Part shown: positions 1 to 64,000 of the stretch, in pieces
Layout: each line of letters begins with the position of its first letter
How positions within the stretch are numbered: the stretch's first letter is position 1
NCBI GenBank assembly: GCA_009785605.1
Contig: WQVY01000004.1
Location: 977 to 64,976 of the forward strand
Length of the DNA: 64,000 bases
Direction: 5' to 3'
Source of the DNA: Defluviitaleaceae bacterium
Lineage (GTDB): Bacteria; Bacillota; Clostridia; Lachnospirales; WQUN01
Notes under the pieces: model-generated
The model's database searches: none
Seen by the model: only the letters and a program-made list of their open reading frames with translations
Told to the model about the DNA's origin: nothing
Made by a program: the position numbers and the translations under genes

Positions 1-1
1 T

Positions 2-1324
2 GGCTTAGTAAACGTGGCCGCAGGTGGCACTCCGGCAGAGGCATGGCTTTCAGAGGATATACTACGCACATTCCCTGAACTGCACGAGATATTAGAGCCT
101 TACAAGCGAAGCAGCCTTGCAAAAACGCAAAGCGAAAGTGATGCGTCACCAGAACAAGAAATAATGCAAAAATGGCATCAGCACTTGCAAGCAAGCGATA
201 AAGGTGTAGCCGAAGGATGGCACAGCGCTGATTATAATCATAGTCACTGGCAAGAAAAAATGCTTCTTGACACCCCACAAGAATATGGCGTGATATGGTA
301 TCGCAAAGATATTATATTACCAGATGATATAACCGGCCCATATGCGTTGACCCTGGGGCGGGTGGTTGATAGCGTTAAAGTATATGTAAACGGTACATTA
401 GTAACATCCGTTGACTACCAATACCCACCATGCAGGTGCATTATCCCAAGTGGGTTGCTTAAACCCGGCAGCAATACAATTGCAATAAGGGTTGTAGGGT
501 CATCCAACAAGTCACATTTTACCCCTGGTAAAGTTTACGAACTGGCGCACAGTAACGGCAGTATCAGCTTACTTGGCCCTTGGAAATGGCAGGTAGGATG
601 CGTAGTGCCGCGTCTCGAGCCAGCACAATGGCTATACAATATACCAACATGCACGTACAACTACATGCTGGCCCCAGTTTTAAACTACAGTGTTAGCGGT
701 GTAATATGGTATCAAGGGGAGTCAAATACAGGTAGCCCACAAGGGTACAAGTCATTGTTTGGCGCATTTGTTACGATGTTGCGCAAGCACCATGGGGAGG
801 GTTTGCCGGTGATTTACACTCAACTGGCCAATTATGTAGACCCCCATGGGTCGGGTGAAAACTGGGCAATGTTAAGAGACGAACAACGCCAATGCCTAGA
901 TATCCCCAATACAGCAATGGCCGTAACCATAGACTGTGGCGAATGGAACGACCTACACCCACAAGACAAAAAAAACGTTGGTGAGCGCTTGGCCTTGTGT
1001 GCAAGGCATCTAGCCTATGGCGAGGACATTGTACACTCTGGCCCTGTGGCCAAAAATGCGATATTTAGTAGTGGCGAACTCACAATAAACTTCGAATACG
1101 GGGCTGGGCTATGGGCAAAAAACGGCCGCCCGGTTGTGGAAGTACTGGGCCCCAACAATACAAAACATCACCTAAATGCAAAAATATGCGGTGAGTCATT
1201 AATAGTACAGGTTGGTGAACTTTGCGCACAGCGCGTACGTTTTGCGTGGATGGACTGCCCAACGGTTGTATTGTACAACGCATATGGGCTGCCCGCTTCA
1301 CCTTTTAGCATAGCAGTATCGTAA
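2..1324 (+). CDS. SASA-family carbohydrate O-acetylesterase (sialate O-acetylesterase-like), 5'-truncated by the window edge
   Basis: The frame is open from base 2, with no stop upstream of the GTG at 14. Motifs AAGGTPAEAW, IWYQGESN and NDLHPQDK resemble the SGNH-like sialate/xylan O-acetylesterase family. It lies in a neighbourhood with a GH67 gene. Confidence 0.6.
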   Translation, partial: GLVNVAAGGTPAEAWLSEDILRTFPELHEILEPYKRSSLAKTQSESDASPEQEIMQKWHQHLQASDKGVAEGWHSADYNHSHWQEKMLLDTPQEYGVIWYRKDIILPDDITGPYALTLGRVVDSVKVYVNGTLVTSVDYQYPPCRCIIPSGLLKPGSNTIAIRVVGSSNKSHFTPGKVYELAHSNGSISLLGPWKWQVGCVVPRLEPAQWLYNIPTCTYNYMLAPVLNYSVSGVIWYQGESNTGSPQGYKSLFGAFVTMLRKHHGEGLPVIYTQLANYVDPHGSGENWAMLRDEQRQCLDIPNTAMAVTIDCGEWNDLHPQDKKNVGERLALCARHLAYGEDIVHSGPVAKNAIFSSGELTINFEYGAGLWAKNGRPVVEVLGPNNTKHHLNAKICGESLIVQVGELCAQRVRFAWMDCPTVVLYNAYGLPASPFSIAVS

Positions 1325-1369
1325 ATCATTTGTACTTAATAAATAATTTGAACATGAAAAGAGGATGAC

Positions 1370-2191
1370 ATGAAATCATTATCATTTGACGCTTATACCC
1401 TTAAGTGGGTCGCGGTAATCGCTATGATAGCCAACCACATTGCCATAGGGCTTGCCCCGGTTATACCCATAGTGCCATTGTTTGTCTTGTACGCTGTGGG
1501 TGGGTTTACCTATGTAATAATGGCGTTTTTTGTGGTAGAGGGGTACAGGCATACCTCTAACCTAAAAAAATATATAGGGCGGTTGTTTGTGTTTGGTTTG
1601 ATTGCACAGGCATTTCACCCAATGGTGCTGGGCAGTACAGATTTACTGGGTACGGGGTTTTTCTTTAATATTATGTACACCATTATATTGGGTTTACTTG
1701 TTTTGCTTATGTATGACAAGATAAAAATCCGCGTTTTGTTCTGGCTCTTGTTTGTTGTTGCATGTGTTGTGGCTATGTTTATGGACTTATTTTTTATTGG
1801 GGTTTTGATGCCGCTTTTATATCATGCTATCAAAAAGGAAAGTCGTAGGCGTACACTGCCGGGCATTATTTCCGGCATACTTTTTTTATTGTTTGGGCTA
1901 CTAAGTGCAATGGCACCGGTTATATACCTGCTAACAGGCGAACTGGCAGAAGACGTTTACGCCATAGCCGAGACAACGGGCATGACAGTAGAACTGATGG
2001 CAGTTGTGCCTTCGTTTGCCATTGGTTGCTTCTTGGGTGCTATCTTGATACGCAACTACAATGGCGAAAGAGGAAAACGTGCAAAATGGCTGTTTTATGT
2101 GGCCTACCCGCTTCACCTAGCTATTATTGCCTTGGTTGCGGTTGCAGCAGGGGTTACGGCGTTTAACTTATTTGGGTTTATAACATTTTAA
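1370..2191 (+). CDS. TraX-family polytopic membrane protein
   Basis: The protein has multiple hydrophobic segments. The N-terminal LKWVAVIAMIANHIA resembles the TraX-family signature. An AGGA RBS-like purine run precedes the ATG. Confidence 0.5.
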   Translation: MKSLSFDAYTLKWVAVIAMIANHIAIGLAPVIPIVPLFVLYAVGGFTYVIMAFFVVEGYRHTSNLKKYIGRLFVFGLIAQAFHPMVLGSTDLLGTGFFFNIMYTIILGLLVLLMYDKIKIRVLFWLLFVVACVVAMFMDLFFIGVLMPLLYHAIKKESRRRTLPGIISGILFLLFGLLSAMAPVIYLLTGELAEDVYAIAETTGMTVELMAVVPSFAIGCFLGAILIRNYNGERGKRAKWLFYVAYPLHLAIIALVAVAAGVTAFNLFGFITF

Positions 2192-2201
2192 TAGACTTAT
2201 T

Positions 2202-2999
2202 TCACGACTGCACAGATGAAGGTGTCGCTCCTTTATACTTCTTAAACAGCCGGCTAAAGTAGAAGACATCTTTAAACCCGCATTTGAGTGCTATTTCTGT
2301 GATACTCCCATCCCCGGCACGCAGCATGTCCTCTGCTTGGTTAAGTCTTATTGTATTAAGATAATCACGGAATGTGGTACCCACCTCCTGCTTAAACAAT
2401 ATGCCTAAGTAGTTGGGGGTAAGATGCACTTCTTTTGCGGCATCTGTAATACAAACTGGCTCTGTAAAATTGTTTGTAATATAGCGTATTGTGGCTTTAA
2501 TACGTGCGTCAAACCGGGATGTATCCACTTCATATAGCAACATTTCAAAAAAACGCTGCAAGATAAGCATAAAATAGGCGCGTACCCGCATTGTATATCC
2601 GGGGCCGCGCCTAAGCCAGTTTTCGTTGAGTCTTTTAAACAATGAGATTATGCCTTCATGTATGCCAACAGAAGCCACCAATGGCAAAGGGATATTAACA
2701 TCGTTGTTGCCGGTCCCAAGCTCAAGCCCATACATATTAAAGTTTACCGCGAAGCACTCTAACATTTCTGCCGTATGACTAATGGCAGAGCGGCTGGATT
2801 GCTTTGGTATGCACAACAAGTCCCCAGCAGATACGGCTATTTTTTCGTCATTGATTATGTAAACAGCGTCGCCGCCTATTATATAAGTCATATCCACAAA
2901 GTCCGTAATAGAAGGCTCTATCCGCCAGCCATATGTATCTTTGCGGTAACTAAAGTAGTCTATACACGGCACTGCATTGTCAAAATCATAACTGTTCAT
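2202..2999 (-). CDS. AraC/XylS-family transcriptional regulator
   Basis: The N-terminal half is cupin-like and the C-terminal half is a double HTH (ITEIALKCGFKDVFYFSRLFKKYKGATPS). It is divergent from the GH67 gene. Confidence 0.85.
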   Translation of the reverse strand: MNSYDFDNAVPCIDYFSYRKDTYGWRIEPSITDFVDMTYIIGGDAVYIINDEKIAVSAGDLLCIPKQSSRSAISHTAEMLECFAVNFNMYGLELGTGNNDVNIPLPLVASVGIHEGIISLFKRLNENWLRRGPGYTMRVRAYFMLILQRFFEMLLYEVDTSRFDARIKATIRYITNNFTEPVCITDAAKEVHLTPNYLGILFKQEVGTTFRDYLNTIRLNQAEDMLRAGDGSITEIALKCGFKDVFYFSRLFKKYKGATPSSVQS

Positions 3000-3201
3000 A
3001 TGCTCTCCCTAGAAAACACAAAGTTTCCTTACTATATCTATGTCTGTTTCAACCTGTCAAGGCTATAGTAATACCAATAAGATTTTATGTGAAATTGGTA
3101 CATGGAAATATGAAAAACATGGAGGAAGTGTGAAACATCCGCGAAGCGGATTTTCATACCAACCTATTTGTTCCGCCAACGAAGGAGGCATGAATTAAGT
3201 A

Positions 3202-5118
3202 ATGGATAAAAACAACCAATTTGGGTATCACGCATGGCTTCAACCAAGGGTAATAGAAAGCTTACCAGGTTTTACTTTGTCTGGGCTAGAAGGCTTTGCA
3301 TATGATGAGTGCAAAAAAGGCATAGCAAGGCTAACCGGCGGCAAGCCAGGCAACACGAACATAGAGCTATCTATATCAGACACGCTGACGCATGAGGCAT
3401 ATACAATAACCGGCTCATTTGACGGCATAAGCATTGCCGGCGGCGGCGAAAGCGGCCTACTATACGGGGTATATGGGCTACTAGCACGCCTATCACAAGG
3501 CCAGACACAGTTTGATGTCACCGAAAAACCCGCTACATCAAGGCGTATCCTAAACCACTGGGATAACATAGACGGCAGTGTAGAGCGCGGTTATAGCGGC
3601 AAATCTTTATTTTTTAAAGACGGGCAAATAGCGTATGACCCAGAGCGTTTGCATGATTACGCCCGTCTGCTTGCAAGTATTGGTATCAATCAAATATGCA
3701 TAAACAACGTAAACGTATACTTTCAAAGCGCACAGCTTATAACACAAAAATTGCCGGATGTAGCGCGCATAGCAGATATCTTCCGCCCCTTCGGTATAAA
3801 GCTGATAATATCCGTGCATTTCGAAAGTCCGGCTTTGTTGGGGGGGCTTGAAACCTCTGACCCGCTGGATGAGGATGTTGCTAACTGGTGGAAACAAGCT
3901 ACGGCAGAAGTATATAAACACATCCCTGACCTGGCCGGCTTCTTGATAAAGGCCGACTCTGAGTTTAGGGCTGGCCCTATGTCACTAGGGCGTACCCAGG
4001 CAGAGGGTGCAAATGTTATTGCAAAGGCACTAAAGCCCTTTGGGGGTATGGCATATTGGCGCTGCTTTGTTTATAACTGTATGCAAGACTGGCGGGACAC
4101 CGTAACAGATAGGCCCAAGGCCGCATACAACTATTTCAAGCCCCTGGATGGGGATTTCGATGATAATGTCATGCTGCAAATCAAGCACGGCCCTTCGGAT
4201 TTCCAAGTGCGCGAGCCCAATTCGCCTTTGCTTGGGGCAATGGACAACACGCGTCAAGGGATGGAGCTGCAAGTTACACAGGAGTACACCGGCCAGCAAA
4301 AAGATTTATACGCCCTAGCAGTGCAATGGGAAGAAATTTTCGAGCATCCAGTGACCAGTACAAGCAAGACCAGGGATTTAGTTGGCAATAAAATCGAGGC
4401 AGTAGTAGCTGTGGCCAATACAGGAAGCGATGCCAATTGGACGGGTCACCTACTTGCACAAGCAAACTTATATGCCTTTGGTAAAATGGCATGGGACCCA
4501 ACACTTACAGCTGCACAAGTTACCAAGGAATGGGTCGCACTTACATTTGGTACCAATCCGCAATTATTTGACCCAATGGTTGATATGATACTAAGCTCAA
4601 GAGCTGTATATGAAAAGTACAACGCACCCTTAGGCATTGGCTGGATGGTAAACATAAACCATCACTATGGCCCCAGCGTAGACGGGTACGAGTATATGAA
4701 GTGGGGGACGTATCACAGGGCAGATACAAAAGCTATAGGTGTAGACCGTACATCTGCCGGCACGGGCCTAACAGCCCAATATCACCCATATGTACGTGAT
4801 ATGTACGAAGATAAAAAAACCTGCCCAGAGGAGATAATGCTATATTTCCATAGGCTACCATACAATTACCGCCTCAAAAGTGGCCAGACACTTATACAAT
4901 ATATTTATGATACCCACTTCGAAGGCGTTGACGATGTAAAAGGCTTTATACAAACATGGGAATCCATAAAAGAACATATGCCCATAGACGCCTATACCCC
5001 AGTAAGGCAGCGCCTAGACGCCCAGCTAAAAAACGCTGAAGAATGGCGGGATGTAGTAAACTCATACTTCTACCGCAAGACAGGGATAGCAGACGAAAAA
5101 GGAAGAAAAATTTACTAG
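3202..5118 (+). CDS. aguA: alpha-glucuronidase, glycoside hydrolase family 67
   Basis: Contains GYHAWLQ near the N-terminus plus NHWDNIDGSVERGYSG and HGPSDFQVREP motifs typical of GH67. A GGAGG RBS lies upstream. Confidence 0.85.
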   Translation: MDKNNQFGYHAWLQPRVIESLPGFTLSGLEGFAYDECKKGIARLTGGKPGNTNIELSISDTLTHEAYTITGSFDGISIAGGGESGLLYGVYGLLARLSQGQTQFDVTEKPATSRRILNHWDNIDGSVERGYSGKSLFFKDGQIAYDPERLHDYARLLASIGINQICINNVNVYFQSAQLITQKLPDVARIADIFRPFGIKLIISVHFESPALLGGLETSDPLDEDVANWWKQATAEVYKHIPDLAGFLIKADSEFRAGPMSLGRTQAEGANVIAKALKPFGGMAYWRCFVYNCMQDWRDTVTDRPKAAYNYFKPLDGDFDDNVMLQIKHGPSDFQVREPNSPLLGAMDNTRQGMELQVTQEYTGQQKDLYALAVQWEEIFEHPVTSTSKTRDLVGNKIEAVVAVANTGSDANWTGHLLAQANLYAFGKMAWDPTLTAAQVTKEWVALTFGTNPQLFDPMVDMILSSRAVYEKYNAPLGIGWMVNINHHYGPSVDGYEYMKWGTYHRADTKAIGVDRTSAGTGLTAQYHPYVRDMYEDKKTCPEEIMLYFHRLPYNYRLKSGQTLIQYIYDTHFEGVDDVKGFIQTWESIKEHMPIDAYTPVRQRLDAQLKNAEEWRDVVNSYFYRKTGIADEKGRKIY

Positions 5119-5120
5119 AT

Positions 5121-5843
5121 TTATACCATAAACGCCTCAGACACAAGCTTCCACTCAAAATGAAAACGCCAAAGCATACGTGCAGATTGCCACAACTCTT
5201 GAAGCACATCATCATGTGCCTTAAACCTAAACGCCACGGCTAAATCGCTACCCATGATATGGCGCAATGCATATACCGCCCCCCGGGAAAACGGTATGCC
5301 ATATCCAGGCTTGTGCACAGCACATACCAACCCCTCTGACGAGAAAAACGCGCCACTTTCTACATCGCTACCGCATGTTACACATGTATCAACTTCAGGT
5401 GCGAACCCATAGTAAGCATAAAAACGCATAAAAAAAACACCAATAACATGCAGTGGTGGTAGTAATGGCTTGCTTAAATGTGAAAGGGCCCTTAATGCAA
5501 GCCGCAATAAATCATCACATGCGATGTTCTCAAGCAGTGTCTTCTCGCAAACTTCTGCAAGCAAATGGGCTGCAGTAAGGCGGTCGTAATCTGTCCTCAA
5601 ACCGTAGAAATTTTCTATAATCTGGGCCTGGGCCAGGGCGTGAAAACCGCGCCCTACGGTTATCACAAAGTCTGCATATGTAAACAACTGCGCGGCGGCC
5701 ATAAACTTGCTTTTTGGCTTGCGGGCGCCGCGCGCATAAATCATCATCCGGCCATGTTCTTTACATAAAAGCAATAAGCGTTTATCTGATTCGCCGGCTT
5801 CATATTCCCTTAGTACCAGGCCACGGGCTTTAATTGTCTGCAT
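5121..5843 (-). CDS. recO: DNA repair protein RecO
   Basis: The N-terminal OB-fold pattern is MQTIKARGLVLREYEAGESDKRLLLL, with a CxxC zinc motif (CVTCGS). It sits in conserved era-yqzL-recO synteny. Confidence 0.9.
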   Translation of the reverse strand: MQTIKARGLVLREYEAGESDKRLLLLCKEHGRMMIYARGARKPKSKFMAAAQLFTYADFVITVGRGFHALAQAQIIENFYGLRTDYDRLTAAHLLAEVCEKTLLENIACDDLLRLALRALSHLSKPLLPPLHVIGVFFMRFYAYYGFAPEVDTCVTCGSDVESGAFFSSEGLVCAVHKPGYGIPFSRGAVYALRHIMGSDLAVAFRFKAHDDVLQELWQSARMLWRFHFEWKLVSEAFMV

Positions 5844-5955
5844 GGCGCTTTTTTGGGCTTACATCGTCCATTGTGCGGCTTTGCTTGTAGGCTAGGTATA
5901 CTTTAGGGTCGCCAGATTTGGCAAACTGTTGCCAGTACTTCATATGTTGTTCCAT
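5830..5955 (-). CDS. yqzL: YqzL-like small protein (41 aa), not in the ORF track
   Basis: My translation is MEQHMKYWQQFAKSGDPKVYLAYKQSRTMDDVSPKKRHADN. The W..F..(S/T)G....YL.YK pattern matches B. subtilis YqzL. It occupies the same position between era and recO and overlaps the recO start by 14 nt. Confidence 0.5.
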   Translation of the reverse strand: MEQHMKYWQQFAKSGDPKVYLAYKQSRTMDDVSPKKRHADN

Positions 5956-6081
5956 TTATATCCCCTTATCATATGTGTTTTGTCCTAACTTATTTTGACC
6001 AACTACCCCAGTGCTATGCTATCGAATTACTGGTAATGTATTAACTGCTCGAAGGTACAAATTTAACAATGCCTTTGGCAT

Positions 6082-7017
6082 TTAACTGCTCGACGGTGTG
6101 TACCCAAAGTTCTTAAGCATAAAGTCACTGTCGCGCCAATTTTTCTTTACTTTAACCCACAGTTCTAAATAAACCCTGTAGCCCAGAAGCGCTTCTATAT
6201 CCCGTCGTGCAGCTGCACCTATACGCTTTAGCATTGCACCTTGCTTACCTATAATTATGGCTTTATGGCTATCTTTTTCGCAAAAAATATTTGCGCCAAT
6301 GTCTACCAGTGCATCAGGGTTTTCTTCATCATGTCCTTCGCGCAATTTGAAATGAGTAATCTCTATTGCCATGCCATGTGGCACTTCTTCCTGCAAGAAG
6401 GTCAGGGCCTTTTCGCGGACAATTTCCGAAGTAATTTGCCGCTCGGGCTGGTCTGTTATTTGGTCGCCTGGGAAGTACATAGGCCCTTTGGGGAGCACAC
6501 CGCGTATAGCATTAAGAAGCCCCACTGTGTTATCGCCCTTTAGTGCCGATAGGGGGATGATGTCACTAAAAGGGTACAGCTGGCGGTATTGGTCTATAAT
6601 AGCCAATAAATCCTGTTTTGGTATTGTGTCTACCTTGTTAATTGCCAAAAATACAGGTGTCGTCATAGCACGTTTTTTACTGCCGGTAAGCCGCTGGATG
6701 ATAGCCATATCTTCTGCTGGTATCTTTTTCTTAGGTTCGACCATATATATGACAGCATCGGCTTCGCCAATGGCATTTACAGCGCTCCTAACCATAAAAT
6801 CCCCCAACTTGGATGTAGGCGTATGAATCCCTGGGGTGTCTATAAACACAATTTGATAATCTTCACCTGTAAGAATACTGCGGATTTTGTTGCGGGTAGT
6901 TTGGGGCTTGCTGGTGACAATAGAAATCTTTTCTCCAACAAAATGGTTCATAAGTGTGGACTTACCTACATTGGGCCGCCCTATTAATGTCACAAAACCG
7001 GAATAAAAATCTGTCAT
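6082..7017 (-). CDS. era: GTPase Era
   Basis: Contains G1 GRPNVGKST, G3 DTPG and G4 NKVD, followed by a C-terminal KH domain. Confidence 0.95.
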   Translation of the reverse strand: MTDFYSGFVTLIGRPNVGKSTLMNHFVGEKISIVTSKPQTTRNKIRSILTGEDYQIVFIDTPGIHTPTSKLGDFMVRSAVNAIGEADAVIYMVEPKKKIPAEDMAIIQRLTGSKKRAMTTPVFLAINKVDTIPKQDLLAIIDQYRQLYPFSDIIPLSALKGDNTVGLLNAIRGVLPKGPMYFPGDQITDQPERQITSEIVREKALTFLQEEVPHGMAIEITHFKLREGHDEENPDALVDIGANIFCEKDSHKAIIIGKQGAMLKRIGAAARRDIEALLGYRVYLELWVKVKKNWRDSDFMLKNFGYTPSSS

Positions 7018-7061
7018 ACATATCTCCTTAGTATGGAAAATGGCACTTACAGTCTTACATA

Positions 7062-8228
7062 TTATTCAAAAATCACATCTCCATGTGCCTGAAACACACA
7101 TATCCAAATGCGCCCCGGCCGAAGGGTTAGCGGGGTCCCATCTGCAAAATACCAGCGCATAGGCGCGGTATGGCTGTCTTTTGCCCAGCGCACAACCTGA
7201 TACCGGCCCCCAGAAATCAAATATCCATTGCCTGACCCAACAGTATCAACTACACGCCGCCCCTCACCGTCAATTACACGCATTGTAGTAAATTGCACCA
7301 ATATATTCCCTACACCAACATGTTCGGCTGTATCTGCGTCCAGGTTGGGGCCATGGCGGTTTTCGGCCATGTACAGCCCCGTTTCCGGGTCAAAAACAAA
7401 CCTGCGATAGTACCACTGCGAAAAAGGCACAGTAACAACATAAGCCTGCCCGCCGTCGCTGTTGGTATGAGCCGTACTGCCAAAATTAAAGTTAAACCCA
7501 TATACATCAGAATATTCTTGCCAATAATCGCGGATGCCCCGGTTGTATAAATGAGTTAACAGCCGCTCCCGACCGGTATATGAGCTGTGTTCTAATGGGC
7601 GCGTGCCGGTGTTAAACGCCCATTCTGGATAAGTCCTGTCCCGCCAAAAAACAGTCCCCTCAAGAGCCATACCGTCTAGGTTTGTAACCCTTAAATTGTT
7701 TATGCGCGAATATCCGCTAGGGCTGGACCCATGGTGGATAAACAGCGCGTCATGATTAAGTGCAAAATCAATAAAATAGTCCCGTGCCGAACGCATAGGC
7801 CCCAACTTTTCTGGGATATATGACTGAAAAATCCCTACCAGCCTAGTAATATCACCTTCGGCCAGCACTTCATAAATAATATCAGCAGATGCAATACCGC
7901 TTTGAGGTTGTGCTCTAGAAGAATTGTTTATAACCGCCGCAAATGGCCGGCGATACAGGTATTGTTCCTCTATAGGCAAGCCGGTTAAGCTGCTAAAAGG
8001 CCCACCATGTTGTAAAAAAGGCAAAAACTCAAATGGCGACTCTATCGCCCGTGATGATGCAGTTGGTGGGTTATTACCATCACTTGGAGGTGGGGACGGC
8101 ATATCAATAAAAACACCACCCTCATACCAAACGCTTTCGTCATCATTGGCACAAGCAGCAACAACCAAACAACCGGCCAGCATCCCCAAAGCAATTAAAA
8201 CACGGAAGCGCCTAAGCATATCCATCAT
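7062..8228 (-). CDS. DUF3048-family lipoprotein (YerB-like)
   Basis: Has a signal peptide with a lipobox (LVVAAC). The stretch PFAAVINNSSRAQPQSGIASADIIYEVLAEGDITRLVGIF is typical of the DUF3048 N-terminal domain. Confidence 0.7.
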   Translation of the reverse strand: MMDMLRRFRVLIALGMLAGCLVVAACANDDESVWYEGGVFIDMPSPPPSDGNNPPTASSRAIESPFEFLPFLQHGGPFSSLTGLPIEEQYLYRRPFAAVINNSSRAQPQSGIASADIIYEVLAEGDITRLVGIFQSYIPEKLGPMRSARDYFIDFALNHDALFIHHGSSPSGYSRINNLRVTNLDGMALEGTVFWRDRTYPEWAFNTGTRPLEHSSYTGRERLLTHLYNRGIRDYWQEYSDVYGFNFNFGSTAHTNSDGGQAYVVTVPFSQWYYRRFVFDPETGLYMAENRHGPNLDADTAEHVGVGNILVQFTTMRVIDGEGRRVVDTVGSGNGYLISGGRYQVVRWAKDSHTAPMRWYFADGTPLTLRPGRIWICVFQAHGDVIFE

Positions 8229-8256
8229 AAACCAATATCTCCTTCGGCAGATATAT

Positions 8257-8625
8257 TCATACGGTCAAACCCCTTATAACAGAAACAGCAACAAGTATCC
8301 CCACAACCAAGGCTTGCACCGCAGCCAAAAGCACAGCCCCGGCGGCTGCATCTTTTGCCAATTTAGCCAATGGGTGGGGTTTGCCACGGCAATACATATC
8401 TACCAACGCCTCTACGGCTGTGTTTACCAGCTCCATAGCCATAACAAAAAAAATAGAGAACCCTACCATAGCAAAATAAATAAAGCTCACTCGAAACACG
8501 ATGCATGCAGCTAAAGCCAGCACCGCACACACAATGTGGATACGAAAGTTCCGTTCACGCCGTGCTGTATTTTTTATGCCATTTATCGCATGGCGTAAAG
8601 ATTCAAACCAATTTCTACTTTTCAT
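8257..8625 (-). CDS. dgkA: diacylglycerol/undecaprenol kinase (DgkA family)
   Basis: A 122-aa three-TM protein. It contains NFRIH and the ELVNTAVEALVD motif, and sits downstream of ybeY as in Bacillus. Confidence 0.8.
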   Translation of the reverse strand: MKSRNWFESLRHAINGIKNTARRERNFRIHIVCAVLALAACIVFRVSFIYFAMVGFSIFFVMAMELVNTAVEALVDMYCRGKPHPLAKLAKDAAAGAVLLAAVQALVVGILVAVSVIRGLTV

Positions 8626-9064
8626 TTCTAGATATACCCAATAAGCCCAAAACCTTGTCTTGTGTCGCGCACATTATAGCCTCGTCTTCTGGTGTTTCAT
8701 GGTCATATCCAAGCAAATGCAACATCCCATGAGCCACCAAAAAAGATAACTCTCTTTCAAGGCTATGCCCATATTCGTCTGCTTGTACTTTTGCAACATC
8801 CATGCATATGACTATATCGCCAAGTGGGCGGCCCGGCCCAATAACAAACTCGTCACTAACAGGGAAGCTAAGCACATCTGTTGCCAAATCCTTGCCGCGG
8901 TAATCCCGGTTTAGCGATTGTATTTCATCAGTGCTTACAAAGGAAATACTAACCTCAGATGCATTTGTATCTGGTACAAGCTTAGCTGTAGCTTCTACAA
9001 CCCGGTTAAGCAGCTCTATTTGTGTAGCAGTTAACTCCCCACCATCATCCATATAAATATCCAT
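8615..9064 (-). CDS. ybeY: rRNA maturation endoribonuclease YbeY
   Basis: Contains the zinc motif HGMLHLLGYDH. It overlaps dgkA by 11 nt. Confidence 0.9.
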   Translation of the reverse strand: MDIYMDDGGELTATQIELLNRVVEATAKLVPDTNASEVSISFVSTDEIQSLNRDYRGKDLATDVLSFPVSDEFVIGPGRPLGDIVICMDVAKVQADEYGHSLERELSFLVAHGMLHLLGYDHETPEDEAIMCATQDKVLGLLGISRNEK

Positions 9065-9078
9065 GTCTACTCCTTAAT

Positions 9079-11412
9079 CTACCCTTCCGAAATAACAGCT
9101 TCGGCTTCCTCAACTGGCACAAGCTTAGGGTAGGGGATACGTTCATGATACATCCCCTTTAGCACCCGTATAAACGACTCCGAAATTATAGCAATATCTT
9201 TGATTGTTAGCTGACTATCGGCTAATTGCCCGTCTACTAGCTTATTGCGGATAAGCCTATTTATGGTATCTTCCATTTCATTCTCAGAAGAAATGCTGGG
9301 CATCATAGCACGCACAGCCGCTTCAACAGTATCGGCAAGCATGACACAAGCAGACTCTCTCGTCTGGGGGACTATAAAGGGATATCTATAATCACCTTCA
9401 TCCACATCTTCACTTGATTTTTTGGCTTTGGCATAAAAAAATTGTATTAAGCTATCGCCATGATGCTCTTGGATTATATCACGCACAAACTGTGGCAGAC
9501 GGTGCTCTGCAGCCAAGGTTAGCCCATGGGATACATGGCTTATAATCATCTGTGCGCTTTCTATAGGGTCTAGATGGTCGTGTGGGTTGTCCCTATCAAT
9601 ATTTTCTGCAAAATATTGCGGGTATTTTAGCTTGCCAACATCGTGATAGTATCCACCAACCCGTGCAGCATGGGCATTGGCACCAATATCATATGCTGCA
9701 GATTCTGCTAAATTGGCAACAATAAGCGAATGATGATAAGTCCCAGGCGCTTCTATAGTAAGCCGCCTAAGAAGTAGATTTGTAGGGTTAGTTAAATCCA
9801 ACAACTTTACCGGAGTAACAACACCAAAAAACGTCTCCCAAATGGGCAAGCTACCGGTAGAAATTATTACAGTAAGCAGCCCGTTCAAAGACGCATATCC
9901 AGCCGTGACAAGTAACCCCGTAACATCATATACGGCCTGGATATTGCCGGTTATAAGCGCTATAGAAATAGACAATGTAAACTGAAGAAGCATGACAGTT
10001 GTGCCAACAATAAAAATCTTGTTCCTGTCTGTTGTAAAGCGGGAAAGCATGCAAATTAGCACACCCGATACAAGAAAGAACATAAGATAGTCCCATGACC
10101 CATCTACAATAAAATAACAAATCAAAATCAATGAAAACGAGAGTATGACAGCGCTCCTGCGCTCTATTAACACAGAAACCAACATAGGGAATATAAGTAT
10201 CGGAAGGAATTGATATCCAAAATCACTAAAAGACCATACAAGTGTAATCACAAGTACATACAAGGTAAATAAGAGTAAGGCCTCACGCTTATTTGCGGCA
10301 ATAGTAGGCCGATAAAAAGACAAATACATGATACATGCCAGAAAAAGCAGCGCCGTGATAAAAAAAGTACCAGCTATAGGAAGCACAAAATCACTTATCG
10401 TGACATCTTCAAGCAGCCCCAACTCACCCAGGATGTAATATACATCTGGTGTAACAATATCACCGGCATTAACAATAGTTTGCCCCTCTAGCAATGTAAC
10501 TACGATATAATCTGCAGCTACGATATCTCTTTGGCGCTGGGTCGCGGCATAGTCGACTATAAGATTTATTGCTAAGTGTTCTATGACAATTCTTTCTACA
10601 ATATCGCGGTGGTTTTGTGATAGAGGCCTTGCGCCCAAGTTTTCGCGCACAGCATGCAAAGTAAGAGGGCCAACTTCGCTTATTTCTGTTGCTTGTACGG
10701 TATATGCCACATCAATGACGGTTTCCCACAGGTCTGCATAGGTTTCATTGTCCATAGATATGATTAACTGCTGCTGGATTTCGGTAAAAACAACAGGTAA
10801 CAAAGCAAATTGGTCCCATACTTCAAACACAGGCTCTATTGGTTCTGGATATGCGGGGGGCACTGGCCTTGGAGGTAACTCGCCCATATCTTCGTTGCCT
10901 GCTTCTATGGTTGCACGTTGGATTTCCCATTCTTCTACCGCAATGTTGTATAGAAGCATTTGAGCTTGGAATTCCGTTTGTTGGTCCCTTAGCATACGTT
11001 CAAATTCATATATTTCTTGTATATGAAACTCACGTATACCTGTCATATTATTAGCCAAGAAATCAAGAGTATGCTCCACAAGTGGCCATACATTAGGGTC
11101 CAAGACCCTTATTGGGGGAAGGGCATCAGCTAAAGCTTGTGCTTCTTGGCGGTTATGTTCTGTCGCGGGGGTGTTAATCATGTCATCGGGGGCAAAGATG
11201 CTTATGTTTGAAGGTTGGTTTACGGTAATACCTTGTAAACCTTGCTCTGCCCTGAAATATGAACCAGACGCAATAGCGCCACATGCCAATACAAAGGCAA
11301 CTAAAACAAGGGCCCCATTTAGCAGACGGTTTTTCTTCGCGTCACTGCCTGGCTGAACGGGCCCATTGTGCACTGCCATGGTTTTTTTATTTTTTTCTGT
11401 TGTGGTTATCAT
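9079..11412 (-). CDS. pgpH: 7TM-receptor/HD-domain phosphohydrolase (PgpH/YqfF family, candidate c-di-AMP phosphodiesterase)
   Basis: Has an extracellular N-terminal domain, about 7 TM segments, and a C-terminal HD domain (HHSLIVANL ... YYHDVGK). It follows phoH as in the conserved phoH-yqfF-ybeY arrangement. Confidence 0.85.
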   Translation of the reverse strand: MITTTEKNKKTMAVHNGPVQPGSDAKKNRLLNGALVLVAFVLACGAIASGSYFRAEQGLQGITVNQPSNISIFAPDDMINTPATEHNRQEAQALADALPPIRVLDPNVWPLVEHTLDFLANNMTGIREFHIQEIYEFERMLRDQQTEFQAQMLLYNIAVEEWEIQRATIEAGNEDMGELPPRPVPPAYPEPIEPVFEVWDQFALLPVVFTEIQQQLIISMDNETYADLWETVIDVAYTVQATEISEVGPLTLHAVRENLGARPLSQNHRDIVERIVIEHLAINLIVDYAATQRQRDIVAADYIVVTLLEGQTIVNAGDIVTPDVYYILGELGLLEDVTISDFVLPIAGTFFITALLFLACIMYLSFYRPTIAANKREALLLFTLYVLVITLVWSFSDFGYQFLPILIFPMLVSVLIERRSAVILSFSLILICYFIVDGSWDYLMFFLVSGVLICMLSRFTTDRNKIFIVGTTVMLLQFTLSISIALITGNIQAVYDVTGLLVTAGYASLNGLLTVIISTGSLPIWETFFGVVTPVKLLDLTNPTNLLLRRLTIEAPGTYHHSLIVANLAESAAYDIGANAHAARVGGYYHDVGKLKYPQYFAENIDRDNPHDHLDPIESAQMIISHVSHGLTLAAEHRLPQFVRDIIQEHHGDSLIQFFYAKAKKSSEDVDEGDYRYPFIVPQTRESACVMLADTVEAAVRAMMPSISSENEMEDTINRLIRNKLVDGQLADSQLTIKDIAIISESFIRVLKGMYHERIPYPKLVPVEEAEAVISEG

Positions 11413-11421
11413 GTCTTCACG

Positions 11422-12636
11422 TCATTTCTTAGAAGGACGCACATAGCGAAGCCGCTTTTTTTCTTTTAAAGCTGCTGCACTTTTTTTGTATGCAGAGCGC
11501 GCTGCTTGCTTGTCGTATGCATTAACAATCTTTTGTACCAATGGATGCCGCACAACATCCTTGCTTGATAGGTAGCTTATACCAATATCCGGGATGCCGT
11601 CCAACAGTTGTACCGCCTCTTTTAAACCAGAATCCTTGTCATCTGGTAAATCTATTTGGGTAATATCACCGGTTATTACAGCTTTGGAATTAAAACCCAG
11701 TCGTGTGAGGAACATCTTCATCTGTTGTGGTGTGGTGTTTTGCGCCTCATCTAGCACAATAAATGAGTTGTCCAACGTACGGCCACGCATATAGGCCAAA
11801 GGTGCTACCTCAATCAAGTTACGTTCGAAATTACGGTTAAATGCCTCCGGGCCCATAATGTCATGCAAAGCATCATATAGCGGCCGAAGGTATGGGTCAA
11901 CCTTTTGTTGCAAGTCACCCGGAAGAAAGCCAAGCTTCTCCCCAGCTTCTATGGCAGGGCGTGTAAGGATTATACGGTTTACTTGGCCCGAGCGGAACGC
12001 AGTTATTGCCATAGCCATAGCCAAGTATGTCTTGCCAGTACCCGCCGGGCCAATAGCAAATGTTATTGTATTTTGGCGGATAAGGTCAATATATTTTTTT
12101 TGACCTACAGTCTTTGGCTTTAATGGGCGGCCAGATGTTGTCATACATACAGTATCATCACCAAGCTTTTCTATTTGGCCAAAGTACTCGTCTGCTAAAG
12201 AAGCTATCAAGTAATTGACTTGTTGGTCTGTTATTGATTCGCCTTTTTGGGCAAAAATCATCAATTTTTTGAGTACTGTCTCGGCCTTATCTACACCTGC
12301 GGAGGTGGTGGTGTTACTCATTATTTGCACGCCTTCGTCACGGTTAACAATTACAACATTAAAAGATTGTTCTATCTTTTTAACGTGCTCATCCAACTTG
12401 CCAAAGACATTGCTTATCAAAGCGCTGGGTATCATTATATTTTTCTTTGGTGCGTCCAAGTGTTCAGCCCCTTTGTATGATTTATGTGTCTTGGCTACTA
12501 TATCATAAAAACCGGCTCTAATGCCACTATTTGCAAAAGAAAACCCCCCGAAAGGCGATTGCCATCCGAGGGGTCTCTTGTAATATAAATTATTTGTGTC
12601 GTATAGATTTGTTATCTTGTTTATTGCCAACTCCAA
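11422..12636 (-). CDS. phoH: PhoH-family ATPase (start uncertain)
   Basis: Contains Walker A GPAGTGKTYLA and LDEAQN. The longest ORF overlaps the upstream gene by 47 nt. An internal ATG at 12435 (MIPSALISN...) would give a more typical ~337-aa PhoH, but it lacks a clear RBS. Confidence 0.85.
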   Translation of the reverse strand: MELAINKITNLYDTNNLYYKRPLGWQSPFGGFSFANSGIRAGFYDIVAKTHKSYKGAEHLDAPKKNIMIPSALISNVFGKLDEHVKKIEQSFNVVIVNRDEGVQIMSNTTTSAGVDKAETVLKKLMIFAQKGESITDQQVNYLIASLADEYFGQIEKLGDDTVCMTTSGRPLKPKTVGQKKYIDLIRQNTITFAIGPAGTGKTYLAMAMAITAFRSGQVNRIILTRPAIEAGEKLGFLPGDLQQKVDPYLRPLYDALHDIMGPEAFNRNFERNLIEVAPLAYMRGRTLDNSFIVLDEAQNTTPQQMKMFLTRLGFNSKAVITGDITQIDLPDDKDSGLKEAVQLLDGIPDIGISYLSSKDVVRHPLVQKIVNAYDKQAARSAYKKSAAALKEKKRLRYVRPSKK

Positions 12637-13336
12637 GTATAGAGGTTAATCGTGACTCACGTTTATATCGCATGGCATTCCTACGGTATTTTCCTACAGC
12701 AACGGTATGCCTCATTGTCATATTAATAATGCTAAAAGCAGTGATACCAAGCGCAGCAACAGCACCAAAAATCATAAGACTTATGGCTATTGGGTTGGTT
12801 GTGGGGTTTGGTGGGTTGGGCATACCAGCAGTTGGTGGTGTAGTTGGGGATGGCGTGGATGTAGGCGCAGGTGTTGCAGTTGCACCTGGCGGTGGAGGCG
12901 ATGGTGAAGGGGTAGGGGATGTTGATGGGGTATAAGTTGATGCCTCGCCATATGCAACCCATATTGCTTCAAGGGTCATAAAGTCAGATACCACTATATA
13001 GTCGCCATCTATGCGTACCCCATTATGACTCCAACCATCAAAGGTATGTCCTTCGCGTACAGGTGTGTATGGGAACTCAAAACGCGGCAGCGATGCCCCA
13101 GCCGCAACCCATCTTATGCCTTGGCGTGTCTCTGCTTCTGTAAACACACCGGGTGCGGGGTTAAATGATACCATTAATGCATTCTCTGTCCTTAACATTT
13201 CTTGTATTTCTGGTGACATATATCCATCATCATATGCAGCCAATGTGACGGGGTTAAGACATATTGCCACAACCAAGGCTGCAATTATTAGTATTGTTTT
13301 TATTTTATTAGAACAAGTCTCAGTTGAGATGCGCAT
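12590..13336 (-). CDS. secreted, membrane-anchored protein with one Listeria-Bacteroides (Flg_new) repeat and a Pro/Thr-rich stalk
   Basis: A GGGGGA RBS lies 7-8 nt upstream. The signal peptide ends at TLAA. The repeat reads ...REGHTFDGWSHNGVRIDGDY.... A PT-rich linker follows, then PPTAG / NPTTN, a TM helix and a long basic tail. Confidence 0.6.
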   Translation of the reverse strand: MRISTETCSNKIKTILIIAALVVAICLNPVTLAAYDDGYMSPEIQEMLRTENALMVSFNPAPGVFTEAETRQGIRWVAAGASLPRFEFPYTPVREGHTFDGWSHNGVRIDGDYIVVSDFMTLEAIWVAYGEASTYTPSTSPTPSPSPPPPGATATPAPTSTPSPTTPPTAGMPNPPNPTTNPIAISLMIFGAVAALGITAFSIINMTMRHTVAVGKYRRNAMRYKRESRLTSILGVGNKQDNKSIRHK

Positions 13337-13435
13337 TACGCCTGTCCCCCTATTTGGAATGTAAAATGATTATATACAAAAGTCGGTCATATGTCGTTAC
13401 GGATGATTTACAGGTTTTTTACAAATATATGTCGT

Positions 13436-15289
13436 TTAATAGTGGTTGGCCCTTGTTGCCACAATTGTGTACCGCTGCGAGCTGCTTTGATTGTAGCCTA
13501 GCAAGGTTAATATATCTTGCCCAGGTTGTATAGTTAGTGCATCGGTATTTATTGTGCTGCCCTGATAAATATTAACAACTGTATATATGACGGTTTTATG
13601 GAAATTTGTGATATGAATCTCATCGCCAACACTAACATTGTTTATATTTTCAAGCAAACTTGTACGCCTTTGCCCTTCGCGACCTGCAATTATTGTATTT
13701 GTATTGGCTCCGCCTAAAGGCAATGAGGTGCCGGTTACATGAGCCAAGCCGCGGCTTAAATTACCATTGTTTGCACCCATATATAGGGGTAGCTCAGCAT
13801 CTATGCTTGGGATAGTAACAAAACCAATCATCTCACTATATTCGAAGCCAAAGTGATTTAAGTTTACATTGGGCTGGTTAGCATCAAATGGGTCCGGCAA
13901 ATTACCCATACCCGACTCATATAGACGATGGTTGTATTCCGCCATCCTGTCGTATAGCCATGACAGTGGGCTTTCAAATGTGCCTTCGCCCGGTGCTGCG
14001 AGCTCACCACTTTCCATCCATCGTCCTATTTGTTCGGCGACCCACCGGTCTCTATATTCGGTTTTATAGTCATCTATCATAGTTACAAAATTATATATTG
14101 CTACCTGGCTACTGCTGCCCGGGCGGCTAAAATTTTGTGACACCCCAATACCAATAATTATGATTAGCATCAACGATATAAAGCCAGTAGCGATATATCT
14201 TGACATGCTTGGTATAGGTGAAAATCCCTTTCTTTTGCTACGAGCATTTTTACCTATTAGTGCCGGTTTTAAGGGTTTTATGGTTTGCGCTATTTTGTTG
14301 TCATTGACTCTTGCTGGCTGTGTATGGACTTCATAACTTGGGGGTGAGGTTTGACTTTCTAGGTCATTAAACATGTCGTCGATAGTTAACCCATTGTACC
14401 TATCATGGGTTACTATTGCAGCTACTGGGGTAGGATGGACCGTCCTGGGACGCCTTGCGTTAGTAGCTTCTTTTTTACCTTTTAAAGCGCTATACACAGC
14501 AAAGACGACCATAAATAACAGGAACAAGCCTACAAATATATAAATACGGATATCGACTCTTGGCTCGATAATATTCTGTACAATTTCTGCTGCCATATAC
14601 GGTATATACTCGGTTCGTCTACCACGCACAAGCCAACGATGGGAATTAATACCATATGGCGTGCATGTCATTAGCGTTACAAAGTCTTCGCCTGGTACAA
14701 TGCGGAAATGTTCCGTTTCCCATGGCAAAATCCTAATTACGTGGTCAACTTCATATGCTTTTCTAACACCCATTACTGTTATGAAAAATTTGTCACCAAT
14801 ATGTACGTTTCCTTCTAAATCATTAAACATCCTGGCGTTGGCAAGCCCTGTATGGGCCGTAAGGACAGAGTGAGTGCTTTCGCCACCAATAGGGAAAGCC
14901 GTACCCTCCATATGTCCAACACCTCTATCAAGTGCATTGTGACCGGTAGAATGGTAAATGGGCATATTAACGCCTATAATTGGTATCTCGATACGGCCCA
15001 TTACCCCGCCTACATATAAGATTTCAAAATAATCCTCTGGTAAGGGGGCTAGGTGTGCGAGTAATAATTGGGTCGTTGACCGAGCAAGTTCGTTATTTAC
15101 TTCTTCGGCACGGCGAAATTGGTTTGCGATATGCTCCTGGCTTAGCCTGGCAACTTCTTCGTCATAAATTAAAGCAATACCCCGCTGGATACGGCTATTC
15201 CACCAACTAGCAACATCTGGATAAAATAACAACGACAAGCCAAAAATCAACATTATTGCAACAAAAATTGTAGGTAAATGCCTTCTCAC
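13436..15289 (-). CDS. class C sortase fused to a second, degenerate (His->Arg, Cys->Tyr) sortase module
   Basis: GTG start with a GGGGG RBS. Module 1 has an N-terminal TM, VLTAHTG, TLMTCTPYGINSHR and a C-terminal TM. A basic linker and third TM follow. Module 2 has PDPFD, GGANTNTIIAGREG and DILTLLGYNQSSSQR. Confidence 0.8.
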   Translation of the reverse strand: MRRHLPTIFVAIMLIFGLSLLFYPDVASWWNSRIQRGIALIYDEEVARLSQEHIANQFRRAEEVNNELARSTTQLLLAHLAPLPEDYFEILYVGGVMGRIEIPIIGVNMPIYHSTGHNALDRGVGHMEGTAFPIGGESTHSVLTAHTGLANARMFNDLEGNVHIGDKFFITVMGVRKAYEVDHVIRILPWETEHFRIVPGEDFVTLMTCTPYGINSHRWLVRGRRTEYIPYMAAEIVQNIIEPRVDIRIYIFVGLFLLFMVVFAVYSALKGKKEATNARRPRTVHPTPVAAIVTHDRYNGLTIDDMFNDLESQTSPPSYEVHTQPARVNDNKIAQTIKPLKPALIGKNARSKRKGFSPIPSMSRYIATGFISLMLIIIIGIGVSQNFSRPGSSSQVAIYNFVTMIDDYKTEYRDRWVAEQIGRWMESGELAAPGEGTFESPLSWLYDRMAEYNHRLYESGMGNLPDPFDANQPNVNLNHFGFEYSEMIGFVTIPSIDAELPLYMGANNGNLSRGLAHVTGTSLPLGGANTNTIIAGREGQRRTSLLENINNVSVGDEIHITNFHKTVIYTVVNIYQGSTINTDALTIQPGQDILTLLGYNQSSSQRYTIVATRANHY

Positions 15290-15429
15290 ACCGCACCCCC
15301 TTCCGGTAACGACTTAACAAAATATTGGTACTGATAACTATACAAACCTCAATATGTAGATGTGACTCATAGAATCTATACCTATTAAGCTTTATTTGCA
15401 ATAGAAATTCGTTACATAGTTATTAAATT

Positions 15430-16266
15430 TTAGGTAGCATGCTCAATGATTGGCGGATTACGTCTTTCGCGCCATATAAAAAAATGAACGACAAGAAATG
15501 CTGCAAACACAACAACGCGCCCCCGAAACCCTGTGGATATAGGCATAACTGTAACTTCATCTTGCATGTAGTATGCATATGGGACCCTAACGCCACGTAC
15601 AAGCAGCCTATGTGTATTTATCGTGATTGGCGTACATGTAATTAGTGTCATTAAATCCTTACCAGGGGTTACACGTAGAAGTTCTATCTCATGGGGTAAG
15701 ACAGTATATATCTGGTCGACTTTATATGCCAGCCGTTGACCTAAAACAGATACAAAAAAGATATCACCATAATTAAGTAAGTGTAAATCCGTAAACAATC
15801 GTACACCTGCAAGCCCAGAATGAGTGGTCAATACAGAGTGCGTACCGTATCCGCCTATTGGAAATGCCGTACCTTCTAGGTGGCCAACACCCCTACTAAG
15901 GATATTGGGTCCTGTCCCGTGAAGTACTGGAAGGCTTACATCTATTGTGGGTATATCTATCCAAGCCATTACACCTTGTACATATAGGGTCTGATTATAG
16001 TCGTATGGAAGTATGGCTATATCCCCAAGCAACAACGGCTCAGACGATTCTAAGCTGCTTAACTGTGTGTTGTGTGTAGCCGCACGGTGTAGCTGCTGTT
16101 TGACTTGTTCTGGTGTAAGCAGTGATACCATCCTATCATATTCGCGAAGGATGGCATCATGAACCAATGTTTTTTGTAAATTGCTGATATCCGGGTAAAA
16201 CAACAATGTAAACCCGGATATCATAAAAATAAATGCAAATATTGTTAAGATGTGTTTTTTTCGCAT
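15430..16266 (-). CDS. class C sortase
   Basis: Has an N-terminal TM and FYPD. Catalytic motifs are VLTTHSG, TLITCTPITINTHRLLVRG and a C-terminal TM. Its start codon overlaps the stop of the upstream oxidoreductase (TAATG). Confidence 0.9.
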   Translation of the reverse strand: MRKKHILTIFAFIFMISGFTLLFYPDISNLQKTLVHDAILREYDRMVSLLTPEQVKQQLHRAATHNTQLSSLESSEPLLLGDIAILPYDYNQTLYVQGVMAWIDIPTIDVSLPVLHGTGPNILSRGVGHLEGTAFPIGGYGTHSVLTTHSGLAGVRLFTDLHLLNYGDIFFVSVLGQRLAYKVDQIYTVLPHEIELLRVTPGKDLMTLITCTPITINTHRLLVRGVRVPYAYYMQDEVTVMPISTGFRGRVVVFAAFLVVHFFIWRERRNPPIIEHAT

Positions 16267-17372
16267 TAATCTAGAATCCCTGGTAATAGGCCTGTTTTCA
16301 TGGGTGCTGGCCTATCTGGTGCAGACAATATTGGTACCTGTTTGCCACTTTCTGCACTCACTGAAAAGCCTGTCATGACTTCAAGCACATGATGTGTAAT
16401 ATCCACACCAGCGCGGGCTTTGCGCCCGGTTTGGATGGCTTTTGCCATGTCTGCAAGGCCTAACCCACGGCTGTTGTCTGCATAGCCAAAGGTTAGTGGT
16501 ATCTCCATGTATGTTTTGCTTTCTGGGCGATATAGCATTACTGGGCCGCCAAATGTGTTGGGGTCTGGTACAGACAATGTGCCCTCGGTACCATATACCT
16601 CTAATATAGGCAGTTTGTGAGCATGGACATCAAAAGACTGGATTATCGTACCTATTGCACCACTTGCAAATTCCATTTGGCCGGCTATATGAGTGGAAAC
16701 TTCTACATCTACAATGGTGCCGTAATGGGGTTGGCTTGTGATGCGACGTGTAGGATATGATTTTTTTGCCATACCGTTTACGGCTTTAACGGCGCCTATA
16801 AGGTTTACCAGTGCTGTTATATAGTATGGACCCATGTCCATCATGGGGCCGCCGCCAAACTGGTAATAAAATGCCGGGTCCGGATGCCAAGACTCGTGGC
16901 CCCTACATGCAAAAAAGGCTGTTGCGGCTACAGGCTTACCTATATATCCGTCATCTATAAGCTTACGACATGTTTGGATACCAGCCCCAAGGAAGGTGTC
17001 TGGTGCACCGCCTACCATTACACCTTTGGCTTTGGCCGCGTCTCGTATTTTTGTACCTTCTTCGAGTGTGGCACCTAGGGGTTTTTCCGAATATACGTGT
17101 TTACCTGCATTAATTGCTGCCATGCTTACATCGTAATGTTCGTATGGGCGGGTGATGTTAAGCACTATGTCTATGGTTGGGTCACCAAACATCTCGTGCA
17201 TGTCTTTGTATTTGCGTGGTATGTTGTATGTGGACACTGCTTTTTCGGCTTTACTGTCCACCAAGTCGCAGACCCCTGCAATTTCTAGCTCCTTAAACAG
17301 GTTGGTTAAGTTTGTTAAGTAGATGCCACTGATATCCCCGCATCCAACTATACCTATACGTGTTTTTTGCAT
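16266..17372 (-). CDS. Gfo/Idh/MocA-family NAD(P)-dependent oxidoreductase
   Basis: The N-terminal Rossmann motif is RIGIVGCGDISG, with an EKP motif (YSEKPLG). Confidence 0.85.
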   Translation of the reverse strand: MQKTRIGIVGCGDISGIYLTNLTNLFKELEIAGVCDLVDSKAEKAVSTYNIPRKYKDMHEMFGDPTIDIVLNITRPYEHYDVSMAAINAGKHVYSEKPLGATLEEGTKIRDAAKAKGVMVGGAPDTFLGAGIQTCRKLIDDGYIGKPVAATAFFACRGHESWHPDPAFYYQFGGGPMMDMGPYYITALVNLIGAVKAVNGMAKKSYPTRRITSQPHYGTIVDVEVSTHIAGQMEFASGAIGTIIQSFDVHAHKLPILEVYGTEGTLSVPDPNTFGGPVMLYRPESKTYMEIPLTFGYADNSRGLGLADMAKAIQTGRKARAGVDITHHVLEVMTGFSVSAESGKQVPILSAPDRPAPMKTGLLPGILD

Positions 17373-17541
17373 TTACCTCATGCCTCCTTCGTTGGCTTAA
17401 CAAGTATGCTACCTATTGTATATTATTGTATCTTACTTAACATTGCAATAACAATCTTGTGATACGCGCACAAAGCGTCTTTCTTGTGGTATACTGCAAA
17501 TATTCGCAGAAATAAGGCAAAATTGTAATCGTACAAAAGAG

Positions 17542-19590
17542 GTGAGCTTTGCGGTGAGAGATTGGCTATCCCGGTCAGCACTGCGGGTTGAAAATGTAGG
17601 TATTATTAAGGCCATAAAAGATGGGTTTGCTGGTATTATGCCGGTGCTACTCATAGGGGCTTTTATTTTTATGCTTGTAGAGCTGGAGATCCCGTTATAC
17701 TTGGATGCCATGCGCGTCCCTGGTATATACTGGCATATCACTTTCGAGCAGATATATCGCGGGGCCCTTGGTATTATTCCTATGGCTGTTGTTATTTCTG
17801 TAAGTTATACGCTGGCGCTTCATTCGCCGCATTATTCTAGTAGGGTGCTTAGCCCGTTGGTTCCTTCTCTTGTTGGGTTTTCGTGTCTGTTATTGCTTAC
17901 CGCTGTACCGGGTTTTGGTGCACGGTTTGTGGACATAGGGCCAGGTGGGGTCTTTCTTGCGGTGGTTGTGGCTGTTGTGTCACATCTACTTTTCTTTTTT
18001 TTCTATAGGTTTCGTCTTATTGTTGTTAGGCCCAAGGCCGCTACAGCATATCTTGCACAGGTTGTATTGCTTCTTGAGCCTGTACTTTTTACTATCTTAG
18101 TCTTTGGCGTATTGCGGTACGCTTTTAATGTCTTTGGTATATACAATATCCCCAATCATATCACTGAGCGCGTTATTAATATGCTTGCCGGGATTTACAA
18201 CGGTATAAACAGCCCTGTGCTATTTGTAATGATATTTACATTTATGTACCAGTTATTATGGTTCTTTGGACTGCACAATGGCGAAATTGTCCCTAGTGTG
18301 GCAGAGCATGTTGATTGGTCTTATGTGCTGTGCCCGGATTTTTTTCAATTTTTTGTATTGGCAGGCGGAGGTGGGGCTCTTGCGCTTATTGTGGCTATAC
18401 TAATTGTGCGGAGTAAAAGCGCTTCGCGTCCGGCTCTTTTTTCTTTGCCTATGGGCCTTGCTAATATTGGTACGCCTGTACTTTATGGTTTACCGGTCTT
18501 GTTTAATCCTATCCTTATTATCCCCTTTATATTTGCGCCTATGGTATCGGGTATGGTTGCTCGCATTGCGGTTTCTGCAGGTATGAATGCAACCGTTATT
18601 GCCGGGGTTTCTTCTACATTGCCGCCGGGTATAAGCGGGTGGATGGCGACCGGCTCTTTAATGGCGGGTTTTATACAGGTATTGACTTTGGCCATTAGCG
18701 TCCTTATCTACTTACCCTTTGTGTGGATAGCCAATAACACCAGCGAAGAACGAAGTGACTTTGCAATAGAGGAACTTATGTCACGGGATGCTGCACCTTA
18801 CCTTGCACGTAAAGATGATGTTGGAGTCTTTGCCCGTTCTCTTTTCGAAGAAATGGAGTATGACCTAAGGCGTGGGCGAGGTTTTTATTTAGAATATCAA
18901 CCAATGATTGACAGCCACAACCGAATGGTTAGCTTTGAGGCAAGAGTGCGCTATAGGCATGCATCTTTGGGGCCACTACCACCACAACTGGTACATGCCC
19001 TTGCCGAAGAAGGCCGACTTTTGGGAAATATAAATATTTTTGTGATGGAAGATGCCCTAGCTACCCTTCACAGTTTAAGAGAAAACGGCTTTACGGATTT
19101 ATTAATGACAATTAACCTTTCACCCAAAGAGCTAAGCAAGCCAAAAACAATAAAAATTATAAAGGATATGCTGGCGAAATATAACATAGATCCAACATAT
19201 GTAAGAATCATATTGTCGAGCCATGAAGTGCTGGACCCGGGCTTTGACCCATGGACGCTCATGAGTGCCTTAAGTGCTATTGGGTTAAGGGTAATTATTA
19301 ATAATTTTAGCTTACAACTAACACATTTTAGCAACCTGCAACGGATGGGCATAAAAGCTATCAAGTTAAGCAGCGCACTTACCCATGAAGTACAGTTTAA
19401 CGAGCTTAGCGCCAATGTAATAAAAGACATTGTAGAGCATGCAAAGCCCATGACCATTAGCGCCGAAGATATAGAATCTAAAGCGCAATATGACTTGTTG
19501 GTGGAACTAGGCTGTGAAATATTCCAAGGCAAATATTTTTCCAAACCAATGGAAACGGCAGATTTGTCGCTATATCTAAGGTTGAAATAA
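17542..19590 (+). CDS. PTS EIIC-like (lactose/cellobiose family) membrane domain fused to a degenerate EAL domain
   Basis: The N-terminal IKAIKDGFAGIMPVLLIGAF plus about 10 TM segments resemble EIIC. The C-terminal ~250 aa carries EAL landmarks: EYQP, FEARVR, NLS, AEDIES and FQGKYFSKP. The DDFG and KID positions read NNFS and KLS. Confidence 0.75.
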   Translation: MSFAVRDWLSRSALRVENVGIIKAIKDGFAGIMPVLLIGAFIFMLVELEIPLYLDAMRVPGIYWHITFEQIYRGALGIIPMAVVISVSYTLALHSPHYSSRVLSPLVPSLVGFSCLLLLTAVPGFGARFVDIGPGGVFLAVVVAVVSHLLFFFFYRFRLIVVRPKAATAYLAQVVLLLEPVLFTILVFGVLRYAFNVFGIYNIPNHITERVINMLAGIYNGINSPVLFVMIFTFMYQLLWFFGLHNGEIVPSVAEHVDWSYVLCPDFFQFFVLAGGGGALALIVAILIVRSKSASRPALFSLPMGLANIGTPVLYGLPVLFNPILIIPFIFAPMVSGMVARIAVSAGMNATVIAGVSSTLPPGISGWMATGSLMAGFIQVLTLAISVLIYLPFVWIANNTSEERSDFAIEELMSRDAAPYLARKDDVGVFARSLFEEMEYDLRRGRGFYLEYQPMIDSHNRMVSFEARVRYRHASLGPLPPQLVHALAEEGRLLGNINIFVMEDALATLHSLRENGFTDLLMTINLSPKELSKPKTIKIIKDMLAKYNIDPTYVRIILSSHEVLDPGFDPWTLMSALSAIGLRVIINNFSLQLTHFSNLQRMGIKAIKLSSALTHEVQFNELSANVIKDIVEHAKPMTISAEDIESKAQYDLLVELGCEIFQGKYFSKPMETADLSLYLRLK

Positions 19591-20138
19591 TGGCATATTG
19601 GAAAACACAGGGCCTACGTGGTAGTACATTTGAAGAAATGATAAACCTTACCAACCAGCTATACCTACAGCGTGGGCTTGGGATTATTCAAAAAATCCCA
19701 ACACCAATAACTCCAGTAGAAGTTAATAACAAAGCCAGGATTATCACCTCTGCATACTTCGAAAAAAAAAGCACAGTAGACTTTATAGGTGTTGCCCAAG
19801 GCTTGGCTATATGCTTTGACGCAAAAGAGACTAACCAGCTAAACCTACCAATGCGCAATATACACGCCCATCAAGTAGACTTTATGGAGAACTTTCGCAA
19901 GCAACAAGGTGTTAGTTTCTTGCTGGTAAACTTTTTATCCAAAGGTGAAACGTTTCTCTTGCCTAGCGAAACACTAGCCCGGTATCATGGGCTGGCACAA
20001 GACGGTGGGCGCAAGTCCATACCATATCGTGATTTTAACCCTGATTTAATAGTACCCAACAAAAATGGCTTTCCTGTACACTACTTGGTTGCAGTAAACG
20101 CCTATCTCAAACAGCCAAAGGAAGGAAAATCTCCATGA
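19590..20138 (+). CDS. recU: Holliday junction resolvase RecU
   Basis: The N-terminal GLRGSTFEEMINLTN...GIIQKIPTP and the FDAKET catalytic region are typical of RecU. Its start overlaps the upstream stop (TAATG). Confidence 0.85.
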   Translation: MAYWKTQGLRGSTFEEMINLTNQLYLQRGLGIIQKIPTPITPVEVNNKARIITSAYFEKKSTVDFIGVAQGLAICFDAKETNQLNLPMRNIHAHQVDFMENFRKQQGVSFLLVNFLSKGETFLLPSETLARYHGLAQDGGRKSIPYRDFNPDLIVPNKNGFPVHYLVAVNAYLKQPKEGKSP

Positions 20139-20899
20139 GCCGAATTATTGCAGTAGCCAACCAAAAAGGTGGGGTAGGGAAGACCACCACAAATGTAAAT
20201 TTATCTACCTGCCTGGCCCAGGCGGGCAAGCGTGTACTTGTGGTAGATATGGACCCACAAGGCAACAGTACAAGTGGTTTTGGGGTGGACAAGTATGGTC
20301 TGCAAAAGACCGTATACGATTTACTTATTGGCGAAGCAACTCTAGAAGATGTAATCTTGCCTGTGTGCGCAGACGGTGTGCGCTTGCTACCGGCCAATAT
20401 CAACCTTAGTGGCGCAGAAATAGAACTAATTACAATGCCAGACAGGGAGTACAGGTTAAGAGAAATATTTAGTCGTACACGTTATATGTTCGACTACATA
20501 TTTATCGACTGCCCGCCCTCTCTTAACTTGTTGACGCTTAATGCCTTGTGTGCCGCCGACTCTGTGCTTATACCCATCCAGTGTGAGTACTACGCCCTAG
20601 AAGGGTTAACACAGCTTATGAATACGATAGCCCGTGTACAACGTAAGCTTAACCCGCGGCTGGTTATAGAAGGGGTTGTGTTTACTATGTATGACTCACG
20701 TACCAACCTTAGCAGCCAGGTAGTAGAAGAAGTGGAGAAACATCTTGGGTCACATACTTACAGGACAATAATCCCACGCAATGTGCGGCTAAGTGAAGCA
20801 CCAAGCCATGGGCTGCCTATTACGCTATATTCCGCAGACTCGCGAGGTGCGGAGGCATATAGGCTACTGGCACAAGAAATGATAGAAAAGAAACACTGA
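20135..20899 (+). CDS. parA: ParA/Soj chromosome-partitioning ATPase
   Basis: Contains the deviant Walker A NQKGGVGKTTT. It overlaps recU by 4 nt (ATGA). Confidence 0.9.
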   Translation: MSRIIAVANQKGGVGKTTTNVNLSTCLAQAGKRVLVVDMDPQGNSTSGFGVDKYGLQKTVYDLLIGEATLEDVILPVCADGVRLLPANINLSGAEIELITMPDREYRLREIFSRTRYMFDYIFIDCPPSLNLLTLNALCAADSVLIPIQCEYYALEGLTQLMNTIARVQRKLNPRLVIEGVVFTMYDSRTNLSSQVVEEVEKHLGSHTYRTIIPRNVRLSEAPSHGLPITLYSADSRGAEAYRLLAQEMIEKKH

Positions 20900-20925
20900 C
20901 TTAACCGAATAGAGGAGGGACTACT

Positions 20926-21831
20926 ATGAAAGCAGGCTTAGGCAGAGGGCTAAACGCCCTACTAGACGCGTCGCGTCAAGACGATACCAATATCATACAA
21001 CAACCGTCATCCTCTGGCGGGGTAATGATGGTAGATATACGCAAAATAGAGCCAACCAAGGACCAGCCGCGTAAATATTTCGATGAAGCAGCCCTGGAAG
21101 AACTAGCTGCGTCTATGAAGGAATACGGGGTAATATCGCCTCTTGTAGTCAAGGAAAACGGTAAAGTTTATACAATTATTGCCGGTGAGCGCCGTTACCG
21201 CGCTGCGCGCATTGCAAAGCTGCCGGAAGTACCGGTTATTGTAAAGGATTATTCTGACGGGGATATATTGCAGGTAGCGTTGATTGAGAACATTCAGCGG
21301 CAGGACTTAACATCTATAGAAGAAGCCGTATGCTATAAACGGCTAATGGATGATTTTTTCTTTTCTGCAGATGATATTGCAACCAAAGTTGGAAAGAGTA
21401 AACATGCCATTATTAGCGCATTGCATCTATTGGAGTTGGATGTACGTGTACAAGTGCTGGCAGGGGAGGGTAAGCTGTCTACCAGCCATGCAAAAGTACT
21501 CCTACAAGTAGAAGACGGAGATTTGCAACTATACTGTGCCGAAAAAATAGTAGAAGAAGGGCTAAGTGTACGCGGTACGGAGTCCCTGGTTACCGCAGCG
21601 CTTAAGGAAGCATCTAAACTTGAAAAAGAGCCCTATGAAGCAGAAACCCCTGACGATGTACCCGAAGAAGTACTACGCGCATATAGGCGCGCAGAAGATG
21701 ATTTAAAACAAGTGCTAGGCTCTAAAGTAAATATCCGTCCCGGAAAGAAGAAAGGACGGATAGAAATAGAGTACTACTCACCAGACGAATTGGAGCGGTT
21801 GCTACAGGTATTGGGGCGAGCCGGGTCATGA
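20926..21831 (+). CDS. parB: ParB/Spo0J partition protein
   Basis: Contains IAGERRYRAA (ParB box II) and an HTH region. It sits immediately after parA. Confidence 0.9.
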   Translation: MKAGLGRGLNALLDASRQDDTNIIQQPSSSGGVMMVDIRKIEPTKDQPRKYFDEAALEELAASMKEYGVISPLVVKENGKVYTIIAGERRYRAARIAKLPEVPVIVKDYSDGDILQVALIENIQRQDLTSIEEAVCYKRLMDDFFFSADDIATKVGKSKHAIISALHLLELDVRVQVLAGEGKLSTSHAKVLLQVEDGDLQLYCAEKIVEEGLSVRGTESLVTAALKEASKLEKEPYEAETPDDVPEEVLRAYRRAEDDLKQVLGSKVNIRPGKKKGRIEIEYYSPDELERLLQVLGRAGS

Positions 21832-21849
21832 TACGACCAACCTCCAACC

Positions 21850-22464
21850 CTACCAAAGATGCAAATTATTGATAAATTTCAAGGACTCTGGCTTTTTTAG
21901 GTCTATCAACTCGCCAGCTGTGACAAAGCCGTATTCTTGTTCTTTTAATGCATGGATTATGATTTCAAGTGCCTCCACAGTCTGATGGTTGCCTTCAAAA
22001 TCATGCATTATTAGCACAGCACCGTCATGGGCTTGGCTTAACGCCCTATCTACACGGAACGCAACATCATTGTTGCTGTCATAATCTGCTACATGATACC
22101 CGTCAATAAATGTGAGAGGGACTGCCGCGTATATTTCATCATTTTCTGCGATATAAGGTGAGCGAAATATCTTTGGTTTTTGCCCAATGGCTTCGAATAT
22201 CTTTTTTGTTGCGGATGCCACTTCTTTCTTTACGTCATCGATGCCTAAGTGGGTTAGATTAGGATGGTTTTCGGTGTGGTTTGCTATTTCGCAGCCCAAA
22301 GCAACAGCACGTTGCATCACCTTTGTTGTCTCTGGAGTAATGTTGCATCCTTTGACAAAAAACGTAGCTACAGCGTCATGCTTTTCAAGTATGTCTAATA
22401 TTTGGACGGTAATTGTTGTATTTGGCCCATCGTCAAACGTGAGCGCGATTACTGGTTTGTCCAT
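21850..22464 (-). CDS. polysaccharide deacetylase (CE4 / NodB homology domain)
   Basis: Contains LTFDDGP, a HT.NH-like motif (ANHTENH), and RSPY. Confidence 0.8.
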   Translation of the reverse strand: MDKPVIALTFDDGPNTTITVQILDILEKHDAVATFFVKGCNITPETTKVMQRAVALGCEIANHTENHPNLTHLGIDDVKKEVASATKKIFEAIGQKPKIFRSPYIAENDEIYAAVPLTFIDGYHVADYDSNNDVAFRVDRALSQAHDGAVLIMHDFEGNHQTVEALEIIIHALKEQEYGFVTAGELIDLKKPESLKFINNLHLW

Positions 22465-22502
22465 TTTAATTCATGCCTCCTTCGCCGGTGGAACAATTCA
22501 CC

Positions 22503-23012
22503 CTATAACCTGACTAGGTTGCTGTATATACTTTTTTCTGGTGTTGTACCTTCTATGACCTGTGCGCCACATGCTTTAATATAAAATTCGACTGCATCGG
22601 TTACATACCCAATAATCGCGTAGCCATAGCCTTTTTCTTTCATAGACTCTAAACATTTGCTTAAAAGGGCTTTGCCTATGCCTTTGCCGCATTCTTTTTT
22701 TGCGACACCTGTCGGCCCAAAAAAACCTAGGGTGGTTGCGTCGTAGCATGCAAACCCGACAATTTCCTTGTCTTTGACAGCAATATAGCAGGACGATGGG
22801 CTGTTGAAAATGGCGCGTTCACATTCGTTTTCCCAATCATAGCCGAAGTTTGTTTTTGCAAATTCCTTCACACGCTCTTTGTCTAGAGCCATTGCGCGTT
22901 TTATGATAACACCTTTGTTTTTCATGCGTTTTTCTGTGTCTATTTTGGGCATATCGTATAGTTTTACTAGCATATCTGGCATATTTATTCCCTCCTTCAC
23001 AACTGTTGTCAT
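22503..23012 (-). CDS. GNAT-family N-acetyltransferase
   Basis: The acetyl-CoA binding core is ...GVAKKECGKGIGKALL.... The start may be one of several N-terminal Met codons. Confidence 0.8.
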   Translation of the reverse strand: MTTVVKEGINMPDMLVKLYDMPKIDTEKRMKNKGVIIKRAMALDKERVKEFAKTNFGYDWENECERAIFNSPSSCYIAVKDKEIVGFACYDATTLGFFGPTGVAKKECGKGIGKALLSKCLESMKEKGYGYAIIGYVTDAVEFYIKACGAQVIEGTTPEKSIYSNLVRL

Positions 23013-23280
23013 CTATTCTAAGCTCGCAAACTATTTTTTCCATATTTACGAATTATTTTTATAAATCATTGAATGTTACTTCAAGAGCAACTTATGCTTG
23101 GGCAAATTGCAAAGAAAATAAAGGAGTTGCATTCAAATGAAGGATTTTCTAAGTACATTTAAGGGTGCATAGCTTGAGGGATTTCACGCAAGCGGTAGGC
23201 TATATCGGCTTTTTACGCGTCCGTGAACTCCGTGCCACGAATGAGAGCATAGTTGGTTTGCATCATACGGTTACATACTA

Positions 23281-24651
23281 TCATAGCGGCTCCTTAATTT
23301 TATGTTCGAGTTTGTAAAGTGCTACGAGCTTTTTTACATCCTCGAATGTAGGGTTGTGGAAGAAAAACGCTCCTTTGATGCACCAAAATCGCCCGTCGGG
23401 GTCGAGGCGAACGCGATTATTACATGTATCCAGCGTGCCCTTTTTCTCTTTACATCTGTAACAACCACCCCAGCGGGTGGTAAATGATTCGGGGAAGCGA
23501 GTTTTGAGCCATTCAAATTGTTCAGGATGAGATGCGTACACTTTGGGGAAAGCGACTTTAATGGACAAGTCGTAGGGTGTGCTGTGCAGAAATTCTTCCT
23601 CATGATAAGATGAGCCTTTGCCAACGAGCAGCCATTCTTTGCTGCCTTTTTTGTAGAGATAGCAGTACAGTTTATCCTCGCCTGTTGGGGCGAATCCGCA
23701 TTTTACAGCTTCATCGTAAAGCCAATAGTAGATTTCGCGTAGATGTGGTGGTTCACCGTCAGTTTTTGCAAGGAAGAAGGTTTCGTGGGATTGAGTCGCG
23801 GGGTATTGTACGAAGCGGTAAGAAAAATAGCGGACATGATATGCATTTTTTGGATTTTTGTCTTTGAAGTATTCGCAAAGAACAGTTATTGCATGGGGTA
23901 TATCAGCAAATGATATGTTGAACACAGGAATTCCGGGTTCGTTGTAACCTTCGACTTGCATCCCCATGTCATTTAATTTGTTTATAAGCAACGAAGTTTT
24001 TTCTATCGGGTGGCAGAGAAGCTGCTCGTCGATGCGTTGTTTGGAATGGTCGATAAAGCACTGTTTATCTACATACAATACTCCATTTTTTTCGTGTCCG
24101 CAGGCAACCAAAGCATTAAACAAAATGACCACGCGATTTTGGACAAGCCCTAACCAAGTCAAATCATTCCAAGTTGGGAAGCCCCAATCAAAAGGCAAAC
24201 CACGTTCGATTTCGTCATATACGGCGTATAAAAATTCCTGCAATGCCTTAAATGCACTGACAAATTCGTCGTTGGACAAGTTACCTAAATGCACGGGGTT
24301 AATAATCGTGTCATCGGGAATAAATACCATGCCGGTTTTATATGCCCGCATTATTTTACGTGCTTCGCCTTCAAACGTATCCTGGATATATTCGTGATAC
24401 GCATTTGCAAATGCAGGGTCAAACTGCTCACTCGCAACGGCATATTCGTTAAGCATCGCAAATTTATTTTTATCTCTGCTGACATACCCGCTCCAACGGT
24501 TTCTGATAAAAGCATCAATTGATTTGGCGGTTGGCAATTCGTTGTTTAATTCATCGTAATACGAACTTATAAAGCCAATGCGTTCATCAATGTATTTTTG
24601 TTTTTTCTTTCTTGCAATAAGGTATTGCATATAATCTTCCACGTTCTTCAT
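23281..24651 (-). CDS. hypothetical protein (456 aa), family not recognised; C-terminal Cys cluster
   Basis: A strong AGGAGG RBS lies upstream of the ATG at 24651 and the ORF is long and uninterrupted. The C-terminal sequence is GGCYRCKEKKGTLDTCNNRVRLDPDGRFWC (CxxC-x9-C-x13-C). I could assign no family. Confidence 0.5.
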   Translation of the reverse strand: MKNVEDYMQYLIARKKKQKYIDERIGFISSYYDELNNELPTAKSIDAFIRNRWSGYVSRDKNKFAMLNEYAVASEQFDPAFANAYHEYIQDTFEGEARKIMRAYKTGMVFIPDDTIINPVHLGNLSNDEFVSAFKALQEFLYAVYDEIERGLPFDWGFPTWNDLTWLGLVQNRVVILFNALVACGHEKNGVLYVDKQCFIDHSKQRIDEQLLCHPIEKTSLLINKLNDMGMQVEGYNEPGIPVFNISFADIPHAITVLCEYFKDKNPKNAYHVRYFSYRFVQYPATQSHETFFLAKTDGEPPHLREIYYWLYDEAVKCGFAPTGEDKLYCYLYKKGSKEWLLVGKGSSYHEEEFLHSTPYDLSIKVAFPKVYASHPEQFEWLKTRFPESFTTRWGGCYRCKEKKGTLDTCNNRVRLDPDGRFWCIKGAFFFHNPTFEDVKKLVALYKLEHKIKEPL

Positions 24652-24689
24652 TTAATCCTCCTGATTGTATAACTCACGATGTAGATTGT

Positions 24690-24878
24690 TTGCATTTTAT
24701 ATCAAGTGGATACCATACTTCCATACAAGACATGAAGCTGTTATCGCTTTGTTTTTTGTGCAACTGTTTGGATAACGCTATGGCTGAAAACTACTTCTTT
24801 ATCTTGAGATCCGAGTGCATTAACAGGCAAAAATCAAGCGAACTGACACCGTTTGAAAAACGATGCCAGTTCGCTTGA
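24690..24878 (+). pseudogene. relic of an IS3-family (IS150-like) transposase C-terminus (rve domain tail)
   Basis: The stretch NCLDNAMAENYFFILRSECINRQK matches the conserved GNC.DNA.AENFF..LK.EC.YRQK block of IS3 OrfB. Upstream SSGYHTS resembles the DQG.QY region. The fragment is far too short and the middle is missing. Confidence 0.6.
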
Positions 24879-24983
24879 TTCTCTAACCCCTTCGATAGGA
24901 GGCTTCTTCCCCCGTTTGCAATGCATATCCCAGCATGGGGGTCACCACATCCAGTTTTGATGATACCGATAAAGGTTTTCCAG

Positions 24984-26510
<1,527 letters not shown>

Positions 26511-26667
26511 TTAGTTTAATATATTATAGCACAGTAACGCATTAATTTAGTGTAATAACTATTATTATCGCAATTGTGCCCAAAAGCCTGTTGCATGGCC
26601 GCAGTATAGCCCGTATAATCAGCCCATGCCATAAGGCATAAATTTCATAAAAGACAGGAGAGTCACC

Positions 26668-27747
26668 ATGGCAAAAAAACTAAGAGCCGGTATTATTGGT
26701 TGCGGCGGCATTGCCAATAACAAGCACATGCCCAACCTCACCAAAACTGGCAAAGCAGAAATGGTTGCGTTTTGCGACATAATCGAAGAAAGGGCCCAAA
26801 AAGCCGCAAAAGAGTATGGTACGCCAGACGCAAAATACTATACAGACTATAAAAAGCTGCTGGCAGAAAACAAGCTGGACATGGTGTATGTACTTACGCC
26901 CAACAAGTCCCACTCTTACATTACTATAGACGCACTAGAAGCAGGCAACCACGTAATGTGCGAGAAGCCCATGGCTAAAACCGCAAAAGAAGCCCGTGCC
27001 ATGGTAGAAGCGTCTAAGCGCACCGGTAAGCTTTTGACCATTGGCTATCAAACCAGGTTTTTTGCCCCAAGCCAATACATCAAACACACTATCGAACGTG
27101 GCGACTTAGGCGAGATTTATTTTGCCAAAGCCCATGCGCTACGCCGCCGCGCTGTACCTACGTGGGGTGTGTTCTTAAACGAAGAAGAACAAGGCGGCGG
27201 GCCGCTTATAGACATTGGTACACATGCCTTGGACCTTACACTGTGGTACATGGACAATTATAAACCAAAGTCCGTAATGGGTAACGTATACAAAAAGCTC
27301 AACAGCAACGGCGTATGCGGCAATGCCTTTGGACCATGGAACCCAGATGAGTTTACCGTAGAAGACAGCGCCTTTGCGCTAATCACTATGGAAAATGGGG
27401 CAACAATTATTCTAGAATCCAGCTGGGCTCTTAACATGATTGATGCTTTCGAAGCTGAATCCACCATATGCGGCACAAAAGGCGGCGCGGATATGAGAGA
27501 TGGCGTGCGTATAAACGGCGATGATTTTGGCCGGTTGTATATTAAAAAACCATCGCTTAATTCCGGTGGCGTAGCCTTCTTTGATGGCGGCGGTGTAGAC
27601 CATGGCACGTTTGAGCAGTTGACCTTCATAAATGCCATAACCAAAGGCACGCCACTAATCGTATTGCCAGAGCAAGCATGTGTTGTAACAGAAATATTAG
27701 AGGCAATATACAAATCTGCCGAAACCGGGAAACTTGTCGAGTTCTAA
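26668..27747 (+). CDS. Gfo/Idh/MocA-family oxidoreductase
   Basis: Contains the Rossmann motif RAGIIGCGGIANNKH and the CEKPMA motif. Confidence 0.85.
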   Translation: MAKKLRAGIIGCGGIANNKHMPNLTKTGKAEMVAFCDIIEERAQKAAKEYGTPDAKYYTDYKKLLAENKLDMVYVLTPNKSHSYITIDALEAGNHVMCEKPMAKTAKEARAMVEASKRTGKLLTIGYQTRFFAPSQYIKHTIERGDLGEIYFAKAHALRRRAVPTWGVFLNEEEQGGGPLIDIGTHALDLTLWYMDNYKPKSVMGNVYKKLNSNGVCGNAFGPWNPDEFTVEDSAFALITMENGATIILESSWALNMIDAFEAESTICGTKGGADMRDGVRINGDDFGRLYIKKPSLNSGGVAFFDGGGVDHGTFEQLTFINAITKGTPLIVLPEQACVVTEILEAIYKSAETGKLVEF

Positions 27748-27768
27748 GATTAAGAGCGGAGGTAGGAT

Positions 27769-28734
27769 ATGAAACTTGGCGTTCTAACAGTACCCCTGTC
27801 CGGGCGGCCTGTAGATGAAGCTTTTAAGTATCTGGCAGGGCTTGGTGTACAAACTGTAGAAATTGGGACAGGCGGTTACCCCGGCAATGCCCATCTAAAC
27901 TCAGTTGACGCTATAAACAACCCCAATGTACTTACAAGCTTAAAAATGGCTCTGGATAAGTACAAGCTTAGCATCAGCGCCCTAAGCGTACACGGCAATC
28001 CCGTGCACCCAAACAAGGATGTACGCGACAAAGATCATACAGACTTTGTTAATACCCTAAAAGTGGCAAAAGAGCTGGGCGTAGACACTGTTATAACCTT
28101 TAGCGGCTGCCCAGGTGACCACCCTGGTGCAAAGTACCCCAACTGGGTAACATGTGCCTGGCCGCCAGAGTATATAGATGTACTAGAATACCAATGGAAC
28201 GACGTGCTAATACCATATTGGACAGATGCCGCCAAGACAGCCGCAGAATATGGTGTTACTAAGATAGCGTTAGAAATGCATCCGGGCTTTTGTGTGTATA
28301 ATCCTGCGTCTTTATTGCGGCTAAGGGAAGCAGTTGGCCCAGCTATAGGTGCCAACTTTGACCCAAGTCACTTATTTTGGCAGGGGATACAGCCTGTAGA
28401 GGCAATAAAGGCATTAAAAGGTGCAATACATCATTTCCATGCAAAAGACACCCGCATAGATAAGACAAACGTAGCCGTTAACGGGACTCTTGAGACCGGC
28501 CGGTATGACGATTTTACAGGCAGGGGTTGGGTGTTTAGGACCGTAGGCTACGGCCACAGCGAAGGTGAATGGAGAGATATAATTTCCACCCTAAGAGCCG
28601 TAGGCTATGATGGCGCAATAAGCATCGAACATGAAGATGGACTTATGTCTATTGAAGAAGGGTTAGAAAAGGCTATAGAGTTTTTAAAGCCTATCCTTAT
28701 GTATGAGCCGCCTGCACAGATGTGGTGGGCGTAG
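27769..28734 (+). CDS. sugar phosphate isomerase/epimerase (xylose-isomerase-like TIM barrel)
   Basis: Metal-site pattern is ALEMHPG, ...NFDPSH, ...HFHAKD and ...SIEHED. It lies 21 nt downstream of the oxidoreductase. Confidence 0.85.
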   Translation: MKLGVLTVPLSGRPVDEAFKYLAGLGVQTVEIGTGGYPGNAHLNSVDAINNPNVLTSLKMALDKYKLSISALSVHGNPVHPNKDVRDKDHTDFVNTLKVAKELGVDTVITFSGCPGDHPGAKYPNWVTCAWPPEYIDVLEYQWNDVLIPYWTDAAKTAAEYGVTKIALEMHPGFCVYNPASLLRLREAVGPAIGANFDPSHLFWQGIQPVEAIKALKGAIHHFHAKDTRIDKTNVAVNGTLETGRYDDFTGRGWVFRTVGYGHSEGEWRDIISTLRAVGYDGAISIEHEDGLMSIEEGLEKAIEFLKPILMYEPPAQMWWA

Positions 28735-28760
28735 TAATAAAATGTCATACTATATGTTAA

Positions 28761-28784
28761 AGGAGCGCATTGCGCTCCTTTTTT
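28761..28784. terminator. bidirectional intrinsic terminator between convergent genes
   Basis: AGGAGCGCA / TGCGCTCCT inverted repeat followed by TTTTT. An A-rich run lies on the other side. Confidence 0.6.
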
Positions 28785-28790
28785 ATGCCA

Positions 28791-29825
28791 CTAATTAGTA
28801 TTTACAATAGGCGATGCATAAGCAATACTTGACTCTGGAAAGCCAACTCCAATCTTGTAGTACCCATAAAATGACCCGTGATGGCAAAGGTCAGCCCTAA
28901 GCCCCCCAAACAAAATTTCTATTTCATCTACATCCGGGAAACTGGCAAACGTCAGCAGCACCACACGTGCATGAAGCCAAAAACTTGCTGTACCCATTGT
29001 AAAATCAGCCCACTGGTTAGGTTTTAAGTCCACAATTATTCGCCTATCTTCGTACCAAAAATCTAATATTTCTATACCGCTATATAGTTTCTTAAGGCGT
29101 ATAGTTTCTTCCCATAACATCTCACCAGGGATTTCCTCTATATGATAAGTCTCGGTAAGGTACCCTGTAGCATAGCACGCGCTATGTATTTGTACTGTTA
29201 CGCTTTGCGCGTCGGTTATGTGGCGGCGGCGGTCCTGCCAATTATCCAGTACGACGCTAAGCCCCCGGCCTCTTGCCCACGGGAATATAAAGCCAACTAT
29301 TTCCCAGTGCATGTTGTACTCGCATATTACGGTGTAGTTTAATACAACATCGGGATGCATGCGCCACCACTGGCCCGGCTCTTGCGATTCATATTGCACC
29401 CGTGCAATTGCATACCCAATCCCAAGAAATATGCTGTCTTCATAAAATATTCCCAGCGTCTCCCTCCCTGTCCCAAGCACTTCTTCCCAAGGGAGGTAGG
29501 TACTGTTCTGTATCAAGTTTTGGCGGATGCGCTCTGGTGTCCATACCCCAAGCCAGTTAATAGTGGGCCATGCAAGCTCATGCTGCACATGTGCAACTTC
29601 GCGATTTTGGTAGTGCCTGACTTGGTTTTGCAAGTCGCTTATTATATCGCTTTGGGTCTGTAGCTGTTGATGAAGTTCATATATTTCTTCATCAGTTGAT
29701 TCCTCTTGCTGCCTACAACCGCTTAATATTAACATAGCAGCTACCATGGCTAAAAAAAGCATAAATATGTCCAACCTGGAGTTTGGCATATGTACTATTG
29801 AATTTTTTGTAATTTTGTTTACCAT
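28791..29825 (-). CDS. hypothetical lipoprotein with a coiled-coil segment
   Basis: I prefer the ATG at 29825 because AAGGGGG lies 7 nt upstream, rather than the longest ORF starting at 29909. The signal peptide has the lipobox LILSGC. I recognised no family; the C-terminus is vaguely GerMN-like. Confidence 0.55.
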   Translation of the reverse strand: MVNKITKNSIVHMPNSRLDIFMLFLAMVAAMLILSGCRQQEESTDEEIYELHQQLQTQSDIISDLQNQVRHYQNREVAHVQHELAWPTINWLGVWTPERIRQNLIQNSTYLPWEEVLGTGRETLGIFYEDSIFLGIGYAIARVQYESQEPGQWWRMHPDVVLNYTVICEYNMHWEIVGFIFPWARGRGLSVVLDNWQDRRRHITDAQSVTVQIHSACYATGYLTETYHIEEIPGEMLWEETIRLKKLYSGIEILDFWYEDRRIIVDLKPNQWADFTMGTASFWLHARVVLLTFASFPDVDEIEILFGGLRADLCHHGSFYGYYKIGVGFPESSIAYASPIVNTN

Positions 29826-29912
29826 GTATTTGCCCCCTTGGTTATGACCATAAACACTACAGTCATATTGTACACCAAAGGTAAAAATTAATGAACCAAA
29901 AGGAGCCATACT

Positions 29913-30770
29913 ATGAAAGCCACCAATTTATACAATCAACTAGAAAAGGACTTCGTAATACCAGGTATCTATGAAAATTGGTACGATAACGAAATGGCTA
30001 TAAACGACGAATATATTTGTGCAAATTTCAAAAAACGCAGTATGGGGCTGCTGTGTGACTTTGCTAATGACATACACAAGGTATATACAGCGGTGTTCCC
30101 ATCTGACAAAGCCCTAACCAAGATTTTAGACGACAATGCCAAAGATGCAATGCTTTTTGTGCATCATCCGCTGGCATGGGACTTAAGCCGTGACCCAAAC
30201 ATAGCGTTCTATCAAATAAATGCAAAATTATTAAAGGAGTTTAAGGCGAATAATATTTCGCTGTTCAACTTTCATTACCCTCTAGACAATTATGGCCAAT
30301 ATTCTACTAGTAAGACATTGGCATCCGCACTAGGGATAGCTATAGAAAAGCCTTTTGCGTCCTACAATGGGGCGATGTGCGGCATAATAGGCACGACCAC
30401 TTGCAAAGACATCCATGAACTCAACGCCAGATACGCACAAGCAGTAGGCCATAAAACCAAGTTATATCAATACGGTGAAAGCACGATAAAAAACAGCAGG
30501 GTAGGTGTTTGCGCAGGAAGTGGCAACGACGCTAATGTTGTTAAAGAACTAGTAGAACACGGTATAAATGTACTCATATCAGGCCTATCGGTAAAAAATA
30601 AATATTCACACGAAGCTCATTGTTTGGAGATGGAGCACAACATTAACCTCATAGGCGGTACACATTATTCGTCCGAAAAATTCGCATGCATAGAAATATG
30701 CAAATATTTTTGTGAGCTTGGGCTTGCCGCAGAGTATATAAATGACATCCCATGCTATGATGACTTGTAG
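29913..30770 (+). CDS. Nif3-family dinuclear metal-centre protein
   Basis: Contains LFVHHPLAWD and C-terminal GGTHYSSE motifs typical of NIF3/YqfO-like proteins. Confidence 0.8.
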   Translation: MKATNLYNQLEKDFVIPGIYENWYDNEMAINDEYICANFKKRSMGLLCDFANDIHKVYTAVFPSDKALTKILDDNAKDAMLFVHHPLAWDLSRDPNIAFYQINAKLLKEFKANNISLFNFHYPLDNYGQYSTSKTLASALGIAIEKPFASYNGAMCGIIGTTTCKDIHELNARYAQAVGHKTKLYQYGESTIKNSRVGVCAGSGNDANVVKELVEHGINVLISGLSVKNKYSHEAHCLEMEHNINLIGGTHYSSEKFACIEICKYFCELGLAAEYINDIPCYDDL

Positions 30771-30793
30771 AAGTTGTCTTTAACAGCTTAATC

Positions 30794-30841
30794 AAAAAAA
30801 GCGAAGCAATCCAGAGATATAACTCCCCGGATTACTTCGCT
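30794..30841 (-). terminator. intrinsic terminator of the low-complexity lipoprotein gene
   Basis: AGCGAAGCAATCC / GGATTACTTCGCT stem. On the minus strand it is followed by a run of seven T. Confidence 0.6.
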
Positions 30842-30852
30842 TAGTTGTTATA

Positions 30853-32382
30853 CTATTTCATAAGTCTTTGAGTCCCAGTAACACTTGGCGGTGTCATATA
30901 CAAAGTGTTGGTATCACTAGAAGGTACTATACCTATATTTGTATAATCGCCATCAAATGTATCTGTATCATTCAAATCATGGATATTGTTAAAGTTCGCA
31001 TTATAATCGTAATCACCTACGTTGTCATCATAGTCCCAGTCAGCAGCCAAGCTTGTTGGCACAGGGCTTGTAGCTGGTGCTGGTGTTGGTATAGGTTGCG
31101 TACGGTTGATGCTGTTAAAACGGTTTGGAGTTGGGGCCTGCGGGCTGTTTGTAGGAGCTGGTGTGGTTGGGGCTGCATCGTCAGTAGCTTTGTTTTTCTT
31201 AAAAATCGCAAGGCTGTTACTATCATCTGATGCGTTGGCTGCTATAGATGGCCCTAAACTTCTGCTATATTCCGCATATGGGAGTCCACCATATACGCCA
31301 TTTACATCGTCATTGCTCATATAAAAGTCAGGACCTAAATACATACTGTTGTTGAGCCCACGATGGGTGAGGTTAAAGTCATTGATATTTACATTATCAG
31401 GGCGCGTTAGGCGGCTTGTATTGTTTATACCCACGCTACGCTCAGCGGTACGCGCGATACTGCGGTTTTGGTTATCACGCCCAGCACGGTTAATACCCCT
31501 AGTACGGTCAATGCCACGGGTTGCATTTGGGTTAACTACTGTGTTGGCATTCATAATAGGTGCGGCTGGGGTAATGCTTGTATTAGAACGGTTGTTTAAT
31601 ACATTTTGACGAAGTTCGCGTACTCTTTCCGTTCTTGCAGATGGTGTGCGTGCGGCTTGCCTGTTAGTAGCAGACCTGGTTGTGGTTGCACGATTTACTG
31701 CACCAGTGTTTACGTTGTTGTGGAGCATGGGCTGCGCAGCACTAACGCTAGTTCTTGGCGCTTTGCGTGTTGGCCTGGCAGCTTTTGTGGCAGTATTTTT
31801 TGCTGCATTGGTGCTGCGGGTAATGCCTGTGCTTGTAGCACGTTTTTTGGTTGTTGTATTTCTGGTTGGTGTGCTTCTTACTACGCGGTTGTTTAGGTTT
31901 GCGGCATTTTCTGTTGGTGTGTCTAACCTGTTACGCATACCCAAATCGTATCCACCGTATTCGCCATCTACACTGTTTGTATATAACCCAGGATTGTCAT
32001 ATCCAAAAGTGTGACCAACACGGCCGCGGTTAATCGTACCAGCGCTTCGGTTGGGAGTACGGTGCGTGGGTAAACCAGTATTGTTATGGTTGTTGGTTAA
32101 TCCAGCACCAGGGCGCGCGACATGGTTACTACTCCGGGTCCTGGCAGTTACATCGTTACGGGTAGCTCGTCTAAACCCACGATTAAAACCCCGTACTGTA
32201 CGTTCGTTTGTATTGTGCGTACGTGTTAGCCCGTATGAGTCGGTCCTGCGGTTAACGGCATCAACTACGCGCTGGCCGTTTCTGTTTCCCTGGTTGGTTT
32301 CAGGCAGGTTGCTGGAACAGCCTGTTACTGCAATCATACCTGCGACCATCCCGGTAACAAGAATTCTTCTCCAGTTTTTCAT
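30853..32382 (-). CDS. Asn/Thr/Arg-rich low-complexity lipoprotein
   Basis: GGGGGA RBS. Signal peptide with lipobox AVTGC. About 350 aa are dominated by N, T, R, S and A, followed by a PT-rich stretch and an acidic D/Y/N-rich tail. Confidence 0.6.
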   Translation of the reverse strand: MKNWRRILVTGMVAGMIAVTGCSSNLPETNQGNRNGQRVVDAVNRRTDSYGLTRTHNTNERTVRGFNRGFRRATRNDVTARTRSSNHVARPGAGLTNNHNNTGLPTHRTPNRSAGTINRGRVGHTFGYDNPGLYTNSVDGEYGGYDLGMRNRLDTPTENAANLNNRVVRSTPTRNTTTKKRATSTGITRSTNAAKNTATKAARPTRKAPRTSVSAAQPMLHNNVNTGAVNRATTTRSATNRQAARTPSARTERVRELRQNVLNNRSNTSITPAAPIMNANTVVNPNATRGIDRTRGINRAGRDNQNRSIARTAERSVGINNTSRLTRPDNVNINDFNLTHRGLNNSMYLGPDFYMSNDDVNGVYGGLPYAEYSRSLGPSIAANASDDSNSLAIFKKNKATDDAAPTTPAPTNSPQAPTPNRFNSINRTQPIPTPAPATSPVPTSLAADWDYDDNVGDYDYNANFNNIHDLNDTDTFDGDYTNIGIVPSSDTNTLYMTPPSVTGTQRLMK

Positions 32383-32411
32383 TATTAGTCCCCCTTAATT
32401 TCATATCAACT

Positions 32412-32455
32412 AAAAAATCGCAAGCCCTTCGTGTCATACGAAGTACCTTGCGATT
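32412..32455 (-). terminator. intrinsic terminator ending the dnaG-rpoD-trmK transcript
   Basis: Outer stem AATCGCAAG / CTTGCGATT with an inner CTTCGT / ACGAAG pairing. A T-run follows on the minus strand. Confidence 0.65.
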
Positions 32456-32541
32456 CTAGTTTAAGCAGATTCGATTATTAAATACTGTGTTACCTCTGGC
32501 AGCAAAACAAGTTATTGGATTTGATTATACGAGTTAACTCG

Positions 32542-33228
32542 CTATACAAGCCACTCTAAGCGCTTTTGGGCGTCACTTAGCATTTTTTTATCGCGTATAG
32601 ATGAAATATACGAAACTATTTTTTCACGCTTTTTTGACTTATATACCATAAAATCATTTGCGGCTTCGCTAATCAAATATTTTCCTAGGAAATATTCCTG
32701 CCCGGTCCATGAAACAACTTCACCAGTATACTTAGCAGCCATAACTACATAAAAATGCTCCCGCTTTGCTATTGTTTCACGAATTAATCGCTCGCTTTCA
32801 ATTTCAAACCCATTTATATGCAGTTCTCTGCGCAGTAGCTCTGTATCATGTTGCGGTTGTAAAATTAACCGCCTGGCAGCTCGCGCTTGTTGCATTCCTT
32901 CATAAATTATATTTTTGATGCGCATACCGCCCATCCCAGCAACAACAATGCAATCACATTCACAGGTCGTAAGAGGTAAAAGCCCGTCGCCCAAGCGTAC
33001 AGTTATTTTATCTGTAAGCCCTGCATCATTTATATTATTGGCCGCAATGCTAAGCGGCCCGGCATGTAAATCACATGCAATAGCTCTATTGCAAATCCCA
33101 CGCTGTACTGCCGCAATAGGCAAGTATCCATGATCTGTTCCTATATCAGCCAAGACGTCACAACTAGGCGTATGTAAAGACCGGCATAAATCCAGCACAG
33201 CCTGCAACCTAGGCGATAACGACAGCAT
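32542..33228 (-). CDS. trmK: tRNA (adenine22-N1)-methyltransferase TrmK (YqfN family)
   Basis: Contains LSPRL..V and the SAM-binding DIGTDHGYLP. It sits directly after rpoD, as B. subtilis yqfN does. Confidence 0.8.
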   Translation of the reverse strand: MLSLSPRLQAVLDLCRSLHTPSCDVLADIGTDHGYLPIAAVQRGICNRAIACDLHAGPLSIAANNINDAGLTDKITVRLGDGLLPLTTCECDCIVVAGMGGMRIKNIIYEGMQQARAARRLILQPQHDTELLRRELHINGFEIESERLIRETIAKREHFYVVMAAKYTGEVVSWTGQEYFLGKYLISEAANDFMVYKSKKREKIVSYISSIRDKKMLSDAQKRLEWLV

Positions 33229-34343
33229 TAATCAAGATAATCCTTTAGTTTTTTGCTACGGCTGGGATGCCGCAATTTACGCAGGGCTTTGGCCTCTATT
33301 TGCCTAATCCTCTCACGCGTTACGTTAAACTCTTTCCCTACTTCTTCCAACGTGCGCGCACGGCCATCATCCAAGCCAAAGCGCAACCTAAGCACTTTTT
33401 CTTCCCGGTCGGTAAGGGTGTCTAGCACGTCTATCAGTTGCTCTTTTAGTAACGTAAATGCCGCTGCCTCCGCAGGCGCAGGGATATCATCATCTGGGAT
33501 AAAATCACCCAAATGGCTATCTTCTTCTTCGCCTATAGGCGTCTCAAGAGAAACAGGCTCCTGCCCTATTTTTAATATCTCGCGCACCTTATCTACCGGC
33601 ATTTGCATTTCTTTAGCCAGTTCGTCTGGCGTGGGGTCACGGCCCAGCTCTTGCAATAGTTGTCTAGAAACACGTATAAGCTTATTAATTGTTTCAACCA
33701 TATGAACAGGTATACGTATAGTACGAGCCTGGTCGGCAATGGCCCTGGTAATAGCTTGCCGTATCCACCAAGTAGCATACGTACTAAACTTATAGCCTTT
33801 TGTATAATCAAATTTTTCTACAGCCTTAATAAGCCCAAGATTGCCCTCCTGGATCAAATCCAAAAACAGCATTCCCCGGCCTACATACCGCTTTGCTATA
33901 CTAACAACCAGGCGCAAATTAGCCTCGGCCAGGCGCTGACGTGCATCTTCTTCGCCAGCTTCCATGCGCTTTGCCAAATCAATTTCTTCCTCGGCTGTGA
34001 GAAGCGGTACTTTACCGATCTCCTTAAGGTACATGCGTACGTGGTCATCGATATTTATAGCGCCTTCCACGGCGGAAAGGTCAATTTCTTTTTCCTTTTC
34101 GGCCTCCGGCTCCATACCGGTGATTAACTCGATACCCTGACTTTCAAGCCATTCATAAACCTTTTCGGCCTGATCCGGATCCAAGTCAATATCACCAAGG
34201 AAATCCATAACTTCTTTGTGATCCAGGGTGTTTTTTTTCTTTTTTCCTATGTCCATCAGCTCTTGCAACCGTAGCATCAACAAAGGATCTTCAAAGGACT
34301 TCAAAGAACACCATTCCTCTCGTGTCGCTATTATTCTAACCAT
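33228..34343 (-). CDS. rpoD: primary RNA polymerase sigma factor (SigA/RpoD)
   Basis: Region 2 reads [16 protein letters not shown] and region 4 reads [20 protein letters not shown]. The true start may be an internal Met. Confidence 0.95.
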
Positions 34344-36168
34344 CGCCCATGGTTATATACAACGATGATAGATTTCTTTTGCTTAAAAACAGGTTATTTA
34401 CTGCATTTAAGTCGTTTTTTTGCATTAAAACATCCATTTCATTGGTAAACCATGCGCGTTTTATTATGAAAGCCATTTCATTTAATGCTTTTTCCATGTC
34501 AATATCTGATTTATACAGGGTTTCACCAGCGAAAATTTCTGCAACCTTTTGTTGGTCTTCTAATATCTCGAAATGAGCAATGATATCAGCAGGGGGCATG
34601 TGCCTCTTGCTTTGCGCATTTGCAAATGCCAGTACTAATAATTGTGAGTATGTCTCATCGCACATTTCTTCTGGGCTTAGGTACTCACTTTTTGCTAAAG
34701 CGCTTGCCGTGACAGGGTAGGTAAACAGTAGATTCATTAGCCGTTTGCGAGCTTCTTTTAAACCTTTTTCTTCGGCACTTGTGCGTACCCTTTGGCGGTT
34801 GCTTGTAGGTATTATTAAGGTTTGCCCATCTTGGGATTTTATTTGTTGAGCACGTTGTTTTTGTACTTCGGCCAATATTGCAGATGTTGTTATCCCAGAG
34901 ATATCTGCAATTTCTTGGGCATATGCGTCTGTTTCTATGGCGCTTGTCAGGCTTGTTAGCAAGCTTGCGGCTTCCTCTGTAAAACGGATGCGCTGGTTTG
35001 TCTCGCTTTCGCTATCCAGTGCATAACGGTGTTTTAGTAAGCCTACTTTAAATGCGACATGGCTTTTTGCTGCCGTTAGTAACCGGCTAAATTTGTCCCG
35101 GCCATTTAACTGTATATATTCATCCGGGTCTTTGGCTCCGGTTTCTGGAGAAAACTGCAATACTTTTACGCTTAACCCACCGCTCAACAATTCAGGTATC
35201 GCTTTCTCTGCTGCGCGAGTTCCGGCTTCATCGCTATCTAGTAGTAAAGTAACTGTGTTTATGCTTGCACGCTTTAAAAGTCGTACATGCTCTGCGGTTA
35301 GAGCTGTGCCAAGTACACCCACTGTATTAGTAAAACCTACTTGGTGAAGGGCAAGGACATCCATGTATCCCTCGACAATAATCATTTCGTTGGCACGGGA
35401 TTTGCGGGCAATGTTCAAGCCATAGAGTTGGCGGCTTTTATTAAATAGCGGTGTGTCTGGTGAGTTTATATACTTTGCCTCACCATCATCACCGCCAGGC
35501 AAGGCCCGTCCACCAAAACCCACAATGCGGCCCGTGGACTCTATTATAGGGAACATAAGCCGCCGCCTAAAACGGTCATAATATCGCGATTGGTTTTTTT
35601 GACTTTGTGCCGCCAAGCCTGCCGTAGCAAGCTCCGACCCAGGTGCTGATATGTGCGCTATAAGATTGTCCCATCCGGGAGGTGCAAGTCCTAAGCCAAA
35701 GCGCTTTTGCAAGGATATATGTACCCCCCTGTCCATCAAGTAACTACGGGCCAGTTCAGCTTCAGTAGAGTCTTGCTGCAATTGTTCATAATAAAAACGG
35801 GCGGCTTGCTTGTTTAACTCGGCTGTACGTTCCCGTTCTCTAGCACGTATTTTTGCACCAGTAGAGGACTTAGCGTCTGGTAAGTTATAATGTACTCTGT
35901 CTGCAAGTAGTTTTAAGGCGTCAAGGAAATCCATATTTTCGTGCCGCATCACAAATGTAATAACATTCCCCCCAGCATGGCAACCAAAGCAGTAAAACAT
36001 CTGCTCTTCGCCATTTACACAAAAAGATGCAGATTTTTCGCTATGGAAAGGGCATAAACCAAAGTGTCGCCCGCCCTGTAGCCGCAACTGTACACCGTAT
36101 GAGCTTATTACATCTACAATGTCGTTGAGTGTGCGTATATCGTGGATTACTTCATGAGGGTAGTGCAT
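34336..36168 (-). CDS. dnaG: DNA primase
   Basis: The zinc ribbon is [11 protein letters not shown]...YCFGCHAGG and the TOPRIM motif is VEGYMDV. Confidence 0.95.
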
Positions 36169-36199
36169 GGGGAGGATGCCTCCTAATACATAACGGTAC

Positions 36200-37255
36200 T
36201 TATATACGAATTACGATATCGGCAGCTTCGTAGATATTATATTCATTAAAGTATGCTTCTTCCATGGGAACCCACTTTGTTAGGTATTCATTCGCAACTT
36301 TTGCATTATTGCGTGCTTTTATGCGGGAGCTTTGTTCCGTGGGGTTTATATCTAAAGACACTCGTACATCCATATACTTACCCAGCTCTGGATGAAAACT
36401 ATAAACACCTTCAACTATGCGCCAGGGGGAGGGGATGACTTCCGTTAAATTATTGTTGTATTCCATCTTGTTGCAATCAAATTTGCGATATAAGAATCCC
36501 TTGTCGCTTCGTATATGCGGTAGTACATCTTGGGTAAAGCGTTCATGATGTATGTTGCCGCCGGGTTTACTTAGTCTTTCTATGGTTCGTAGTTCGGGTG
36601 GGAGGAAAAAATCATCCATTGCTATATTCCCTGCCGGGATTATGTCACATAGATATCTAGTAAGTGTAGTTTTACCAGATGCCGCACGCCCGTCAATAGC
36701 AATTACACCCTTATCCATACCAGACATCAACTCAAAAATAGGTAGTACCTTTGCTGCCAAACCGGATAAAATCCGATATGCAGGTTTCGCATTTTCGCGA
36801 TACATCGCGCTATGGCGTACGGGTGGGGATGGGACATTTCGCTTGTAATCATTAATATACTCAACCCATTGATCATATGAGAAAGGGAATGAACCTGTTT
36901 TACATAAATAATCAGCTTGAGTAATAAAATCTTCTAAAGACGTTTCATCACTCATTAAGCTATGATTAGAAGCACTTAAGAATAATCTCCAAAGCCAGTC
37001 AGGGTTTAGTTTTAGTCGTTTCCATGCAGAAAGGTTAACTCGGCAAACAGTTGGTGAAATATATTCGGTCAATGGTTTATCGTCGACCAGTGTATCTTCA
37101 TATTCTTCGAAAAAATACCCTAATGCTTGAGTGGGGTTACTTAACAAGTGCTCTGCCCCAAAAGCAGCCTGATAACAAAGCTTCACCACATCTTGCGGTG
37201 CAAGCAACGGGTGAAGCTTTATTTCATCTAGTAAGTATTTAGACAAGTTTGTCAT
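36200..37255 (-). CDS. uridine-kinase-like P-loop kinase with an uncharacterised ~170-aa N-terminal domain
   Basis: A central Walker A is present (VIAIDGRAASGKTTL). I do not recognise the N-terminal domain (LHPLLAPQDVVKLCYQAAFGAEHLL). It overlaps the upstream ECF S-component gene by 4 nt. Confidence 0.55.
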   Translation of the reverse strand: MTNLSKYLLDEIKLHPLLAPQDVVKLCYQAAFGAEHLLSNPTQALGYFFEEYEDTLVDDKPLTEYISPTVCRVNLSAWKRLKLNPDWLWRLFLSASNHSLMSDETSLEDFITQADYLCKTGSFPFSYDQWVEYINDYKRNVPSPPVRHSAMYRENAKPAYRILSGLAAKVLPIFELMSGMDKGVIAIDGRAASGKTTLTRYLCDIIPAGNIAMDDFFLPPELRTIERLSKPGGNIHHERFTQDVLPHIRSDKGFLYRKFDCNKMEYNNNLTEVIPSPWRIVEGVYSFHPELGKYMDVRVSLDINPTEQSSRIKARNNAKVANEYLTKWVPMEEAYFNEYNIYEAADIVIRI

Positions 37256-37797
37256 GCGCTTGCATTAACAGGATACCTTAGTGGAATAACCCTTTCGCGC
37301 TCTAATGCGATAACCACGCTTGGCACAAATAAAAGTTGGATTACTAATCCAGGAAGCGATGTTACAAAATAGCTAGTCATCCATATGCCAATTGCATACG
37401 TACCGTCGAAAAAGTATATGGCTTGAGCAAGACCAGCAACTAATCGCCCAATAATCATAGCTGTTATAAGACTAATGTACAAATCCGCTGATATACGGCG
37501 GGTATGTACTATCTGGGTCATAAACCCGGCAACAAGACCATATGTGCCAAGTTCTATCATCATAATAGGAAATACACCAGATGGGGGCATACCAGTAAAC
37601 AAGTGTGACAGCAACGGGCCAGAAACACCAGCCACAAGGCCAAAAAGCGGCCCACATATCAAGCCAGCAAGCAATACCGGGATATGCATCGGCATCAAAA
37701 TTGACCCAGCACGCGGTATAGAGTGGAAGGCCATTGGCAGTACTACACACAGTGCAATTAACATGGATGTGGTGATAGATTTTTTTAGATAACTCAT
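37252..37797 (-). CDS. ECF-transporter substrate-capture (S) component, substrate unknown
   Basis: A 181-aa protein with about 6 TM segments. The pattern LPMHIPVLLAGLICGP is common in ECF S components. No A/T components are adjacent. Confidence 0.6.
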   Translation of the reverse strand: MSYLKKSITTSMLIALCVVLPMAFHSIPRAGSILMPMHIPVLLAGLICGPLFGLVAGVSGPLLSHLFTGMPPSGVFPIMMIELGTYGLVAGFMTQIVHTRRISADLYISLITAMIIGRLVAGLAQAIYFFDGTYAIGIWMTSYFVTSLPGLVIQLLFVPSVVIALERERVIPLRYPVNASA

Positions 37798-37823
37798 ATA
37801 GTTCCTCCTGGGGGTTTATTTCA

Positions 37824-38600
37824 TTAGTGGATTGAATTAATTAAATCTTGCATTGCATAAAGTCCTGGGGACTTGTCCTTGATAAAATGTGCCGCGCTTA
37901 TTGCCCCAACTGCGAATACATCACGGGACTGCGCTATATGGGTAAGTTGGATTAACTCGTCTTGGCCAGCGAATATAATATTGTGTTCGCCTGTTATGCT
38001 GCCGCCTCTTATGGCGTGAATACCTATTTCGCTCTTGTTGCGCTTACTTGTGGTTTGGCTACGGTCATGTACATAACTCATTTTTCCATCAAGAGACTGA
38101 TTTATAGCGTCTGCCAAAAGATACGCTGTCCCGCTTGGCGCATCTATTTTTTGATTATGGTGTTTTTCAATTATTTCTATGTCAAACCCGGCATTGTTTA
38201 GTAGTTTAGCTGCACGGCCCAACATATTTGTTAATAGGTTAATCCCTAGAGATAAATTTGCGGATAGAAATATCGCGACTTTCATGGCTGCATCATTTAC
38301 GGTGTCCAAGGTGGGCTTAGGTAAACCCGTTGTACATAATACCAATGGAAGTTGATTATTAACACAATATTCCATCACAGTCTCGACATCAGCGGTTGCA
38401 GATGGAGGGAAAAAACATGTTACTACATCTGCGCGCTGTTGGCACTGGGTAATATCGGTATATATTGGATACGATAATCCGCCCCCGGGTGGAAGGATGT
38501 CTACGCCGGCTACGATTTCAATATCGGGATTTTTTGCAGCCAAGCGGCACACTGCATCACCCATGCGTCCTAAGCAACCACATAATATTATTTTGGTCAT
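37824..38600 (-). CDS. dapB: 4-hydroxy-tetrahydrodipicolinate reductase
   Basis: Contains CGCLGRMG and EKHHNQKIDAPSGTA motifs. Confidence 0.9.
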   Translation of the reverse strand: MTKIILCGCLGRMGDAVCRLAAKNPDIEIVAGVDILPPGGGLSYPIYTDITQCQQRADVVTCFFPPSATADVETVMEYCVNNQLPLVLCTTGLPKPTLDTVNDAAMKVAIFLSANLSLGINLLTNMLGRAAKLLNNAGFDIEIIEKHHNQKIDAPSGTAYLLADAINQSLDGKMSYVHDRSQTTSKRNKSEIGIHAIRGGSITGEHNIIFAGQDELIQLTHIAQSRDVFAVGAISAAHFIKDKSPGLYAMQDLINSIH

Positions 38601-38616
38601 GTTTATCAGCCTTTAC

Positions 38617-38652
38617 GAGCCTGTTCAGCAATTATTAATGCTGAACAGGCTC
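38617..38652. repeat. perfect 14-bp inverted repeat between dapA and dapB
   Basis: GAGCCTGTTCAGCA, an 8-nt loop, then TGCTGAACAGGCTC. No U-tract follows on the coding (minus) strand. Confidence 0.5.
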
Positions 38653-38663
38653 GGTTATTATGT

Positions 38664-39572
38664 TTACATATCTAGTAAGCCGTATTTATTCATTTCTTGT
38701 TTAAGTTTGTCATGTAAACTTTCATCGATAGATGTTAGTGGAAGACGGCAATTGCCTACATCAAAACCCATCATATTGAGCGCAGCCTTTATTGGCATTG
38801 GGTTGACATCGGCGAACAAGCAGCGCACAAGTGGTAATATACTAAGCTGCAGGCGTAAGCTTGCCTCATGGTTGCCATTTAAGTAGGTCATAACTATATT
38901 GTGTACAGTGGCAGGGGCAACATTACCCGTTGTTGAGATAACACCCTTGCCGCCCAGGCTAAGCATCGGTACTATATGGTTGTCATTGCCGGAGTACATC
39001 GTTATTGCATCACCACATAGCTCTATCATTTCGGCAACTTGCACTATGTCACCACTGGCTTCTTTCATTGCCACTATGTTTGGAAGTTTTGAAATTTCGT
39101 ACAAAGTTGCAGGCAGCATGTTTAGTGCTGTACGACTAGGAACATTGTACACTACAATAGGAAGGTCGACAGCCGCAGCTATAGCTGAATAATGTTGCAC
39201 CAACCCTTTTTGGGAAGTTTTGTTATAATAGGGTGTAACGCACATAAGCGCATTGGCACCAGCTTGGTAAAGCGCCCGGCTCATCTCTATACACTTTGCT
39301 GTGTCGTTGCCGCCTGCACCAGCTATTACTGGCACGTTCTTGTTGTATTTGGTGTTTGCTTTTTTTGTGAATGACACTGCTTGTAGCACTACTTCAATAT
39401 GTTCGTCATTGGAAAGTGTGGTAGCTTCGCCGGTAGTACCACAGGCTACTATGGCATCTGTACCCTCTTTTACTTGAAAGTCGATGAGTTTCTCATAAGC
39501 CGTATAATTAATTTTTCCTGCGCTGTCAAATGGTGTACACACTGCAACACCTGACCCTGTAAAAATAGACAT
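38664..39572 (-). CDS. dapA: 4-hydroxy-tetrahydrodipicolinate synthase
   Basis: Contains GTTGEATTLS, the YNVPSRT motif and the active-site Lys in AMKEASGD. Confidence 0.95.
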   Translation of the reverse strand: MSIFTGSGVAVCTPFDSAGKINYTAYEKLIDFQVKEGTDAIVACGTTGEATTLSNDEHIEVVLQAVSFTKKANTKYNKNVPVIAGAGGNDTAKCIEMSRALYQAGANALMCVTPYYNKTSQKGLVQHYSAIAAAVDLPIVVYNVPSRTALNMLPATLYEISKLPNIVAMKEASGDIVQVAEMIELCGDAITMYSGNDNHIVPMLSLGGKGVISTTGNVAPATVHNIVMTYLNGNHEASLRLQLSILPLVRCLFADVNPMPIKAALNMMGFDVGNCRLPLTSIDESLHDKLKQEMNKYGLLDM

Positions 39573-39682
39573 AATATCACCCCGCTACAAAAATTACCAT
39601 GATAATATTGAAAAACCATTCATGTGTCAAATACATGAAAGTAAATTTGTACAGTAAGTTTACGTCACAACAGGAGGCAATA

Positions 39683-40969
39683 ATGACCATATCCATCCCA
39701 ACCGATGTTAACGCAATTTTAGACAGCTTAATGTCAAAAGGTCACGAGGCCTACATTGTAGGTGGTTGTGTTCGTGATAGCATTAGAGGTGTTGTACCAA
39801 AAGACTGGGATATTACCACATCTGCACTACCTAGCCAAGTAGTTGAAATTTTCCCACGCACATATGAAACAGGGATAAAGCACGGCACAATTACGGTGCT
39901 TGTAGGAAGTCATGGATATGAAGTTACAACGTACCGCATAGATGGCACATACCAAGATAGCCGCCGCCCACAAGATGTGACATTTACATCAAACATACAA
40001 GATGATTTAAGCCGGCGCGATTTCACAATGAACGCAATAGCTTATAATCCGGTATGCGGTTTTGTGGACCCTTATGATGGGCAAGTAGATATAGGTAGGA
40101 AATTAATCCGTTGTGTAGGAGACGCACATTGCCGCTTTGGAGAAGATGCACTAAGGATGTTAAGGGCTGTGCGCTTTGCAGGACAATTGGGGTTTGCGGT
40201 AGATGATGCAGCACTAGAGGCTATATTTGTATTGCGGTCTAGCCTTGCTAAAATTAGTGCAGAGCGTATCCGTGATGAGTTGGTGCGGCTTATTACAAGC
40301 CCTTATGTAGAAGCCATCAACCTCCTAGAAAGTACCGGTTTATTGCCATATGTCTTGTTCGGCCATACATTTGATGGTGATATACAAGAGACAAGTCGGA
40401 TGCTGGCAGACTGTCCTATGCAAGCCAGCTTAAGACTAACAATCTTTATTGCCTCTAGCGGTATTGCGTGCAACAAGATAATGCGTGAACTGCGTTTTGA
40501 TAATAAGATTATTCGTGATGTAAGCTTATATGTAAATATGCTTCATTCAACAATCCATAATAGTAGATATGAGATAAAAAAAAACCTACGACAAATGCCA
40601 CAAATCCATGATAATGAATGCCCAAGGCATGTTTCACAAAAGTATTTTGAGAACTTGCTAATATTAAAGTCGATAGTATACCCACAAGATGCTAAAAGGC
40701 TCATATCTATCTTGCACGAATCACGAGACATCCAAGCCAGTGGGGAGTGCTATACATTACGTGACCTTTTAATAAACGGGGAAATATTGGCCAAAGCCGG
40801 TATACCACGTGGTAAAGCAATTGGCGACAAGCTAGAAAAAATATTGGATATTGTGATGCGTGATCCTAAACAAAATTTATATATGTATGATTATTATGTG
40901 AAAAATATGTATAATACTGAAATAGTCACACACCCAGGGGCTGAGACCAATGCCAATGATGTACAATGA
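39683..40969 (+). CDS. cca: CCA tRNA nucleotidyltransferase
   Basis: I chose the ATG at 39683 because AGGAGG lies at 39672-39677. Contains the GGCVRD motif and RRDFTMNA. Confidence 0.85.
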   Translation: MTISIPTDVNAILDSLMSKGHEAYIVGGCVRDSIRGVVPKDWDITTSALPSQVVEIFPRTYETGIKHGTITVLVGSHGYEVTTYRIDGTYQDSRRPQDVTFTSNIQDDLSRRDFTMNAIAYNPVCGFVDPYDGQVDIGRKLIRCVGDAHCRFGEDALRMLRAVRFAGQLGFAVDDAALEAIFVLRSSLAKISAERIRDELVRLITSPYVEAINLLESTGLLPYVLFGHTFDGDIQETSRMLADCPMQASLRLTIFIASSGIACNKIMRELRFDNKIIRDVSLYVNMLHSTIHNSRYEIKKNLRQMPQIHDNECPRHVSQKYFENLLILKSIVYPQDAKRLISILHESRDIQASGECYTLRDLLINGEILAKAGIPRGKAIGDKLEKILDIVMRDPKQNLYMYDYYVKNMYNTEIVTHPGAETNANDVQ

Positions 40970-42197
40970 AAGAGATTATTTGGAGCGTTGCCATAGTCTA
41001 GTTGTGTTTGGTGGCACATTTGACCCAATTCATATGGGCCACATAGCAATTGCACAGGCTGCATGCCAACAACTAAAACCACAACGGGTACTATTTGTAC
41101 CAAGTGGCCAGTCGCCCCATAAAAACGACCGGCAAATTGCATGTGCTCAACACCGTTATAACATGACGGCGCTTGCTATATGTGAATATCCAAGCTTTGA
41201 TATATCGCGAATAGAAATTGATAGGCCAGGGTTTTCATACACGATAGATACGGCACGTACGCTGCTGTCCCTTTGCCCGGCTGGGGCAAGATTTAGTTTT
41301 TTGATTGGTGATGATGCATTTAAAAATATTTTGTCATGGCAAGATGCAAGCGAATTATTGAGGACATGTGAATTTATAGTAGTACCACGCCCGGGACATA
41401 AAAATGAATCAATATCAAACAAAGAAACATTAGAGCTTATTGATTACCTGGCTAAAAATAACAACGCTAGAATACAACGGTTAAATAGTCCGCTGTTGGA
41501 TATTTCCAGTACCGATATCCGTGAGCGCTTTAAAACAGGCAATACAGTGCATGGTCTTATACCAAAAACCGTAGAGGCTTACGCATACCAACATGAACTT
41601 TACACACCAAAAACATCCACACAAGCAAAGTTTTGTTATAACACCGCACAAGACACGTTGCGCATACGACTCTCTCCTAAGCGCTTCGCTCATACAATGG
41701 GGGTTGTTGCTACTGCTGACGAGCTTGCTAAACATTATGGTCAAGACAGAGAAAAAGCTCGCATTGCCGCTTTATTGCATGACTGCGCAAAGGAATATAG
41801 CACCGGGAAAAAGCGCGCTTTATGTAAGATATGGGATATAAAATTAGATGCATTTTTAGAAGATGACATTGATTTAACTCACAGTTTAATTGGGGCAGAA
41901 TCTGCAAAAAGGGATTTTTATATACACGAGCTGGAGATATTACAGGCCATACGCTACCATACAACCGGAAATAGCGGCATGACAATGCTGGACAAAATCA
42001 TAATGTTAGCCGATTATATAGAGCCTTCTCACCCAAACCATGGTATCGTAAAAGAAATGAGACAGTTAGCCACAACCAACATTAATAAGGCATTGGTTTT
42101 ACGGATAGAGCACATAATCAGCAAGAAAAGTAAATCTGGCCAACCTATGCATCCATGGAGCCTGGATGCATTACAAGAATTAATAACAACACATTAA
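40950..42197 (+). CDS. nadD: fusion of nicotinate-nucleotide adenylyltransferase (NadD) and a YqeK-type HD phosphohydrolase
   Basis: The N-terminal half has FGGTFDPIHMGH and ISSTDIR. The C-terminal half has RFAHTMGV ... LLHDCAKE ... YHTTG (YqeK HD domain). It is a single uninterrupted 415-aa ORF. Confidence 0.8.
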   Translation: MPMMYNERDYLERCHSLVVFGGTFDPIHMGHIAIAQAACQQLKPQRVLFVPSGQSPHKNDRQIACAQHRYNMTALAICEYPSFDISRIEIDRPGFSYTIDTARTLLSLCPAGARFSFLIGDDAFKNILSWQDASELLRTCEFIVVPRPGHKNESISNKETLELIDYLAKNNNARIQRLNSPLLDISSTDIRERFKTGNTVHGLIPKTVEAYAYQHELYTPKTSTQAKFCYNTAQDTLRIRLSPKRFAHTMGVVATADELAKHYGQDREKARIAALLHDCAKEYSTGKKRALCKIWDIKLDAFLEDDIDLTHSLIGAESAKRDFYIHELEILQAIRYHTTGNSGMTMLDKIIMLADYIEPSHPNHGIVKEMRQLATTNINKALVLRIEHIISKKSKSGQPMHPWSLDALQELITTH

Positions 42198-42211
42198 AGG
42201 AGGAAATATAA

Positions 42212-42556
42212 ATGAAAAACGACACAAAAGAGTGGCTGGCAGTACAAGAACTACGCGATGCGTTAGATAAAAAATTTGGACATGACATAATGGTGATGGA
42301 CTTAAGAAATGTAACAACGATTGCAGATTTTTTTGTAATTGCCACTGGTACTAGCGCTCCACAATTACAATCGCTGGCAGATACGTCAGAGGAAGTAATG
42401 AAGAAACACGAAATACCTCTTAACCATGTAGAAGGTATCCGTGCAGGAGAATGGGTGTTATTAGACTTTGGCAGTGTAATCGTACATTTGTTTGGCAAGG
42501 AGAGTCGTGAGTTTTATAAACTAGAACGTGTTTGGGGAGATGCCAATATAGTATAA
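42212..42556 (+). CDS. rsfS: ribosome silencing factor RsfS
   Basis: Contains FFVIATGTS and WVLLDFGSVIVHLF motifs. It follows nadD/yqeK as B. subtilis yqeL does. Confidence 0.9.
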   Translation: MKNDTKEWLAVQELRDALDKKFGHDIMVMDLRNVTTIADFFVIATGTSAPQLQSLADTSEEVMKKHEIPLNHVEGIRAGEWVLLDFGSVIVHLFGKESREFYKLERVWGDANIV

Positions 42557-42629
42557 TTTACCATAACAATGTCGACACTTTTATATATACATCATCACAT
42601 CGCTAAAGCGATATTGAGTGATATAAGGA

Positions 42630-43100
42630 GTGTTGATTTTGTTAAAGAAAATTTTAAAAGCGTTTGTAATGGAAAAAGTACCAGTAGTTGTGTGTGCTGT
42701 AGCTTGCATAGCTTCTGCGTTAATGGGCATTGCAGTAGGGTATTTGCTAAATGGAATAAGTGAACAAGTACTGGCTTATGGCGATTATGCTGTATATCAG
42801 CCAAACACTACTCATATGGCGGCAGTTGCAGAGTTGTATGAGCCGCCAACGCTAAGCCATGAGTTGATATATGACGAGCCAACCACAAACAACCATGTAA
42901 CTTCCCACATGTATGTTGTAACAATTTTGGGCGGCTATATTGCTATCTATCATGCGGAGGAGCACGGCGGTGGACTTAAAGAAATAACAAGCACAACAGT
43001 AGGAAACTTAGATCCAGAGGAGCAGCAGCGGTTGGAGGAAGGAATTAAAATATACTCTGACGAAGCATTAGCACTAATTTTGCAAGACTACGGCAGCTAA
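42630..43100 (+). CDS. hypothetical single-pass membrane protein
   Basis: An AAGGAG RBS ends at 42630, so the real start is probably the TTG at 42639 or the downstream Met. It has one TM helix and a small extracytoplasmic domain. I recognised no family. Confidence 0.5.
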   Translation: MLILLKKILKAFVMEKVPVVVCAVACIASALMGIAVGYLLNGISEQVLAYGDYAVYQPNTTHMAAVAELYEPPTLSHELIYDEPTTNNHVTSHMYVVTILGGYIAIYHAEEHGGGLKEITSTTVGNLDPEEQQRLEEGIKIYSDEALALILQDYGS

Positions 43101-43121
43101 AATAAAACACATTATATCATG

Positions 43122-43152
43122 AGACATTGCCCAAAAAGCGATGTCTTTTTTT
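43122..43152 (+). terminator. weak intrinsic terminator
   Basis: AGACAT / ATGTCT stem followed by a run of seven T. Confidence 0.4.
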
Positions 43153-43251
43153 GATGCGTACATTGACACATGAATGTTATACAACTACAATAAAGTAGAA
43201 ATATCAGCATGTTTCATTCTATGCTAACAAAGGATAAAATCTTAGGGGGAA

Positions 43252-44367
43252 ATGCACGTGAGAGAATATGAACATTACGAATATAAGTTCGATAATGATG
43301 AAGAAGATGTAATACATGAAGAAGATACAAATGAATCTGATTATTTTGATGATTATGCCGATTCTCATGAATACGGCAATGAAATGGCACGCAGTGCAGT
43401 TGAGCGTTTCCTTGAATCTGAAACAAGTGACGATGAAAACGACAATAAAAAAATGTCTAAACTTCCCCAACAAGAAGATTTATTGGACCCAGACAATGTA
43501 AAACGCACTGGTTTGACCCCCAAATATGACGAAGACGAAGAATATATGTCACGCCTAGCTGATGCTAGACGAGAACGACAGCGCAGAAGTGAAAAAAACC
43601 CTGTCCCTAAACCTGCTGTACGTGTTAATGTTGAAAGACCACGCCGCTCACAACCGGCGGTAGTATTAGATAAACCACAAGCAGATGAAGAATGGGCCCC
43701 GATGGCAGAAGAAGATTTTGAAAACTTTCGTAAGCGCTACAGTGAGCCCCATGTCATGACACCACGTGACACAAAAACAAGTGAACGTACGCGTAGTACT
43801 ACTAGCGTGCGCCGCACATCAGACGTAGCAGAAGGGCCAAACCCGCTACGCTATATGTTGGCATTTATTGTACTTGGGGTCTTGGCACTTATGGTAATTT
43901 TGGCTGTAAACAACAGGAATCTAAGGCTGGATGTAGCCAGGCTTGAGACAAATGCTGCCACAGTCAATAATAACGCTGCCGAGTTAGTAACTATGAGTTT
44001 AGAACGTGATTATTATCAAGGTGAAGTAGCGAGTCTAAGAGAAGAAAATACCATGCTGCGTGAACAATTGGGATATGGCAATGAGGAGTATGACCTTCCA
44101 TATACAACTGACCCGGAAGGTACAACAACTGCGAGGCCTGACGATGAGGCAGGTACAACTTCACAAACAGATATTGTTCCTCCACCAGCACCAGCACCTG
44201 TAATTCACATAGTACAAAGCGGGCAGGTATTATCGCGTATAGCAAACTATCATTTTGGTAGCAGTGCGCAACGCTATATAGACCTAATAGTAGCTGCCAA
44301 TGAAAATCTAACAGACCCTAACGACATATATGTTGGGCAAGAGCTAATAATACCTGTATTGGATTAA
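43252..44367 (+). CDS. LysM-domain membrane protein with an acidic N-terminus
   Basis: Has an acidic cytoplasmic region, one TM (MLAFIVLGVLALMVILAV) and a coiled coil. The C-terminal LysM reads HIVQSGQVLSRIA...YVGQELIIP. The start may be the GTG at 43258. Confidence 0.75.
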   Translation: MHVREYEHYEYKFDNDEEDVIHEEDTNESDYFDDYADSHEYGNEMARSAVERFLESETSDDENDNKKMSKLPQQEDLLDPDNVKRTGLTPKYDEDEEYMSRLADARRERQRRSEKNPVPKPAVRVNVERPRRSQPAVVLDKPQADEEWAPMAEEDFENFRKRYSEPHVMTPRDTKTSERTRSTTSVRRTSDVAEGPNPLRYMLAFIVLGVLALMVILAVNNRNLRLDVARLETNAATVNNNAAELVTMSLERDYYQGEVASLREENTMLREQLGYGNEEYDLPYTTDPEGTTTARPDDEAGTTSQTDIVPPPAPAPVIHIVQSGQVLSRIANYHFGSSAQRYIDLIVAANENLTDPNDIYVGQELIIPVLD

Positions 44368-44371
44368 TATG

Positions 44372-44415
44372 AAGAACTACCTCGCGATTGGTAATTGTGA
44401 GGTAGTTCTTTTTTG
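44372..44415 (+). terminator. intrinsic terminator
   Basis: AAGAACTACCTC / GAGGTAGTTCTT stem followed by TTTTT. Confidence 0.7.
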
Positions 44416-44538
44416 CATAATCATGTCCGATGTGGCATAAGTTAATACCAATTCCAATTAAACATGTTGATAAATATGGGTTTAATTGGAGTGTGTAATG
44501 GCAGTAAAAATAACTATCGAATAGGATTAGGATAGCCA

Positions 44539-46029
44539 ATGGATCTTACAAGTTTATCATTAGCTCAGTTGCGGGAGGCCGCCAAGACATTGGGCATCAA
44601 AAATACCTCTAGATCGCGTAAAGCTGAACTGGTTGCACTAATTGAATCTCATGAAAAACCCCATCATGATGCCCCGCTTACTAACAATGCAAATGGTGCA
44701 AGTGATATGGAGCATGAGCCGGTTATAGAAGAACCGCATATTGCCAATGAAATTGTAGATGAACCTCAAATCACAGATGATATATTAATAATAACAACTA
44801 CGTCTGAAGATAATCTTCAAATCACTCGTATTTCTGACCCCCCTCAAACAGATGATTCCCCTGATGTAATAACATCCGAGCCACCGCTGCAAGAACAACA
44901 AACAGCGGAAGGTATCCTAGAAATACTGCCAGATGGTTTTGGTTTTCTTAGGGTAGAAAATTTCTTACCTAGCTCTGGGGATATATATATATCGCCTACA
45001 CAAATAAGGCGTTTTAACTTGCGTACTGGGGACTTGATTTGTGGTATCACCCGTCATGGTGGTGCTGATAAGTTTAGTGCCATATCATATGTTAAACATG
45101 TCAACGGTGAGCCGCCATATATGGCAACCCGCCGCCCTTATTTCGAATATTTGACCCCCATATTCCCCACACAGCGCATAACATTAGAAACGCCTTATGG
45201 CCAAACTACCCGCCACGAGTTAGCTCCCAGGCTTATAGATTTACTATCACCTATAGGCTTTGGCCAGCGCGGTATGATTGTCTCGCCCCCTAAAGCCGGG
45301 AAAACAGTTCTTTTAAAGCAAATCGCAAATGCGATAACACAAAACCACCCAGATGTACACCTTATTGTACTATTGATAGACGAACGCCCAGAGGAAGTCA
45401 CAGACATGCAGCGGTCTATTATAGGTGAGCACTGCACCGTAGTATCCTCTACCTTTGACGAACAACCAGAAAATCACAAGCGCGTAGCCGAGATGGTACT
45501 AGAAAGAGCAAAGCGTCTGGTAGAACAAAAAAAAGACTTGGTTGTACTTTTAGATTCTATAACAAGGTTGGGGCGTGCGTATAATCTTACGATACCCATG
45601 GGTGGGCGTACATTGTCTGGCGGGCTTGACCCTGCAGCGCTTTATATGCCAAAGAAGTTTTTTGGTGCTGCGCGCAATGTAGAGGAAGGCGGCTCATTGA
45701 CAGTGCTTGCTACGGCACTGGTTGATACTGGCAGCAAGATGGACGATGTAATTTTTGAGGAATTTAAAGGTACTGGCAATATGGAGTTGGTGCTGGATAG
45801 GCGCATGGCAGAGAGGCGTATCTTCCCGGCAATAGATATTATGCGCTCTGGTACACGACGTGAGGAGCTGTTACTTTCGGCTAGGGAATTGGATGCTATG
45901 TATACATTGCGTGACATGAGCGGACGCATAACTCCTGCAGATTTTTCTGAAAAAGTTACCGATATGATGCTAAAATCTCAAAACAACAAGGAATTTGTTA
46001 ATGGGTTTATGGAAGTAAAGCGGTATTAG
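44539..46029 (+). CDS. rho: transcription termination factor Rho with an acidic N-terminal insertion
   Basis: Has an N-terminal SAP-like [13 protein letters not shown], a ~100-aa acidic insert, an RNA-binding OB region (GFGFLR) and Walker A PPKAGKT. Confidence 0.95.
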
Positions 46030-46153
46030 AAGCTATGTTCATAGAATGGAAAAATTAATTTCCTATTACATACCTTCACATATCGTACATTTACAGATAT
46101 ACTGGGATAGTGAAAGTTAAAACTGCTAACTATATCAGTACGGAGATGATTTT

Positions 46154-46333
46154 ATGATTTTAAATGCATTGCGCTTTGCCCTCGCGGGTACACCTTCATA
46201 TGTTCTTCCTCTAACAGGCGGCGCTGGGCCACTTGTGGTTACGGCTATTGGGATAGGTTTGGCGGTGCTTAGTCTATTATTGTTTTTCTTGAGAGGGAAA
46301 TCAGACAATAAAAAGAAGAAGCCCAGGAAGTAA
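46154..46333 (+). CDS. 59-aa mini-protein consisting of an LPLTG cell-wall sorting signal (not in the ORF track)
   Basis: GGAG at 46142-46145 lies 8 nt before the ATG. My translation is MILNALRFALAGTPSYVLPLTGGAGPLVVTAIGIGLAVLSLLLFFLRGKSDNKKKKPRK. It contains LPXTG, a hydrophobic helix and a Lys/Arg tail. An in-frame stop lies at 46127. Confidence 0.45.
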   Translation: MILNALRFALAGTPSYVLPLTGGAGPLVVTAIGIGLAVLSLLLFFLRGKSDNKKKKPRK

Positions 46334-46339
46334 CTAATA

Positions 46340-46369
46340 TTGACATCCCATATTTTGACGTGATAAACT
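46340..46369 (+). promoter_or_regulatory. candidate sigma-A promoter of the pyr operon leader
   Basis: TTGACA (46340-46345), an 18-nt spacer, then TGaTAAACT (extended -10). Confidence 0.4.
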
Positions 46370-46478
46370 CCCCTCCGGTAACGCGAAAGGGTGGTTTTGA
46401 TGAGTGCCTTTGAATGCAACAAAGTACGTAACGGTGCACACACGTGCATTTATTTTATATTTACAACTCAAATATGAG

Positions 46479-46506
46479 GTGCAGACAATTCGTCTGCACT
46501 TTTTTT
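46479..46506 (+). terminator. intrinsic terminator / attenuator in the pyrC leader
   Basis: GTGCAGAC / GTCTGCAC stem with a 5-nt loop and seven T. It ends 40 nt upstream of the pyrC ATG. Confidence 0.65.
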
Positions 46507-46546
46507 GTGCGTTCATAAAATATAGTCCGAAAGGGGTATCATATCA

Positions 46547-47863
46547 ATGACGAATGAATCAAGGATTCTTATTAAAAATGGGCGAGTACTAGACCCAGCC
46601 AACGAGACAGATGCAGTGATGGATATTTTTATAGAAAATGGTGAAATCCGCGAAACCGGCGTTAATCTTGAACATGAGAGTTGTGTGAAAATTATAGACG
46701 CCACAGATATGTGGGTAGTCCCTGGGCTAATAGACATGCATGTCCACTTGCGAGACCCTGGTGGGCATCATAAAGAAACCATACAAACTGGCACGCTTGC
46801 CGCTGCCGCCGGCGGTTTTACAACCATATGCCCTATGGCAAACACAGACCCAGTAACAGACACAGCCGATGCTGTTGAATATATACTCTCGACTGCGGAA
46901 AGGGAAGGTGTCGTGCACATTGTCCCTATAGGAAGTGTTACCAAGGGCCTACTTGGGCAAGAGTTAAGCGCTATAGGTGAGATGCAGGCAACAGGAATAT
47001 GCGCAATAAGCGATGACGGTAAAGCAGTGGCAGACGCAGCCCTGTTTAAGACCGCACTCTATTATGCCGCAAAACTAGAACTGCCGGTTCTAACCCACGC
47101 AGAAGACCATAAACTGACGGGCAAAGGGCAAATAGGCGCCGGCCCCCACGCCAAAAAGCTGGGCTTGACAGGCATTCCCAACGAGTCTGAAGAAATAATG
47201 ATATCACGCGATATAATTTTAGCCCGCGCAACAGGAGCACATCTTCATATATGTCATGTTAGCACAGCAGAAGGGGTGGTACACATGCGTGCGGCAAAAG
47301 AGCAAGGGCTACCCATAACAGCAGAAGCTTGCCCACACCACTTTATGCTTGCAGATGAAGATATCCCTGACTGTGACACCAATTATAAGATGAGCCCACC
47401 GCTAAGAAGCCGAAAAGACGTAGAGGCCATTAAGGCTGCATTAAAAGACGGCACAATATGTGTTATAGCAACAGACCATGCCCCTCATCACGAAGACGAC
47501 AAAAATGGAGAGTTCGAACAAGCCGCAAACGGCATAATAGGGCTTGAGACCGCTGTCCCACTTTGCATAACCGAGTTAGTACACACAGATATCCTTACCC
47601 CGTTAGAGCTAATAAAAAAGCTAACCGTAAACCCTGCGAGCATCTTGGGGCTTGATAAGGGGACTCTAAGCATAGGCAAGATGGCAGATGTGACTGTAAT
47701 AGACCCGAATATGCAATATAGCATAGATAAGGAAACCTTCCTCTCTAAAAGCCGTAACACCCCATTCCATGGCAGAGAGGTACGCGGGAAGGTTGTGTAT
47801 ACATTGGTAAACGGTAAAATTGTATATGAGTATAAAGAGGAGGGTAAACAAGATGTTAATTGA
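46547..47863 (+). CDS. pyrC: dihydroorotase
   Basis: Contains the DMHVHLRDPG metal-binding motif and ATDHAPH. Confidence 0.9.
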   Translation: MTNESRILIKNGRVLDPANETDAVMDIFIENGEIRETGVNLEHESCVKIIDATDMWVVPGLIDMHVHLRDPGGHHKETIQTGTLAAAAGGFTTICPMANTDPVTDTADAVEYILSTAEREGVVHIVPIGSVTKGLLGQELSAIGEMQATGICAISDDGKAVADAALFKTALYYAAKLELPVLTHAEDHKLTGKGQIGAGPHAKKLGLTGIPNESEEIMISRDIILARATGAHLHICHVSTAEGVVHMRAAKEQGLPITAEACPHHFMLADEDIPDCDTNYKMSPPLRSRKDVEAIKAALKDGTICVIATDHAPHHEDDKNGEFEQAANGIIGLETAVPLCITELVHTDILTPLELIKKLTVNPASILGLDKGTLSIGKMADVTVIDPNMQYSIDKETFLSKSRNTPFHGREVRGKVVYTLVNGKIVYEYKEEGKQDVN

Positions 47864-48773
47864 CAAGTTGGTAAAGAAGATTAAGACACTCAACGCACCC
47901 ATAGTTGTAGGGCTTGACCCAAGGCTTAGCCAAATACCCGGCTATATAAAGGATGCCGTATACGAAGCTCAAGAAAAAACCCCAGAAGCCGCGGCAGAAA
48001 TTATACTCACATTCAACCAAGCCATAATTGACAGTGTGTGTGATATTGTGCCCGCAGTAAAACCACAAATAGCCATGTACGAACAGTACGGGGCAGCAGG
48101 GATATCGTGTTATTTTAGGACAGTAGAATATGCCAAGTCCAAGGGTTTAATAGTCATAGGCGATATAAAACGCGGCGATATAGCCTCTACAGCAGAAGCA
48201 TACTCCAACGCACATATAGGCATGACCAATATAGAGGGTGAGGAGTTTACAGCATCAACCGACTTTATAACCGTAAACCCATATATGGGCTACGACTCCA
48301 TAGAGCCATATTTGTCTGATTGTAAAAAACATGACAAGGGGCTATTTGTACTGGTTAAGACCTCCAACCCATCTAGCAGCCAAATCCAAGATTTAAAGAC
48401 AGCAGATGAGCGGCCGGTATATGCCCATGTAGGCGACTTGGTAAGCGAATGGGGTAGGGGATTAATTGGCGAATCGGGTTTTAGCAATATAGGAGCTGTA
48501 GTGGGTGCCACACATCCCGAAGAAGGTAAAATCCTAAGAGATGCAATGCCTCATACTTTTTTCTTAGTACCAGGTTATGGCGCACAGGGCGGTAAAGCCG
48601 CTGACCTTTCTGGGATGCTAAACAAAGATGGCCTTGGGATAATTGTTAACAACTCTCGCGGTATAACAGGCGCATTTTTATCTGAAAAATATAAAAGCAA
48701 CGAGAAGGATTTTGCTCAAGCGGCTAGGGCAGCCGTACTAGATATGAAGGCAGACCTGGAGGCAAACCTATGA
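47853..48773 (+). CDS. pyrF: orotidine 5'-phosphate decarboxylase (long type 2 form)
   Basis: I chose the ATG at 47853 because GAGGAGGG lies at 47837-47844. Contains VGLDP and GDIKRGDI motifs. It overlaps the pyrC end by 11 nt. Confidence 0.9.
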   Translation: MLIDKLVKKIKTLNAPIVVGLDPRLSQIPGYIKDAVYEAQEKTPEAAAEIILTFNQAIIDSVCDIVPAVKPQIAMYEQYGAAGISCYFRTVEYAKSKGLIVIGDIKRGDIASTAEAYSNAHIGMTNIEGEEFTASTDFITVNPYMGYDSIEPYLSDCKKHDKGLFVLVKTSNPSSSQIQDLKTADERPVYAHVGDLVSEWGRGLIGESGFSNIGAVVGATHPEEGKILRDAMPHTFFLVPGYGAQGGKAADLSGMLNKDGLGIIVNNSRGITGAFLSEKYKSNEKDFAQAARAAVLDMKADLEANL

Positions 48774-49540
48774 AGCATCATGTCCATGCAAAAATAGAAA
48801 CTCACGGCCATACAAATACTCACGGGAGCGATATACACATCATGCGCATACACGCGCCTGATATAGCTAAAAATGCCAGACCCGGGCAGTTTGTTATGGT
48901 GTATTTGGATAAGGGCGAACATCTTTTGCCTAGGCCCATAAGCCTCCACGATGTGGACAAGACCAAAGGGCTAATCACATTGGTTTATATCGTAGCTGGC
49001 GCTGGTACAAAAATCATGAGTCAATGGCCGGCTGGGCATATCGTGCGAGTACTTGGCCCACTTGGGAATGGGTTTGACATAGACAATTGCCGCGCTGGTG
49101 ATAAAGTTGCGCTAGTGGGTGGTGGACTTGGTGCACCGCCACTATATTACCTTGCCTTGGAGCTAAAAAAAATGGGTGTAAATGTGGATGTATACCTAGG
49201 CTTTCGTAAAGATACACCAGTACTCACCGGATGTTTTGAAAGTTTGTGTGTTAACCTGGCTATAGCAACAGAAGACGGAAGCGCTGGGCACAAAGGTTAT
49301 GTGACCGATTTGCTTCCCCATGACCCCACATACACAACCATACTGTCCTGCGGCCCTGCACCAATGTTAAAGGCACTTTCGACATACGCCAACGCCAAAA
49401 ACATCCCATGCCAGATATCTGTAGAGGAACGCATGGCCTGTGGAATAGGCGCGTGCAAGGGCTGTGTTGTAAAAACATTGGTAGGCTACCGGCTGTGTTG
49501 TACAGAGGGCCCGGTATTCGATAGTAAGGAGGTGTATTAA
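48770..49540 (+). CDS. pyrK: dihydroorotate dehydrogenase electron-transfer subunit
   Basis: An FAD/NAD-binding fold with a C-terminal 2Fe-2S cluster motif (CGIGACKGCV). Confidence 0.9.
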   Translation: MKHHVHAKIETHGHTNTHGSDIHIMRIHAPDIAKNARPGQFVMVYLDKGEHLLPRPISLHDVDKTKGLITLVYIVAGAGTKIMSQWPAGHIVRVLGPLGNGFDIDNCRAGDKVALVGGGLGAPPLYYLALELKKMGVNVDVYLGFRKDTPVLTGCFESLCVNLAIATEDGSAGHKGYVTDLLPHDPTYTTILSCGPAPMLKALSTYANAKNIPCQISVEERMACGIGACKGCVVKTLVGYRLCCTEGPVFDSKEVY

Positions 49541-50442
49541 TGAAAAAGCTTAACGTAAGCTTAGCCGGGGTAAACCTCAAAAACCCCGTAGTCACAGCTT
49601 CTGGCACATTTGGGAGTGGCATGGAATACAGCCAACTCATAGACCTCAACCGCCTTGGTGGTATAACCGTAAAAGGTGTATCACACGAGCCATGGGACGG
49701 CAACCCACCTCACCGCGTAGCAGAAACATATGGCGGGATGCTTAATGCAATAGGCTTACAAAACCCAAGCGCCAAAGCCTTCATAGATGACGAACTGCCG
49801 TTTTTGCGAAAGTACGATACAAAGATAATAGTAAACCTGTGTGGGCGCACGGTTGAAGATTTGGTAGCAGTAACAGAAGACTTTAGCGGCGTAGACATTG
49901 ACCTATACGAACTTAATATATCTTGCCCCAACGTAGCAGGGACCCCAATAATAGGCACAGACCCAACAGAGGCAAAAAAAGCAACCAAGGCCGTTGTTGC
50001 CCGTGCAAATGCCCCAGTAATCGTAAAACTAACCCCCAATGTTACCAACATTGCAGATATAGCCAAAGCCTGTGAAGAAGGGGGCGCAGCAGGGATATCA
50101 CTAATAAACTCCGTACTAGGCATGAAAATTGATATCCGCAAAAAAAAGCCACTTTTGGGCAATATTATGGGCGGGCTTTCCGGCCCGGCTATAAAACCCA
50201 TAGCGCTGCGCATGGTGTACCAGGTAGCAAAAGCCGTTAACATTCCTATCTTGGGCATGGGTGGCATCATGACAGGTGAAGACGCAATTGAGTTTATAAT
50301 GGCCGGCGCAACGGCTGTGGCGGTAGGTACAGCCAACTTTGTTAACCCACGCGCCACTCTGGATATACTCGAAGGCATAGAAACATTTATGAATGAAGAA
50401 AATATAACCGATATAAACCAACTAAGGGGGATAATATTATGA
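49540..50442 (+). CDS. pyrD: dihydroorotate dehydrogenase 1B catalytic subunit
   Basis: Contains NPVVTASGTFG, NISCPN and GGI..G.DA motifs. Confidence 0.95.
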   Translation: MKKLNVSLAGVNLKNPVVTASGTFGSGMEYSQLIDLNRLGGITVKGVSHEPWDGNPPHRVAETYGGMLNAIGLQNPSAKAFIDDELPFLRKYDTKIIVNLCGRTVEDLVAVTEDFSGVDIDLYELNISCPNVAGTPIIGTDPTEAKKATKAVVARANAPVIVKLTPNVTNIADIAKACEEGGAAGISLINSVLGMKIDIRKKKPLLGNIMGGLSGPAIKPIALRMVYQVAKAVNIPILGMGGIMTGEDAIEFIMAGATAVAVGTANFVNPRATLDILEGIETFMNEENITDINQLRGIIL

Positions 50443-51005
50443 GTCAAGTAGAAAAAATTTTGACCGAAACCGGTGCGTTATTAAACGGCCATTTTAAACT
50501 AACGTCTGGCCGCCACGGTGCGCAATACATGCAGTGCGCAAAAGTACTGCAGTATCCGGAGCATACTGCGTATATAGCACAAGTTATGGCTGATGGTTTT
50601 AAAGGTGAAGAAGTAGATATTGTACTTGCCCCAGCCATAGGTGGGATAGTTATAGGGTATGAACTAGCCCGTGCACTAGGTGCAAAAAGCATGTTTACGG
50701 AACGTGAAGACGGAAAAATGACCCTTCGCCGTGGGTTTGAGATACCCAAGGGCGCAAGGGTCATAATAGCGGAAGACGTAGTTACAACAGGCGGCAGCAC
50801 TCGTGAAGTAATGGCAATTGCAAAAGAGCATGGCGCAGATATTGTTGGCGTATGCATAATGGTAGACCGTACCGGCGGCCAGCTTGACCTGGGTGTTAAA
50901 CTTGTTTCTGCTTACTCGAAAGCCATAGCCTCGTATGAGCCAGACGAATGCCCACTGTGCAAAGAAGGTTTGCCTATTGTTAAGCCCGGCAGCAGGAATA
51001 TATAG
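50439..51005 (+). CDS. pyrE: orotate phosphoribosyltransferase
   Basis: The PRPP-binding motif is VIIAEDVVTTGGS. Confidence 0.9.
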   Translation: MSQVEKILTETGALLNGHFKLTSGRHGAQYMQCAKVLQYPEHTAYIAQVMADGFKGEEVDIVLAPAIGGIVIGYELARALGAKSMFTEREDGKMTLRRGFEIPKGARVIIAEDVVTTGGSTREVMAIAKEHGADIVGVCIMVDRTGGQLDLGVKLVSAYSKAIASYEPDECPLCKEGLPIVKPGSRNI

Positions 51006-51043
51006 GCTATTCATACTTTACAAGTGTAGAGGGAGGCATAAGC

Positions 51044-51262
51044 ATGCCAAAATACGACTTGCATTGCCCAAAATGTAACCGTGAATACAATATATGGGCA
51101 TCCATGACAGATAAATCAGAAAAACGTATCCCCTGCCCAGATTGCGGCTCTTTTGAGTTGGAAACGGTGTTTAAAGCAGCACCTGCGTATGTTAAAGGCG
51201 GCAAAGCAGTTAGTTGCCCGCAAAGGGCGAGTTGCGGCACTGCTTGCCCACATGCGGGTTAA
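51044..51262 (+). CDS. FmdB-family zinc-ribbon protein
   Basis: MPKYDLHCPKCNREY ... CPDCGS matches the CxxC...CxxC zinc-ribbon family signature. The C-terminus is Cys-rich. Confidence 0.7.
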   Translation: MPKYDLHCPKCNREYNIWASMTDKSEKRIPCPDCGSFELETVFKAAPAYVKGGKAVSCPQRASCGTACPHAG

Positions 51263-51825
51263 AGCAAATTCTCCAACAATATCCAAACACCCATAAGTAC
51301 GAGAACGATACCGCCGGCCAATGTAGCTTTGGAATGAAGCTTTGCGCCAAAAATACTGCCAATGCGCACCCCTACTATAGATATAGTAAAAGTCATAACT
51401 CCAATAAACAGCACGGCAGGTATTATGTTCACATACAAAAATGCCAGCGGGACCCCAACGGCCAACGCATCAATACTTGTACCCAGCGCAAGCGGAAGCA
51501 TTGCCATGGGTGCAAGTGAAGCTTCTTTTGTATGTGTAAGGCAAGTTTTGTTTGTTTTTATGCTTCCAATTACCATCCTGCCACCGATTATGGCCAATAC
51601 AACAAATGCAACCCAATGGCTAAAAGCCGTAATAAGTCCTGCAAAGCGCGATGCGGCAAGGTACCCTATAAGTGGCATTATTCCTTGAAAAAAGCCGAAG
51701 TATAACCCCACAATCAATACCTTTTTTACCGTTATGCTAACCAACCCAAGCCCAATTATCGCAGCCACAGCAAACGCATCCATAGAAAGCCCTACAGCCA
51801 ACATAAATAACTCTATAAAGTTCAT
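51259..51825 (-). CDS. mntP: manganese efflux pump MntP
   Basis: A 188-aa six-TM protein with duplicated LSMDAFAV / TSIDALAVG motifs. Its stop overlaps the convergent zinc-ribbon gene by 4 nt. Confidence 0.85.
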   Translation of the reverse strand: MNFIELFMLAVGLSMDAFAVAAIIGLGLVSITVKKVLIVGLYFGFFQGIMPLIGYLAASRFAGLITAFSHWVAFVVLAIIGGRMVIGSIKTNKTCLTHTKEASLAPMAMLPLALGTSIDALAVGVPLAFLYVNIIPAVLFIGVMTFTISIVGVRIGSIFGAKLHSKATLAGGIVLVLMGVWILLENLL

Positions 51826-51881
51826 TTGTACCTCCTGGCGGAAATCATACCATATGATTATCCGCCATTTTACATATTAGT

Positions 51882-53828
51882 TCAATAGACTTTAACCCAC
51901 TCAACATTACGCATACGGTTTATAGCCGCCACTAGTTCAAAAGGACGAGGCAAATCCATAAACCGCTCCATTGATGTGAAGAAGCCGGTGTCTATAATGT
52001 TTAAGCCGTCCTTTTCGATTTTATCATACAAGCTTTTAACCCATCCCAAGGTATCTACTGCACCTTCGATGGGTTTATTGTTGTCCGCTGAAGAGCTAGT
52101 GTGTTTATGCTTTAAGCCGCGCATAGACAGTGCAAGTCTTTCAAGGTCATTCAGGCTGTCGGTGGTTATGGCCAAGTATCTTAGCATAAACGCCAATGCA
52201 TTAACCTGAGCCGGGGTGGATATGTCATGAAGGTTGCGGATATCTATACGTTCGTCGCCAATAACAATAAAGCCTGTGTCTGATATATATAGCTTCTCCC
52301 TCCCGCTACCTGCGGGATAAGACGACAGGCTGTTTTCTATAAATTGACGATGTACTTGCCAGTATGCATCACCAGTAGGTATATTGCTTGCATATGCCAG
52401 CGCACGGGACTTTAATGTTACATCGCTCATAACAAACTCATCCATCATATAAACTTTATCCGCAACGTACAAATACTCCCCACTTCCGCCTATTACCAAA
52501 ATTGTGGAGGTCCCCATCTTAGCGAGCTCACACACTCTGTCTGTAAAAGGCGTGATAGGTTCTTTTTCGATTAATTGCTTCATTGTAGCATCGCGGATCA
52601 TAAAATTGGTGGCACTACGGTCCTCGTCTATCAACAATAGCTTCGTACCTGCGTCTACGGCCTCCATTATATTGGCCGCTTGGGATGTAGAGCCACTGGC
52701 ATGCGATGTAGAAAACAATTTTGGGTCGCCACCGGGTATCCATTTTATAAACGGTGAGATATTAAGATACGACACCGCACGGCCATCTTCGGCAGTTATT
52801 GTAGCGGCGGTGTCGTGTGTTATGCAAAGCTCGCGACCGTCACTTGCCACATGATTATATATCCCAGCAGAAATAGCATTGAGCACAGTAGACTTACCAG
52901 AGTACCCGCCGCCGGTTACTACCGTAACGCCGCGCTTTATGCCCATCCCACGTACACCGGCAATTATGATTTCGTCTTCCGGCGGGCTTTGGAAGGGTAG
53001 GGCGCTTGTCATTGGGGCATTGGTGCCGCGCTCCCTGGCTAAGATGCTTCCGTTTGCAATAAATACGCAGTAATCACCCATATGCAAGAAATTGCGTATG
53101 GCTTGTTGGGTTTCTTCCAGTTTATATACCGCTTCAAGCACCTGTTTGTCAAAACCTCTAATAAAACGCTCTGTCGCAGCCGGTAATTGCTTGCACAGCA
53201 TAGTCTTAGCGCGGTCGAGTTTAAGATACGGCAATTGCACCTCTATACGGATATTAAGACACATACACCCCGGCAGCGGCTCTTTGTCCGGGTCTACATA
53301 AATGGTATTGCCCTTGCCATCTTCGTAGTACCTGTCTGGGATGTTTGCAAAGAAAGCTGCGTTCCTGGCAAGTACAACGGGGCCTGGGTCATATACAATA
53401 AATTTGCCGTTGTCCCGGTCTGGGCGGGAAGGATTGGCATACTCGCCATTGATTTTTTCGAAATACGGCGTAATTGCGCGTAGGCAATAATCCGCAGCGG
53501 CAGTAGTAAGACGGCTAATGCCCAATTTTGCCACAGGGATGGATATGGTGACAGTAGGCCGGTCAAGGGCCAGCTTGTGCGTGCGGGCAATGGTATAGGC
53601 TATGCCGTTTAGCCAGAATGTAGGCTCGTTGTGCACGCGGGCTGGGTGTAAACGGTTTAAAAGCACCATATGGCACTCGGCATCATATAGTTCTTTTAAC
53701 ACATGGTTCCTACTGTCGGTATCGTAGTCATAGTAGCGGTAGGTTGTTGTGTTCTTGTCTGGGATTTTACTCATGTACCAGTGTAGTCTTTTTAACAAAT
53801 AGCATTCTCCTTTTATGTAGCAATTCAC
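51882..53828 (-). CDS. ABC_ATPase-family protein ('predicted ATPase of the ABC class'), function unknown
   Basis: VTGGGYSGKSTVLNAISAGIYNHVASDGRE matches the family hallmark GGG.(H/S)GKST.L.A...G.YNH.PGDGRE. The likely true start is the TTG at 53798 (AAGGAG 8 nt upstream) or the ATG at 53774. Confidence 0.75.
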   Translation of the reverse strand: MNCYIKGECYLLKRLHWYMSKIPDKNTTTYRYYDYDTDSRNHVLKELYDAECHMVLLNRLHPARVHNEPTFWLNGIAYTIARTHKLALDRPTVTISIPVAKLGISRLTTAAADYCLRAITPYFEKINGEYANPSRPDRDNGKFIVYDPGPVVLARNAAFFANIPDRYYEDGKGNTIYVDPDKEPLPGCMCLNIRIEVQLPYLKLDRAKTMLCKQLPAATERFIRGFDKQVLEAVYKLEETQQAIRNFLHMGDYCVFIANGSILARERGTNAPMTSALPFQSPPEDEIIIAGVRGMGIKRGVTVVTGGGYSGKSTVLNAISAGIYNHVASDGRELCITHDTAATITAEDGRAVSYLNISPFIKWIPGGDPKLFSTSHASGSTSQAANIMEAVDAGTKLLLIDEDRSATNFMIRDATMKQLIEKEPITPFTDRVCELAKMGTSTILVIGGSGEYLYVADKVYMMDEFVMSDVTLKSRALAYASNIPTGDAYWQVHRQFIENSLSSYPAGSGREKLYISDTGFIVIGDERIDIRNLHDISTPAQVNALAFMLRYLAITTDSLNDLERLALSMRGLKHKHTSSSADNNKPIEGAVDTLGWVKSLYDKIEKDGLNIIDTGFFTSMERFMDLPRPFELVAAINRMRNVEWVKVY

Positions 53829-53938
53829 CCTTTAAACGGTCCCGCCCGAGCCAAAAATAGCGGACGTTTCAACGCTTTTTTGGCAACAGGCGGGGCTGCT
53901 TTAAAATTGAATTGCTATAGCAAGGAGAGTGGGACAAT

Positions 53939-53967
53939 AAAAAACGCCGCTAATAAACTCAGCGGCG
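53939..53967 (-). terminator. intrinsic terminator of a small independent transcription unit
   Basis: On the minus strand: CGCCGCT, a 9-nt loop, AGCGGCG, then TTTTTT. Confidence 0.65.
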
Positions 53968-54033
53968 CTCTAACAAGACCTGGTTTTATATTCGCAGTGG
54001 CAAACGAATATCAGATATCATGAAACGCTCAAA

Positions 54034-54111
54034 TCACAAGCGCTTACACAAAGCCAAGGCCGGCACGGACAAACTGAATCTATTTTCGTATCGAATTATC
54101 GGTGTTTTCAT
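54034..54111 (-). CDS. candidate 25-aa small ORF (MKTPIIRYENRFSLSVPALALCKRL)
   Basis: AAGGAGGT lies 8 nt upstream of the ATG at 54111. It is followed about 65 nt later by the terminator at 53939-53967. It shows no similarity to anything I recognise. Confidence 0.3.
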   Translation of the reverse strand: MKTPIIRYENRFSLSVPALALCKRL

Positions 54112-54417
54112 AATTGCCCTACCTCCTTGTATTGCGAGTTAACTCGCGTGTATTTGTTAATAGTAAAGCACATATGAAACAAAAAAGCAAATTTTCGTGC
54201 CCAGCGACAAAAAGGTTTATCGGTATCATCAAAACCAGGTTAATGCAGACCGTTTAAAGGTGCGATTGCTTTAACTGTTGCCTGTATACCACAAGTAAGT
54301 TAAAATAGGATGTGAGTGATTTTAGGAACAAAATATTTTCTACAAAATCTACAAATCAAACCCGCCACTACAGCAGAGCCAAGCGGTAGTGCGGAGTATG
54401 AAAGGAATGTATAGCAC

Positions 54418-54909
54418 ATGGCGCAAACAAACAGCGACACTACTTTGTACGCAAAGCTAGACGAGTTTATCGACAGCTTGCAAACAAAGCAGGGGGCACT
54501 GATACCGGTCCTCCACAAGGCGCAGGAGATCTTCAGCTATCTGCCCAAAGAAGTGCAGAACCACGTAGCACACAAGCTGGAAATCCCATCGTCTAAGGTA
54601 TACGGCGTGGTGACATTCTACTCGTATTTCACCATGACCAAGAAGGGTAAGTATCGCGTAAGCGTATGCATGGGTACACCATGCTTCGTGCGCGGCGCAG
54701 ACAAAGTTCTGGCAAAATTTGAAAGCGAGCTTAAAATCAAAGCCGGGACAACCTCCGAAGACGGAATGTACTCCATAGATGCATTGCGCTGTGTTGGCGC
54801 TTGTGGTCTGGCGCCGGTTGTTATTGTAAACGGCAAGGTATACGGCCGCATCCAAGACAATGACGTTGAAGGCGTAATAAAAGACTTTTTGGCGGAGGTG
54901 GAAGCATGA
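54418..54909 (+). CDS. hydC: [FeFe]-hydrogenase NuoE-like 2Fe-2S subunit (HydC)
   Basis: A thioredoxin-like 2Fe-2S protein with Cys motifs VCMGTPCF ... CVGACGLAP. Confidence 0.9.
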   Translation: MAQTNSDTTLYAKLDEFIDSLQTKQGALIPVLHKAQEIFSYLPKEVQNHVAHKLEIPSSKVYGVVTFYSYFTMTKKGKYRVSVCMGTPCFVRGADKVLAKFESELKIKAGTTSEDGMYSIDALRCVGACGLAPVVIVNGKVYGRIQDNDVEGVIKDFLAEVEA

Positions 54910-55280
54910 TAAAATCACGCGAAGACCTAATGAACTTACGAAACAAATACAGGGACGATGTAATTATGCGTCTTATCTCCTATGATTCCTCTAACCGCAC
55001 AGAAGTAATGGTAGGCATGGCAGATTGCGGCATTGCCGCAGGTGCCAGGGACACCCTTAAAGTGCTCTTTGACGAGGTCAACAACGCCAGGTTGGAAGAT
55101 GTTTCGGTAATAGCAGTAGACTGTATGGGCAACTGCGACAACGAGCCTATAGTGCAAATATCAACCCCTGGCAAACCTGTAATACGATACAAAAAGGTAG
55201 ACACCGCCCTGGCAAAAGAAATAGTAGCCAAGCACCTGGTAGGCGGGAGTATCTTAGACCACGCAAGGATGGAGGTATAA
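54906..55280 (+). CDS. small thioredoxin-like (2Fe-2S) ferredoxin-domain subunit
   Basis: Contains GMADCGIAAG ... CMGNCDNEP. It sits between the NuoE-like and NuoF-like genes, as in four-gene hyd operons. Confidence 0.75.
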   Translation: MIKSREDLMNLRNKYRDDVIMRLISYDSSNRTEVMVGMADCGIAAGARDTLKVLFDEVNNARLEDVSVIAVDCMGNCDNEPIVQISTPGKPVIRYKKVDTALAKEIVAKHLVGGSILDHARMEV

Positions 55281-55281
55281 C

Positions 55282-57093
55282 ATGAACCCAACAAGACTGC
55301 AAGTTCTTATATGCGGCGGTACAGGCTGTATCTCGTCCGGTTGTTTGGATGTCGAAACCGCTTTTATGGAAAGCCTTGAAAAACACGGCCTTACAGACGA
55401 AGTTTTTGTACTAAAAGTAGGGTGCTTAGGCTTTTGCGAACAAGGCCCTATAGTAAAAGTTTACCCAGACAATACTTTCTATGTCCGTGTAGAAGGTAAA
55501 GATGTTGAAGAAATAGTAGTAGAGCACCTACTAAAAGGGAAAACAGTAGAGCGCTTGCTATTCAAAGACCCAGAAACAGGTGAAAGATATTTCTATTACA
55601 AGGACATGCCTTTCTACAAAAGCCAACACAGGGTAGCACTAAAGCTATGCGGCATTGTAGACCCAGAGCAAATTAGCGACTATATCGGCGTGGACGGCTA
55701 CCAAGCTCTAGCTCAGTCACTTTTTGATATGACACCAAAAGAAGTCATTGACCTGATAAAAGCTTCTGGCCTACGTGGGCGCGGTGGTGCCGGCTTCTCT
55801 ACCGGCAGCAAATGGGAGTTTGCGTACAATGTTAAGGGCGACAAAAAATACGTAGTATGTAACGCCGACGAAGGCGACCCTGGCGCATTTATGGACAGGT
55901 CTATCTTAGAAGGCGACCCTCACTCCGTAATAGAAGCCATGGCCATTTGCGCATATGCTATTGGCGCGGATGAAGGTGTTGTTTATATCCGTGCAGAGTA
56001 TCCACTAGCCGTTAACCGCCTAAGGGTAGCAATAGAGCAAGCCCGTGAATATGGGCTGCTTGGCAAAAACATCTTTGGGACAGACTTTTCTTTTGATATC
56101 CATATGGATTTGGGCGCAGGCGCATTTGTTTGCGGTGAAGAAACAGCTCTTTTAAACTCTGTAGAGGGGTTGAGGGGTGAGCCGCGTATTAAACCGCCTT
56201 TCCCGGCAGTAGTGGGGCTATGGCAAAAACCTACTATCATAAATAACGTAGAGACATTGGCCAATATCCCACAAATCTTATTAAAAGGCGCAGACTGGTT
56301 CCAAAGCATAGGCGCACCAGGCAATTCTGGTACAAAAGTCTTTGCACTAGCAGGTAAGATTAACAACGTAGGCCTGGTAGAGGTGCCAATGGGCATAACT
56401 TTCCACGATATCATATACAAGATAGGCGGCGGTATCCGCGGCGGCAAGAAGTTTAAAGCCGTACAAACAGGCGGCCCTTCAGGCGGCATGATACCCGTAA
56501 AAGACATCAACATCGAAGTCACATTCGAAAACCTGCTAAAAGCGGGCTCGATGATGGGTAGTGGCGGTATGATAGTCATGGACGAAGACGACTGCATGGT
56601 TAATATCGCCAAGTTCTACTTGGATTTTACTGTAGAAGAATCCTGCGGGAAATGTACCCCCTGCCGTATTGGCACGACACGCATGTACGAAATCCTCGAC
56701 AGGATAACCAAAGGGCAAGGGAAAGAAGACGATATCAAAGAGCTAAAATCCCTTGGCGAAACCATCAAAGACACTTCCCTATGCGGCTTGGGCAAATCTG
56801 CCCCCAACCCCATTTTATCGACTATTGACTGGTTCCTGGACGAATATGAGGCCCATATCAAGGACAAAAAATGCCCAGCAGGTGCATGTAAGGACTTAGT
56901 ATCTTACGTGATAGTCCCCGAAAAATGCATAGGTTGTACAATATGTGCCAGGGTATGCCCTGTTAACTGTATCCACACCGTGGACCAAACTGTCGGGAAA
57001 AATAAAAAGCTCCACGTAATAGACCAAGCAGAATGTGTCAAGTGCGGAGCTTGTTTGCCTAAGTGTCCTACTAAGGCAATAATTTTGGAATAG
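55282..57093 (+). CDS. hydB: [FeFe]-hydrogenase NuoF-like NAD(P)H/FMN subunit (HydB)
   Basis: Contains GLRGRGGAGFSTGSKW and a 4Fe-4S motif (ESCGKCTPCR). The C-terminus carries two ferredoxin-type CxxCxxCxxxCP motifs. Confidence 0.9.
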   Translation: MNPTRLQVLICGGTGCISSGCLDVETAFMESLEKHGLTDEVFVLKVGCLGFCEQGPIVKVYPDNTFYVRVEGKDVEEIVVEHLLKGKTVERLLFKDPETGERYFYYKDMPFYKSQHRVALKLCGIVDPEQISDYIGVDGYQALAQSLFDMTPKEVIDLIKASGLRGRGGAGFSTGSKWEFAYNVKGDKKYVVCNADEGDPGAFMDRSILEGDPHSVIEAMAICAYAIGADEGVVYIRAEYPLAVNRLRVAIEQAREYGLLGKNIFGTDFSFDIHMDLGAGAFVCGEETALLNSVEGLRGEPRIKPPFPAVVGLWQKPTIINNVETLANIPQILLKGADWFQSIGAPGNSGTKVFALAGKINNVGLVEVPMGITFHDIIYKIGGGIRGGKKFKAVQTGGPSGGMIPVKDINIEVTFENLLKAGSMMGSGGMIVMDEDDCMVNIAKFYLDFTVEESCGKCTPCRIGTTRMYEILDRITKGQGKEDDIKELKSLGETIKDTSLCGLGKSAPNPILSTIDWFLDEYEAHIKDKKCPAGACKDLVSYVIVPEKCIGCTICARVCPVNCIHTVDQTVGKNKKLHVIDQAECVKCGACLPKCPTKAIILE

Positions 57094-57107
57094 GAGGCCG
57101 TCTAGCG

Positions 57108-58844
57108 ATGATTAATATCAAGTTAAACAATATGGCAATCCAAGTGGAAAAAGGCACGACCATACTGGAGGCGGCTCGTGCCAATGGTGTAAACATCCCA
57201 ACACTTTGCCATTTGGATATGGCCAGCATCAAAATGGTAAATAAAGTAGGTACCTGTCGCGTGTGTATGGTAGAGGTAGAAGGGCGCTTAGACCTTATGC
57301 CCGCCTGTGCAGTAGAAGTTTACGAAGGCATGGTAATCCACACCAATACCACACGTGCAATAAAAGCCCGCCGTACAATGGTAGAGTTGTTTCTAAGCAA
57401 CCATCCCAAAGATTGTCTAGTATGCGAACGCAACAAAAATTGCGAACTTCAAACCCTAGCAGCAGACCTAAATATCCGCGAAAACAGATATGACGGCAAA
57501 ATGATAAACCACCCCAAAGACACATCCAGCCAATCCCTCATACGGGACGCAGAAAAATGTGTACTTTGCCGCCGCTGCGAGACCATGTGCAACCAGGTAC
57601 AATCTGTAGGTGTATATTCTGCCGTGCAGCGCGGCATAAAATCCGTAGTAAGCACAGCCTTCGACAACCCCATGACCGAGACAAGCTGTACCTACTGCGG
57701 GCAGTGTGTATCTGTATGCCCAACCGGCGCACTTACACAAGTCAACCACACCAGCGAAGTATGGGACGCAATAAACGACCCGGACAAAGTTGTAGTTGTA
57801 CAAACAGCCCCAGCCATACGCGTAGCACTTGGCGAAGAGTTCGGTATGCCCATTGGCACAGTTGTAACAGGCAAGATGGTTTCCGGACTTAGGCGTATTG
57901 GCTTTGACCATGTATACGATACCGTTTTTGGCGCCGACCTATGTATTATGGAAGAAGCCACAGAGCTTATAGACCGTATAAAAAACGGCGGTAGGCTACC
58001 CATGCTTACCAGCTGCTGCCCAGCATGGGTCAAGTTTATAGAGCATCAGTTCCCAGAGCTGTTGGATGTACCATCTACGTGTAGGTCACCTCACCAGATG
58101 TTTGGGGTTATTGCCAAGACATACTTGGCAAAAAAACTAGGCGTAGACCCTGCTAAGATGGTAGTAGTAAGTATAATGCCATGCCTAGCAAAGAAATTTG
58201 AAGCCGCCCGTGAGGAACTTTCCCACGACAGCAACCTGGACGTAGACTATGTACTAACCACCAGGGAACTCGCCGCAATGTACCGCGAAGCCGGCATCAA
58301 CTTCACCCAATTACCAGACGAAGATTTCGACAAAGTAATGGGCGAGTCCAGCGGCGCAGGTGTCATTTTTGGCACAACCGGCGGTGTAATAGAGGCTGCC
58401 GTACGCACCGCCGCTTCATGGCTAGGCGGGAAACCCCTAGAAAATGTAGAGTTCCAGCAACTAAGGGGTGTAGAAGGCATACGTGAGGCTACTATTAAAG
58501 TTGGCGATTTAGACCTTAAGATTGGTATCGCAAACGGCCTGGGTAATGCCCGCACACTGTTAGAAAACATCCGCGATGGCAAGTCACAATATCACGCAAT
58601 AGAGATTATGGCCTGCCCAGGTGGGTGTATCTCTGGTGGCGGCCAGCCTTTCTATGGCAACGACCGTGCGGTAATAGCCAAGCGTGCAGAAGGGCTATAT
58701 AGCGTGGATAGAAACAAGAAAGTCCGTGTTTCTCATGAGAATGAGGAAATTAAAGCACTGTATGCGGAGTTCTTGGGTGAGCCTGGCGGTAAGATAGCAC
58801 ATGATTTGTTGCATACTTCTTATACAAAAAGGCCGATTATGTAA
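57108..58844 (+). CDS. hydA: [FeFe]-hydrogenase catalytic subunit (HydA, multi-cluster form as in bifurcating enzymes)
   Basis: Has an N-terminal 2Fe-2S domain and 4Fe-4S domains. The H-cluster motifs are TSCCPAW, MPCLAKKFE and EIMACPGGCISGGGQP. Confidence 0.95.
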   Translation: MINIKLNNMAIQVEKGTTILEAARANGVNIPTLCHLDMASIKMVNKVGTCRVCMVEVEGRLDLMPACAVEVYEGMVIHTNTTRAIKARRTMVELFLSNHPKDCLVCERNKNCELQTLAADLNIRENRYDGKMINHPKDTSSQSLIRDAEKCVLCRRCETMCNQVQSVGVYSAVQRGIKSVVSTAFDNPMTETSCTYCGQCVSVCPTGALTQVNHTSEVWDAINDPDKVVVVQTAPAIRVALGEEFGMPIGTVVTGKMVSGLRRIGFDHVYDTVFGADLCIMEEATELIDRIKNGGRLPMLTSCCPAWVKFIEHQFPELLDVPSTCRSPHQMFGVIAKTYLAKKLGVDPAKMVVVSIMPCLAKKFEAAREELSHDSNLDVDYVLTTRELAAMYREAGINFTQLPDEDFDKVMGESSGAGVIFGTTGGVIEAAVRTAASWLGGKPLENVEFQQLRGVEGIREATIKVGDLDLKIGIANGLGNARTLLENIRDGKSQYHAIEIMACPGGCISGGGQPFYGNDRAVIAKRAEGLYSVDRNKKVRVSHENEEIKALYAEFLGEPGGKIAHDLLHTSYTKRPIM

Positions 58845-58870
58845 GTTGACAATATAAATATTTAAAAAAA

Positions 58871-58903
58871 CTGCGGCCGGTTGAGCAACCAGCCGCAGTT
58901 TTT
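58871..58903 (+). terminator. intrinsic terminator of the hyd operon
   Basis: CTGCGGCCGGTTG / CAACCAGCCGCAG stem with one mismatch, then TTTTT. Confidence 0.75.
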
Positions 58904-58915
58904 CGTGGGGCTTAT

Positions 58916-59410
58916 ATGCTAAACAACAGAGAAAGTATCCTGCAAGAATTGGCAACACTAAATCCGTTGGATGATCGTGCCTTTAGAATTCTGCTAAGTG
59001 ACAACGAACAATTTAAGGTTTTGTCAGAAGCAATCTTAGAGCAGAAACTTGATGAGGATAAAATCATCAGCATAAATGGTGAAATCGTCTTTTCTGTAAA
59101 AGGACGCCTTTTACGTTTCGACGCATTGCACGATACAGACATAGGCTACGTAAATACGGAAGGGCAGATGTATACCGCAGACTTTCCAATAAAAAGACAT
59201 ATTTTTCATGGCGCATTCGTGTATGTCAATGGCATACAAAAAAGCGAATCATGGGATAAACTTAAACCCGCCATCTCAATTGTCATATATAAAGATAAGG
59301 GTAACGATTCCGTTATTGAAACCGCCACCCTTCACGGAAGTTTAATCAAGTCAGATGATATCAAAAACCAGCTGCAACTGATGTCAATACTAGTGCTGTC
59401 GCATTTATGA
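58916..59410 (+). CDS. PD-(D/E)XK nuclease-family transposase-like protein (Rpn/PDDEXK_2-like), N-terminal part
   Basis: The pattern P.DD.AF..LL ... RLLRFDALHDTDIGYVNTEGQ matches the R.D...(x)...n.E.Q nuclease core of this family. The 164-aa ORF is short for the family. Confidence 0.6.
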   Translation: MLNNRESILQELATLNPLDDRAFRILLSDNEQFKVLSEAILEQKLDEDKIISINGEIVFSVKGRLLRFDALHDTDIGYVNTEGQMYTADFPIKRHIFHGAFVYVNGIQKSESWDKLKPAISIVIYKDKGNDSVIETATLHGSLIKSDDIKNQLQLMSILVLSHL

Positions 59411-59676
59411 AATTTCAACGGTCTGTGCGAATAGCCTGCGCCCTAACAAAACAACAAGAGTATAAAGAGAAAGGTGATGATTTCATGGCTATCCAATATG
59501 CAACTTTTCTTTCAGAAGAAGAGCGTGTTGCTGAAAAAGCAAAAGGCATGACAATTGCACGCGAAATATATCGTTTGCTTACGCAGAATGTACCAATCAA
59601 CGAGATCGCAAACATGTATCAACTATCTATTGAAGAAGTAGAGGAGTTTACAGACGACCTCTTACAGCGCGCCTAA
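59407..59676 (+). pseudogene. probable detached C-terminal fragment of the same PD-(D/E)XK transposase-like gene
   Basis: It overlaps the previous ORF by 4 nt in another frame. The stretch EEERVAEKAKGMTIAREIYRLLTQNVPINEIANMYQLSIEEV resembles the C-terminal helix-turn-helix-like tail of Rpn-type proteins. Confidence 0.4.
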
Positions 59677-59718
59677 CGTTCGCAATAACATCATATTCAA
59701 CCTATCAAGCATACGATA

Positions 59719-59748
59719 AACCCCTTGGAATTCAGCCTCCAAGGGGTT
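59719..59748. terminator. bidirectional terminator between convergent genes
   Basis: AACCCCTTGGA / TCCAAGGGGTT stem, flanked by an A-run upstream and a T-run downstream. Confidence 0.6.
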
Positions 59749-59759
59749 ATTTTATTACG

Positions 59760-61211
59760 CTAAGGCATAGCAGGCTGGCCCCCTAGCAAAGCCAGCACAG
59801 CTTCCAAAGCATCTGCATATGTCCATATATCCGGCGCAAACCCTATGCCCTCTACACCCATACCCACAGGGTGCACAACCAAGCCAAGCCCAAAGCTTAC
59901 AGGCAAGCCAGAGTAGGGGAGGTAATAATTCTGCCCTCCGGTTTTTTGTGTTGCACCGGCCGTATTTTGGCCGACTACAAGAGTATTTTCTAAGTTTAAT
60001 GCAAGTTCTACGATTGTCTCACTAGCAGACATTGTATGCCGGTCTACAAGAACAACCAGCAGCATATCATTTGGCACAACCCGGCGCGGGCCATAATGGG
60101 TTATATAGTGGTTGTTTCCAAAGGCCATTGCCGGCCTAAATTTATTAATATCTGATACAGGGAGGTAAAATGGCTCGTATGAAGGCACAAGTGAGTGCAT
60201 AAACATAGAATGATCTATATCACCGATATTTAGAGTCAATGAGCTGGTGGGCACAACCTCACCAGTCAAGTCATACATAAGCTGTGCTACCAACAATGAG
60301 TTGCCGCCGATATTAGAACGGATGTCCAAAATCACCACAGGCTCATCACGTAAACTATAGGCATATGACCGTAGTATTTGTGCACGCGTTTCGTTGGGGT
60401 AAAACCCCATTGCCATGACGCTAAGCACAGGAATGCCCTCTCTCCATTCCAGTGAAGGATAAGCCCGGTGGGGAAGGGGACTTGATATATGCCGCAGCAA
60501 GGGGAAATTAATCATTTCGCCGTCATCTAAGATTATAGGAAGGCCTACTACTACCTCGCTACTGCCTTCCGGTACAACATATACCGGTATGTAACCAATT
60601 TCCCCGGCCTCACTAAGATATAGCATAAATATATCGTTTATGTCGTATCCTTCTACATCTACTATATACATATCAAGCACCTGACAACGGAATCCGCTTA
60701 TTGAAGAAAGCCTATCGTGCAGGGTAGCGGCAAATTGCCCTTCGGGTCTAGAATCCCACACCCCAGCATCAAGGGACTGGAAATATGCAAATATTTCACC
60801 AAAAAGAGGGACAAAAACCGCGTCACCGCCATAGAATATATAAGCACCGTATCGCATCTGCATCAGGTATAAAAGAAACGCAGCATCTGTAACCGCCTGG
60901 TGGGGGGTAATACTATCTACCATGCCGGTAGGGGTAAATATCCTTAGCATCACGTCTAGGTAGTTATCCTGTCCCATCTGCTGGATGAGGCTATTGGATG
61001 CAATAACGAGTTGGTCGTACCCACGTATGTAGGGGTTTAGTGCCGAATGTTGAAGCGATGTTATGCCCTCGCGGCGGGCCTGAGCCACGGCTTGTGCATA
61101 TTCTAGGGTTGGCTCGAATGGTATGCGTGGTGCAGGGTTATTGCTGTTGCCACAAGCTGTAAGTACAAAAATTAAAAGTATGGCTACGGCCAATGCTTTC
61201 AGTTTATTCAT
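59760..61211 (-). CDS. S41-family (tail-specific/C-terminal processing type) peptidase lipoprotein
   Basis: I chose the ATG at 61211 because AAGGAG lies upstream. The signal peptide has the lipobox VLTAC. Contains VVILDIRSNIGGN and TMSASE motifs. Confidence 0.8.
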   Translation of the reverse strand: MNKLKALAVAILLIFVLTACGNSNNPAPRIPFEPTLEYAQAVAQARREGITSLQHSALNPYIRGYDQLVIASNSLIQQMGQDNYLDVMLRIFTPTGMVDSITPHQAVTDAAFLLYLMQMRYGAYIFYGGDAVFVPLFGEIFAYFQSLDAGVWDSRPEGQFAATLHDRLSSISGFRCQVLDMYIVDVEGYDINDIFMLYLSEAGEIGYIPVYVVPEGSSEVVVGLPIILDDGEMINFPLLRHISSPLPHRAYPSLEWREGIPVLSVMAMGFYPNETRAQILRSYAYSLRDEPVVILDIRSNIGGNSLLVAQLMYDLTGEVVPTSSLTLNIGDIDHSMFMHSLVPSYEPFYLPVSDINKFRPAMAFGNNHYITHYGPRRVVPNDMLLVVLVDRHTMSASETIVELALNLENTLVVGQNTAGATQKTGGQNYYLPYSGLPVSFGLGLVVHPVGMGVEGIGFAPDIWTYADALEAVLALLGGQPAMP

Positions 61212-61415
61212 ATATTTATCTCCTTGGACATGGTATAGTTGAGATGATAATGGTTTACGCTTGACACTGTTTACAGGAATCAATGTGTTTATTTTACATT
61301 GCAAAAAGCGACAAGTCCACTAACCAAAGGGCTTTATGCGAATATTGAGTACGTAATTATGATATTTATATGAAAATGTCGAAAAAAATACTTGATAAAA
61401 TTTATCGTCTAACAC

Positions 61416-61444
61416 TTGCTTAATCTTGGAAGTAGGTGTATGAT
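61416..61444 (+). promoter_or_regulatory. candidate sigma-A promoter of the SLH protein gene
   Basis: TTGCTT, a 17-nt spacer, then TATGAT, about 65 nt upstream of the ATG. Confidence 0.4.
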
Positions 61445-61508
61445 GGCTGTGTTTAACGAATAGACCCACACACATTTAGTGAAAACAAGAGGGGGAATAA
61501 TTGTTACC

Positions 61509-64000
61509 ATGAACGAAAATACTACCAGATTAAACAGCAACCGCGCCAAACGCATCTTGGCACTTGTCGTTGCTGTCAGCTTAGTTGTAAGCTCTTTAGC
61601 GGTAATTCTTGAGAGGGGCCGTTTGCCCTTGTATGCCGCCGTGCATCTTGCTGGGGATAGTAATGGCAATGATGCTGTTTTGCCCGATGACTCTTATGGG
61701 GATATTGGGGATGAGTATGTAGAAGATGATGTTGTGGAAGATGAAGTTGATGATGGTGTTGAATATCATGACGATGATGATATTTTAGACGATGTGTTGG
61801 ATGACAATAATGAGGCTGTTGATTTAATAGGTGTTGCAGCATCAGGCTCCTATGTAAATCCTGTCCCCTTTGGAACCCACATATCGCAATATCGTGTCTT
61901 TGTTAGTAGAGCAGAACCCAATGACCACACTGACCCAAATGACTGGATTCTTTATACTCCCCCACAGCCTCCTCTGGAATTATTTCCAGGAATGGGAGTT
62001 GATATTTTCATGATTTATGCTAGACCTATTTTTGGGTATTCCATGCGCGGTTGGCATCCAATGACAAATCAACTTGGTTATAGTACGTCAAATACAAGGC
62101 AGTTATCTAGTGATCTTTTTTACTACTTTGTTCGTGCTTTTCCAACTCCAGATAGTATAGTGGCTATATTTGACAAAATAGAAATAGATGCAACACATGT
62201 TGAAGATCTTGGTGTGAGAATAGTTGGTTATAATAATCCACCCTTAAATTCAGGTGTACTTTCTCACGCTTCTCATGACTTAAACATCGTGATTCCATCT
62301 GTTTACAACAGTCCACCTTTTGGTGCATTTCCAGGACCCGGACCAACACCTGTACCTGGCCCGGACTTCCATGCAATTACACAACGGAATGTAAATGCAC
62401 AATCAGACTGGTTTAATCTTGGAACAGAAGACCTATTTATACGTCCGATTCCAATTACATCTGGCGTTAGCAGCTATCCAGTTGGCCCACTTGACCCTCT
62501 TGACCCTCTGCAGCCACGGTTAAATGTTAGCCCACAACTTGGGTTGCAAGCGGGCACACACGATGATGTAGTTCTTATACGTCATGGTACAGCTGTTGTC
62601 GGCAGTTTCCCTATAACTTTCCGTGTCGAAAGGCCTGTATCACAGGTAGTAATTGATGTGCCTAATCGTGGTGCTGGTGGCCCTAGCTACGATGGCGAAA
62701 TCAATGTTGATATAACCGTTTATCGAGCTGACTCAACAACTCCAACAATGAGGGTTGTTGACCCTATCACACATGCTGATGATATAGGATATAACTATGT
62801 TGGCAGTCCAACTACTAATCTTCAACGCAATGGGGCAGATATTACAATAGAAATTCCACCGCCATGTGACTACACATTCTTTGTTGACATAGCGAATGGT
62901 ATCACCATTGATGATTTTGACATTTTTTATCCAGTTGGCTATGAGTTGCATAGCTATACCGTAAATGGCGCAGGTAATTTGCTTGTTGTATTAAGACCCA
63001 TCCCTACCCTAACAGTAGACATCACAAGGTCTGGAGATATGACAACTGTTACTGTTCCAGTAGCAGAGTATCCTGGTTTTAACCAAGCTACTAATGTACT
63101 AGTTGGCCTCACCAGTCCAACAACAGGGCAAGTACCAATAATAATCAATAATCCTCCAGGAGGATTCCATTTTAACAACAACACAACAGTTAATTTTCCG
63201 CCTGGCTATGTATTAGCCGAAAAAGAAATTGTCGATGCATCAGGAAATTTGCAAGTTACATTACACCCATACCGTGAAGTTCACTTTGATCTTAATGGTG
63301 GCACAGTAGCAAGCGACCCTTGCGCAACTGTACCAAGCAATACAACCGCTACAATTGTCCGTACAAACCGGCTGCAAGGCAACTTAATAGGCCCGTCCGG
63401 GCCCAATGCCCCCATTCCTGTGCCTGTCATCCCTGACCCGTTGCCATCACAGTTTGGAGTTCCCGCTGACCCAACGCGAGCTAATTTTGAATTTGCAGGT
63501 TGGCAGGAATTTAATGCGAGCGGTAATATCGGTCCAGTTTTGTACCCAGCAAATCATGTATGGGATCTTATTGTGACCGGTTCGACGCGTAGTTTTAGAG
63601 CAGTTTGGAGGACCCCAGGCGGCGTAGTTATGGTTACATCTACACCCATACCCACACAACAACCCCAACCAACATCCGAACCTGATGATACGCCTTCTCG
63701 AACAACCACTGCAACGCCAACTCCAACACCAACAATGACGCCAACACCCACACCCAAACCACCCACAACACCCACTCCAGACCACCACGCTTTTATAATT
63801 GGGTTTGATGATGGAACGGTTAGGCCTCATGCTCATGTTACAAGGAGCCAGTTTGCCACGATATTGTTCCGACTAATGTCGGACGAACTACGCATACAAT
63901 ATTGGGAACAAGACAACCCATATAGTGACGTGAGTATTAACATGTGGCACAACAATGCCGTATCAACTACAACCAATATAGGCTTTATAACCGGGATGCC
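61509..64000 (+). CDS. large cell-surface protein with Listeria-Bacteroides repeat(s), a Pro/Thr linker and SLH domains; 3' end runs off the window (absent from the ORF track)
   Basis: I translated it by hand from the ATG at 61509 and found no stop through base 64000 (830 codons). It starts with an N-terminal TM/signal anchor (ILALVVAVSLVVSSLAVIL). An acidic D/E-rich block and a repeat ending ANFEFAGWQEF follow. Next come a PT-rich linker and SLH-like segments (FIIGFDDGTVRPHAHVTRSQFATILFRL; YSDVSINMWHNNAV...GFITG). Confidence 0.8.
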   Translation, partial: MNENTTRLNSNRAKRILALVVAVSLVVSSLAVILERGRLPLYAAVHLAGDSNGNDAVLPDDSYGDIGDEYVEDDVVEDEVDDGVEYHDDDDILDDVLDDNNEAVDLIGVAASGSYVNPVPFGTHISQYRVFVSRAEPNDHTDPNDWILYTPPQPPLELFPGMGVDIFMIYARPIFGYSMRGWHPMTNQLGYSTSNTRQLSSDLFYYFVRAFPTPDSIVAIFDKIEIDATHVEDLGVRIVGYNNPPLNSGVLSHASHDLNIVIPSVYNSPPFGAFPGPGPTPVPGPDFHAITQRNVNAQSDWFNLGTEDLFIRPIPITSGVSSYPVGPLDPLDPLQPRLNVSPQLGLQAGTHDDVVLIRHGTAVVGSFPITFRVERPVSQVVIDVPNRGAGGPSYDGEINVDITVYRADSTTPTMRVVDPITHADDIGYNYVGSPTTNLQRNGADITIEIPPPCDYTFFVDIANGITIDDFDIFYPVGYELHSYTVNGAGNLLVVLRPIPTLTVDITRSGDMTTVTVPVAEYPGFNQATNVLVGLTSPTTGQVPIIINNPPGGFHFNNNTTVNFPPGYVLAEKEIVDASGNLQVTLHPYREVHFDLNGGTVASDPCATVPSNTTATIVRTNRLQGNLIGPSGPNAPIPVPVIPDPLPSQFGVPADPTRANFEFAGWQEFNASGNIGPVLYPANHVWDLIVTGSTRSFRAVWRTPGGVVMVTSTPIPTQQPQPTSEPDDTPSRTTTATPTPTPTMTPTPTPKPPTTPTPDHHAFIIGFDDGTVRPHAHVTRSQFATILFRLMSDELRIQYWEQDNPYSDVSINMWHNNAVSTTTNIGFITGM

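Follow-up and report, generated by a model that had tools for sequence, protein, structure and literature searches.

Why would a bacterium keep, on the same polypeptide as a class C sortase with a complete catalytic triad, a second full sortase fold that has no cysteine nucleophile? The question is raised by a single open reading frame, preceded by the ribosome-binding site GGAAGGGGG, in a Defluviitaleaceae metagenome-assembled genome (MAG); its product presents, in order, a class C sortase, a transmembrane (TM) segment, a linker that is probably cytoplasmic, another TM segment and a pseudo-sortase (Table 1). As set out below, this product is a genuine and conserved three-pass membrane protein that cannot be put down to an artefact or to gene decay, and it belongs to a previously undescribed pseudo-sortase family. 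Based on its sequence, its predicted structure and its genomic context, we lean towards the view that the second module is a selected, non-catalytic part of the fusion that acts as a binding or regulatory partner of the first.

Sequence and structure features of the fusion protein

A Pfam search recovers two PF04203 stretches in the 617-aa protein, and the whole protein scores 332.8 bits against the NCBIfam class_C_sortase model NF033745 (the curated cut-offs are 160 bits for NF033745 and 26.6 bits for PF04203). The first module matches PF04203 over aa 100-225 and is recognised by the class C profile, with the best NF033745 stretch at aa 11-225. In an alignment, its H146, C209 and R218 fall on the triad positions of the adjoining SrtC and of 154 other domains, and both its N- and C-terminal membrane anchors are present; from these residues we predict that module 1 is an active class C sortase with a His-Cys-Arg triad. 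The sequence-only reading had credited this module with every class C hallmark, which holds for the triad and the two TM segments but not for the canonical DP[FWY] lid: the latter is absent from module 1 in 21 full-length orthologues and from five upstream SrtCs, its place in module 1 being taken by a segment of the P-L-L-x-A-H type (here QLLLAH). In this respect the Cys-less fusions are unlike their sister active fusions, in which DPF is present.

Module 2 by itself scores 50.3 bits against PF04203, over the cut-off, and 112.2 bits against NF033745, which is under the class C cut-off, and it does not have the triad, since R537, Y599 and R606 occupy the His-Cys-Arg positions. C209 is the sole Cys of the fusion protein, with none anywhere in aa 210-617. 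With a pLDDT of 89 and a pTM of 0.81, the AF2 model of module 2 closely matches crystal structures of class C sortases (Foldseek, E 4e-18; target TM-scores 0.76-0.83 on superposition), and its DPF lid aligns to the DPY lid of 3o0p. In its model, module 2 is thus a confident class C fold without a Cys nucleophile, and the presence of two sortase domains in one frame, as first proposed, is borne out by both the profile search and the superposition. The catalytic-site residues and codons reported earlier (H146, C209, R218, R537, Y599, R606 and the lid) all match the DNA. The alignment of the two modules is, in turn, far from the nearly residue-for-residue correspondence once described, their identity being merely 25%.

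Hydropathy delineates three hydrophobic segments in the protein, at aa 3-28, 244-271 and 363-388. The last two flank the basic linker noted previously, which measures 92 aa, has 15 K+R versus 8 D+E, and in the full-length AF2 model has a pLDDT below 50 over aa 284-360. As the full-length model has a pTM of 0.45, which leaves the arrangement of the modules without confidence, contacts between them are not claimed. These features suggest a three-pass topology, in which the N-terminal anchor would set the class C domain outside the cell, the second helix would bring the chain back to the cytoplasm, and a disordered basic linker of ~90-200 aa, followed by the third helix, would place the second sortase fold outside.

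Table 1. Features of the cassette; positions refer to the window, i.e. the whole 64-kb stretch of DNA analysed
Feature	Position	Strand	Extent	Remarks
Upstream stand-alone class C sortase	15430..16266	(-)	278 aa	MCL2404146.1; cassette gene one
Fusion ORF, GTG to TAA	13436..15289	(-)	617 aa	NCBI MCL2404145.1
TM1, N-terminal signal anchor of module 1	15212..15274	(-)	aa ~6-26	hydropathy; AF2 helix 5-48
Module 1 catalytic core	14585..15034	(-)	aa 86-235	H146, C209, R218
H146	14852-14854	(-)		codon CAT
C209	14663-14665	(-)		codon TGC
R218	14636-14638	(-)		codon CGT
TM2, C-terminal anchor of module 1	14477..14560	(-)	aa 244-271	hydropathy, AF2
Linker	14198..14473	(-)	aa 273-364	basic, disordered, fast-evolving; probably cytoplasmic
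TM3, membrane anchor of module 2	14126..14203	(-)	aa 363-388	hydropathy, AF2
Module 2 N-terminal helices and lid	13874..14125	(-)	aa 389-472	
Module 2 DPF lid	13886-13894	(-)	D466-P467-F468	codons on DNA
Module 2 sortase barrel	13439..13873	(-)	aa 473-617	
R537	13679-13681	(-)		codon CGC; catalytic His position
Y599	13493-13495	(-)		codon TAC; nucleophilic Cys position
R606	13472-13474	(-)		codon CGG; retained Arg
Small secreted protein	12590..13336	(-)	248 aa	MCL2404144.1, annotated 'hypothetical'; candidate substrate or partner
NPTTN motif of MCL2404144.1	12794-12808	(-)		
TM of MCL2404144.1	12713-12793	(-)		
Basic tail of MCL2404144.1	12593-12712	(-)		conserved

A conserved three-gene cassette

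A word-index search with module 2 only gave one homologue, and an exhaustive profile search recovered others; together with further members reached via the neighbouring gene, the orthologue set (P0001-P0007 plus ~19 more) comprises about 26 distinct proteins with the same fusion, all from higher-termite gut metagenomes. A cluster look-up for near-identical variants returned start-codon variants only, and a scan of a genome collection yielded only active relatives at a large distance, besides a single Acidimicrobiales match that is unrelated and was set aside.

The fusion lies in a cassette of constant order: SrtC, fusion, small secreted protein. The upstream SrtC is a paralogue of module 1, likewise without DP[FWY], and is predicted to be active. 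The small protein combines a signal peptide and a Flg_new-like domain with a Pro/Thr stalk, the NPTTN motif, a TM segment and a basic tail, and it contains the peptide PNPPNPTTNPIA; within the 64-kb window its gene alone encodes a sorting-signal-like C-terminus. A gene of this kind is found downstream of the fusion in all eight loci first examined, and a search with the motif of the small protein recovered 28 loci, in which every one of the 21 with enough upstream sequence has a fusion or fusion fragment directly upstream. Among the small proteins the PNPxT(N/S)P motif is conserved, as are a TM segment and a tail of 35-45 aa, and these three elements form the best-conserved part of the protein (82% identity, dN 0.11). 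For a sorting signal, the TM segment and the tail show unusual conservation and length. The motif is not LPXTG. The NPxT(N/S) motif instead resembles the NPQTN of the S. aureus SrtB-IsdC system (PMC8225981), although the sortase domains of the present cassette score as class C, the best of their NCBIfam matches, among which there is no class B sortase model, and the cassette is devoid of iron-uptake genes. We regard the small protein as a putative substrate of the cassette sortases, although it might not be cleaved and might serve as their partner in the membrane.

A role of the cassette as a classical pilus polymerase was rejected, given that no LPXTG/YPK pilin gene with a pilin-motif Lys lies beside the fusion within the window and that the neighbouring protein offers no conserved Lys. 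Specifically, the ectodomain of MCL2404144.1 has no Lys, and none is conserved in the ectodomains of its homologues; hence, the usual pilus-polymerising chemistry of class C sortases is not obviously applicable.

Relatives and probable origin

In uncultured Clostridia, adjacent pairs of active SrtC genes adjoin LPXTG proteins, and in some of these pairs the second gene overlaps or abuts the first. Fusions of two active SrtCs also exist, one of them next to a YPK/LPLTG pilin; we found no characterisation of such fusions. These pairs and active-active fusions (L004, L005; P0008-P0026, P0015/17/21/33) have the same order as the present fusion and share with it a C-terminal TM segment on the first SrtC that is absent from the second lineage, and the active-active fusions additionally have the same TM-linker-TM join. 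They differ in that their second module retains His-Cys-Arg and in that classical LPXTG proteins or pilins are adjacent. Trees of module 1 and of module 2 are congruent, with a bootstrap of 92% for the fused-pseudo clade and with the P0015-type active fusions as its sister group in both. Module 2 is not a duplicate of module 1 and derives from a distinct second-sortase lineage.

In the probable history, module 2 goes back to the second class C SrtC gene that, in related Clostridia, immediately follows the first one within pilus loci. These genes would then have fused, both sites remaining active in many of the fusions, and the Cys would have been lost in a Defluviitaleaceae lineage of alkaline termite-gut compartments. 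At this same stage the neighbouring substrate may have switched from a classical LPXTG/YPK pilin to the small, Lys-poor PNPxT(N/S)P protein with its TM segment and tail. Stand-alone Cys-less relatives of module 2, with Thr, Gln, Glu, Pro or Ser at the Cys site, were also recovered; as the monophyly of fused and stand-alone Cys-less proteins has a bootstrap of just 55%, we do not argue that the Cys was lost only once.

Predicted role of module 2

Thirteen aligned Cys-less homologues, fused and stand-alone, show no variation in the DPF lid, in the Arg or in a G-x-A-H-x-T-x-S-x-P motif, and the same features are nearly invariant among the 26 fusions. In module 2 the barrel, the DPF lid and mostly the Arg are kept, and the His is dispensable. 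Two of the stand-alone Cys-less genes immediately follow giant LPLTG adhesins, which links the dead fold with substrates of sortases. We propose that module 2 would work without catalysis, tethered 1:1 beside module 1. Its ligand would be the co-encoded small protein, bound through the sorting signal or the ectodomain, or else module 1, and module 2 would thereby recruit, hold or gate what module 1 and the upstream SrtC cleave and attach. The sequence-only reading had likewise suggested a putative role in substrate docking, regulation or chaperoning.

A broader and more tentative possibility, to which we give distinctly less credence, is that pseudo-sortases make up a functional class of their own, in which Cys-less folds serve as non-catalytic receptors for sorting signals. 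The dead module of the fused form would then select the PNPxTNP-tagged protein and present it to the tethered, lid-less active module, and the dead fold of the stand-alone form would partner giant LPLTG adhesins. If true, this would add a previously undescribed adaptor layer to Gram-positive surface display.

Rather unlikely, in our estimation, is a module 2 that forms a structural or regulatory appendage without binding substrate, be it by dimerising with or sterically gating module 1 or the upstream SrtC, as a wall spacer, or as a decoy diverting sorting signals from catalysis. The invariant lid and Arg could mean that the groove is permanently closed and binds nothing: retention of the lid Asp goes together with that of the aromatic residue and of the Arg, which suggests a closed, self-occupied groove, and in one subclade the change of the lid Asp to Asn coincides with loss of the Arg. 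Moreover, it is the dead module that retains the lid in a cassette whose active modules have lost it. However, the stand-alone Cys-less relatives beside LPLTG adhesins do not always adjoin an active sortase, and a substrate-directed role fits this arrangement better.

Variation at the active site

Module 1 has His, Cys and Arg throughout the orthologue set. Module 2 has Cys in none of the 26 orthologues, the site being occupied by Tyr in 24 and by Asn or Pro in the remaining two; its His site varies among H, Y and R, and its active-site Arg is missing in five of the 26. Of the two changes, the loss of Cys, mostly to Tyr, is universal, but that of His is not, and Arg at the His site is peculiar to the present orthologue.

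The prevalence of Tyr at a site whose His partner varies freely, together with an Arg that is mostly retained, could be read as a sign that module 2 is catalytic through another nucleophile, for instance a Tyr599 phenolate that needs no His base in an alkaline milieu. The P1 compartment of the termite gut is highly alkaline, the samples are from P1 compartments (IMG 3300009826 = Emb289P1, 3300010162 = Lab288P1), and P1 is the main origin of Defluviitaleaceae MAGs. Nevertheless, we regard such chemistry as very improbable: the site holds Asn or Pro in two of the fusions and quite other residues in the stand-alone relatives, and module 1 has kept its Cys in the same protein and habitat. No Tyr-nucleophile transpeptidase of the sortase fold is known. 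All characterised sortases use His-Cys-Arg (PMC8225981).

Selection on module 2 and integrity of the reading frame

In five syntenic orthologues the module 1 core has an amino acid identity of 0.73 and a dN of 0.20, the module 2 core 0.66 and 0.23, and the linker 0.28 and 0.82, so that the dN of module 2 is close to that of module 1 and about one quarter of that of the linker. For comparison, the flanking Gfo/Idh/MocA control gene has 88% identity and a dN of 0.07 in the same set; PhoH, at 88-92% identity by tblastn, was discarded as a control because its values showed an implausible 35% identity, evidently from faulty extraction or alignment. A deeper orthologue set gave the same ranking of constraint, the linker having identities of 0.18-0.28 and dN of 0.82-1.34 across sets. 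The dN/dS ratio is unusable on the deep set because synonymous differences are saturated (pS ~0.75), and the omega values of the syntenic set are rough because its synonymous sites are near saturation (dS ~1.6-2). Purifying selection thus acts on module 2 about as strongly as on module 1, and we predict module 2 to be a pseudoenzyme, i.e. an enzyme homologue minus essential catalytic residues that is kept by selection.

These values also bear on the idea that module 2 is the decaying remnant of a separate sortase gene, carried as a neutral passenger after loss of a stop codon. Its missing catalytic residues and the overlapping or abutting gene pairs of ancestral type would agree with such a history, yet it is most improbable in view of the constraint on the module 2 core, its confident AF2 fold, the invariant motifs of the Cys-less homologues and a frame that is intact and continuous in ~26 orthologues at 40-60% identity, whose sequences and flanking contexts differ and are not those of one recent clone. 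The separate, active copies of module 2 that were found are distant only (34-36% identity). An assembly or sequencing artefact joining two genes, for which solely the general prior of MAG contig errors speaks, has a negligible probability, since NCBI, ENA, Logan and JGI assemblies, as four independent sources, all contain the identical 617-aa protein and the same architecture recurs on many diverged contigs from several samples. None of the refuting conditions set in the sequence-only reading, namely a single sortase-domain hit, an artefactual fusion and a close relative with a separate, intact module 2, thus applies in the data analysed.

Comparison with known systems and wider significance

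Both modules share the fold of the pilus class C sortases, as in S. agalactiae SrtC1 (4g1j/3rbi), S. pneumoniae SrtC-1 (2w1j), A. oris SrtC-1 (2xwg) and C. perfringens SrtC (6ixz/7d6t). Module 1 has in common with them the His-Cys-Arg triad and both membrane anchors but not the DP[FWY] lid, whereas module 2 has the DPF lid but not the Cys, nor in this orthologue the His; the fusion further differs from them in having two folds on one polypeptide and no LPXTG/YPK pilin nearby. A parallel from an unrelated fold and cellular location is the JH1-JH2 pair of JAK kinases, an enzyme-pseudoenzyme tandem that likewise has a dead paralogous domain under selection in cis to an active one; for JAK the regulatory role of the pseudo domain has been demonstrated. 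Sortases have been treated as uniformly His-Cys-Arg enzymes, with B. subtilis YwpE as a truncated sortase-like protein of doubtful catalytic competence (PMC8225981). YwpE is short and has no known conserved family context, in contrast to module 2, which is a complete fold found across many species. A literature search for pseudo-, inactive, fused, tandem or Cys-less sortases and for sortases of Defluviitaleaceae found no relevant description.

The cassette combines two lid-less sortase domains and one that is dead but lidded with a small protein whose signal is of the NPxTN type, and it would represent an unstudied surface-display system of abundant, uncultured termite-gut Firmicutes. Because the Cys-less branch would separate binding from chemistry, it offers a natural system for studying substrate recognition and hand-over by sortases, and these hypotheses lend themselves to direct testing, given small constructs and standard assays on soluble domains. 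Public annotation labels the fusion and the stand-alone Cys-less relatives alike as "class C sortase"; the conserved Cys-less branch, whether fused or beside adhesins, hence flags a systematic annotation error.

Domain architecture of the fused sortase

The ORF starts with GTG, is preceded by a GGAAGGGGG ribosome-binding site and encodes a 617-aa product in which Pfam recognizes two Sortase stretches, bearing out the two sortase domains proposed in the sequence-only reading. The C-terminal 254 aa alone (module 2) score 50.3 bits against a Pfam Sortase cut-off of 26.6; NCBIfam classifies the whole fusion as a class C sortase at 332.8 bits, with module 2 alone reaching 112 bits, below the 160-bit cut-off. 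Alignment of both modules with the neighboring class C sortase (SrtC) upheld the proposed R537 at the His site, Y599 at the Cys site and retained R606 of module 2, and every codon position given in that reading proved exact on the DNA. The sole Cys of the fusion is C209. The modules had also been described as matching almost residue for residue, which overstated their similarity, as they share only 25% identity.

Hydropathy and the AF2 model concur on three long hydrophobic helices (aa 3-28, 244-271 and 363-388), the latter two separated by a basic linker (15 K+R versus 8 D+E) that is disordered in the model (pLDDT <50 at aa 284-360). By the positive-inside rule this linker would be cytoplasmic, with both sortase folds facing outward. 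Module 2 modeled alone gives a confident structure (pLDDT 89, pTM 0.81), which retrieves class C sortase crystal structures as its top structural matches (E 4e-18, target TM-score up to 0.83); its PDB sequence matches are likewise class C, and its DPF motif lines up with the DPY lid of 3o0p.

Relatives and origin of the fusion

An exhaustive profile search seeded with module 2 recovered proteins P0001-P0007 (630-681 aa), all of the same fusion architecture, with His/Cys/Arg in module 1 and no Cys in module 2. The next tier of matches (435-795 aa) comprises SrtC-SrtC fusions with both triads intact, and two MAGs carry the sortases as separate genes, overlapping or abutting, beside LPXTG proteins. 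In neighbor-joining trees of both modules the pseudo-fusions are sister to the active fusions P0015/17/21/33, the fused-pseudo clade having 92% bootstrap support. One of these active fusions, P0015, follows a protein of 713 aa that bears a YPK pilin motif as well as LPLTG. Taken together, these sequence relationships point to a likely history in which two adjacent genes fused and the Cys was then lost along with a change of neighbor. The LPLTG protein beside P0015 is itself very Pro-rich, with a pilin-like YPKPP motif, and may be the major pilin of an uncharacterized termite-gut pilus.

A conserved cassette with an unusual sorting-like signal

A metagenome search with the motif of the downstream small protein yielded 28 loci, and the fusion or a fragment of it lies directly upstream of the small-protein gene in all 21 with enough upstream sequence; the linkage is obligate. 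Among 26 distinct fusions the Cys site of module 2 is Tyr in 24, Asn in one and Pro in one. The His site is His in 14, Tyr in 11 and Arg in this window's copy alone, and the module 2 Arg is retained in 21 of the 26. In the conserved three-gene unit the fusion lies between an active stand-alone SrtC and a protein of 225-248 aa, and the genomic surroundings of the unit vary between loci. The small protein, a candidate substrate, combines a signal peptide with a weak Flg_new-like domain and a Pro/Thr stalk. It also has a P-N-P-x-T-(N/S)-P-(I/L)-(A/T)-I-S motif that is invariant, a strongly conserved membrane segment and a conserved basic tail of 35-45 aa; its C-terminal block is its best conserved part (82% identity, dN 0.11). 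Its ectodomain has no Lys conserved across relatives, and none at all in this window's copy. Within the 64-kb window only this gene encodes a sorting-signal-like C-terminus. The motif is similar to NPQTN, the class B signal, but the cassette enzymes score as class C. Relatives come from IMG 3300009826 and 3300010162, the P1 gut compartment of the higher termites Embiratermes neotenicus and Labiotermes labralis; P1 is the main reported origin of Defluviitaleaceae MAGs.

Coordinates of cassette components and related or neighboring genes
Feature	Location	Strand	Description
Fusion gene	window 13436-15289	-	active SrtC plus Cys-less module 2
Module 1 region	window 14585-15034	-	P-L-L-x-A-H type segment
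Upstream SrtC	window 15430-16266	-	P-L-L-x-A-H type segment
Small secreted protein	window 12590-13336	-	sorting-like motif
PTS EIIC-EAL protein	window 17542-19590	+	682 aa
P0028	L014/L015:6001-6771		stand-alone Cys-less sortase homologue
P0152	L019:1110-1874		stand-alone Cys-less sortase homologue
P0052	L016-L018 (~2350-3130)		stand-alone Cys-less sortase homologue
LPLTG protein beside P0015	L020:205-2346		Pro-rich, 713 aa
HTH-sortase protein	L019:6117-7160		347 aa, outside the window

Function of module 2

The fusion holds a conserved, selected, Cys-less sortase fold in cis beside an active sortase. We lean toward the view that module 2 acts as a non-catalytic binding or gating partner in the processing of the small protein. 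The main rival, which we consider possible though rather unlikely, sees module 2 as a structural or regulatory domain with a closed lid and no substrate binding. The lid motif shows an unforeseen asymmetry: DP[FWY] is absent from module 1 in 21/21 full-length orthologues and from the upstream SrtC in 5/5 examined, a P-L-L-x-A-H type segment replacing it in both active cassette domains (also in orthologues L007-L044). The sister active fusions have DP[FWY], and the dead module 2 retains DPF almost invariantly. In one subclade (loci L039, L040 and L043) the same module 2 sequences show the lid Asp changed to Asn (SNPF) and the active-site Arg lost (PEHW/PELW). A lid-Arg salt bridge could have been lost in a coupled manner here, but a single evolutionary event is the probable reading.

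Catalysis by module 2 through a Tyr phenolate at alkaline pH appears decidedly improbable.

That module 2 is a neutral remnant is more doubtful still. In the deep orthologue set its core is far better conserved than the linker, with synonymous sites saturated. Five syntenic orthologues provide a better estimate, with dN of 0.20 for the module 1 core, 0.23 for the module 2 core, 0.28 for the module 2 N-terminal helices, 0.82 for the linker and 0.07 for the Gfo/Idh/MocA control, dS being ~1.6-2 in all regions compared; thus the dead module is about as strongly constrained as the live one and is under purifying selection. Sequence change across the entire cassette is much faster than in its housekeeping flanks (PTS-EAL 82-86%, Gfo/Idh/MocA 88-90% and PhoH 88-92% identity in the syntenic orthologues): its genes (12590-16266) are 49-71% identical among syntenic relatives versus 82-92% for the flanks (11422-12636, 16266-19590), which makes the cassette an island of rapid change within conserved surroundings.

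An assembly artefact can be dismissed as scarcely credible, the identical protein being deposited as NCBI MCL2404145.1, "MAG: class C sortase [Defluviitaleaceae bacterium]", and present on ENA, Logan and JGI contigs as well.

All sortases carry His-Cys-Arg according to a review (PMC8225981), and our full-text literature search turned up no account of either a pseudo-sortase or a natural sortase-sortase fusion. The fused pseudo-sortase should interest specialists in sortases and in pseudoenzymes, and standard assays suffice for testing it.

Stand-alone Cys-less homologues and neighboring genes

Stand-alone proteins of ~250 aa that lack Cys share the N-terminal helices, lid and Arg of module 2. 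There are at least 20 such homologues, and Thr, Gln, Glu, Pro or Ser takes the place of the Cys. NCBI labels three of them "class C sortase [Defluviitaleaceae bacterium]", including P0152, which shares an 84.7-kb contig with the fusion gene. P0028 and P0152 each directly follow a giant LPLTG adhesin, starting 4-10 nt from its stop, and P0052 comes after a 530-aa lipase-like membrane protein. The contig shared with the fusion gene (ENA k141_1384667) also encodes a protein in which an XRE-type HTH_3 domain and a membrane segment are joined to a class C-like sortase domain with His changed to Tyr (VIVAYGG) and Cys present (TLMTCVP). This protein may be a membrane-tethered regulator with the sortase fold as sensor.

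Within the window, a PTS EIIC membrane domain is joined to a C-terminal EAL (c-di-GMP phosphodiesterase) domain, an unusual transporter-signaling fusion that is 82-86% identical in syntenic loci L021, L022 and L025. With its TTG start as listed (12636), the PhoH-like ORF overlaps the small-protein gene by 47 nt at the latter's 3' end (window 12590-12636); because its tblastn matches in relatives start no earlier than residue 34-56, the true start is probably further downstream.

Follow-up and report, generated by a model that had tools for sequence, protein, structure and literature searches.

The stretch of DNA analysed here (the window, 64 kb, with positions counted from its first letter) carries at 17542..19590 of the forward strand an uninterrupted open reading frame of 682 aa, counted from the first GTG, as the original prediction had described. 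The true start is likely to be the GTG at 17554, which gives 678 aa, because every homologue starts with M/V-RDWLS and has a length of about 678 aa, and there is an AAGAGG 11 nt before it. Residue numbers nonetheless follow the 682-aa frame, the longest ORF, from GTG 17542. In the divergent intergenic region upstream, the best sigma-70-like promoter match agrees with the consensus at 10 of 12 positions, although the region has no more such sites than expected from shuffling. In a search of expression data the sequence was present only in DNA runs, all from termite-gut metagenomes. The host lives in the termite gut and genes for xylan-degrading enzymes are abundant in the genome neighbourhood.

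The gene is followed by recU, parA and parB, with no terminator within the string, and the gene after parB is convergent. Judged from the overlapping reading frames the EIIC-EAL gene is translationally coupled to recU-parA-parB, and the same TAATG junction is found in locus L096. The gene order EIIC-EAL, recU, parA, parB recurs at six independent loci, whose flanking genes fall into three different sets. We considered the possibility of an ordinary recU-parA-parB cluster beside which the gene had landed and rejected it, as another five recU genes from Defluviitaleaceae (71-77 % identical) are found on their own, in three separate contexts none of which includes parAB, and at two other Clostridia loci recU is likewise without parAB. 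The link to recU and parAB is known from synteny within one family-level lineage.

With regard to possible signalling or PTS partners, no gene for EIIA, EIIB, EI, HPr, GGDEF or PilZ was found among the scanned ORFs of the 64-kb window, those at 47820-51005 and 54906-58844 being checked for the GGDEF motif only and not by Pfam. EIIA and EIIB genes are also absent within ±10 kb of the relatives, and the statement that neither lies nearby holds. HPr and HPr kinase do occur in other Defluviitaleaceae. There is no c-di-GMP riboswitch, Rfam giving no match at gathering thresholds over the whole window. A parS search (TGTTNCACGTGAAACA, up to 3 mismatches) gave one palindrome with 3 mismatches at 5376, no more than expected by chance, and short inverted repeats are absent in 17300-22000.

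Table 1. Features of the EIIC-EAL locus (window positions; residue equivalents in RocR numbering for the EAL half and ChbC numbering for the EIIC half)
Feature	Position	Strand	Remarks
Best sigma-70-like promoter match, divergent intergenic region	17397..17426	+	TTAACA, 16/18 nt spacer, TATATT/TATTAT
Shine-Dalgarno AAGAGG	17537..17542	+	11 nt upstream of probable start GTG 17554
EIIC-EAL gene	17554..19590	+	678 aa from GTG 17554
PTS EIIC domain, lactose/cellobiose/chitobiose family	17581..18753	+	residues ~14-404; ~10 hydrophobic segments (hydropathy)
His245, motif WFFGLH	18274..18276	+	equivalent of sugar-coordinating His250, retained
N-I-G-T in place of EIIC N-I-N-E	18463..18474	+	Glu334 to Thr311, Asn333 to Gly310
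Juxtamembrane linker	18754..18882	+	residues 405-447; family-wide motif R-x-D-x-x-G-x-x-A-R-x-L
EAL domain (PF00563), TIM-barrel-like fold, catalytically degenerate	18871..19548	+	residues 444-669
Y-Q-P … F-E-A-R-V-R	18895..18951	+	Gln453 (Q161), Glu466 (E175), Arg470 (R179) kept
N-L-S	19114..19122	+	Asn525 (N233) kept
I-L-S-S in place of E-x-T-E	19210..19221	+	E265 to Ile, E268 to Ser
N-N-F-S-L-Q-L-T-H in place of loop 6, D-D-F-G-M-G-H/Y-S/T-S	19300..19326	+	D295 to Asn, D296 to Asn
K-L-S in place of K-x-D	19363..19371	+	K316 kept (Lys608); D318 to Ser, lost in 21/21 clade members
A-E-D-I-E + Q-G	19462..19530	+	E352 equivalent (Glu642) and Gln662 kept
recU (Holliday-junction resolvase)	19590..20138	+	Pfam RecU 5.2e-56; ATG overlaps EIIC-EAL stop (TAATG)
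parA/soj-type ATPase	20135..20899	+	4-nt overlap with recU
parB/spo0J-family protein, last in string	20926..21831	+	TIGR00180 164.7 bits, cutoff 58.45

Both domain assignments in the original prediction are borne out. In the case of the N-terminal half, Pfam PTS_EIIC (PF02378) matches residues 27-333 with model positions 2-319 of 319 (E 1e-20, 74.5 bits against a cutoff of 30.7), and the motif IKAIKDGFAGIMPVLLIGAF is at its expected place. The NCBIfam lacE model TIGR00410 gives 153.4 bits, which is under its curated cutoff of 236. ChbC (PDB 3QNQ) is matched by the single sequence over residues 22-404 (E 8.9e-23) and by the family profile over residues 8-408 against ChbC 12-438 (E 3.7e-59), and Foldseek comparison of the predicted model with ChbC gives a probability of 1.0. 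In the case of the C-terminal half, Pfam EAL has E 1.4e-38 and 133 bits against a cutoff of 31.3, and the EAL domains of BifA, MorA and MucR, for which structures have been solved, match at 1e-20 to 1e-23.

The AlphaFold model, built on a 132-sequence alignment, is confident (pLDDT 93.3, pTM 0.88); one built on a shallow 18-sequence alignment (pLDDT 62, pTM 0.40) was set aside. As modelled, the EIIC and EAL folds are both intact. Superposition on the BifA, MucR and MorA EAL domains gives target-normalised TM values of 0.90-0.92, and TM10 is predicted to run on as a single helix, 373-413, into the linker.

The EIIC-EAL architecture is not rare: there are 345 clusters (50 % identity, E<1e-30), 193 species genomes contain relatives, and it occurs in gut Clostridia (Blautia, Faecalicatena) and many Proteobacteria. 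Among the 150 matches listed, most are about 700 aa and align over residues ~15-680 in a single stretch. The combination of PTS_EIIC and EAL is catalogued in Pfam and was noted in a 2022 review (PMC8846402), and our literature search found only that listing of the domain pair and no characterised member of this large family. The architecture had been put forward as uncharacterised, which appears correct in the experimental sense, but it was already catalogued and is widespread. We take the EIIC-EAL family in general to be sugar-sensing c-di-GMP phosphodiesterases. The seven catalytic residues are complete in 140 of 144 canonical members, and the full set of 13 key residues in 127.

The window protein belongs to a clade of 21 in which no member has all 13 key residues. 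The clade is monophyletic (support 1.0) and nested among canonical EIIC-EAL members, its successive sisters P0115 and P0116 being canonical (support 0.99/0.98), and its stem, at 1.23 substitutions per site, exceeds the 95th percentile of branch lengths. Loop 6 was replaced in its entirety on this single long stem, as were the EIIC sugar/phosphotransfer Glu and at least three metal or catalytic residues of the EAL domain. Fourteen positions are fixed differently in the clade and in canonical members, and 12 of these are in the two active sites. On the alignments, both domains are degenerate, and only within this one clade, a point absent from the original prediction. The gene neighbourhood of the canonical members is different as well: recU-parA-parB is beside EIIC-EAL at 0 of about 75 canonical loci, and when the neighbours of 37 canonical loci were clustered, nothing was present in more than 6 loci and there was no EIIA/EIIB-like family.

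In ChbC, E334 and H250 coordinate the sugar, and the role of the Glu is common to the EIIC families examined (PMC11393339, PMC8193941). The His250 equivalent is kept in all 21 clade members and in 134/144 canonical members. The Glu is present in 138/144 canonical members and in none of the clade, which has T, S, A or M instead. Comparison of clade and canonical columns shows that the sugar-site changes (F307A, N310G, E311T/S/A) are fixed and specific, not scattered. The suggestion of a sugar-binding membrane module is weakened by the change of E334 to T and of the neighbouring N333 to G. It could be that the EIIC domain is nevertheless a working carbohydrate facilitator or ligand sensor, of altered specificity and without phosphorylation, that is gated or regulated from inside by the dead EAL domain as in LapD. 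The specific and fixed nature of the sugar-site changes is in its favour, as are the conservation of the 10-TM fold and His245 under purifying selection (ω about 0.07-0.13) and a termite-gut habitat with a neighbourhood rich in xylan-degrading enzymes. However the sugar-coordinating Glu of all EIIC families examined is missing (PMC11393339, PMC8193941) and the operon has recU and parAB as partners and no sugar-catabolic genes, and we think this explanation unlikely.

For the EAL half we used catalytic and recognition sets in RocR numbering, with PMC2952852 and PMC7911125 as yardsticks. The seven catalytic or metal positions E175, N233, E265, E268, D295, K316 and E352 read E, N, I, S, N, K and E in the window protein, so 4/7 are kept. 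The strings quoted for this domain in the original prediction (EYQP, FEARVR, NLS, SSHE, NNFSLQLTH, KLS, AEDIES and FQGKYFSKP) are all at their expected places, and alignments to active EAL enzymes confirm the replacement of DDFGTGYSS by NNFSLQLTH, of E-x-T-E by I-L-S-S and of K-I-D by K-L-S. The Leu of the E-A-L motif is Arg or Lys in the clade (Arg in the window protein), and the Glu is gone as well in three members. E265 is still Glu in 13/21 clade members; E268, D296 and D318, like ChbC E334, are lost in 21/21. Loop 6, described as necessary for dimerisation and for the binding of metal and substrate (PMC12943098, PMC3032553), is rewritten yet fixed within the clade, with NFSLQLTH against the canonical DFGMG(H/Y)(S/T)S.

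With these catalytic residues lost, hydrolysis of c-di-GMP by the EAL domain of the window protein is very unlikely. An active phosphodiesterase would need an unconventional metal site, in which for example Asn587/Asn588 and Glu562 act as substitutes, and one can point to the retention of E175, N233, K316 and E352, to the conservation in the clade of Glu562, two residues past the lost E268 position, and to the presence of E265 and D295 in about half of the clade. However E268, D296, D318 and the whole DFG(T/A)GYSS loop 6 are gone in all clade members, the window protein is without E265 and D295 as well, and in PDB 4rnf the D-to-N change at the DD pair (NNFGTGYSS) is that of a MorA "mutant phosphodiesterase". 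We give this alternative very little chance.

No segment is more strongly conserved in the degenerate clade than the juxtamembrane linker, for which pairwise identity is 85-96 % and column conservation 0.91-0.95, the latter against 0.22-0.45 in canonical members. Positions R423, D425, G428, A431, R432 and L434 are common to the EIIC-EAL family. Both domains and the linker are under strong purifying selection in the clade: dN is 0.10-0.25 with dS saturated, and ω is about 0.05-0.13 in both domains. The loss in both domains of residues considered essential might suggest a decaying, functionless relic on its way to becoming a pseudogene. That explanation has next to nothing to recommend it, as the frame is intact in at least 21 clusters from independent samples, the substitutions have become fixed and cluster in the active sites, and the translational coupling is conserved; a pseudogene is ruled out by the dN/dS values given above.

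The explanation that we prefer, with about an even chance of its being correct, is that the window protein is a maintained membrane pseudoenzyme, a receptor or adaptor derived as a catalytically dead member of the EIIC-EAL family and probably still binding c-di-GMP. Its EAL pocket would not hydrolyse c-di-GMP, and c-di-GMP or pGpG would probably still be bound, independently of metal as in FimX and LapD, because Gln453, Arg470, Asn525, Lys608, Glu642 and Gln662-Gly663 are kept. The output surface would be the rewritten but fixed loop 6 together with the newly invariant juxtamembrane linker; the non-consensus loop 6 of LapD is known as a "switch loop" (PMC3032553). The protein would be neither transporter nor enzyme but a membrane-anchored receptor or adaptor reporting nucleotide occupancy to a partner, and the occupancy of the altered EIIC pocket may be reported to the partner too.

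The c-di-GMP recognition set bears on this in both directions. Q161 and R179 are kept, D296 is changed to N and D318 to S, so that 2/4 survive. Of the positions that contact c-di-GMP in the receptor FimX (PMC7288161), mapped by motif, most are conserved, namely the Gln of YQP, the Arg after EAL, the E352 equivalent and the Q-G pair. The proposal of c-di-GMP binding without hydrolysis is supported with regard to the loss of catalytic residues, and binding is plausible only. The two changed recognition residues count against a receptor, as do the Arg or Lys in place of the E-A-L Leu and the missing Glu in three clade members, and 91 % of EAL-only proteins without the catalytic site have lost the binding site too (PMC2952852). 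Against any role for c-di-GMP is the failure to find GGDEF or PilZ genes or a c-di-GMP riboswitch in the 64-kb window.

The same losses are what one would expect of an adaptor or scaffold that is blind to c-di-GMP, like YdiV, BluF/YcgF and CsrD. Its EAL-like domain would bind protein only, and the dead EIIC domain would be a membrane anchor or dimerisation platform. RecU, ParA or ParB could then be the partner, for example with segregation or resolution factors tethered to the membrane. A new interaction surface would account for the newly invariant linker and loop 6, and the coupled recU-parA-parB string is strictly conserved in the clade and absent at the loci compared elsewhere. However the conservation of Gln453, Arg470, Asn525, Lys608, Glu642 and Gln662 is hard to explain if the pocket is unused, and physical interaction need not follow from operon neighbourhood. 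We regard a c-di-GMP-blind adaptor as possible, but would not expect it to be the answer.

Returning to a receptor that still binds nucleotide, the co-translated RecU, ParA and ParB would be the only candidate partners suggested by the sequence, but their synteny with the gene is within one family-level lineage. It is conceivable that the adaptor couples the level of c-di-GMP, or a carbohydrate cue perceived in the remodelled EIIC pocket, to chromosome segregation and Holliday-junction resolution, in that it binds or places RecU, ParA and/or ParB, and we put this forward as a long shot. If they are indeed the targets, then second-messenger or nutrient sensing would be tied to chromosome handling, and we know of no earlier description of second-messenger signalling that acts on the ParABS/RecU machinery in Clostridia. 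If they are not, we have one more degenerate-EAL protein, from an uncultured termite-gut lineage, of modest interest.

The EIIC-EAL architecture was known, and what the original prediction did not include is the clade-specific double degeneracy, the strong purifying selection on the protein and the conserved order with recU-parA-parB. The clade is in effect a natural experiment: a single evolutionary step took apart both catalytic centres, while the protein, its linker and its rewritten switch loop are tightly conserved. It is therefore a clean case in which to follow how a sensor-enzyme turns into a receptor or adaptor.

With regard to known systems, the closest are the canonical EIIC-EAL proteins, such as those of Blautia producta DSM 2950, Geosporobacter ferrireducens, Anaerocolumna sedimenticola, Methylophaga, Azoarcus and Roseibium, with the Lachnospiraceae MAG protein L013/P0115 as the nearest. 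They share with the window protein the domain order, the length of about 700 aa, the linker motif and the absence of EIIA/EIIB neighbours, but in 127 of 144 cases have H250/E334 together with every catalytic and recognition residue of the EAL domain, and none of the roughly 75 loci compared is linked to recU-parA-parB. ChbC, the N,N'-diacetylchitobiose EIIC of Bacillus cereus in the PTS Lac family, resembles the EIIC half in full-length homology, in fold and in the His250 equivalent. The window protein differs from it in having Thr for Glu334 and Gly for Asn333, no EIIA/EIIB partners nearby, and a C-terminal EAL domain fused to it.

Proteins of the YdiV, BluF/YcgF and CsrD type have an EAL fold without catalytic residues that may be a pure interaction module, and most of their nucleotide-contact residues are lost too. 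The window protein is unlike them in keeping the equivalents of Q161, E175, R179, N233, K316, E352 and Q372, and the NCBIfam CsrD model gives only 27.8 bits against a cutoff of 663. LapD of Pseudomonas fluorescens and FimX of Pseudomonas and Xanthomonas also have a dead EAL domain, which in those proteins serves as a sensor, and LapD is in addition a membrane protein with a non-consensus loop 6 (PMC3032553). The FimX EAL domain superposes on the window-protein model with target-normalised TM of 0.82-0.87. However LapD and FimX carry HAMP or PAS/REC domains along with a degenerate GGDEF-EAL tandem, where the window protein has EIIC and no GGDEF, and there is little sequence similarity to LapD (24.7 bits with the NCBIfam LapD model, for which the cutoff is 1020). 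PTS-type components are tied to c-di-GMP turnover in Vibrio cholerae also, where the c-di-GMP phosphodiesterase PdeS is under PTS control in trans through EIIA-Glc (PMC8846402). That system acts in trans, with phosphorylated EIIA-Glc and an active phosphodiesterase, whereas the window protein has its EIIC domain in cis, joined to an EAL domain that is predicted to be inactive.

The EIIC-EAL gene is an uninterrupted open reading frame that most likely starts at its second GTG, as this lies 11 nt past AAGAGG and the start M/V-RDWLS and a length of about 678 aa are common to all homologues; the first GTG, from which residues are numbered here, overlaps the ribosome-binding site. In Pfam, PTS_EIIC (residues 27-333, E 1e-20) and EAL (residues 444-669, E 1.4e-38) both score well over the gathering score. 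The N-terminal half is closest to the lactose/cellobiose IIC subfamily of NCBIfam, yet under the curated cutoff (153 vs 236 bits), and matches ChbC (3QNQ) over nearly the full length (E 8.9e-23 as a single sequence, 3.7e-59 with a family profile), while the C-terminal half matches solved structures of the active EAL domains of BifA, MorA, MucR and others at 1e-20 to 1e-23. AlphaFold, given an alignment of 132 sequences, yielded a confident model (pLDDT 93.3, pTM 0.88). Its EAL half resembles BifA, MucR and MorA (target-normalised TM 0.90-0.92, rmsd 1.7-2.0 Å) and the FimX EAL domain (target-normalised TM 0.82-0.87), and its membrane half matches ChbC with probability 1.0. The fusion proposed in the original prediction is thus borne out by Pfam, solved structures and model for both halves, and all of the motif strings quoted there are present.

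With regard to the further claim that the architecture is uncharacterised, this is not supported as stated: a 2022 review (PMC8846402), drawing on Pfam architectures, records PTS_EIIC among the domains that are rarely joined to c-di-GMP enzymes, and the fusion is widespread, though our literature search found no characterised member. HMMER, run exhaustively over 1.84 billion representatives, gave 345 clusters at E<1e-30, and among the best 150 of these most are about 700 aa and align in one stretch over residues ~15-680. With each prokaryotic species represented by one genome, a scan turned up relatives in 193 genomes, among them Clostridia (Blautia producta, Faecalicatena, Anaerocolumna, Geosporobacter, Lachnospira, Bittarella) and Proteobacteria (Azoarcus, Methylophaga, Roseibium, Shewanella, Pseudomonas). 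Sequence runs matching the gene itself come only from termite-gut metagenome DNA, and the xylan-related genes of the window (first three entries in the table) fit a xylan-degrading termite-gut organism.

Features of the window and of the loci of relatives (L-numbers)
Feature	Locus	Coordinates	Strand	Remarks
GH67 alpha-glucuronidase	window	3202-5118	+	
SASA-type carbohydrate esterase	window	14-1324	+	
Alpha-L-arabinofuranosidase	window	24984-26486	-	
7TMR-HDED / 7TM-7TMR_HD / HD protein	window	9079-11412	-	777 aa
Sortase, larger	window	13436-15289	-	617 aa; one polypeptide with two distinct matches to the sortase domain
Sortase, adjacent	window	15430-16266	-	
EIIC-EAL reading frame	window	17542-19590	+	682 aa
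EIIC-EAL gene, most likely extent	window	17554-19590	+	
parA-parB	window	20135-21831	+	
ORF, no Pfam match at E<=1e-5	window	23281-24651	-	456 aa
ORF, no Pfam match at E<=1e-5	window	28791-29909	-	372 aa
ORF, no Pfam match at E<=1e-5	window	30853-32382	-	509 aa; lipoprotein-like signal at start (…VTGCSSN)
ORF, no Pfam match at E<=1e-5	window	36200-37255	-	351 aa
ORF, no Pfam match at E<=1e-5	window	61479-64000	+	840 aa
Cytidylyltransferase-like (NadD-type) + HD fusion	window	40950-42197	+	
Same NadD-type-HD gene	L096	2534-3784		
HPr - whiA - rapZ - murB - HPr kinase	L091	6552-11633		convergent with recU
HPr - whiA - rapZ - murB - HPr kinase	L095	6531-10185		convergent with recU
Small unannotated ORF (175-185 aa), MshEN-T2SSE ATPase, RmuC	L092	6506-9824		convergent with recU
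Small unannotated ORF (175-185 aa), MshEN-T2SSE ATPase, RmuC	L094	6476-9739		convergent with recU
CdAMP_rec (c-di-AMP receptor) protein	L094	1537-1995		
GGDEF-domain protein	L028	5110-6030		canonical locus

While the architecture is common, the degeneracy is what sets the window protein apart. We tabulated 13 key positions across 165 full-length members, 21 of them in a clade with the window protein (at least 67 % identical) and 144 outside it, here called canonical. Among the canonical members all seven catalytic positions are kept in 140, all four recognition positions in 139, H250 and E334 of ChbC in 131 and all 13 in 127; for the clade each of these counts is 0. E268, D318 and ChbC-E334 are lost in 21/21 clade members and D296 in 19/21, and in three the Glu of E-A-L is gone. 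The window protein ranks with the most degenerate members, as E265 and D295, both kept by about 60 % of the clade, are missing from it too.

In the EAL domain, residue-by-residue alignment to active enzymes (RocR numbering, window residue in brackets) shows retention of Q161 (Q453), E175 (E466), R179 (R470), N233 (N525), K316 (K608), E352 (E642) and Q-G (Q662), and the changes E265 to I557, E268 to S560, D295 to N587, D296 to N588 and D318 to S610, with NFSLQLTH replacing DFG(T/A)GYSS in loop 6. By the yardstick of Seshasayee et al. (seven catalytic and four c-di-GMP recognition positions, PMC2952852) 4/7 and 2/4 are kept. The substrate-binding pair Q161 and R179 is present, and three of the six metal-coordinating positions (E175, N233, E265, D295, D296, E352; PMC7911125) are lost. 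Loop 6 is described as indispensable to dimerisation and to the binding of metal and substrate (PMC12943098, PMC3032553). With these residues lost and loop 6 rewritten, c-di-GMP hydrolysis is predicted to be very unlikely, and a residually active enzyme is accordingly a reading to which we give very little weight.

The EIIC domain is likewise degenerate by its alignment to ChbC, a point missed in the original prediction. ChbC His250 aligns with His245 in the motif WFFGLH, and the N-I-N-E334 motif aligns with N-I-G-T311, so that the Glu is lost. Both E334 and H250 form hydrogen bonds with the sugar, and no other binding-site residue is conserved between Chb, Glc and Mal EIICs (PMC11393339, PMC8193941). 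That the protein is still a working sugar facilitator, uncoupled from phosphorylation, is improbable in our judgement.

A maximum-likelihood tree recovers the degenerate clade as monophyletic (support 1.0) and nests it within the canonical members, with complete sites in its successive sisters P0115 and P0116. The stem of the clade, 1.23 substitutions per site, exceeds the 95th percentile of branch lengths. Fourteen positions at least 85 % conserved in canonical members are fixed to another residue in the clade, and 12/14 belong to the EIIC sugar site (307, 310) or to active-site motifs of the EAL domain (464, 471, 559, 560, 588, 591, 592, 595, 598, 610). Within the clade dN is 0.10-0.25 with dS saturated, and ω is ~0.05-0.13 in both domains. 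The juxtamembrane linker (residues ~401-460) has column conservation of 0.91-0.95 in the clade vs 0.22-0.45 in canonical members, with pairwise identity of 85-96 % in the clade. The pattern is one of targeted remodelling, then strong maintenance. Decay of the gene is contradicted by the low ω and the concentration of changes in active sites, and a decaying relic is the least probable of all the readings. We conclude that the protein is very probably a selectively maintained pseudoenzyme from the EIIC-EAL sensor-phosphodiesterase family.

The gene context is also peculiar to the clade. The EIIC-EAL stop overlaps the recU start (TAATG), recU and parA overlap by 4 nt and parB begins 26 nt after parA; no convincing terminator was found within this string, and the best promoter-like site (a consensus match only) is upstream of the EIIC-EAL gene. 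The order is kept at every clade locus examined: the window (L010), L001 and L002 (83 % identity), L003, L004 and L011 (70 %), L012 (68-69 %) and L096 (70 %, also with TAATG), while the flanking genes fall into three unrelated arrangements. At about 75 canonical loci, neither recU nor parA nor parB ever adjoins the EIIC-EAL gene, and at those examined there is no conserved neighbour and no EIIA or EIIB. The string is thus specific to this lineage and has stayed together through rearrangements around it. These are illustrated by the NadD-type-HD gene, which in L096 immediately precedes the string in divergent orientation and in the window is 21 kb away from it. The sortase pair is kept in L001 and absent from the loci of 70 % relatives.

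Five other Defluviitaleaceae genomes have recU alone, without parAB (RecU 71-77 % identical), in three distinct contexts. In two the convergent cluster includes HPr and HPr kinase, so the family has HPr/HprK, though no EII components were seen near EIIC-EAL. Two others encode an MshEN-T2SSE ATPase; in MshE, the MshEN domain binds c-di-GMP. A CdAMP_rec protein is encoded nearby in one of them. ParB is a genuine member of the ParB/Spo0J family, no parS-like site above chance was found in the 64-kb window, and the parA-parB neighbourhood is not origin-like (recO-era-ybeY-phoH … dnaG-sigA-rho). The boldest reading, in which the EIIC-EAL protein would couple the function of RecU/ParAB to second-messenger or carbohydrate status, we consider a long shot, though one of great interest if true.

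No GGDEF, PilZ or c-di-GMP riboswitch was found in the 64-kb window. The gene for the 7TMR-HDED protein, a member of the PgpH-type family of c-di-AMP phosphodiesterases, belongs to a conserved phoH-ybeY-dgkA cluster and is about 6 kb away from EIIC-EAL. A GGDEF-domain protein is encoded within 5 kb in 6/37 canonical loci, and others have a LytTR regulator and histidine kinase nearby; no neighbour is conserved family-wide.

The EIIC-EAL architecture (in canonical form, in databases) and degenerate EAL domains were already known. What is new is a clade with both halves of the fusion inactivated together, a linker and switch loop under strong constraint, and a fixed, translationally coupled operon with recU-parA-parB.

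With regard to function, the main rival to our preferred reading is an adaptor blind to nucleotide, supported by the missing D296 and D318 and by the loss of the binding site in 91 % of catalytically degenerate EAL-only proteins (PMC2952852). We regard it as possible but doubtful, and the enzyme, facilitator and relic as less likely than either it or a receptor. On comparative grounds we favour, at about an even chance, a membrane-anchored receptor or adaptor predicted still to bind c-di-GMP or pGpG, because the FimX contact positions are kept and loop 6 is the equivalent of the LapD switch loop. FimX is a non-catalytic receptor that contacts c-di-GMP through the YQP Gln, the Arg after EAL, the E352 equivalent and the QG pair (PMC7288161), all conserved in the window protein. 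[quoted passage not shown]

Follow-up and report, generated by a model that had tools for sequence, protein, structure and literature searches.

The window analysed here, a stretch of 64,000 nucleotides from a Defluviitaleaceae bacterium, contains a free-standing gene whose 59-aa product is essentially an LPXTG sorting signal on its own and which, judged by its pattern of substitutions, is under strong selection in this termite-gut bacterium and its close relatives. Large surface proteins normally carry the sorting signal as an address tag that is regarded as disposable; in this mini-gene family the tag is all there is. Our preferred reading, to which we give a probability of roughly 0.55, is that the mini-ORF is a selected signal-only gene that arose from the 3' end of an adhesin gene, that its product would lie in the membrane with the N-terminus outside and be engaged by a sortase, and that its function would reside in the motif, the helix and the basic tail.

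The original prediction described a 59-aa ORF with its own GGAG ribosome-binding site, an ATG and an in-frame stop codon 27 nt upstream, encoding a tripartite sortase signal that lacks both signal peptide and passenger. All of these elements are present in the sequence, and the coordinates and translation (MILNALRFALAGTPSYVLPLTGGAGPLVVTAIGIGLAVLSLLLFFLRGKSDNKKKKPRK, from 46154-46333 on the + strand) are exactly as described (Table 1). Because none of the 8 codons between the upstream in-frame TAA (46127-46129) and the ATG is itself ATG, GTG or TTG, the ATG at 46154 is the sole possible start and the frame cannot be extended in the 5' direction. As in other LPXTG sorting signals (TIGR01167, PF00746), the LPxTG pentapeptide (residues 18-22) is followed by a hydrophobic helix and a basic tail. 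The NCBIfam model TIGR01167 (LPXTG_anchor) matches residues 17-49 with 21.6 bits (cut-off 15.9, E 2.4e-4), and the 19.7 bits obtained with Pfam PF00746 fall just below that model's cut-off of 20; with TIGR01167 above its cut-off, the tripartite signal is, by profile comparison, more than a chance resemblance. Neither Pfam nor NCBIfam finds any domain besides the anchor. The 17 residues before LPLTG contain no Sec signal peptide, as judged by length alone, and in place of a passenger domain the family has only N-tails of variable length (6-49 aa). In the ESM Atlas the best score was 0.81, to a cluster of 45-aa 'LPXTG anchor' proteins, a lead at most. A 3-codon upstream ORF (ATG ATT TTA TGA, 46146-46157) was set aside because its ATG immediately adjoins the Shine-Dalgarno sequence.

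Table 1. Features of the mini-gene and its surroundings (positions within the window).
Feature	Position	Strand	Remarks
Class C sortases	13436-15289 and 15430-16266		about 30 kb from the mini-ORF
rho	44539-46029		upstream neighbour of the mini-ORF in the window
Promoter P1 of the mini-gene, TTCACA-17-TATACT	46075..46103	+	consensus scan; promoter-like
Shine-Dalgarno GGAG (46142-46145) and 8-nt spacer	46142..46153	+	within the invariant block GGAGATGATT
Mini-ORF, 59 aa, stop codon included	46154..46333	+	ATG at 46154, stop TAA at 46331-46333
N-tail, residues 1-17 (MILNALRFALAGTPSYV)	46154..46204	+	one Arg, no Lys; too short for a signal peptide
LPLTGG sortase motif, residues 18-23	46205..46222	+	L, P, G, G invariant in the family; T nearly so
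Hydrophobic helix, residues 24-46 (AGPLVVTAIGIGLAVLSLLLFFL), 23 aa	46223..46291	+	mean Kyte-Doolittle hydropathy 2.39
Cationic tail, residues 47-59 (RGKSDNKKKKPRK), 13 aa	46292..46330	+	8 K/R, 1 acidic residue
Promoter P2 of the pyr operon, TTGACA-18-TAAACT with upstream TG	46340..46369	+	consensus scan; begins 6 nt past the mini-ORF stop
pyr leader with conserved 5' hairpins and intrinsic terminator (46476-46510, 10-pair)	46370..46546	+	sequence analysis
pyrC (dihydroorotase), first gene of the pyr operon	46547..47863	+	neighbour only; no part in mini-gene function as far as seen

A word-indexed search of proteins of 32-104 aa returned 12 relatives (52-95 aa) among 15 candidates, the window's own protein excluded. 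The mini-ORF was compared at the nucleotide level across 11 loci, namely the window and 10 metagenome contigs (L022-L031). The metagenome scan had returned an eleventh contig (L032), which was dropped as spurious: its similarity, 55 % identity over 33 residues, lies inside a 930-aa frame, in translations rich in Ala, Arg, Gly and Pro. A scan of genome contigs yielded 90 stretches that fitted a pattern, none of which was confirmed as a relative. A mini-ORF, with a predicted product of 52-87 aa, is present in all 11 syntenic or related loci, and in none of them does a full-length surface protein occupy the site. The expression signals are retained as well. The putative promoter P1 fits the pattern T[TC][TC]ACA-17-TATA[AC]T in 11/11 loci, the distance from the -10 box to the Shine-Dalgarno sequence is 29-38 nt (38 nt in 7 loci), and the block GGAGATGATT is identical throughout. 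An in-frame start codon follows GGAG at 6-9 nt in every locus (GTG in L030); where a TTG had been chosen first as the start, ATG is the very next codon.

Selection was assessed in the same 11 loci over a core of 36 codons that opens two residues ahead of LP and closes where the tail begins. Mean pS in the core is 0.62 and mean pN 0.14. Of the 55 pairs, 48 have a finite dS, and for these dN/dS has a median of 0.118 and a maximum of 0.366. Variable sites at the three codon positions number 20, 10 and 33 of 36, a pattern that is absent in both shifted frames. The motif proline is invariant and yet encoded by all four Pro codons, and synonymous codons vary across loci. With pS values of 0.52-0.82 against the window, the loci are not near-identical strains. 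The core is also as well conserved as the neighbouring dihydroorotase (mean identity 79.6 % and 79.5 %, respectively, in 36 pairs; the core is higher in 18 of them). On this comparative evidence the mini-ORF is a genuine gene, small but maintained by selection, and it has a promoter and a ribosome-binding site to itself.

Constraint is distributed unevenly along the protein. In an alignment of 23 small proteins (P0005 left out), residues M1, L18, P19, G22, G23, G25, V29, T30, G33, A37, S40 and K55 are invariant, and T21 and K53 are conserved in at least 90 %. Given their 3-4-3 spacing, T30, G33, A37 and S40 would fall on one face of the helix, an arrangement typical of helix-helix contacts. 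The N-tails of 24 proteins, by contrast with the motif, helix and tail, are variable: by database starts they range from 6 to 49 aa (median 17.5) and show many indels. Because motif, helix and tail are the conserved parts, the function most likely lies in sortase engagement or in a membrane-retained C-peptide, and display of the N-tail on the wall would be the less likely role. Charge is divided just as sharply, with 0-2 K/R and 0-3 D/E in the N-tails (Lys occurs in 1 of 24 proteins) and 7-11 K/R in the C-tails, and this split predicts an N-out/C-in topology. The suggestion, made at the outset, that the protein could insert N-out without a signal peptide is thus consistent with the charge distribution. 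In Pf3-coat-type proteins, a short N-tail of low charge crosses the membrane without a signal peptide by the YidC route. The mini-protein shares with them the short low-charge N-tail, the single helix and the basic C-tail, an analogy of topology and not of homology, and a YidC homologue is present in the genome.

The genome to which the window belongs (2.62 Mb, 134 contigs, 89.85 % complete) offers several potential partners. It encodes nine sortase domains, seven class-C-like and two class-B-like, none of which is best classed as A. Two class-C-like proteins have Thr or Pro at the position of the catalytic Cys, one carries an N-terminal XRE-type HTH domain, and a 617-aa protein of the window contains two sortase stretches. 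The class C sortases of the window lie at the 13.4-16.3 kb location given by the original prediction, far from the mini-ORF. Six-frame translation of the whole genome gives four TIGR01167 matches at E<=0.1, including the mini-ORF; the other three are the ends of frames of 1180 and 2074 aa and a 177-aa frame that lies, by estimated position, at a contig end. Besides the mini-ORF, eight frames of at least 110 aa have an exact LPL[TSA]GG near their end (T in five, A in two, S in one), with helices unlike that of the mini-ORF.

We infer the topology, the sortase engagement and the regulatory output of the mini-protein as follows. The 59-aa protein would enter the membrane N-out/C-in, its short and nearly uncharged N-tail crossing in a Pf3-coat-like manner and its polybasic tail remaining inside, thereby presenting LPLTGG on the outer side of the membrane, just as an ordinary sorting intermediate does. 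There a sortase of the genome would bind LPLTGG and probably cleave it between T and G, cleavage being probable in most lineages. The output may be a readout or control of sortase or lipid II capacity, or a signal passed to a membrane partner by the helix face that carries the invariant small residues. If this is correct, the cell would possess a built-in reporter or regulator of its sortase and lipid II capacity. More specifically, and only tentatively, the protein may be a deliberate bare sorting signal, that is, a passenger-less substrate which either yields a C-peptide or occupies a sortase, a Cys-less sortase-fold protein or the HTH-fused one. A precedent for an active remnant is available in Streptococcus gordonii, where the histidine kinase SGO_1180 is reported to sense the C-peptide that remains in the membrane once a sortase has cut the signal (PMC11326707, PMC11502775, citing Hall 2019). 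In both cases the membrane-retained part of the signal would be the active molecule, and in the mini-protein helix and tail are the most conserved part; in those accounts, however, the S. gordonii C-peptide is a by-product of adhesin anchoring, whereas the mini-protein would come from a dedicated gene and its partner kinase is hypothetical.

The most serious competitor, although in our judgement unlikely, is a small membrane protein that remains uncleaved or acts independently of sortase cleavage, its helix and tail modulating a sortase or another membrane protein and its LPxTGG serving for docking or structure. The conserved small-residue face T30/G33/A37/S40 would suit such a role, and the Cys-less sortase-fold domains of the genome could bind the motif without cleaving it. 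The fourth motif position deviates in 2 of the 11 loci, being Ser in L022 (LPLSGG) and Tyr in L023 (LPLYGG). Ser and Ala occur at this position in genuine signals of the window's genome and Tyr does not; since in L023 Tyr replaces the Thr at which cleavage would take place, cleavage is perhaps dispensable in at least one lineage. Small membrane modulators of sortases also have a precedent in SafA, which protects the actinobacterial housekeeping sortase, is encoded directly downstream of srtA and acts through an FPW motif (PMC9282373). Like SafA, the mini-protein is a small single-pass membrane protein, and the role proposed for it likewise concerns a sortase. The likeness ends there: the mini-gene has rho and pyrC as neighbours and sortases some 30 kb away, its product has no FPW motif and carries LPxTG, and the two sequences are unrelated. 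Against an uncleaved modulator also stand the invariance of L, P, G and G despite saturated synonymous change, as expected of a true recognition site, and the identity of the motif with that of the genome's genuine substrates.

It is less probable still that the protein is the precursor of a cargo peptide, with the signal as a processing handle and the variable, hydrophobic N-tail of 6-49 aa as a species-specific product, linked to peptidoglycan or released. A variable N-terminal part joined to a conserved recognition part is what such a precursor would look like, the N-tails are hydrophobic and nearly free of Lys, and within subgroups they are conserved (M-I-x-x-S-E-I-M-R-F and M-x-N-L-L). 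Their length and sequence nevertheless vary, with many indels, even where pyrC is about 80 % identical; some comprise just 6-10 aa, and the segment under what is clearly the strongest selection is the one that processing would remove.

The mini-ORF had been located between rho and the pyr operon. The position is correct, yet rho is incidental: the gene upstream varies. The window has rho, L022, L026 and L031 have a divergent membrane protein, and L027, L028 and L029 have a PEP-carboxykinase-like gene (upstream neighbours of the metagenome loci are named by their N-terminal sequences only). What stays the same beside the mini-ORF is the pyr promoter; genes for sortases, kinases or proteases do not recur next to it across the loci. 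In the window and in 8 of the 10 metagenome loci, pyrC begins 210-350 nt past the ORF stop; the contig of L029 ends at that stop, and that of L028 extends 230 nt further, through DNA of unrelated sequence. The ORFs after pyrC are taken, following the original prediction, as the presumed rest of the pyr operon. P2, by consensus scan the stronger promoter-like site of the two, is conserved in 9/9 loci with pyrC, its -35 box beginning between 19 nt before and 26 nt after the last base of the ORF. Because this leaves no room for a terminator between the mini-ORF and P2, transcripts of the mini-gene would have to run into the pyr leader.

The same arrangement invites the idea that the ORF serves the pyr operon as a leader peptide or an upstream regulatory ORF, its translation being coupled to the attenuator; we consider this very improbable. 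The ORF does adjoin the pyr promoter in all 9 loci that have both it and pyrC, with no terminator before the leader, and this junction is kept while the upstream neighbours vary. Nor is the leader accounted for by PyrR or by an Rfam element: the best PyrR match scored 23.5 bits against a cut-off of 138, and Rfam found no family in the mini-gene 5' UTR, ORF or pyr leader (a weak STnc40 match lies on the terminator, 24.2 against 45 bits) and nothing relevant in L024, L025, L028 and L030. In E. coli pyrBI-type attenuators, the leader ORF lies inside the leader transcript of the operon and reaches the terminator region. Here, by contrast, the operon's own P2 intervenes between the ORF and the leader, and the ORF stops about 143 nt before the terminator stem. 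Conservation of the whole peptide, together with an LPXTG profile match, is likewise atypical of leader peptides. Moreover, the two elements occur apart. G034, a genome of the same genus with a pyrC 68-70 % identical, has P2, leader and terminator and no mini-ORF, whereas L028 and G035 have the ORF without pyr. The pyr region of G035 is devoid of P2, leader, terminator and mini-ORF; its 63-aa family member is found elsewhere, 150 nt downstream of a gene for a 1917-aa LPXTG protein. A terminator-like hairpin belonging to the latter gene separates the two, and the family member has a TTGCCA-16-TATAAT promoter-like site and a Shine-Dalgarno sequence of its own. We therefore read the pyr linkage as historical, not functional.

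The mini-gene family is narrow in distribution. A HMMER profile of the family, compared with 1.84 billion representative proteins, gave 23 matches at E<=0.001. Small proteins (52-99 aa) account for 14 of these and fill the first 12 ranks; the other nine are large (283-1949 aa). The large proteins match mostly at their C-terminus, one of them (994 aa) internally, and the best three (P0023, P0024 and P0027; 1836-1949 aa) have E values of about 1e-9. Among 401 genomes sampled from the order, 26 places in 16 genomes matched at E<=1e-5. Two are short frames, of 67 aa in the window's genome and 83 aa in G035, and the other 24 end frames of 475-2703 aa. Among 40 genomes at family level, matches came only from the three that belong to genus g1. 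The hosts of the mini-gene are uncultured. For the DNA of the window, a look through sequencing runs turned up four DNA runs, two of which contain the stretch and may be its source, and no RNA run.

Because the nearest large relatives are the C-terminal signals of same-clade adhesins of 1836-1949 aa, the mini-gene is likely, on this profile evidence, to have begun as the captured 3' end of one such gene and to have been kept since as an independent gene. The best match in G034 is the end of an 1850-aa frame (E 4e-23), with no sortase found beside it on its contig. These signals belong to a 'GGxGPxxVTxxGxxLAxxS' subtype and read LP[LM]TGG-[EDA]G[PA]-[LM][IL]VT-xxG-xxLAG-xSL. Mini-proteins and giant adhesins thus share homology at the profile level, an aromatic-acidic-LPxTGG context and the conserved helix residues; the mini-gene differs in being free-standing, in its size of 52-87 aa, in its own promoter and start, and in the lack of signal peptide and passenger. 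Since the adhesin signals show the same helix pattern, helix conservation in the mini-proteins may be a property of the signal subtype instead of the mark of a new function.

Such ancestry gives some plausibility to the proposal, also made originally, that the ORF is a 3' remnant of a surface-protein gene lost by deletion, and the aromatic and then acidic residues before the motif do resemble the F[EDQ]LP context of the adhesins. Descent from an adhesin 3' end is the part of that proposal that survives as likely. A functionless, decaying relic at the present day is rejected, because ORF, promoter, Shine-Dalgarno sequence and start are conserved in 11/11 loci and the core has a dN/dS of 0.12 with saturated dS; the divergence of the loci from the window (given above) already contradicts it. 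Continued gene conversion would in addition need a donor, and no large protein with the giant-adhesin signal subtype was found in the window's genome, the next best match having E 0.049 in an assembly 89.85 % complete. The original prediction had put forward two possibilities, a functional bare signal (as minimal substrate, decoy or regulator, or lipid II-linked peptide) or an orphaned 3' end, and had proposed to weigh conserved mini-ORFs against full-length proteins at the syntenic site; by that comparison the 11 loci argue for a conserved mini-ORF.

A type I toxin-like small membrane peptide, whose hydrophobic helix and basic tail would harm the membrane, fits in size, single helix and polybasic tail but is hardly credible, as it leaves the invariant LPxTGG and the homology to sorting signals unexplained and we saw neither a conserved antisense gene nor an antisense promoter. 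The one antisense ORF of the window (104 aa, 46135-46449) is not conserved, an antisense ORF of at least 90 aa recurring in 1 of 10 related loci (L024).

In the titles and abstract openings of the papers retrieved on sortases and LPXTG proteins we found no description of a free-standing sorting-signal gene, a negative result that does not prove absence from the literature. The EF2685/EF0750 family (NCBIfam NF053819, 105 positions) likewise consists of very small LPXTG proteins. The mini-protein scores 15.6 bits against its cut-off of 47, matching positions 68-104, which form the anchor, while the first two thirds of the model have no counterpart. A gene with a promoter to itself and a pace of evolution as slow as that of a core metabolic enzyme must encode something that acts in its own right, here either the tag or its membrane remnant, and the conservation of a tag-only gene suggests that the tag itself has a job. 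As a natural minimal substrate, the mini-protein makes signalling by C-peptide or by sortase occupancy directly testable, and it offers the shortest natural sortase substrate for enzymatic work on the class-C-only sortase sets found in gut Clostridia, about which little is known.

The pyr operon downstream of the mini-ORF (the 59-aa sorting-signal protein at window 46154-46333) is preceded by a conserved promoter, TTGACA-18-TAAACT, shared by the window and all loci listed for it in the table. The leader that follows is likewise conserved and comprises 5′ hairpins, a 10-pair terminator and a segment with the potential to compete with the arm of that terminator. The leader had no match in Rfam, and no PyrR homologue was found in the genome (best score 23.5 vs. 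138 bits). We regard it as a candidate for an undescribed pyrimidine-responsive attenuator. At the start of the mini-ORF, a three-codon ORF overlaps the start of the main frame within the invariant GGAGATGATT block; its ATG shares the reading frame of the main ORF in five loci. Rho residues 2-488 span positions 5-411 of the 413-position model, and its N-terminal part therefore carries an insertion of ~80 aa.

Coordinates of the features discussed
Feature	Location	Strand	Remarks
Rho, 496 aa	window 44539-46029		
Three-codon ORF	window 46146-46157		ATG ATT TTA TGA
pyr promoter and leader	window 46340-46546		same stretch kept in loci L022-L027, L030, L031, L035
Mini-ORF locus with different downstream DNA	L028:1297-1527		
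63-aa family member, genome G035	L015:1373-1564	(-)	
Two tandem class-B-like sortases	G000:C16:17551-19578	(-)	330 aa each
HTH-sortase protein, 366 aa	G000:C89:1704-2801	(-)	= L010:1459-2556
Class-C-like sortase homologue	G000:C89:6990-7769	(-)	Cys replaced
Class-C-like sortase homologue	G000:C21:1325-2041	(-)	Cys replaced

In one metagenome locus, L028, the place of the pyr promoter after the mini-ORF is taken by G+C-rich, structured-looking DNA, for which Rfam returned no match and which holds another promoter-like site. The 63-aa family member of G035 lies 150 nt after the gene of a 1917-aa LPXTG protein, whose terminator-like hairpin precedes it, and has its own promoter-like site. Beside it is a small gene pair that, judged by sequence alone, resembles a PIN-type toxin with its antitoxin.

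In the genome of the window (G000), the 366-aa protein on contig C89 has an XRE-type HTH domain at its N-terminus (residues 30-93, NF041951-like), combined with a membrane segment and with a class C sortase domain in which the Cys is retained (TLMTCVPYG). It resembles a regulator tethered to the membrane, with the sortase domain outside. The catalytic Cys is replaced by Thr or Pro in the two class-C-like homologues on C89 and C21 (LVTLVTTHTRRRG, LVTLLTPHTRRRG). An LPXTG signal lies within ~50 nt of the C89 homologue; the C21 homologue is on one contig with two giant LPXTG genes, and the closer of their signals is ~8 kb off. Both tandem class-B-like sortases have long Pro/Glu/Thr-rich linkers, and ~9 kb from them is a 2074-aa protein whose anchor was missed by the LPL[TSA]GG pattern.
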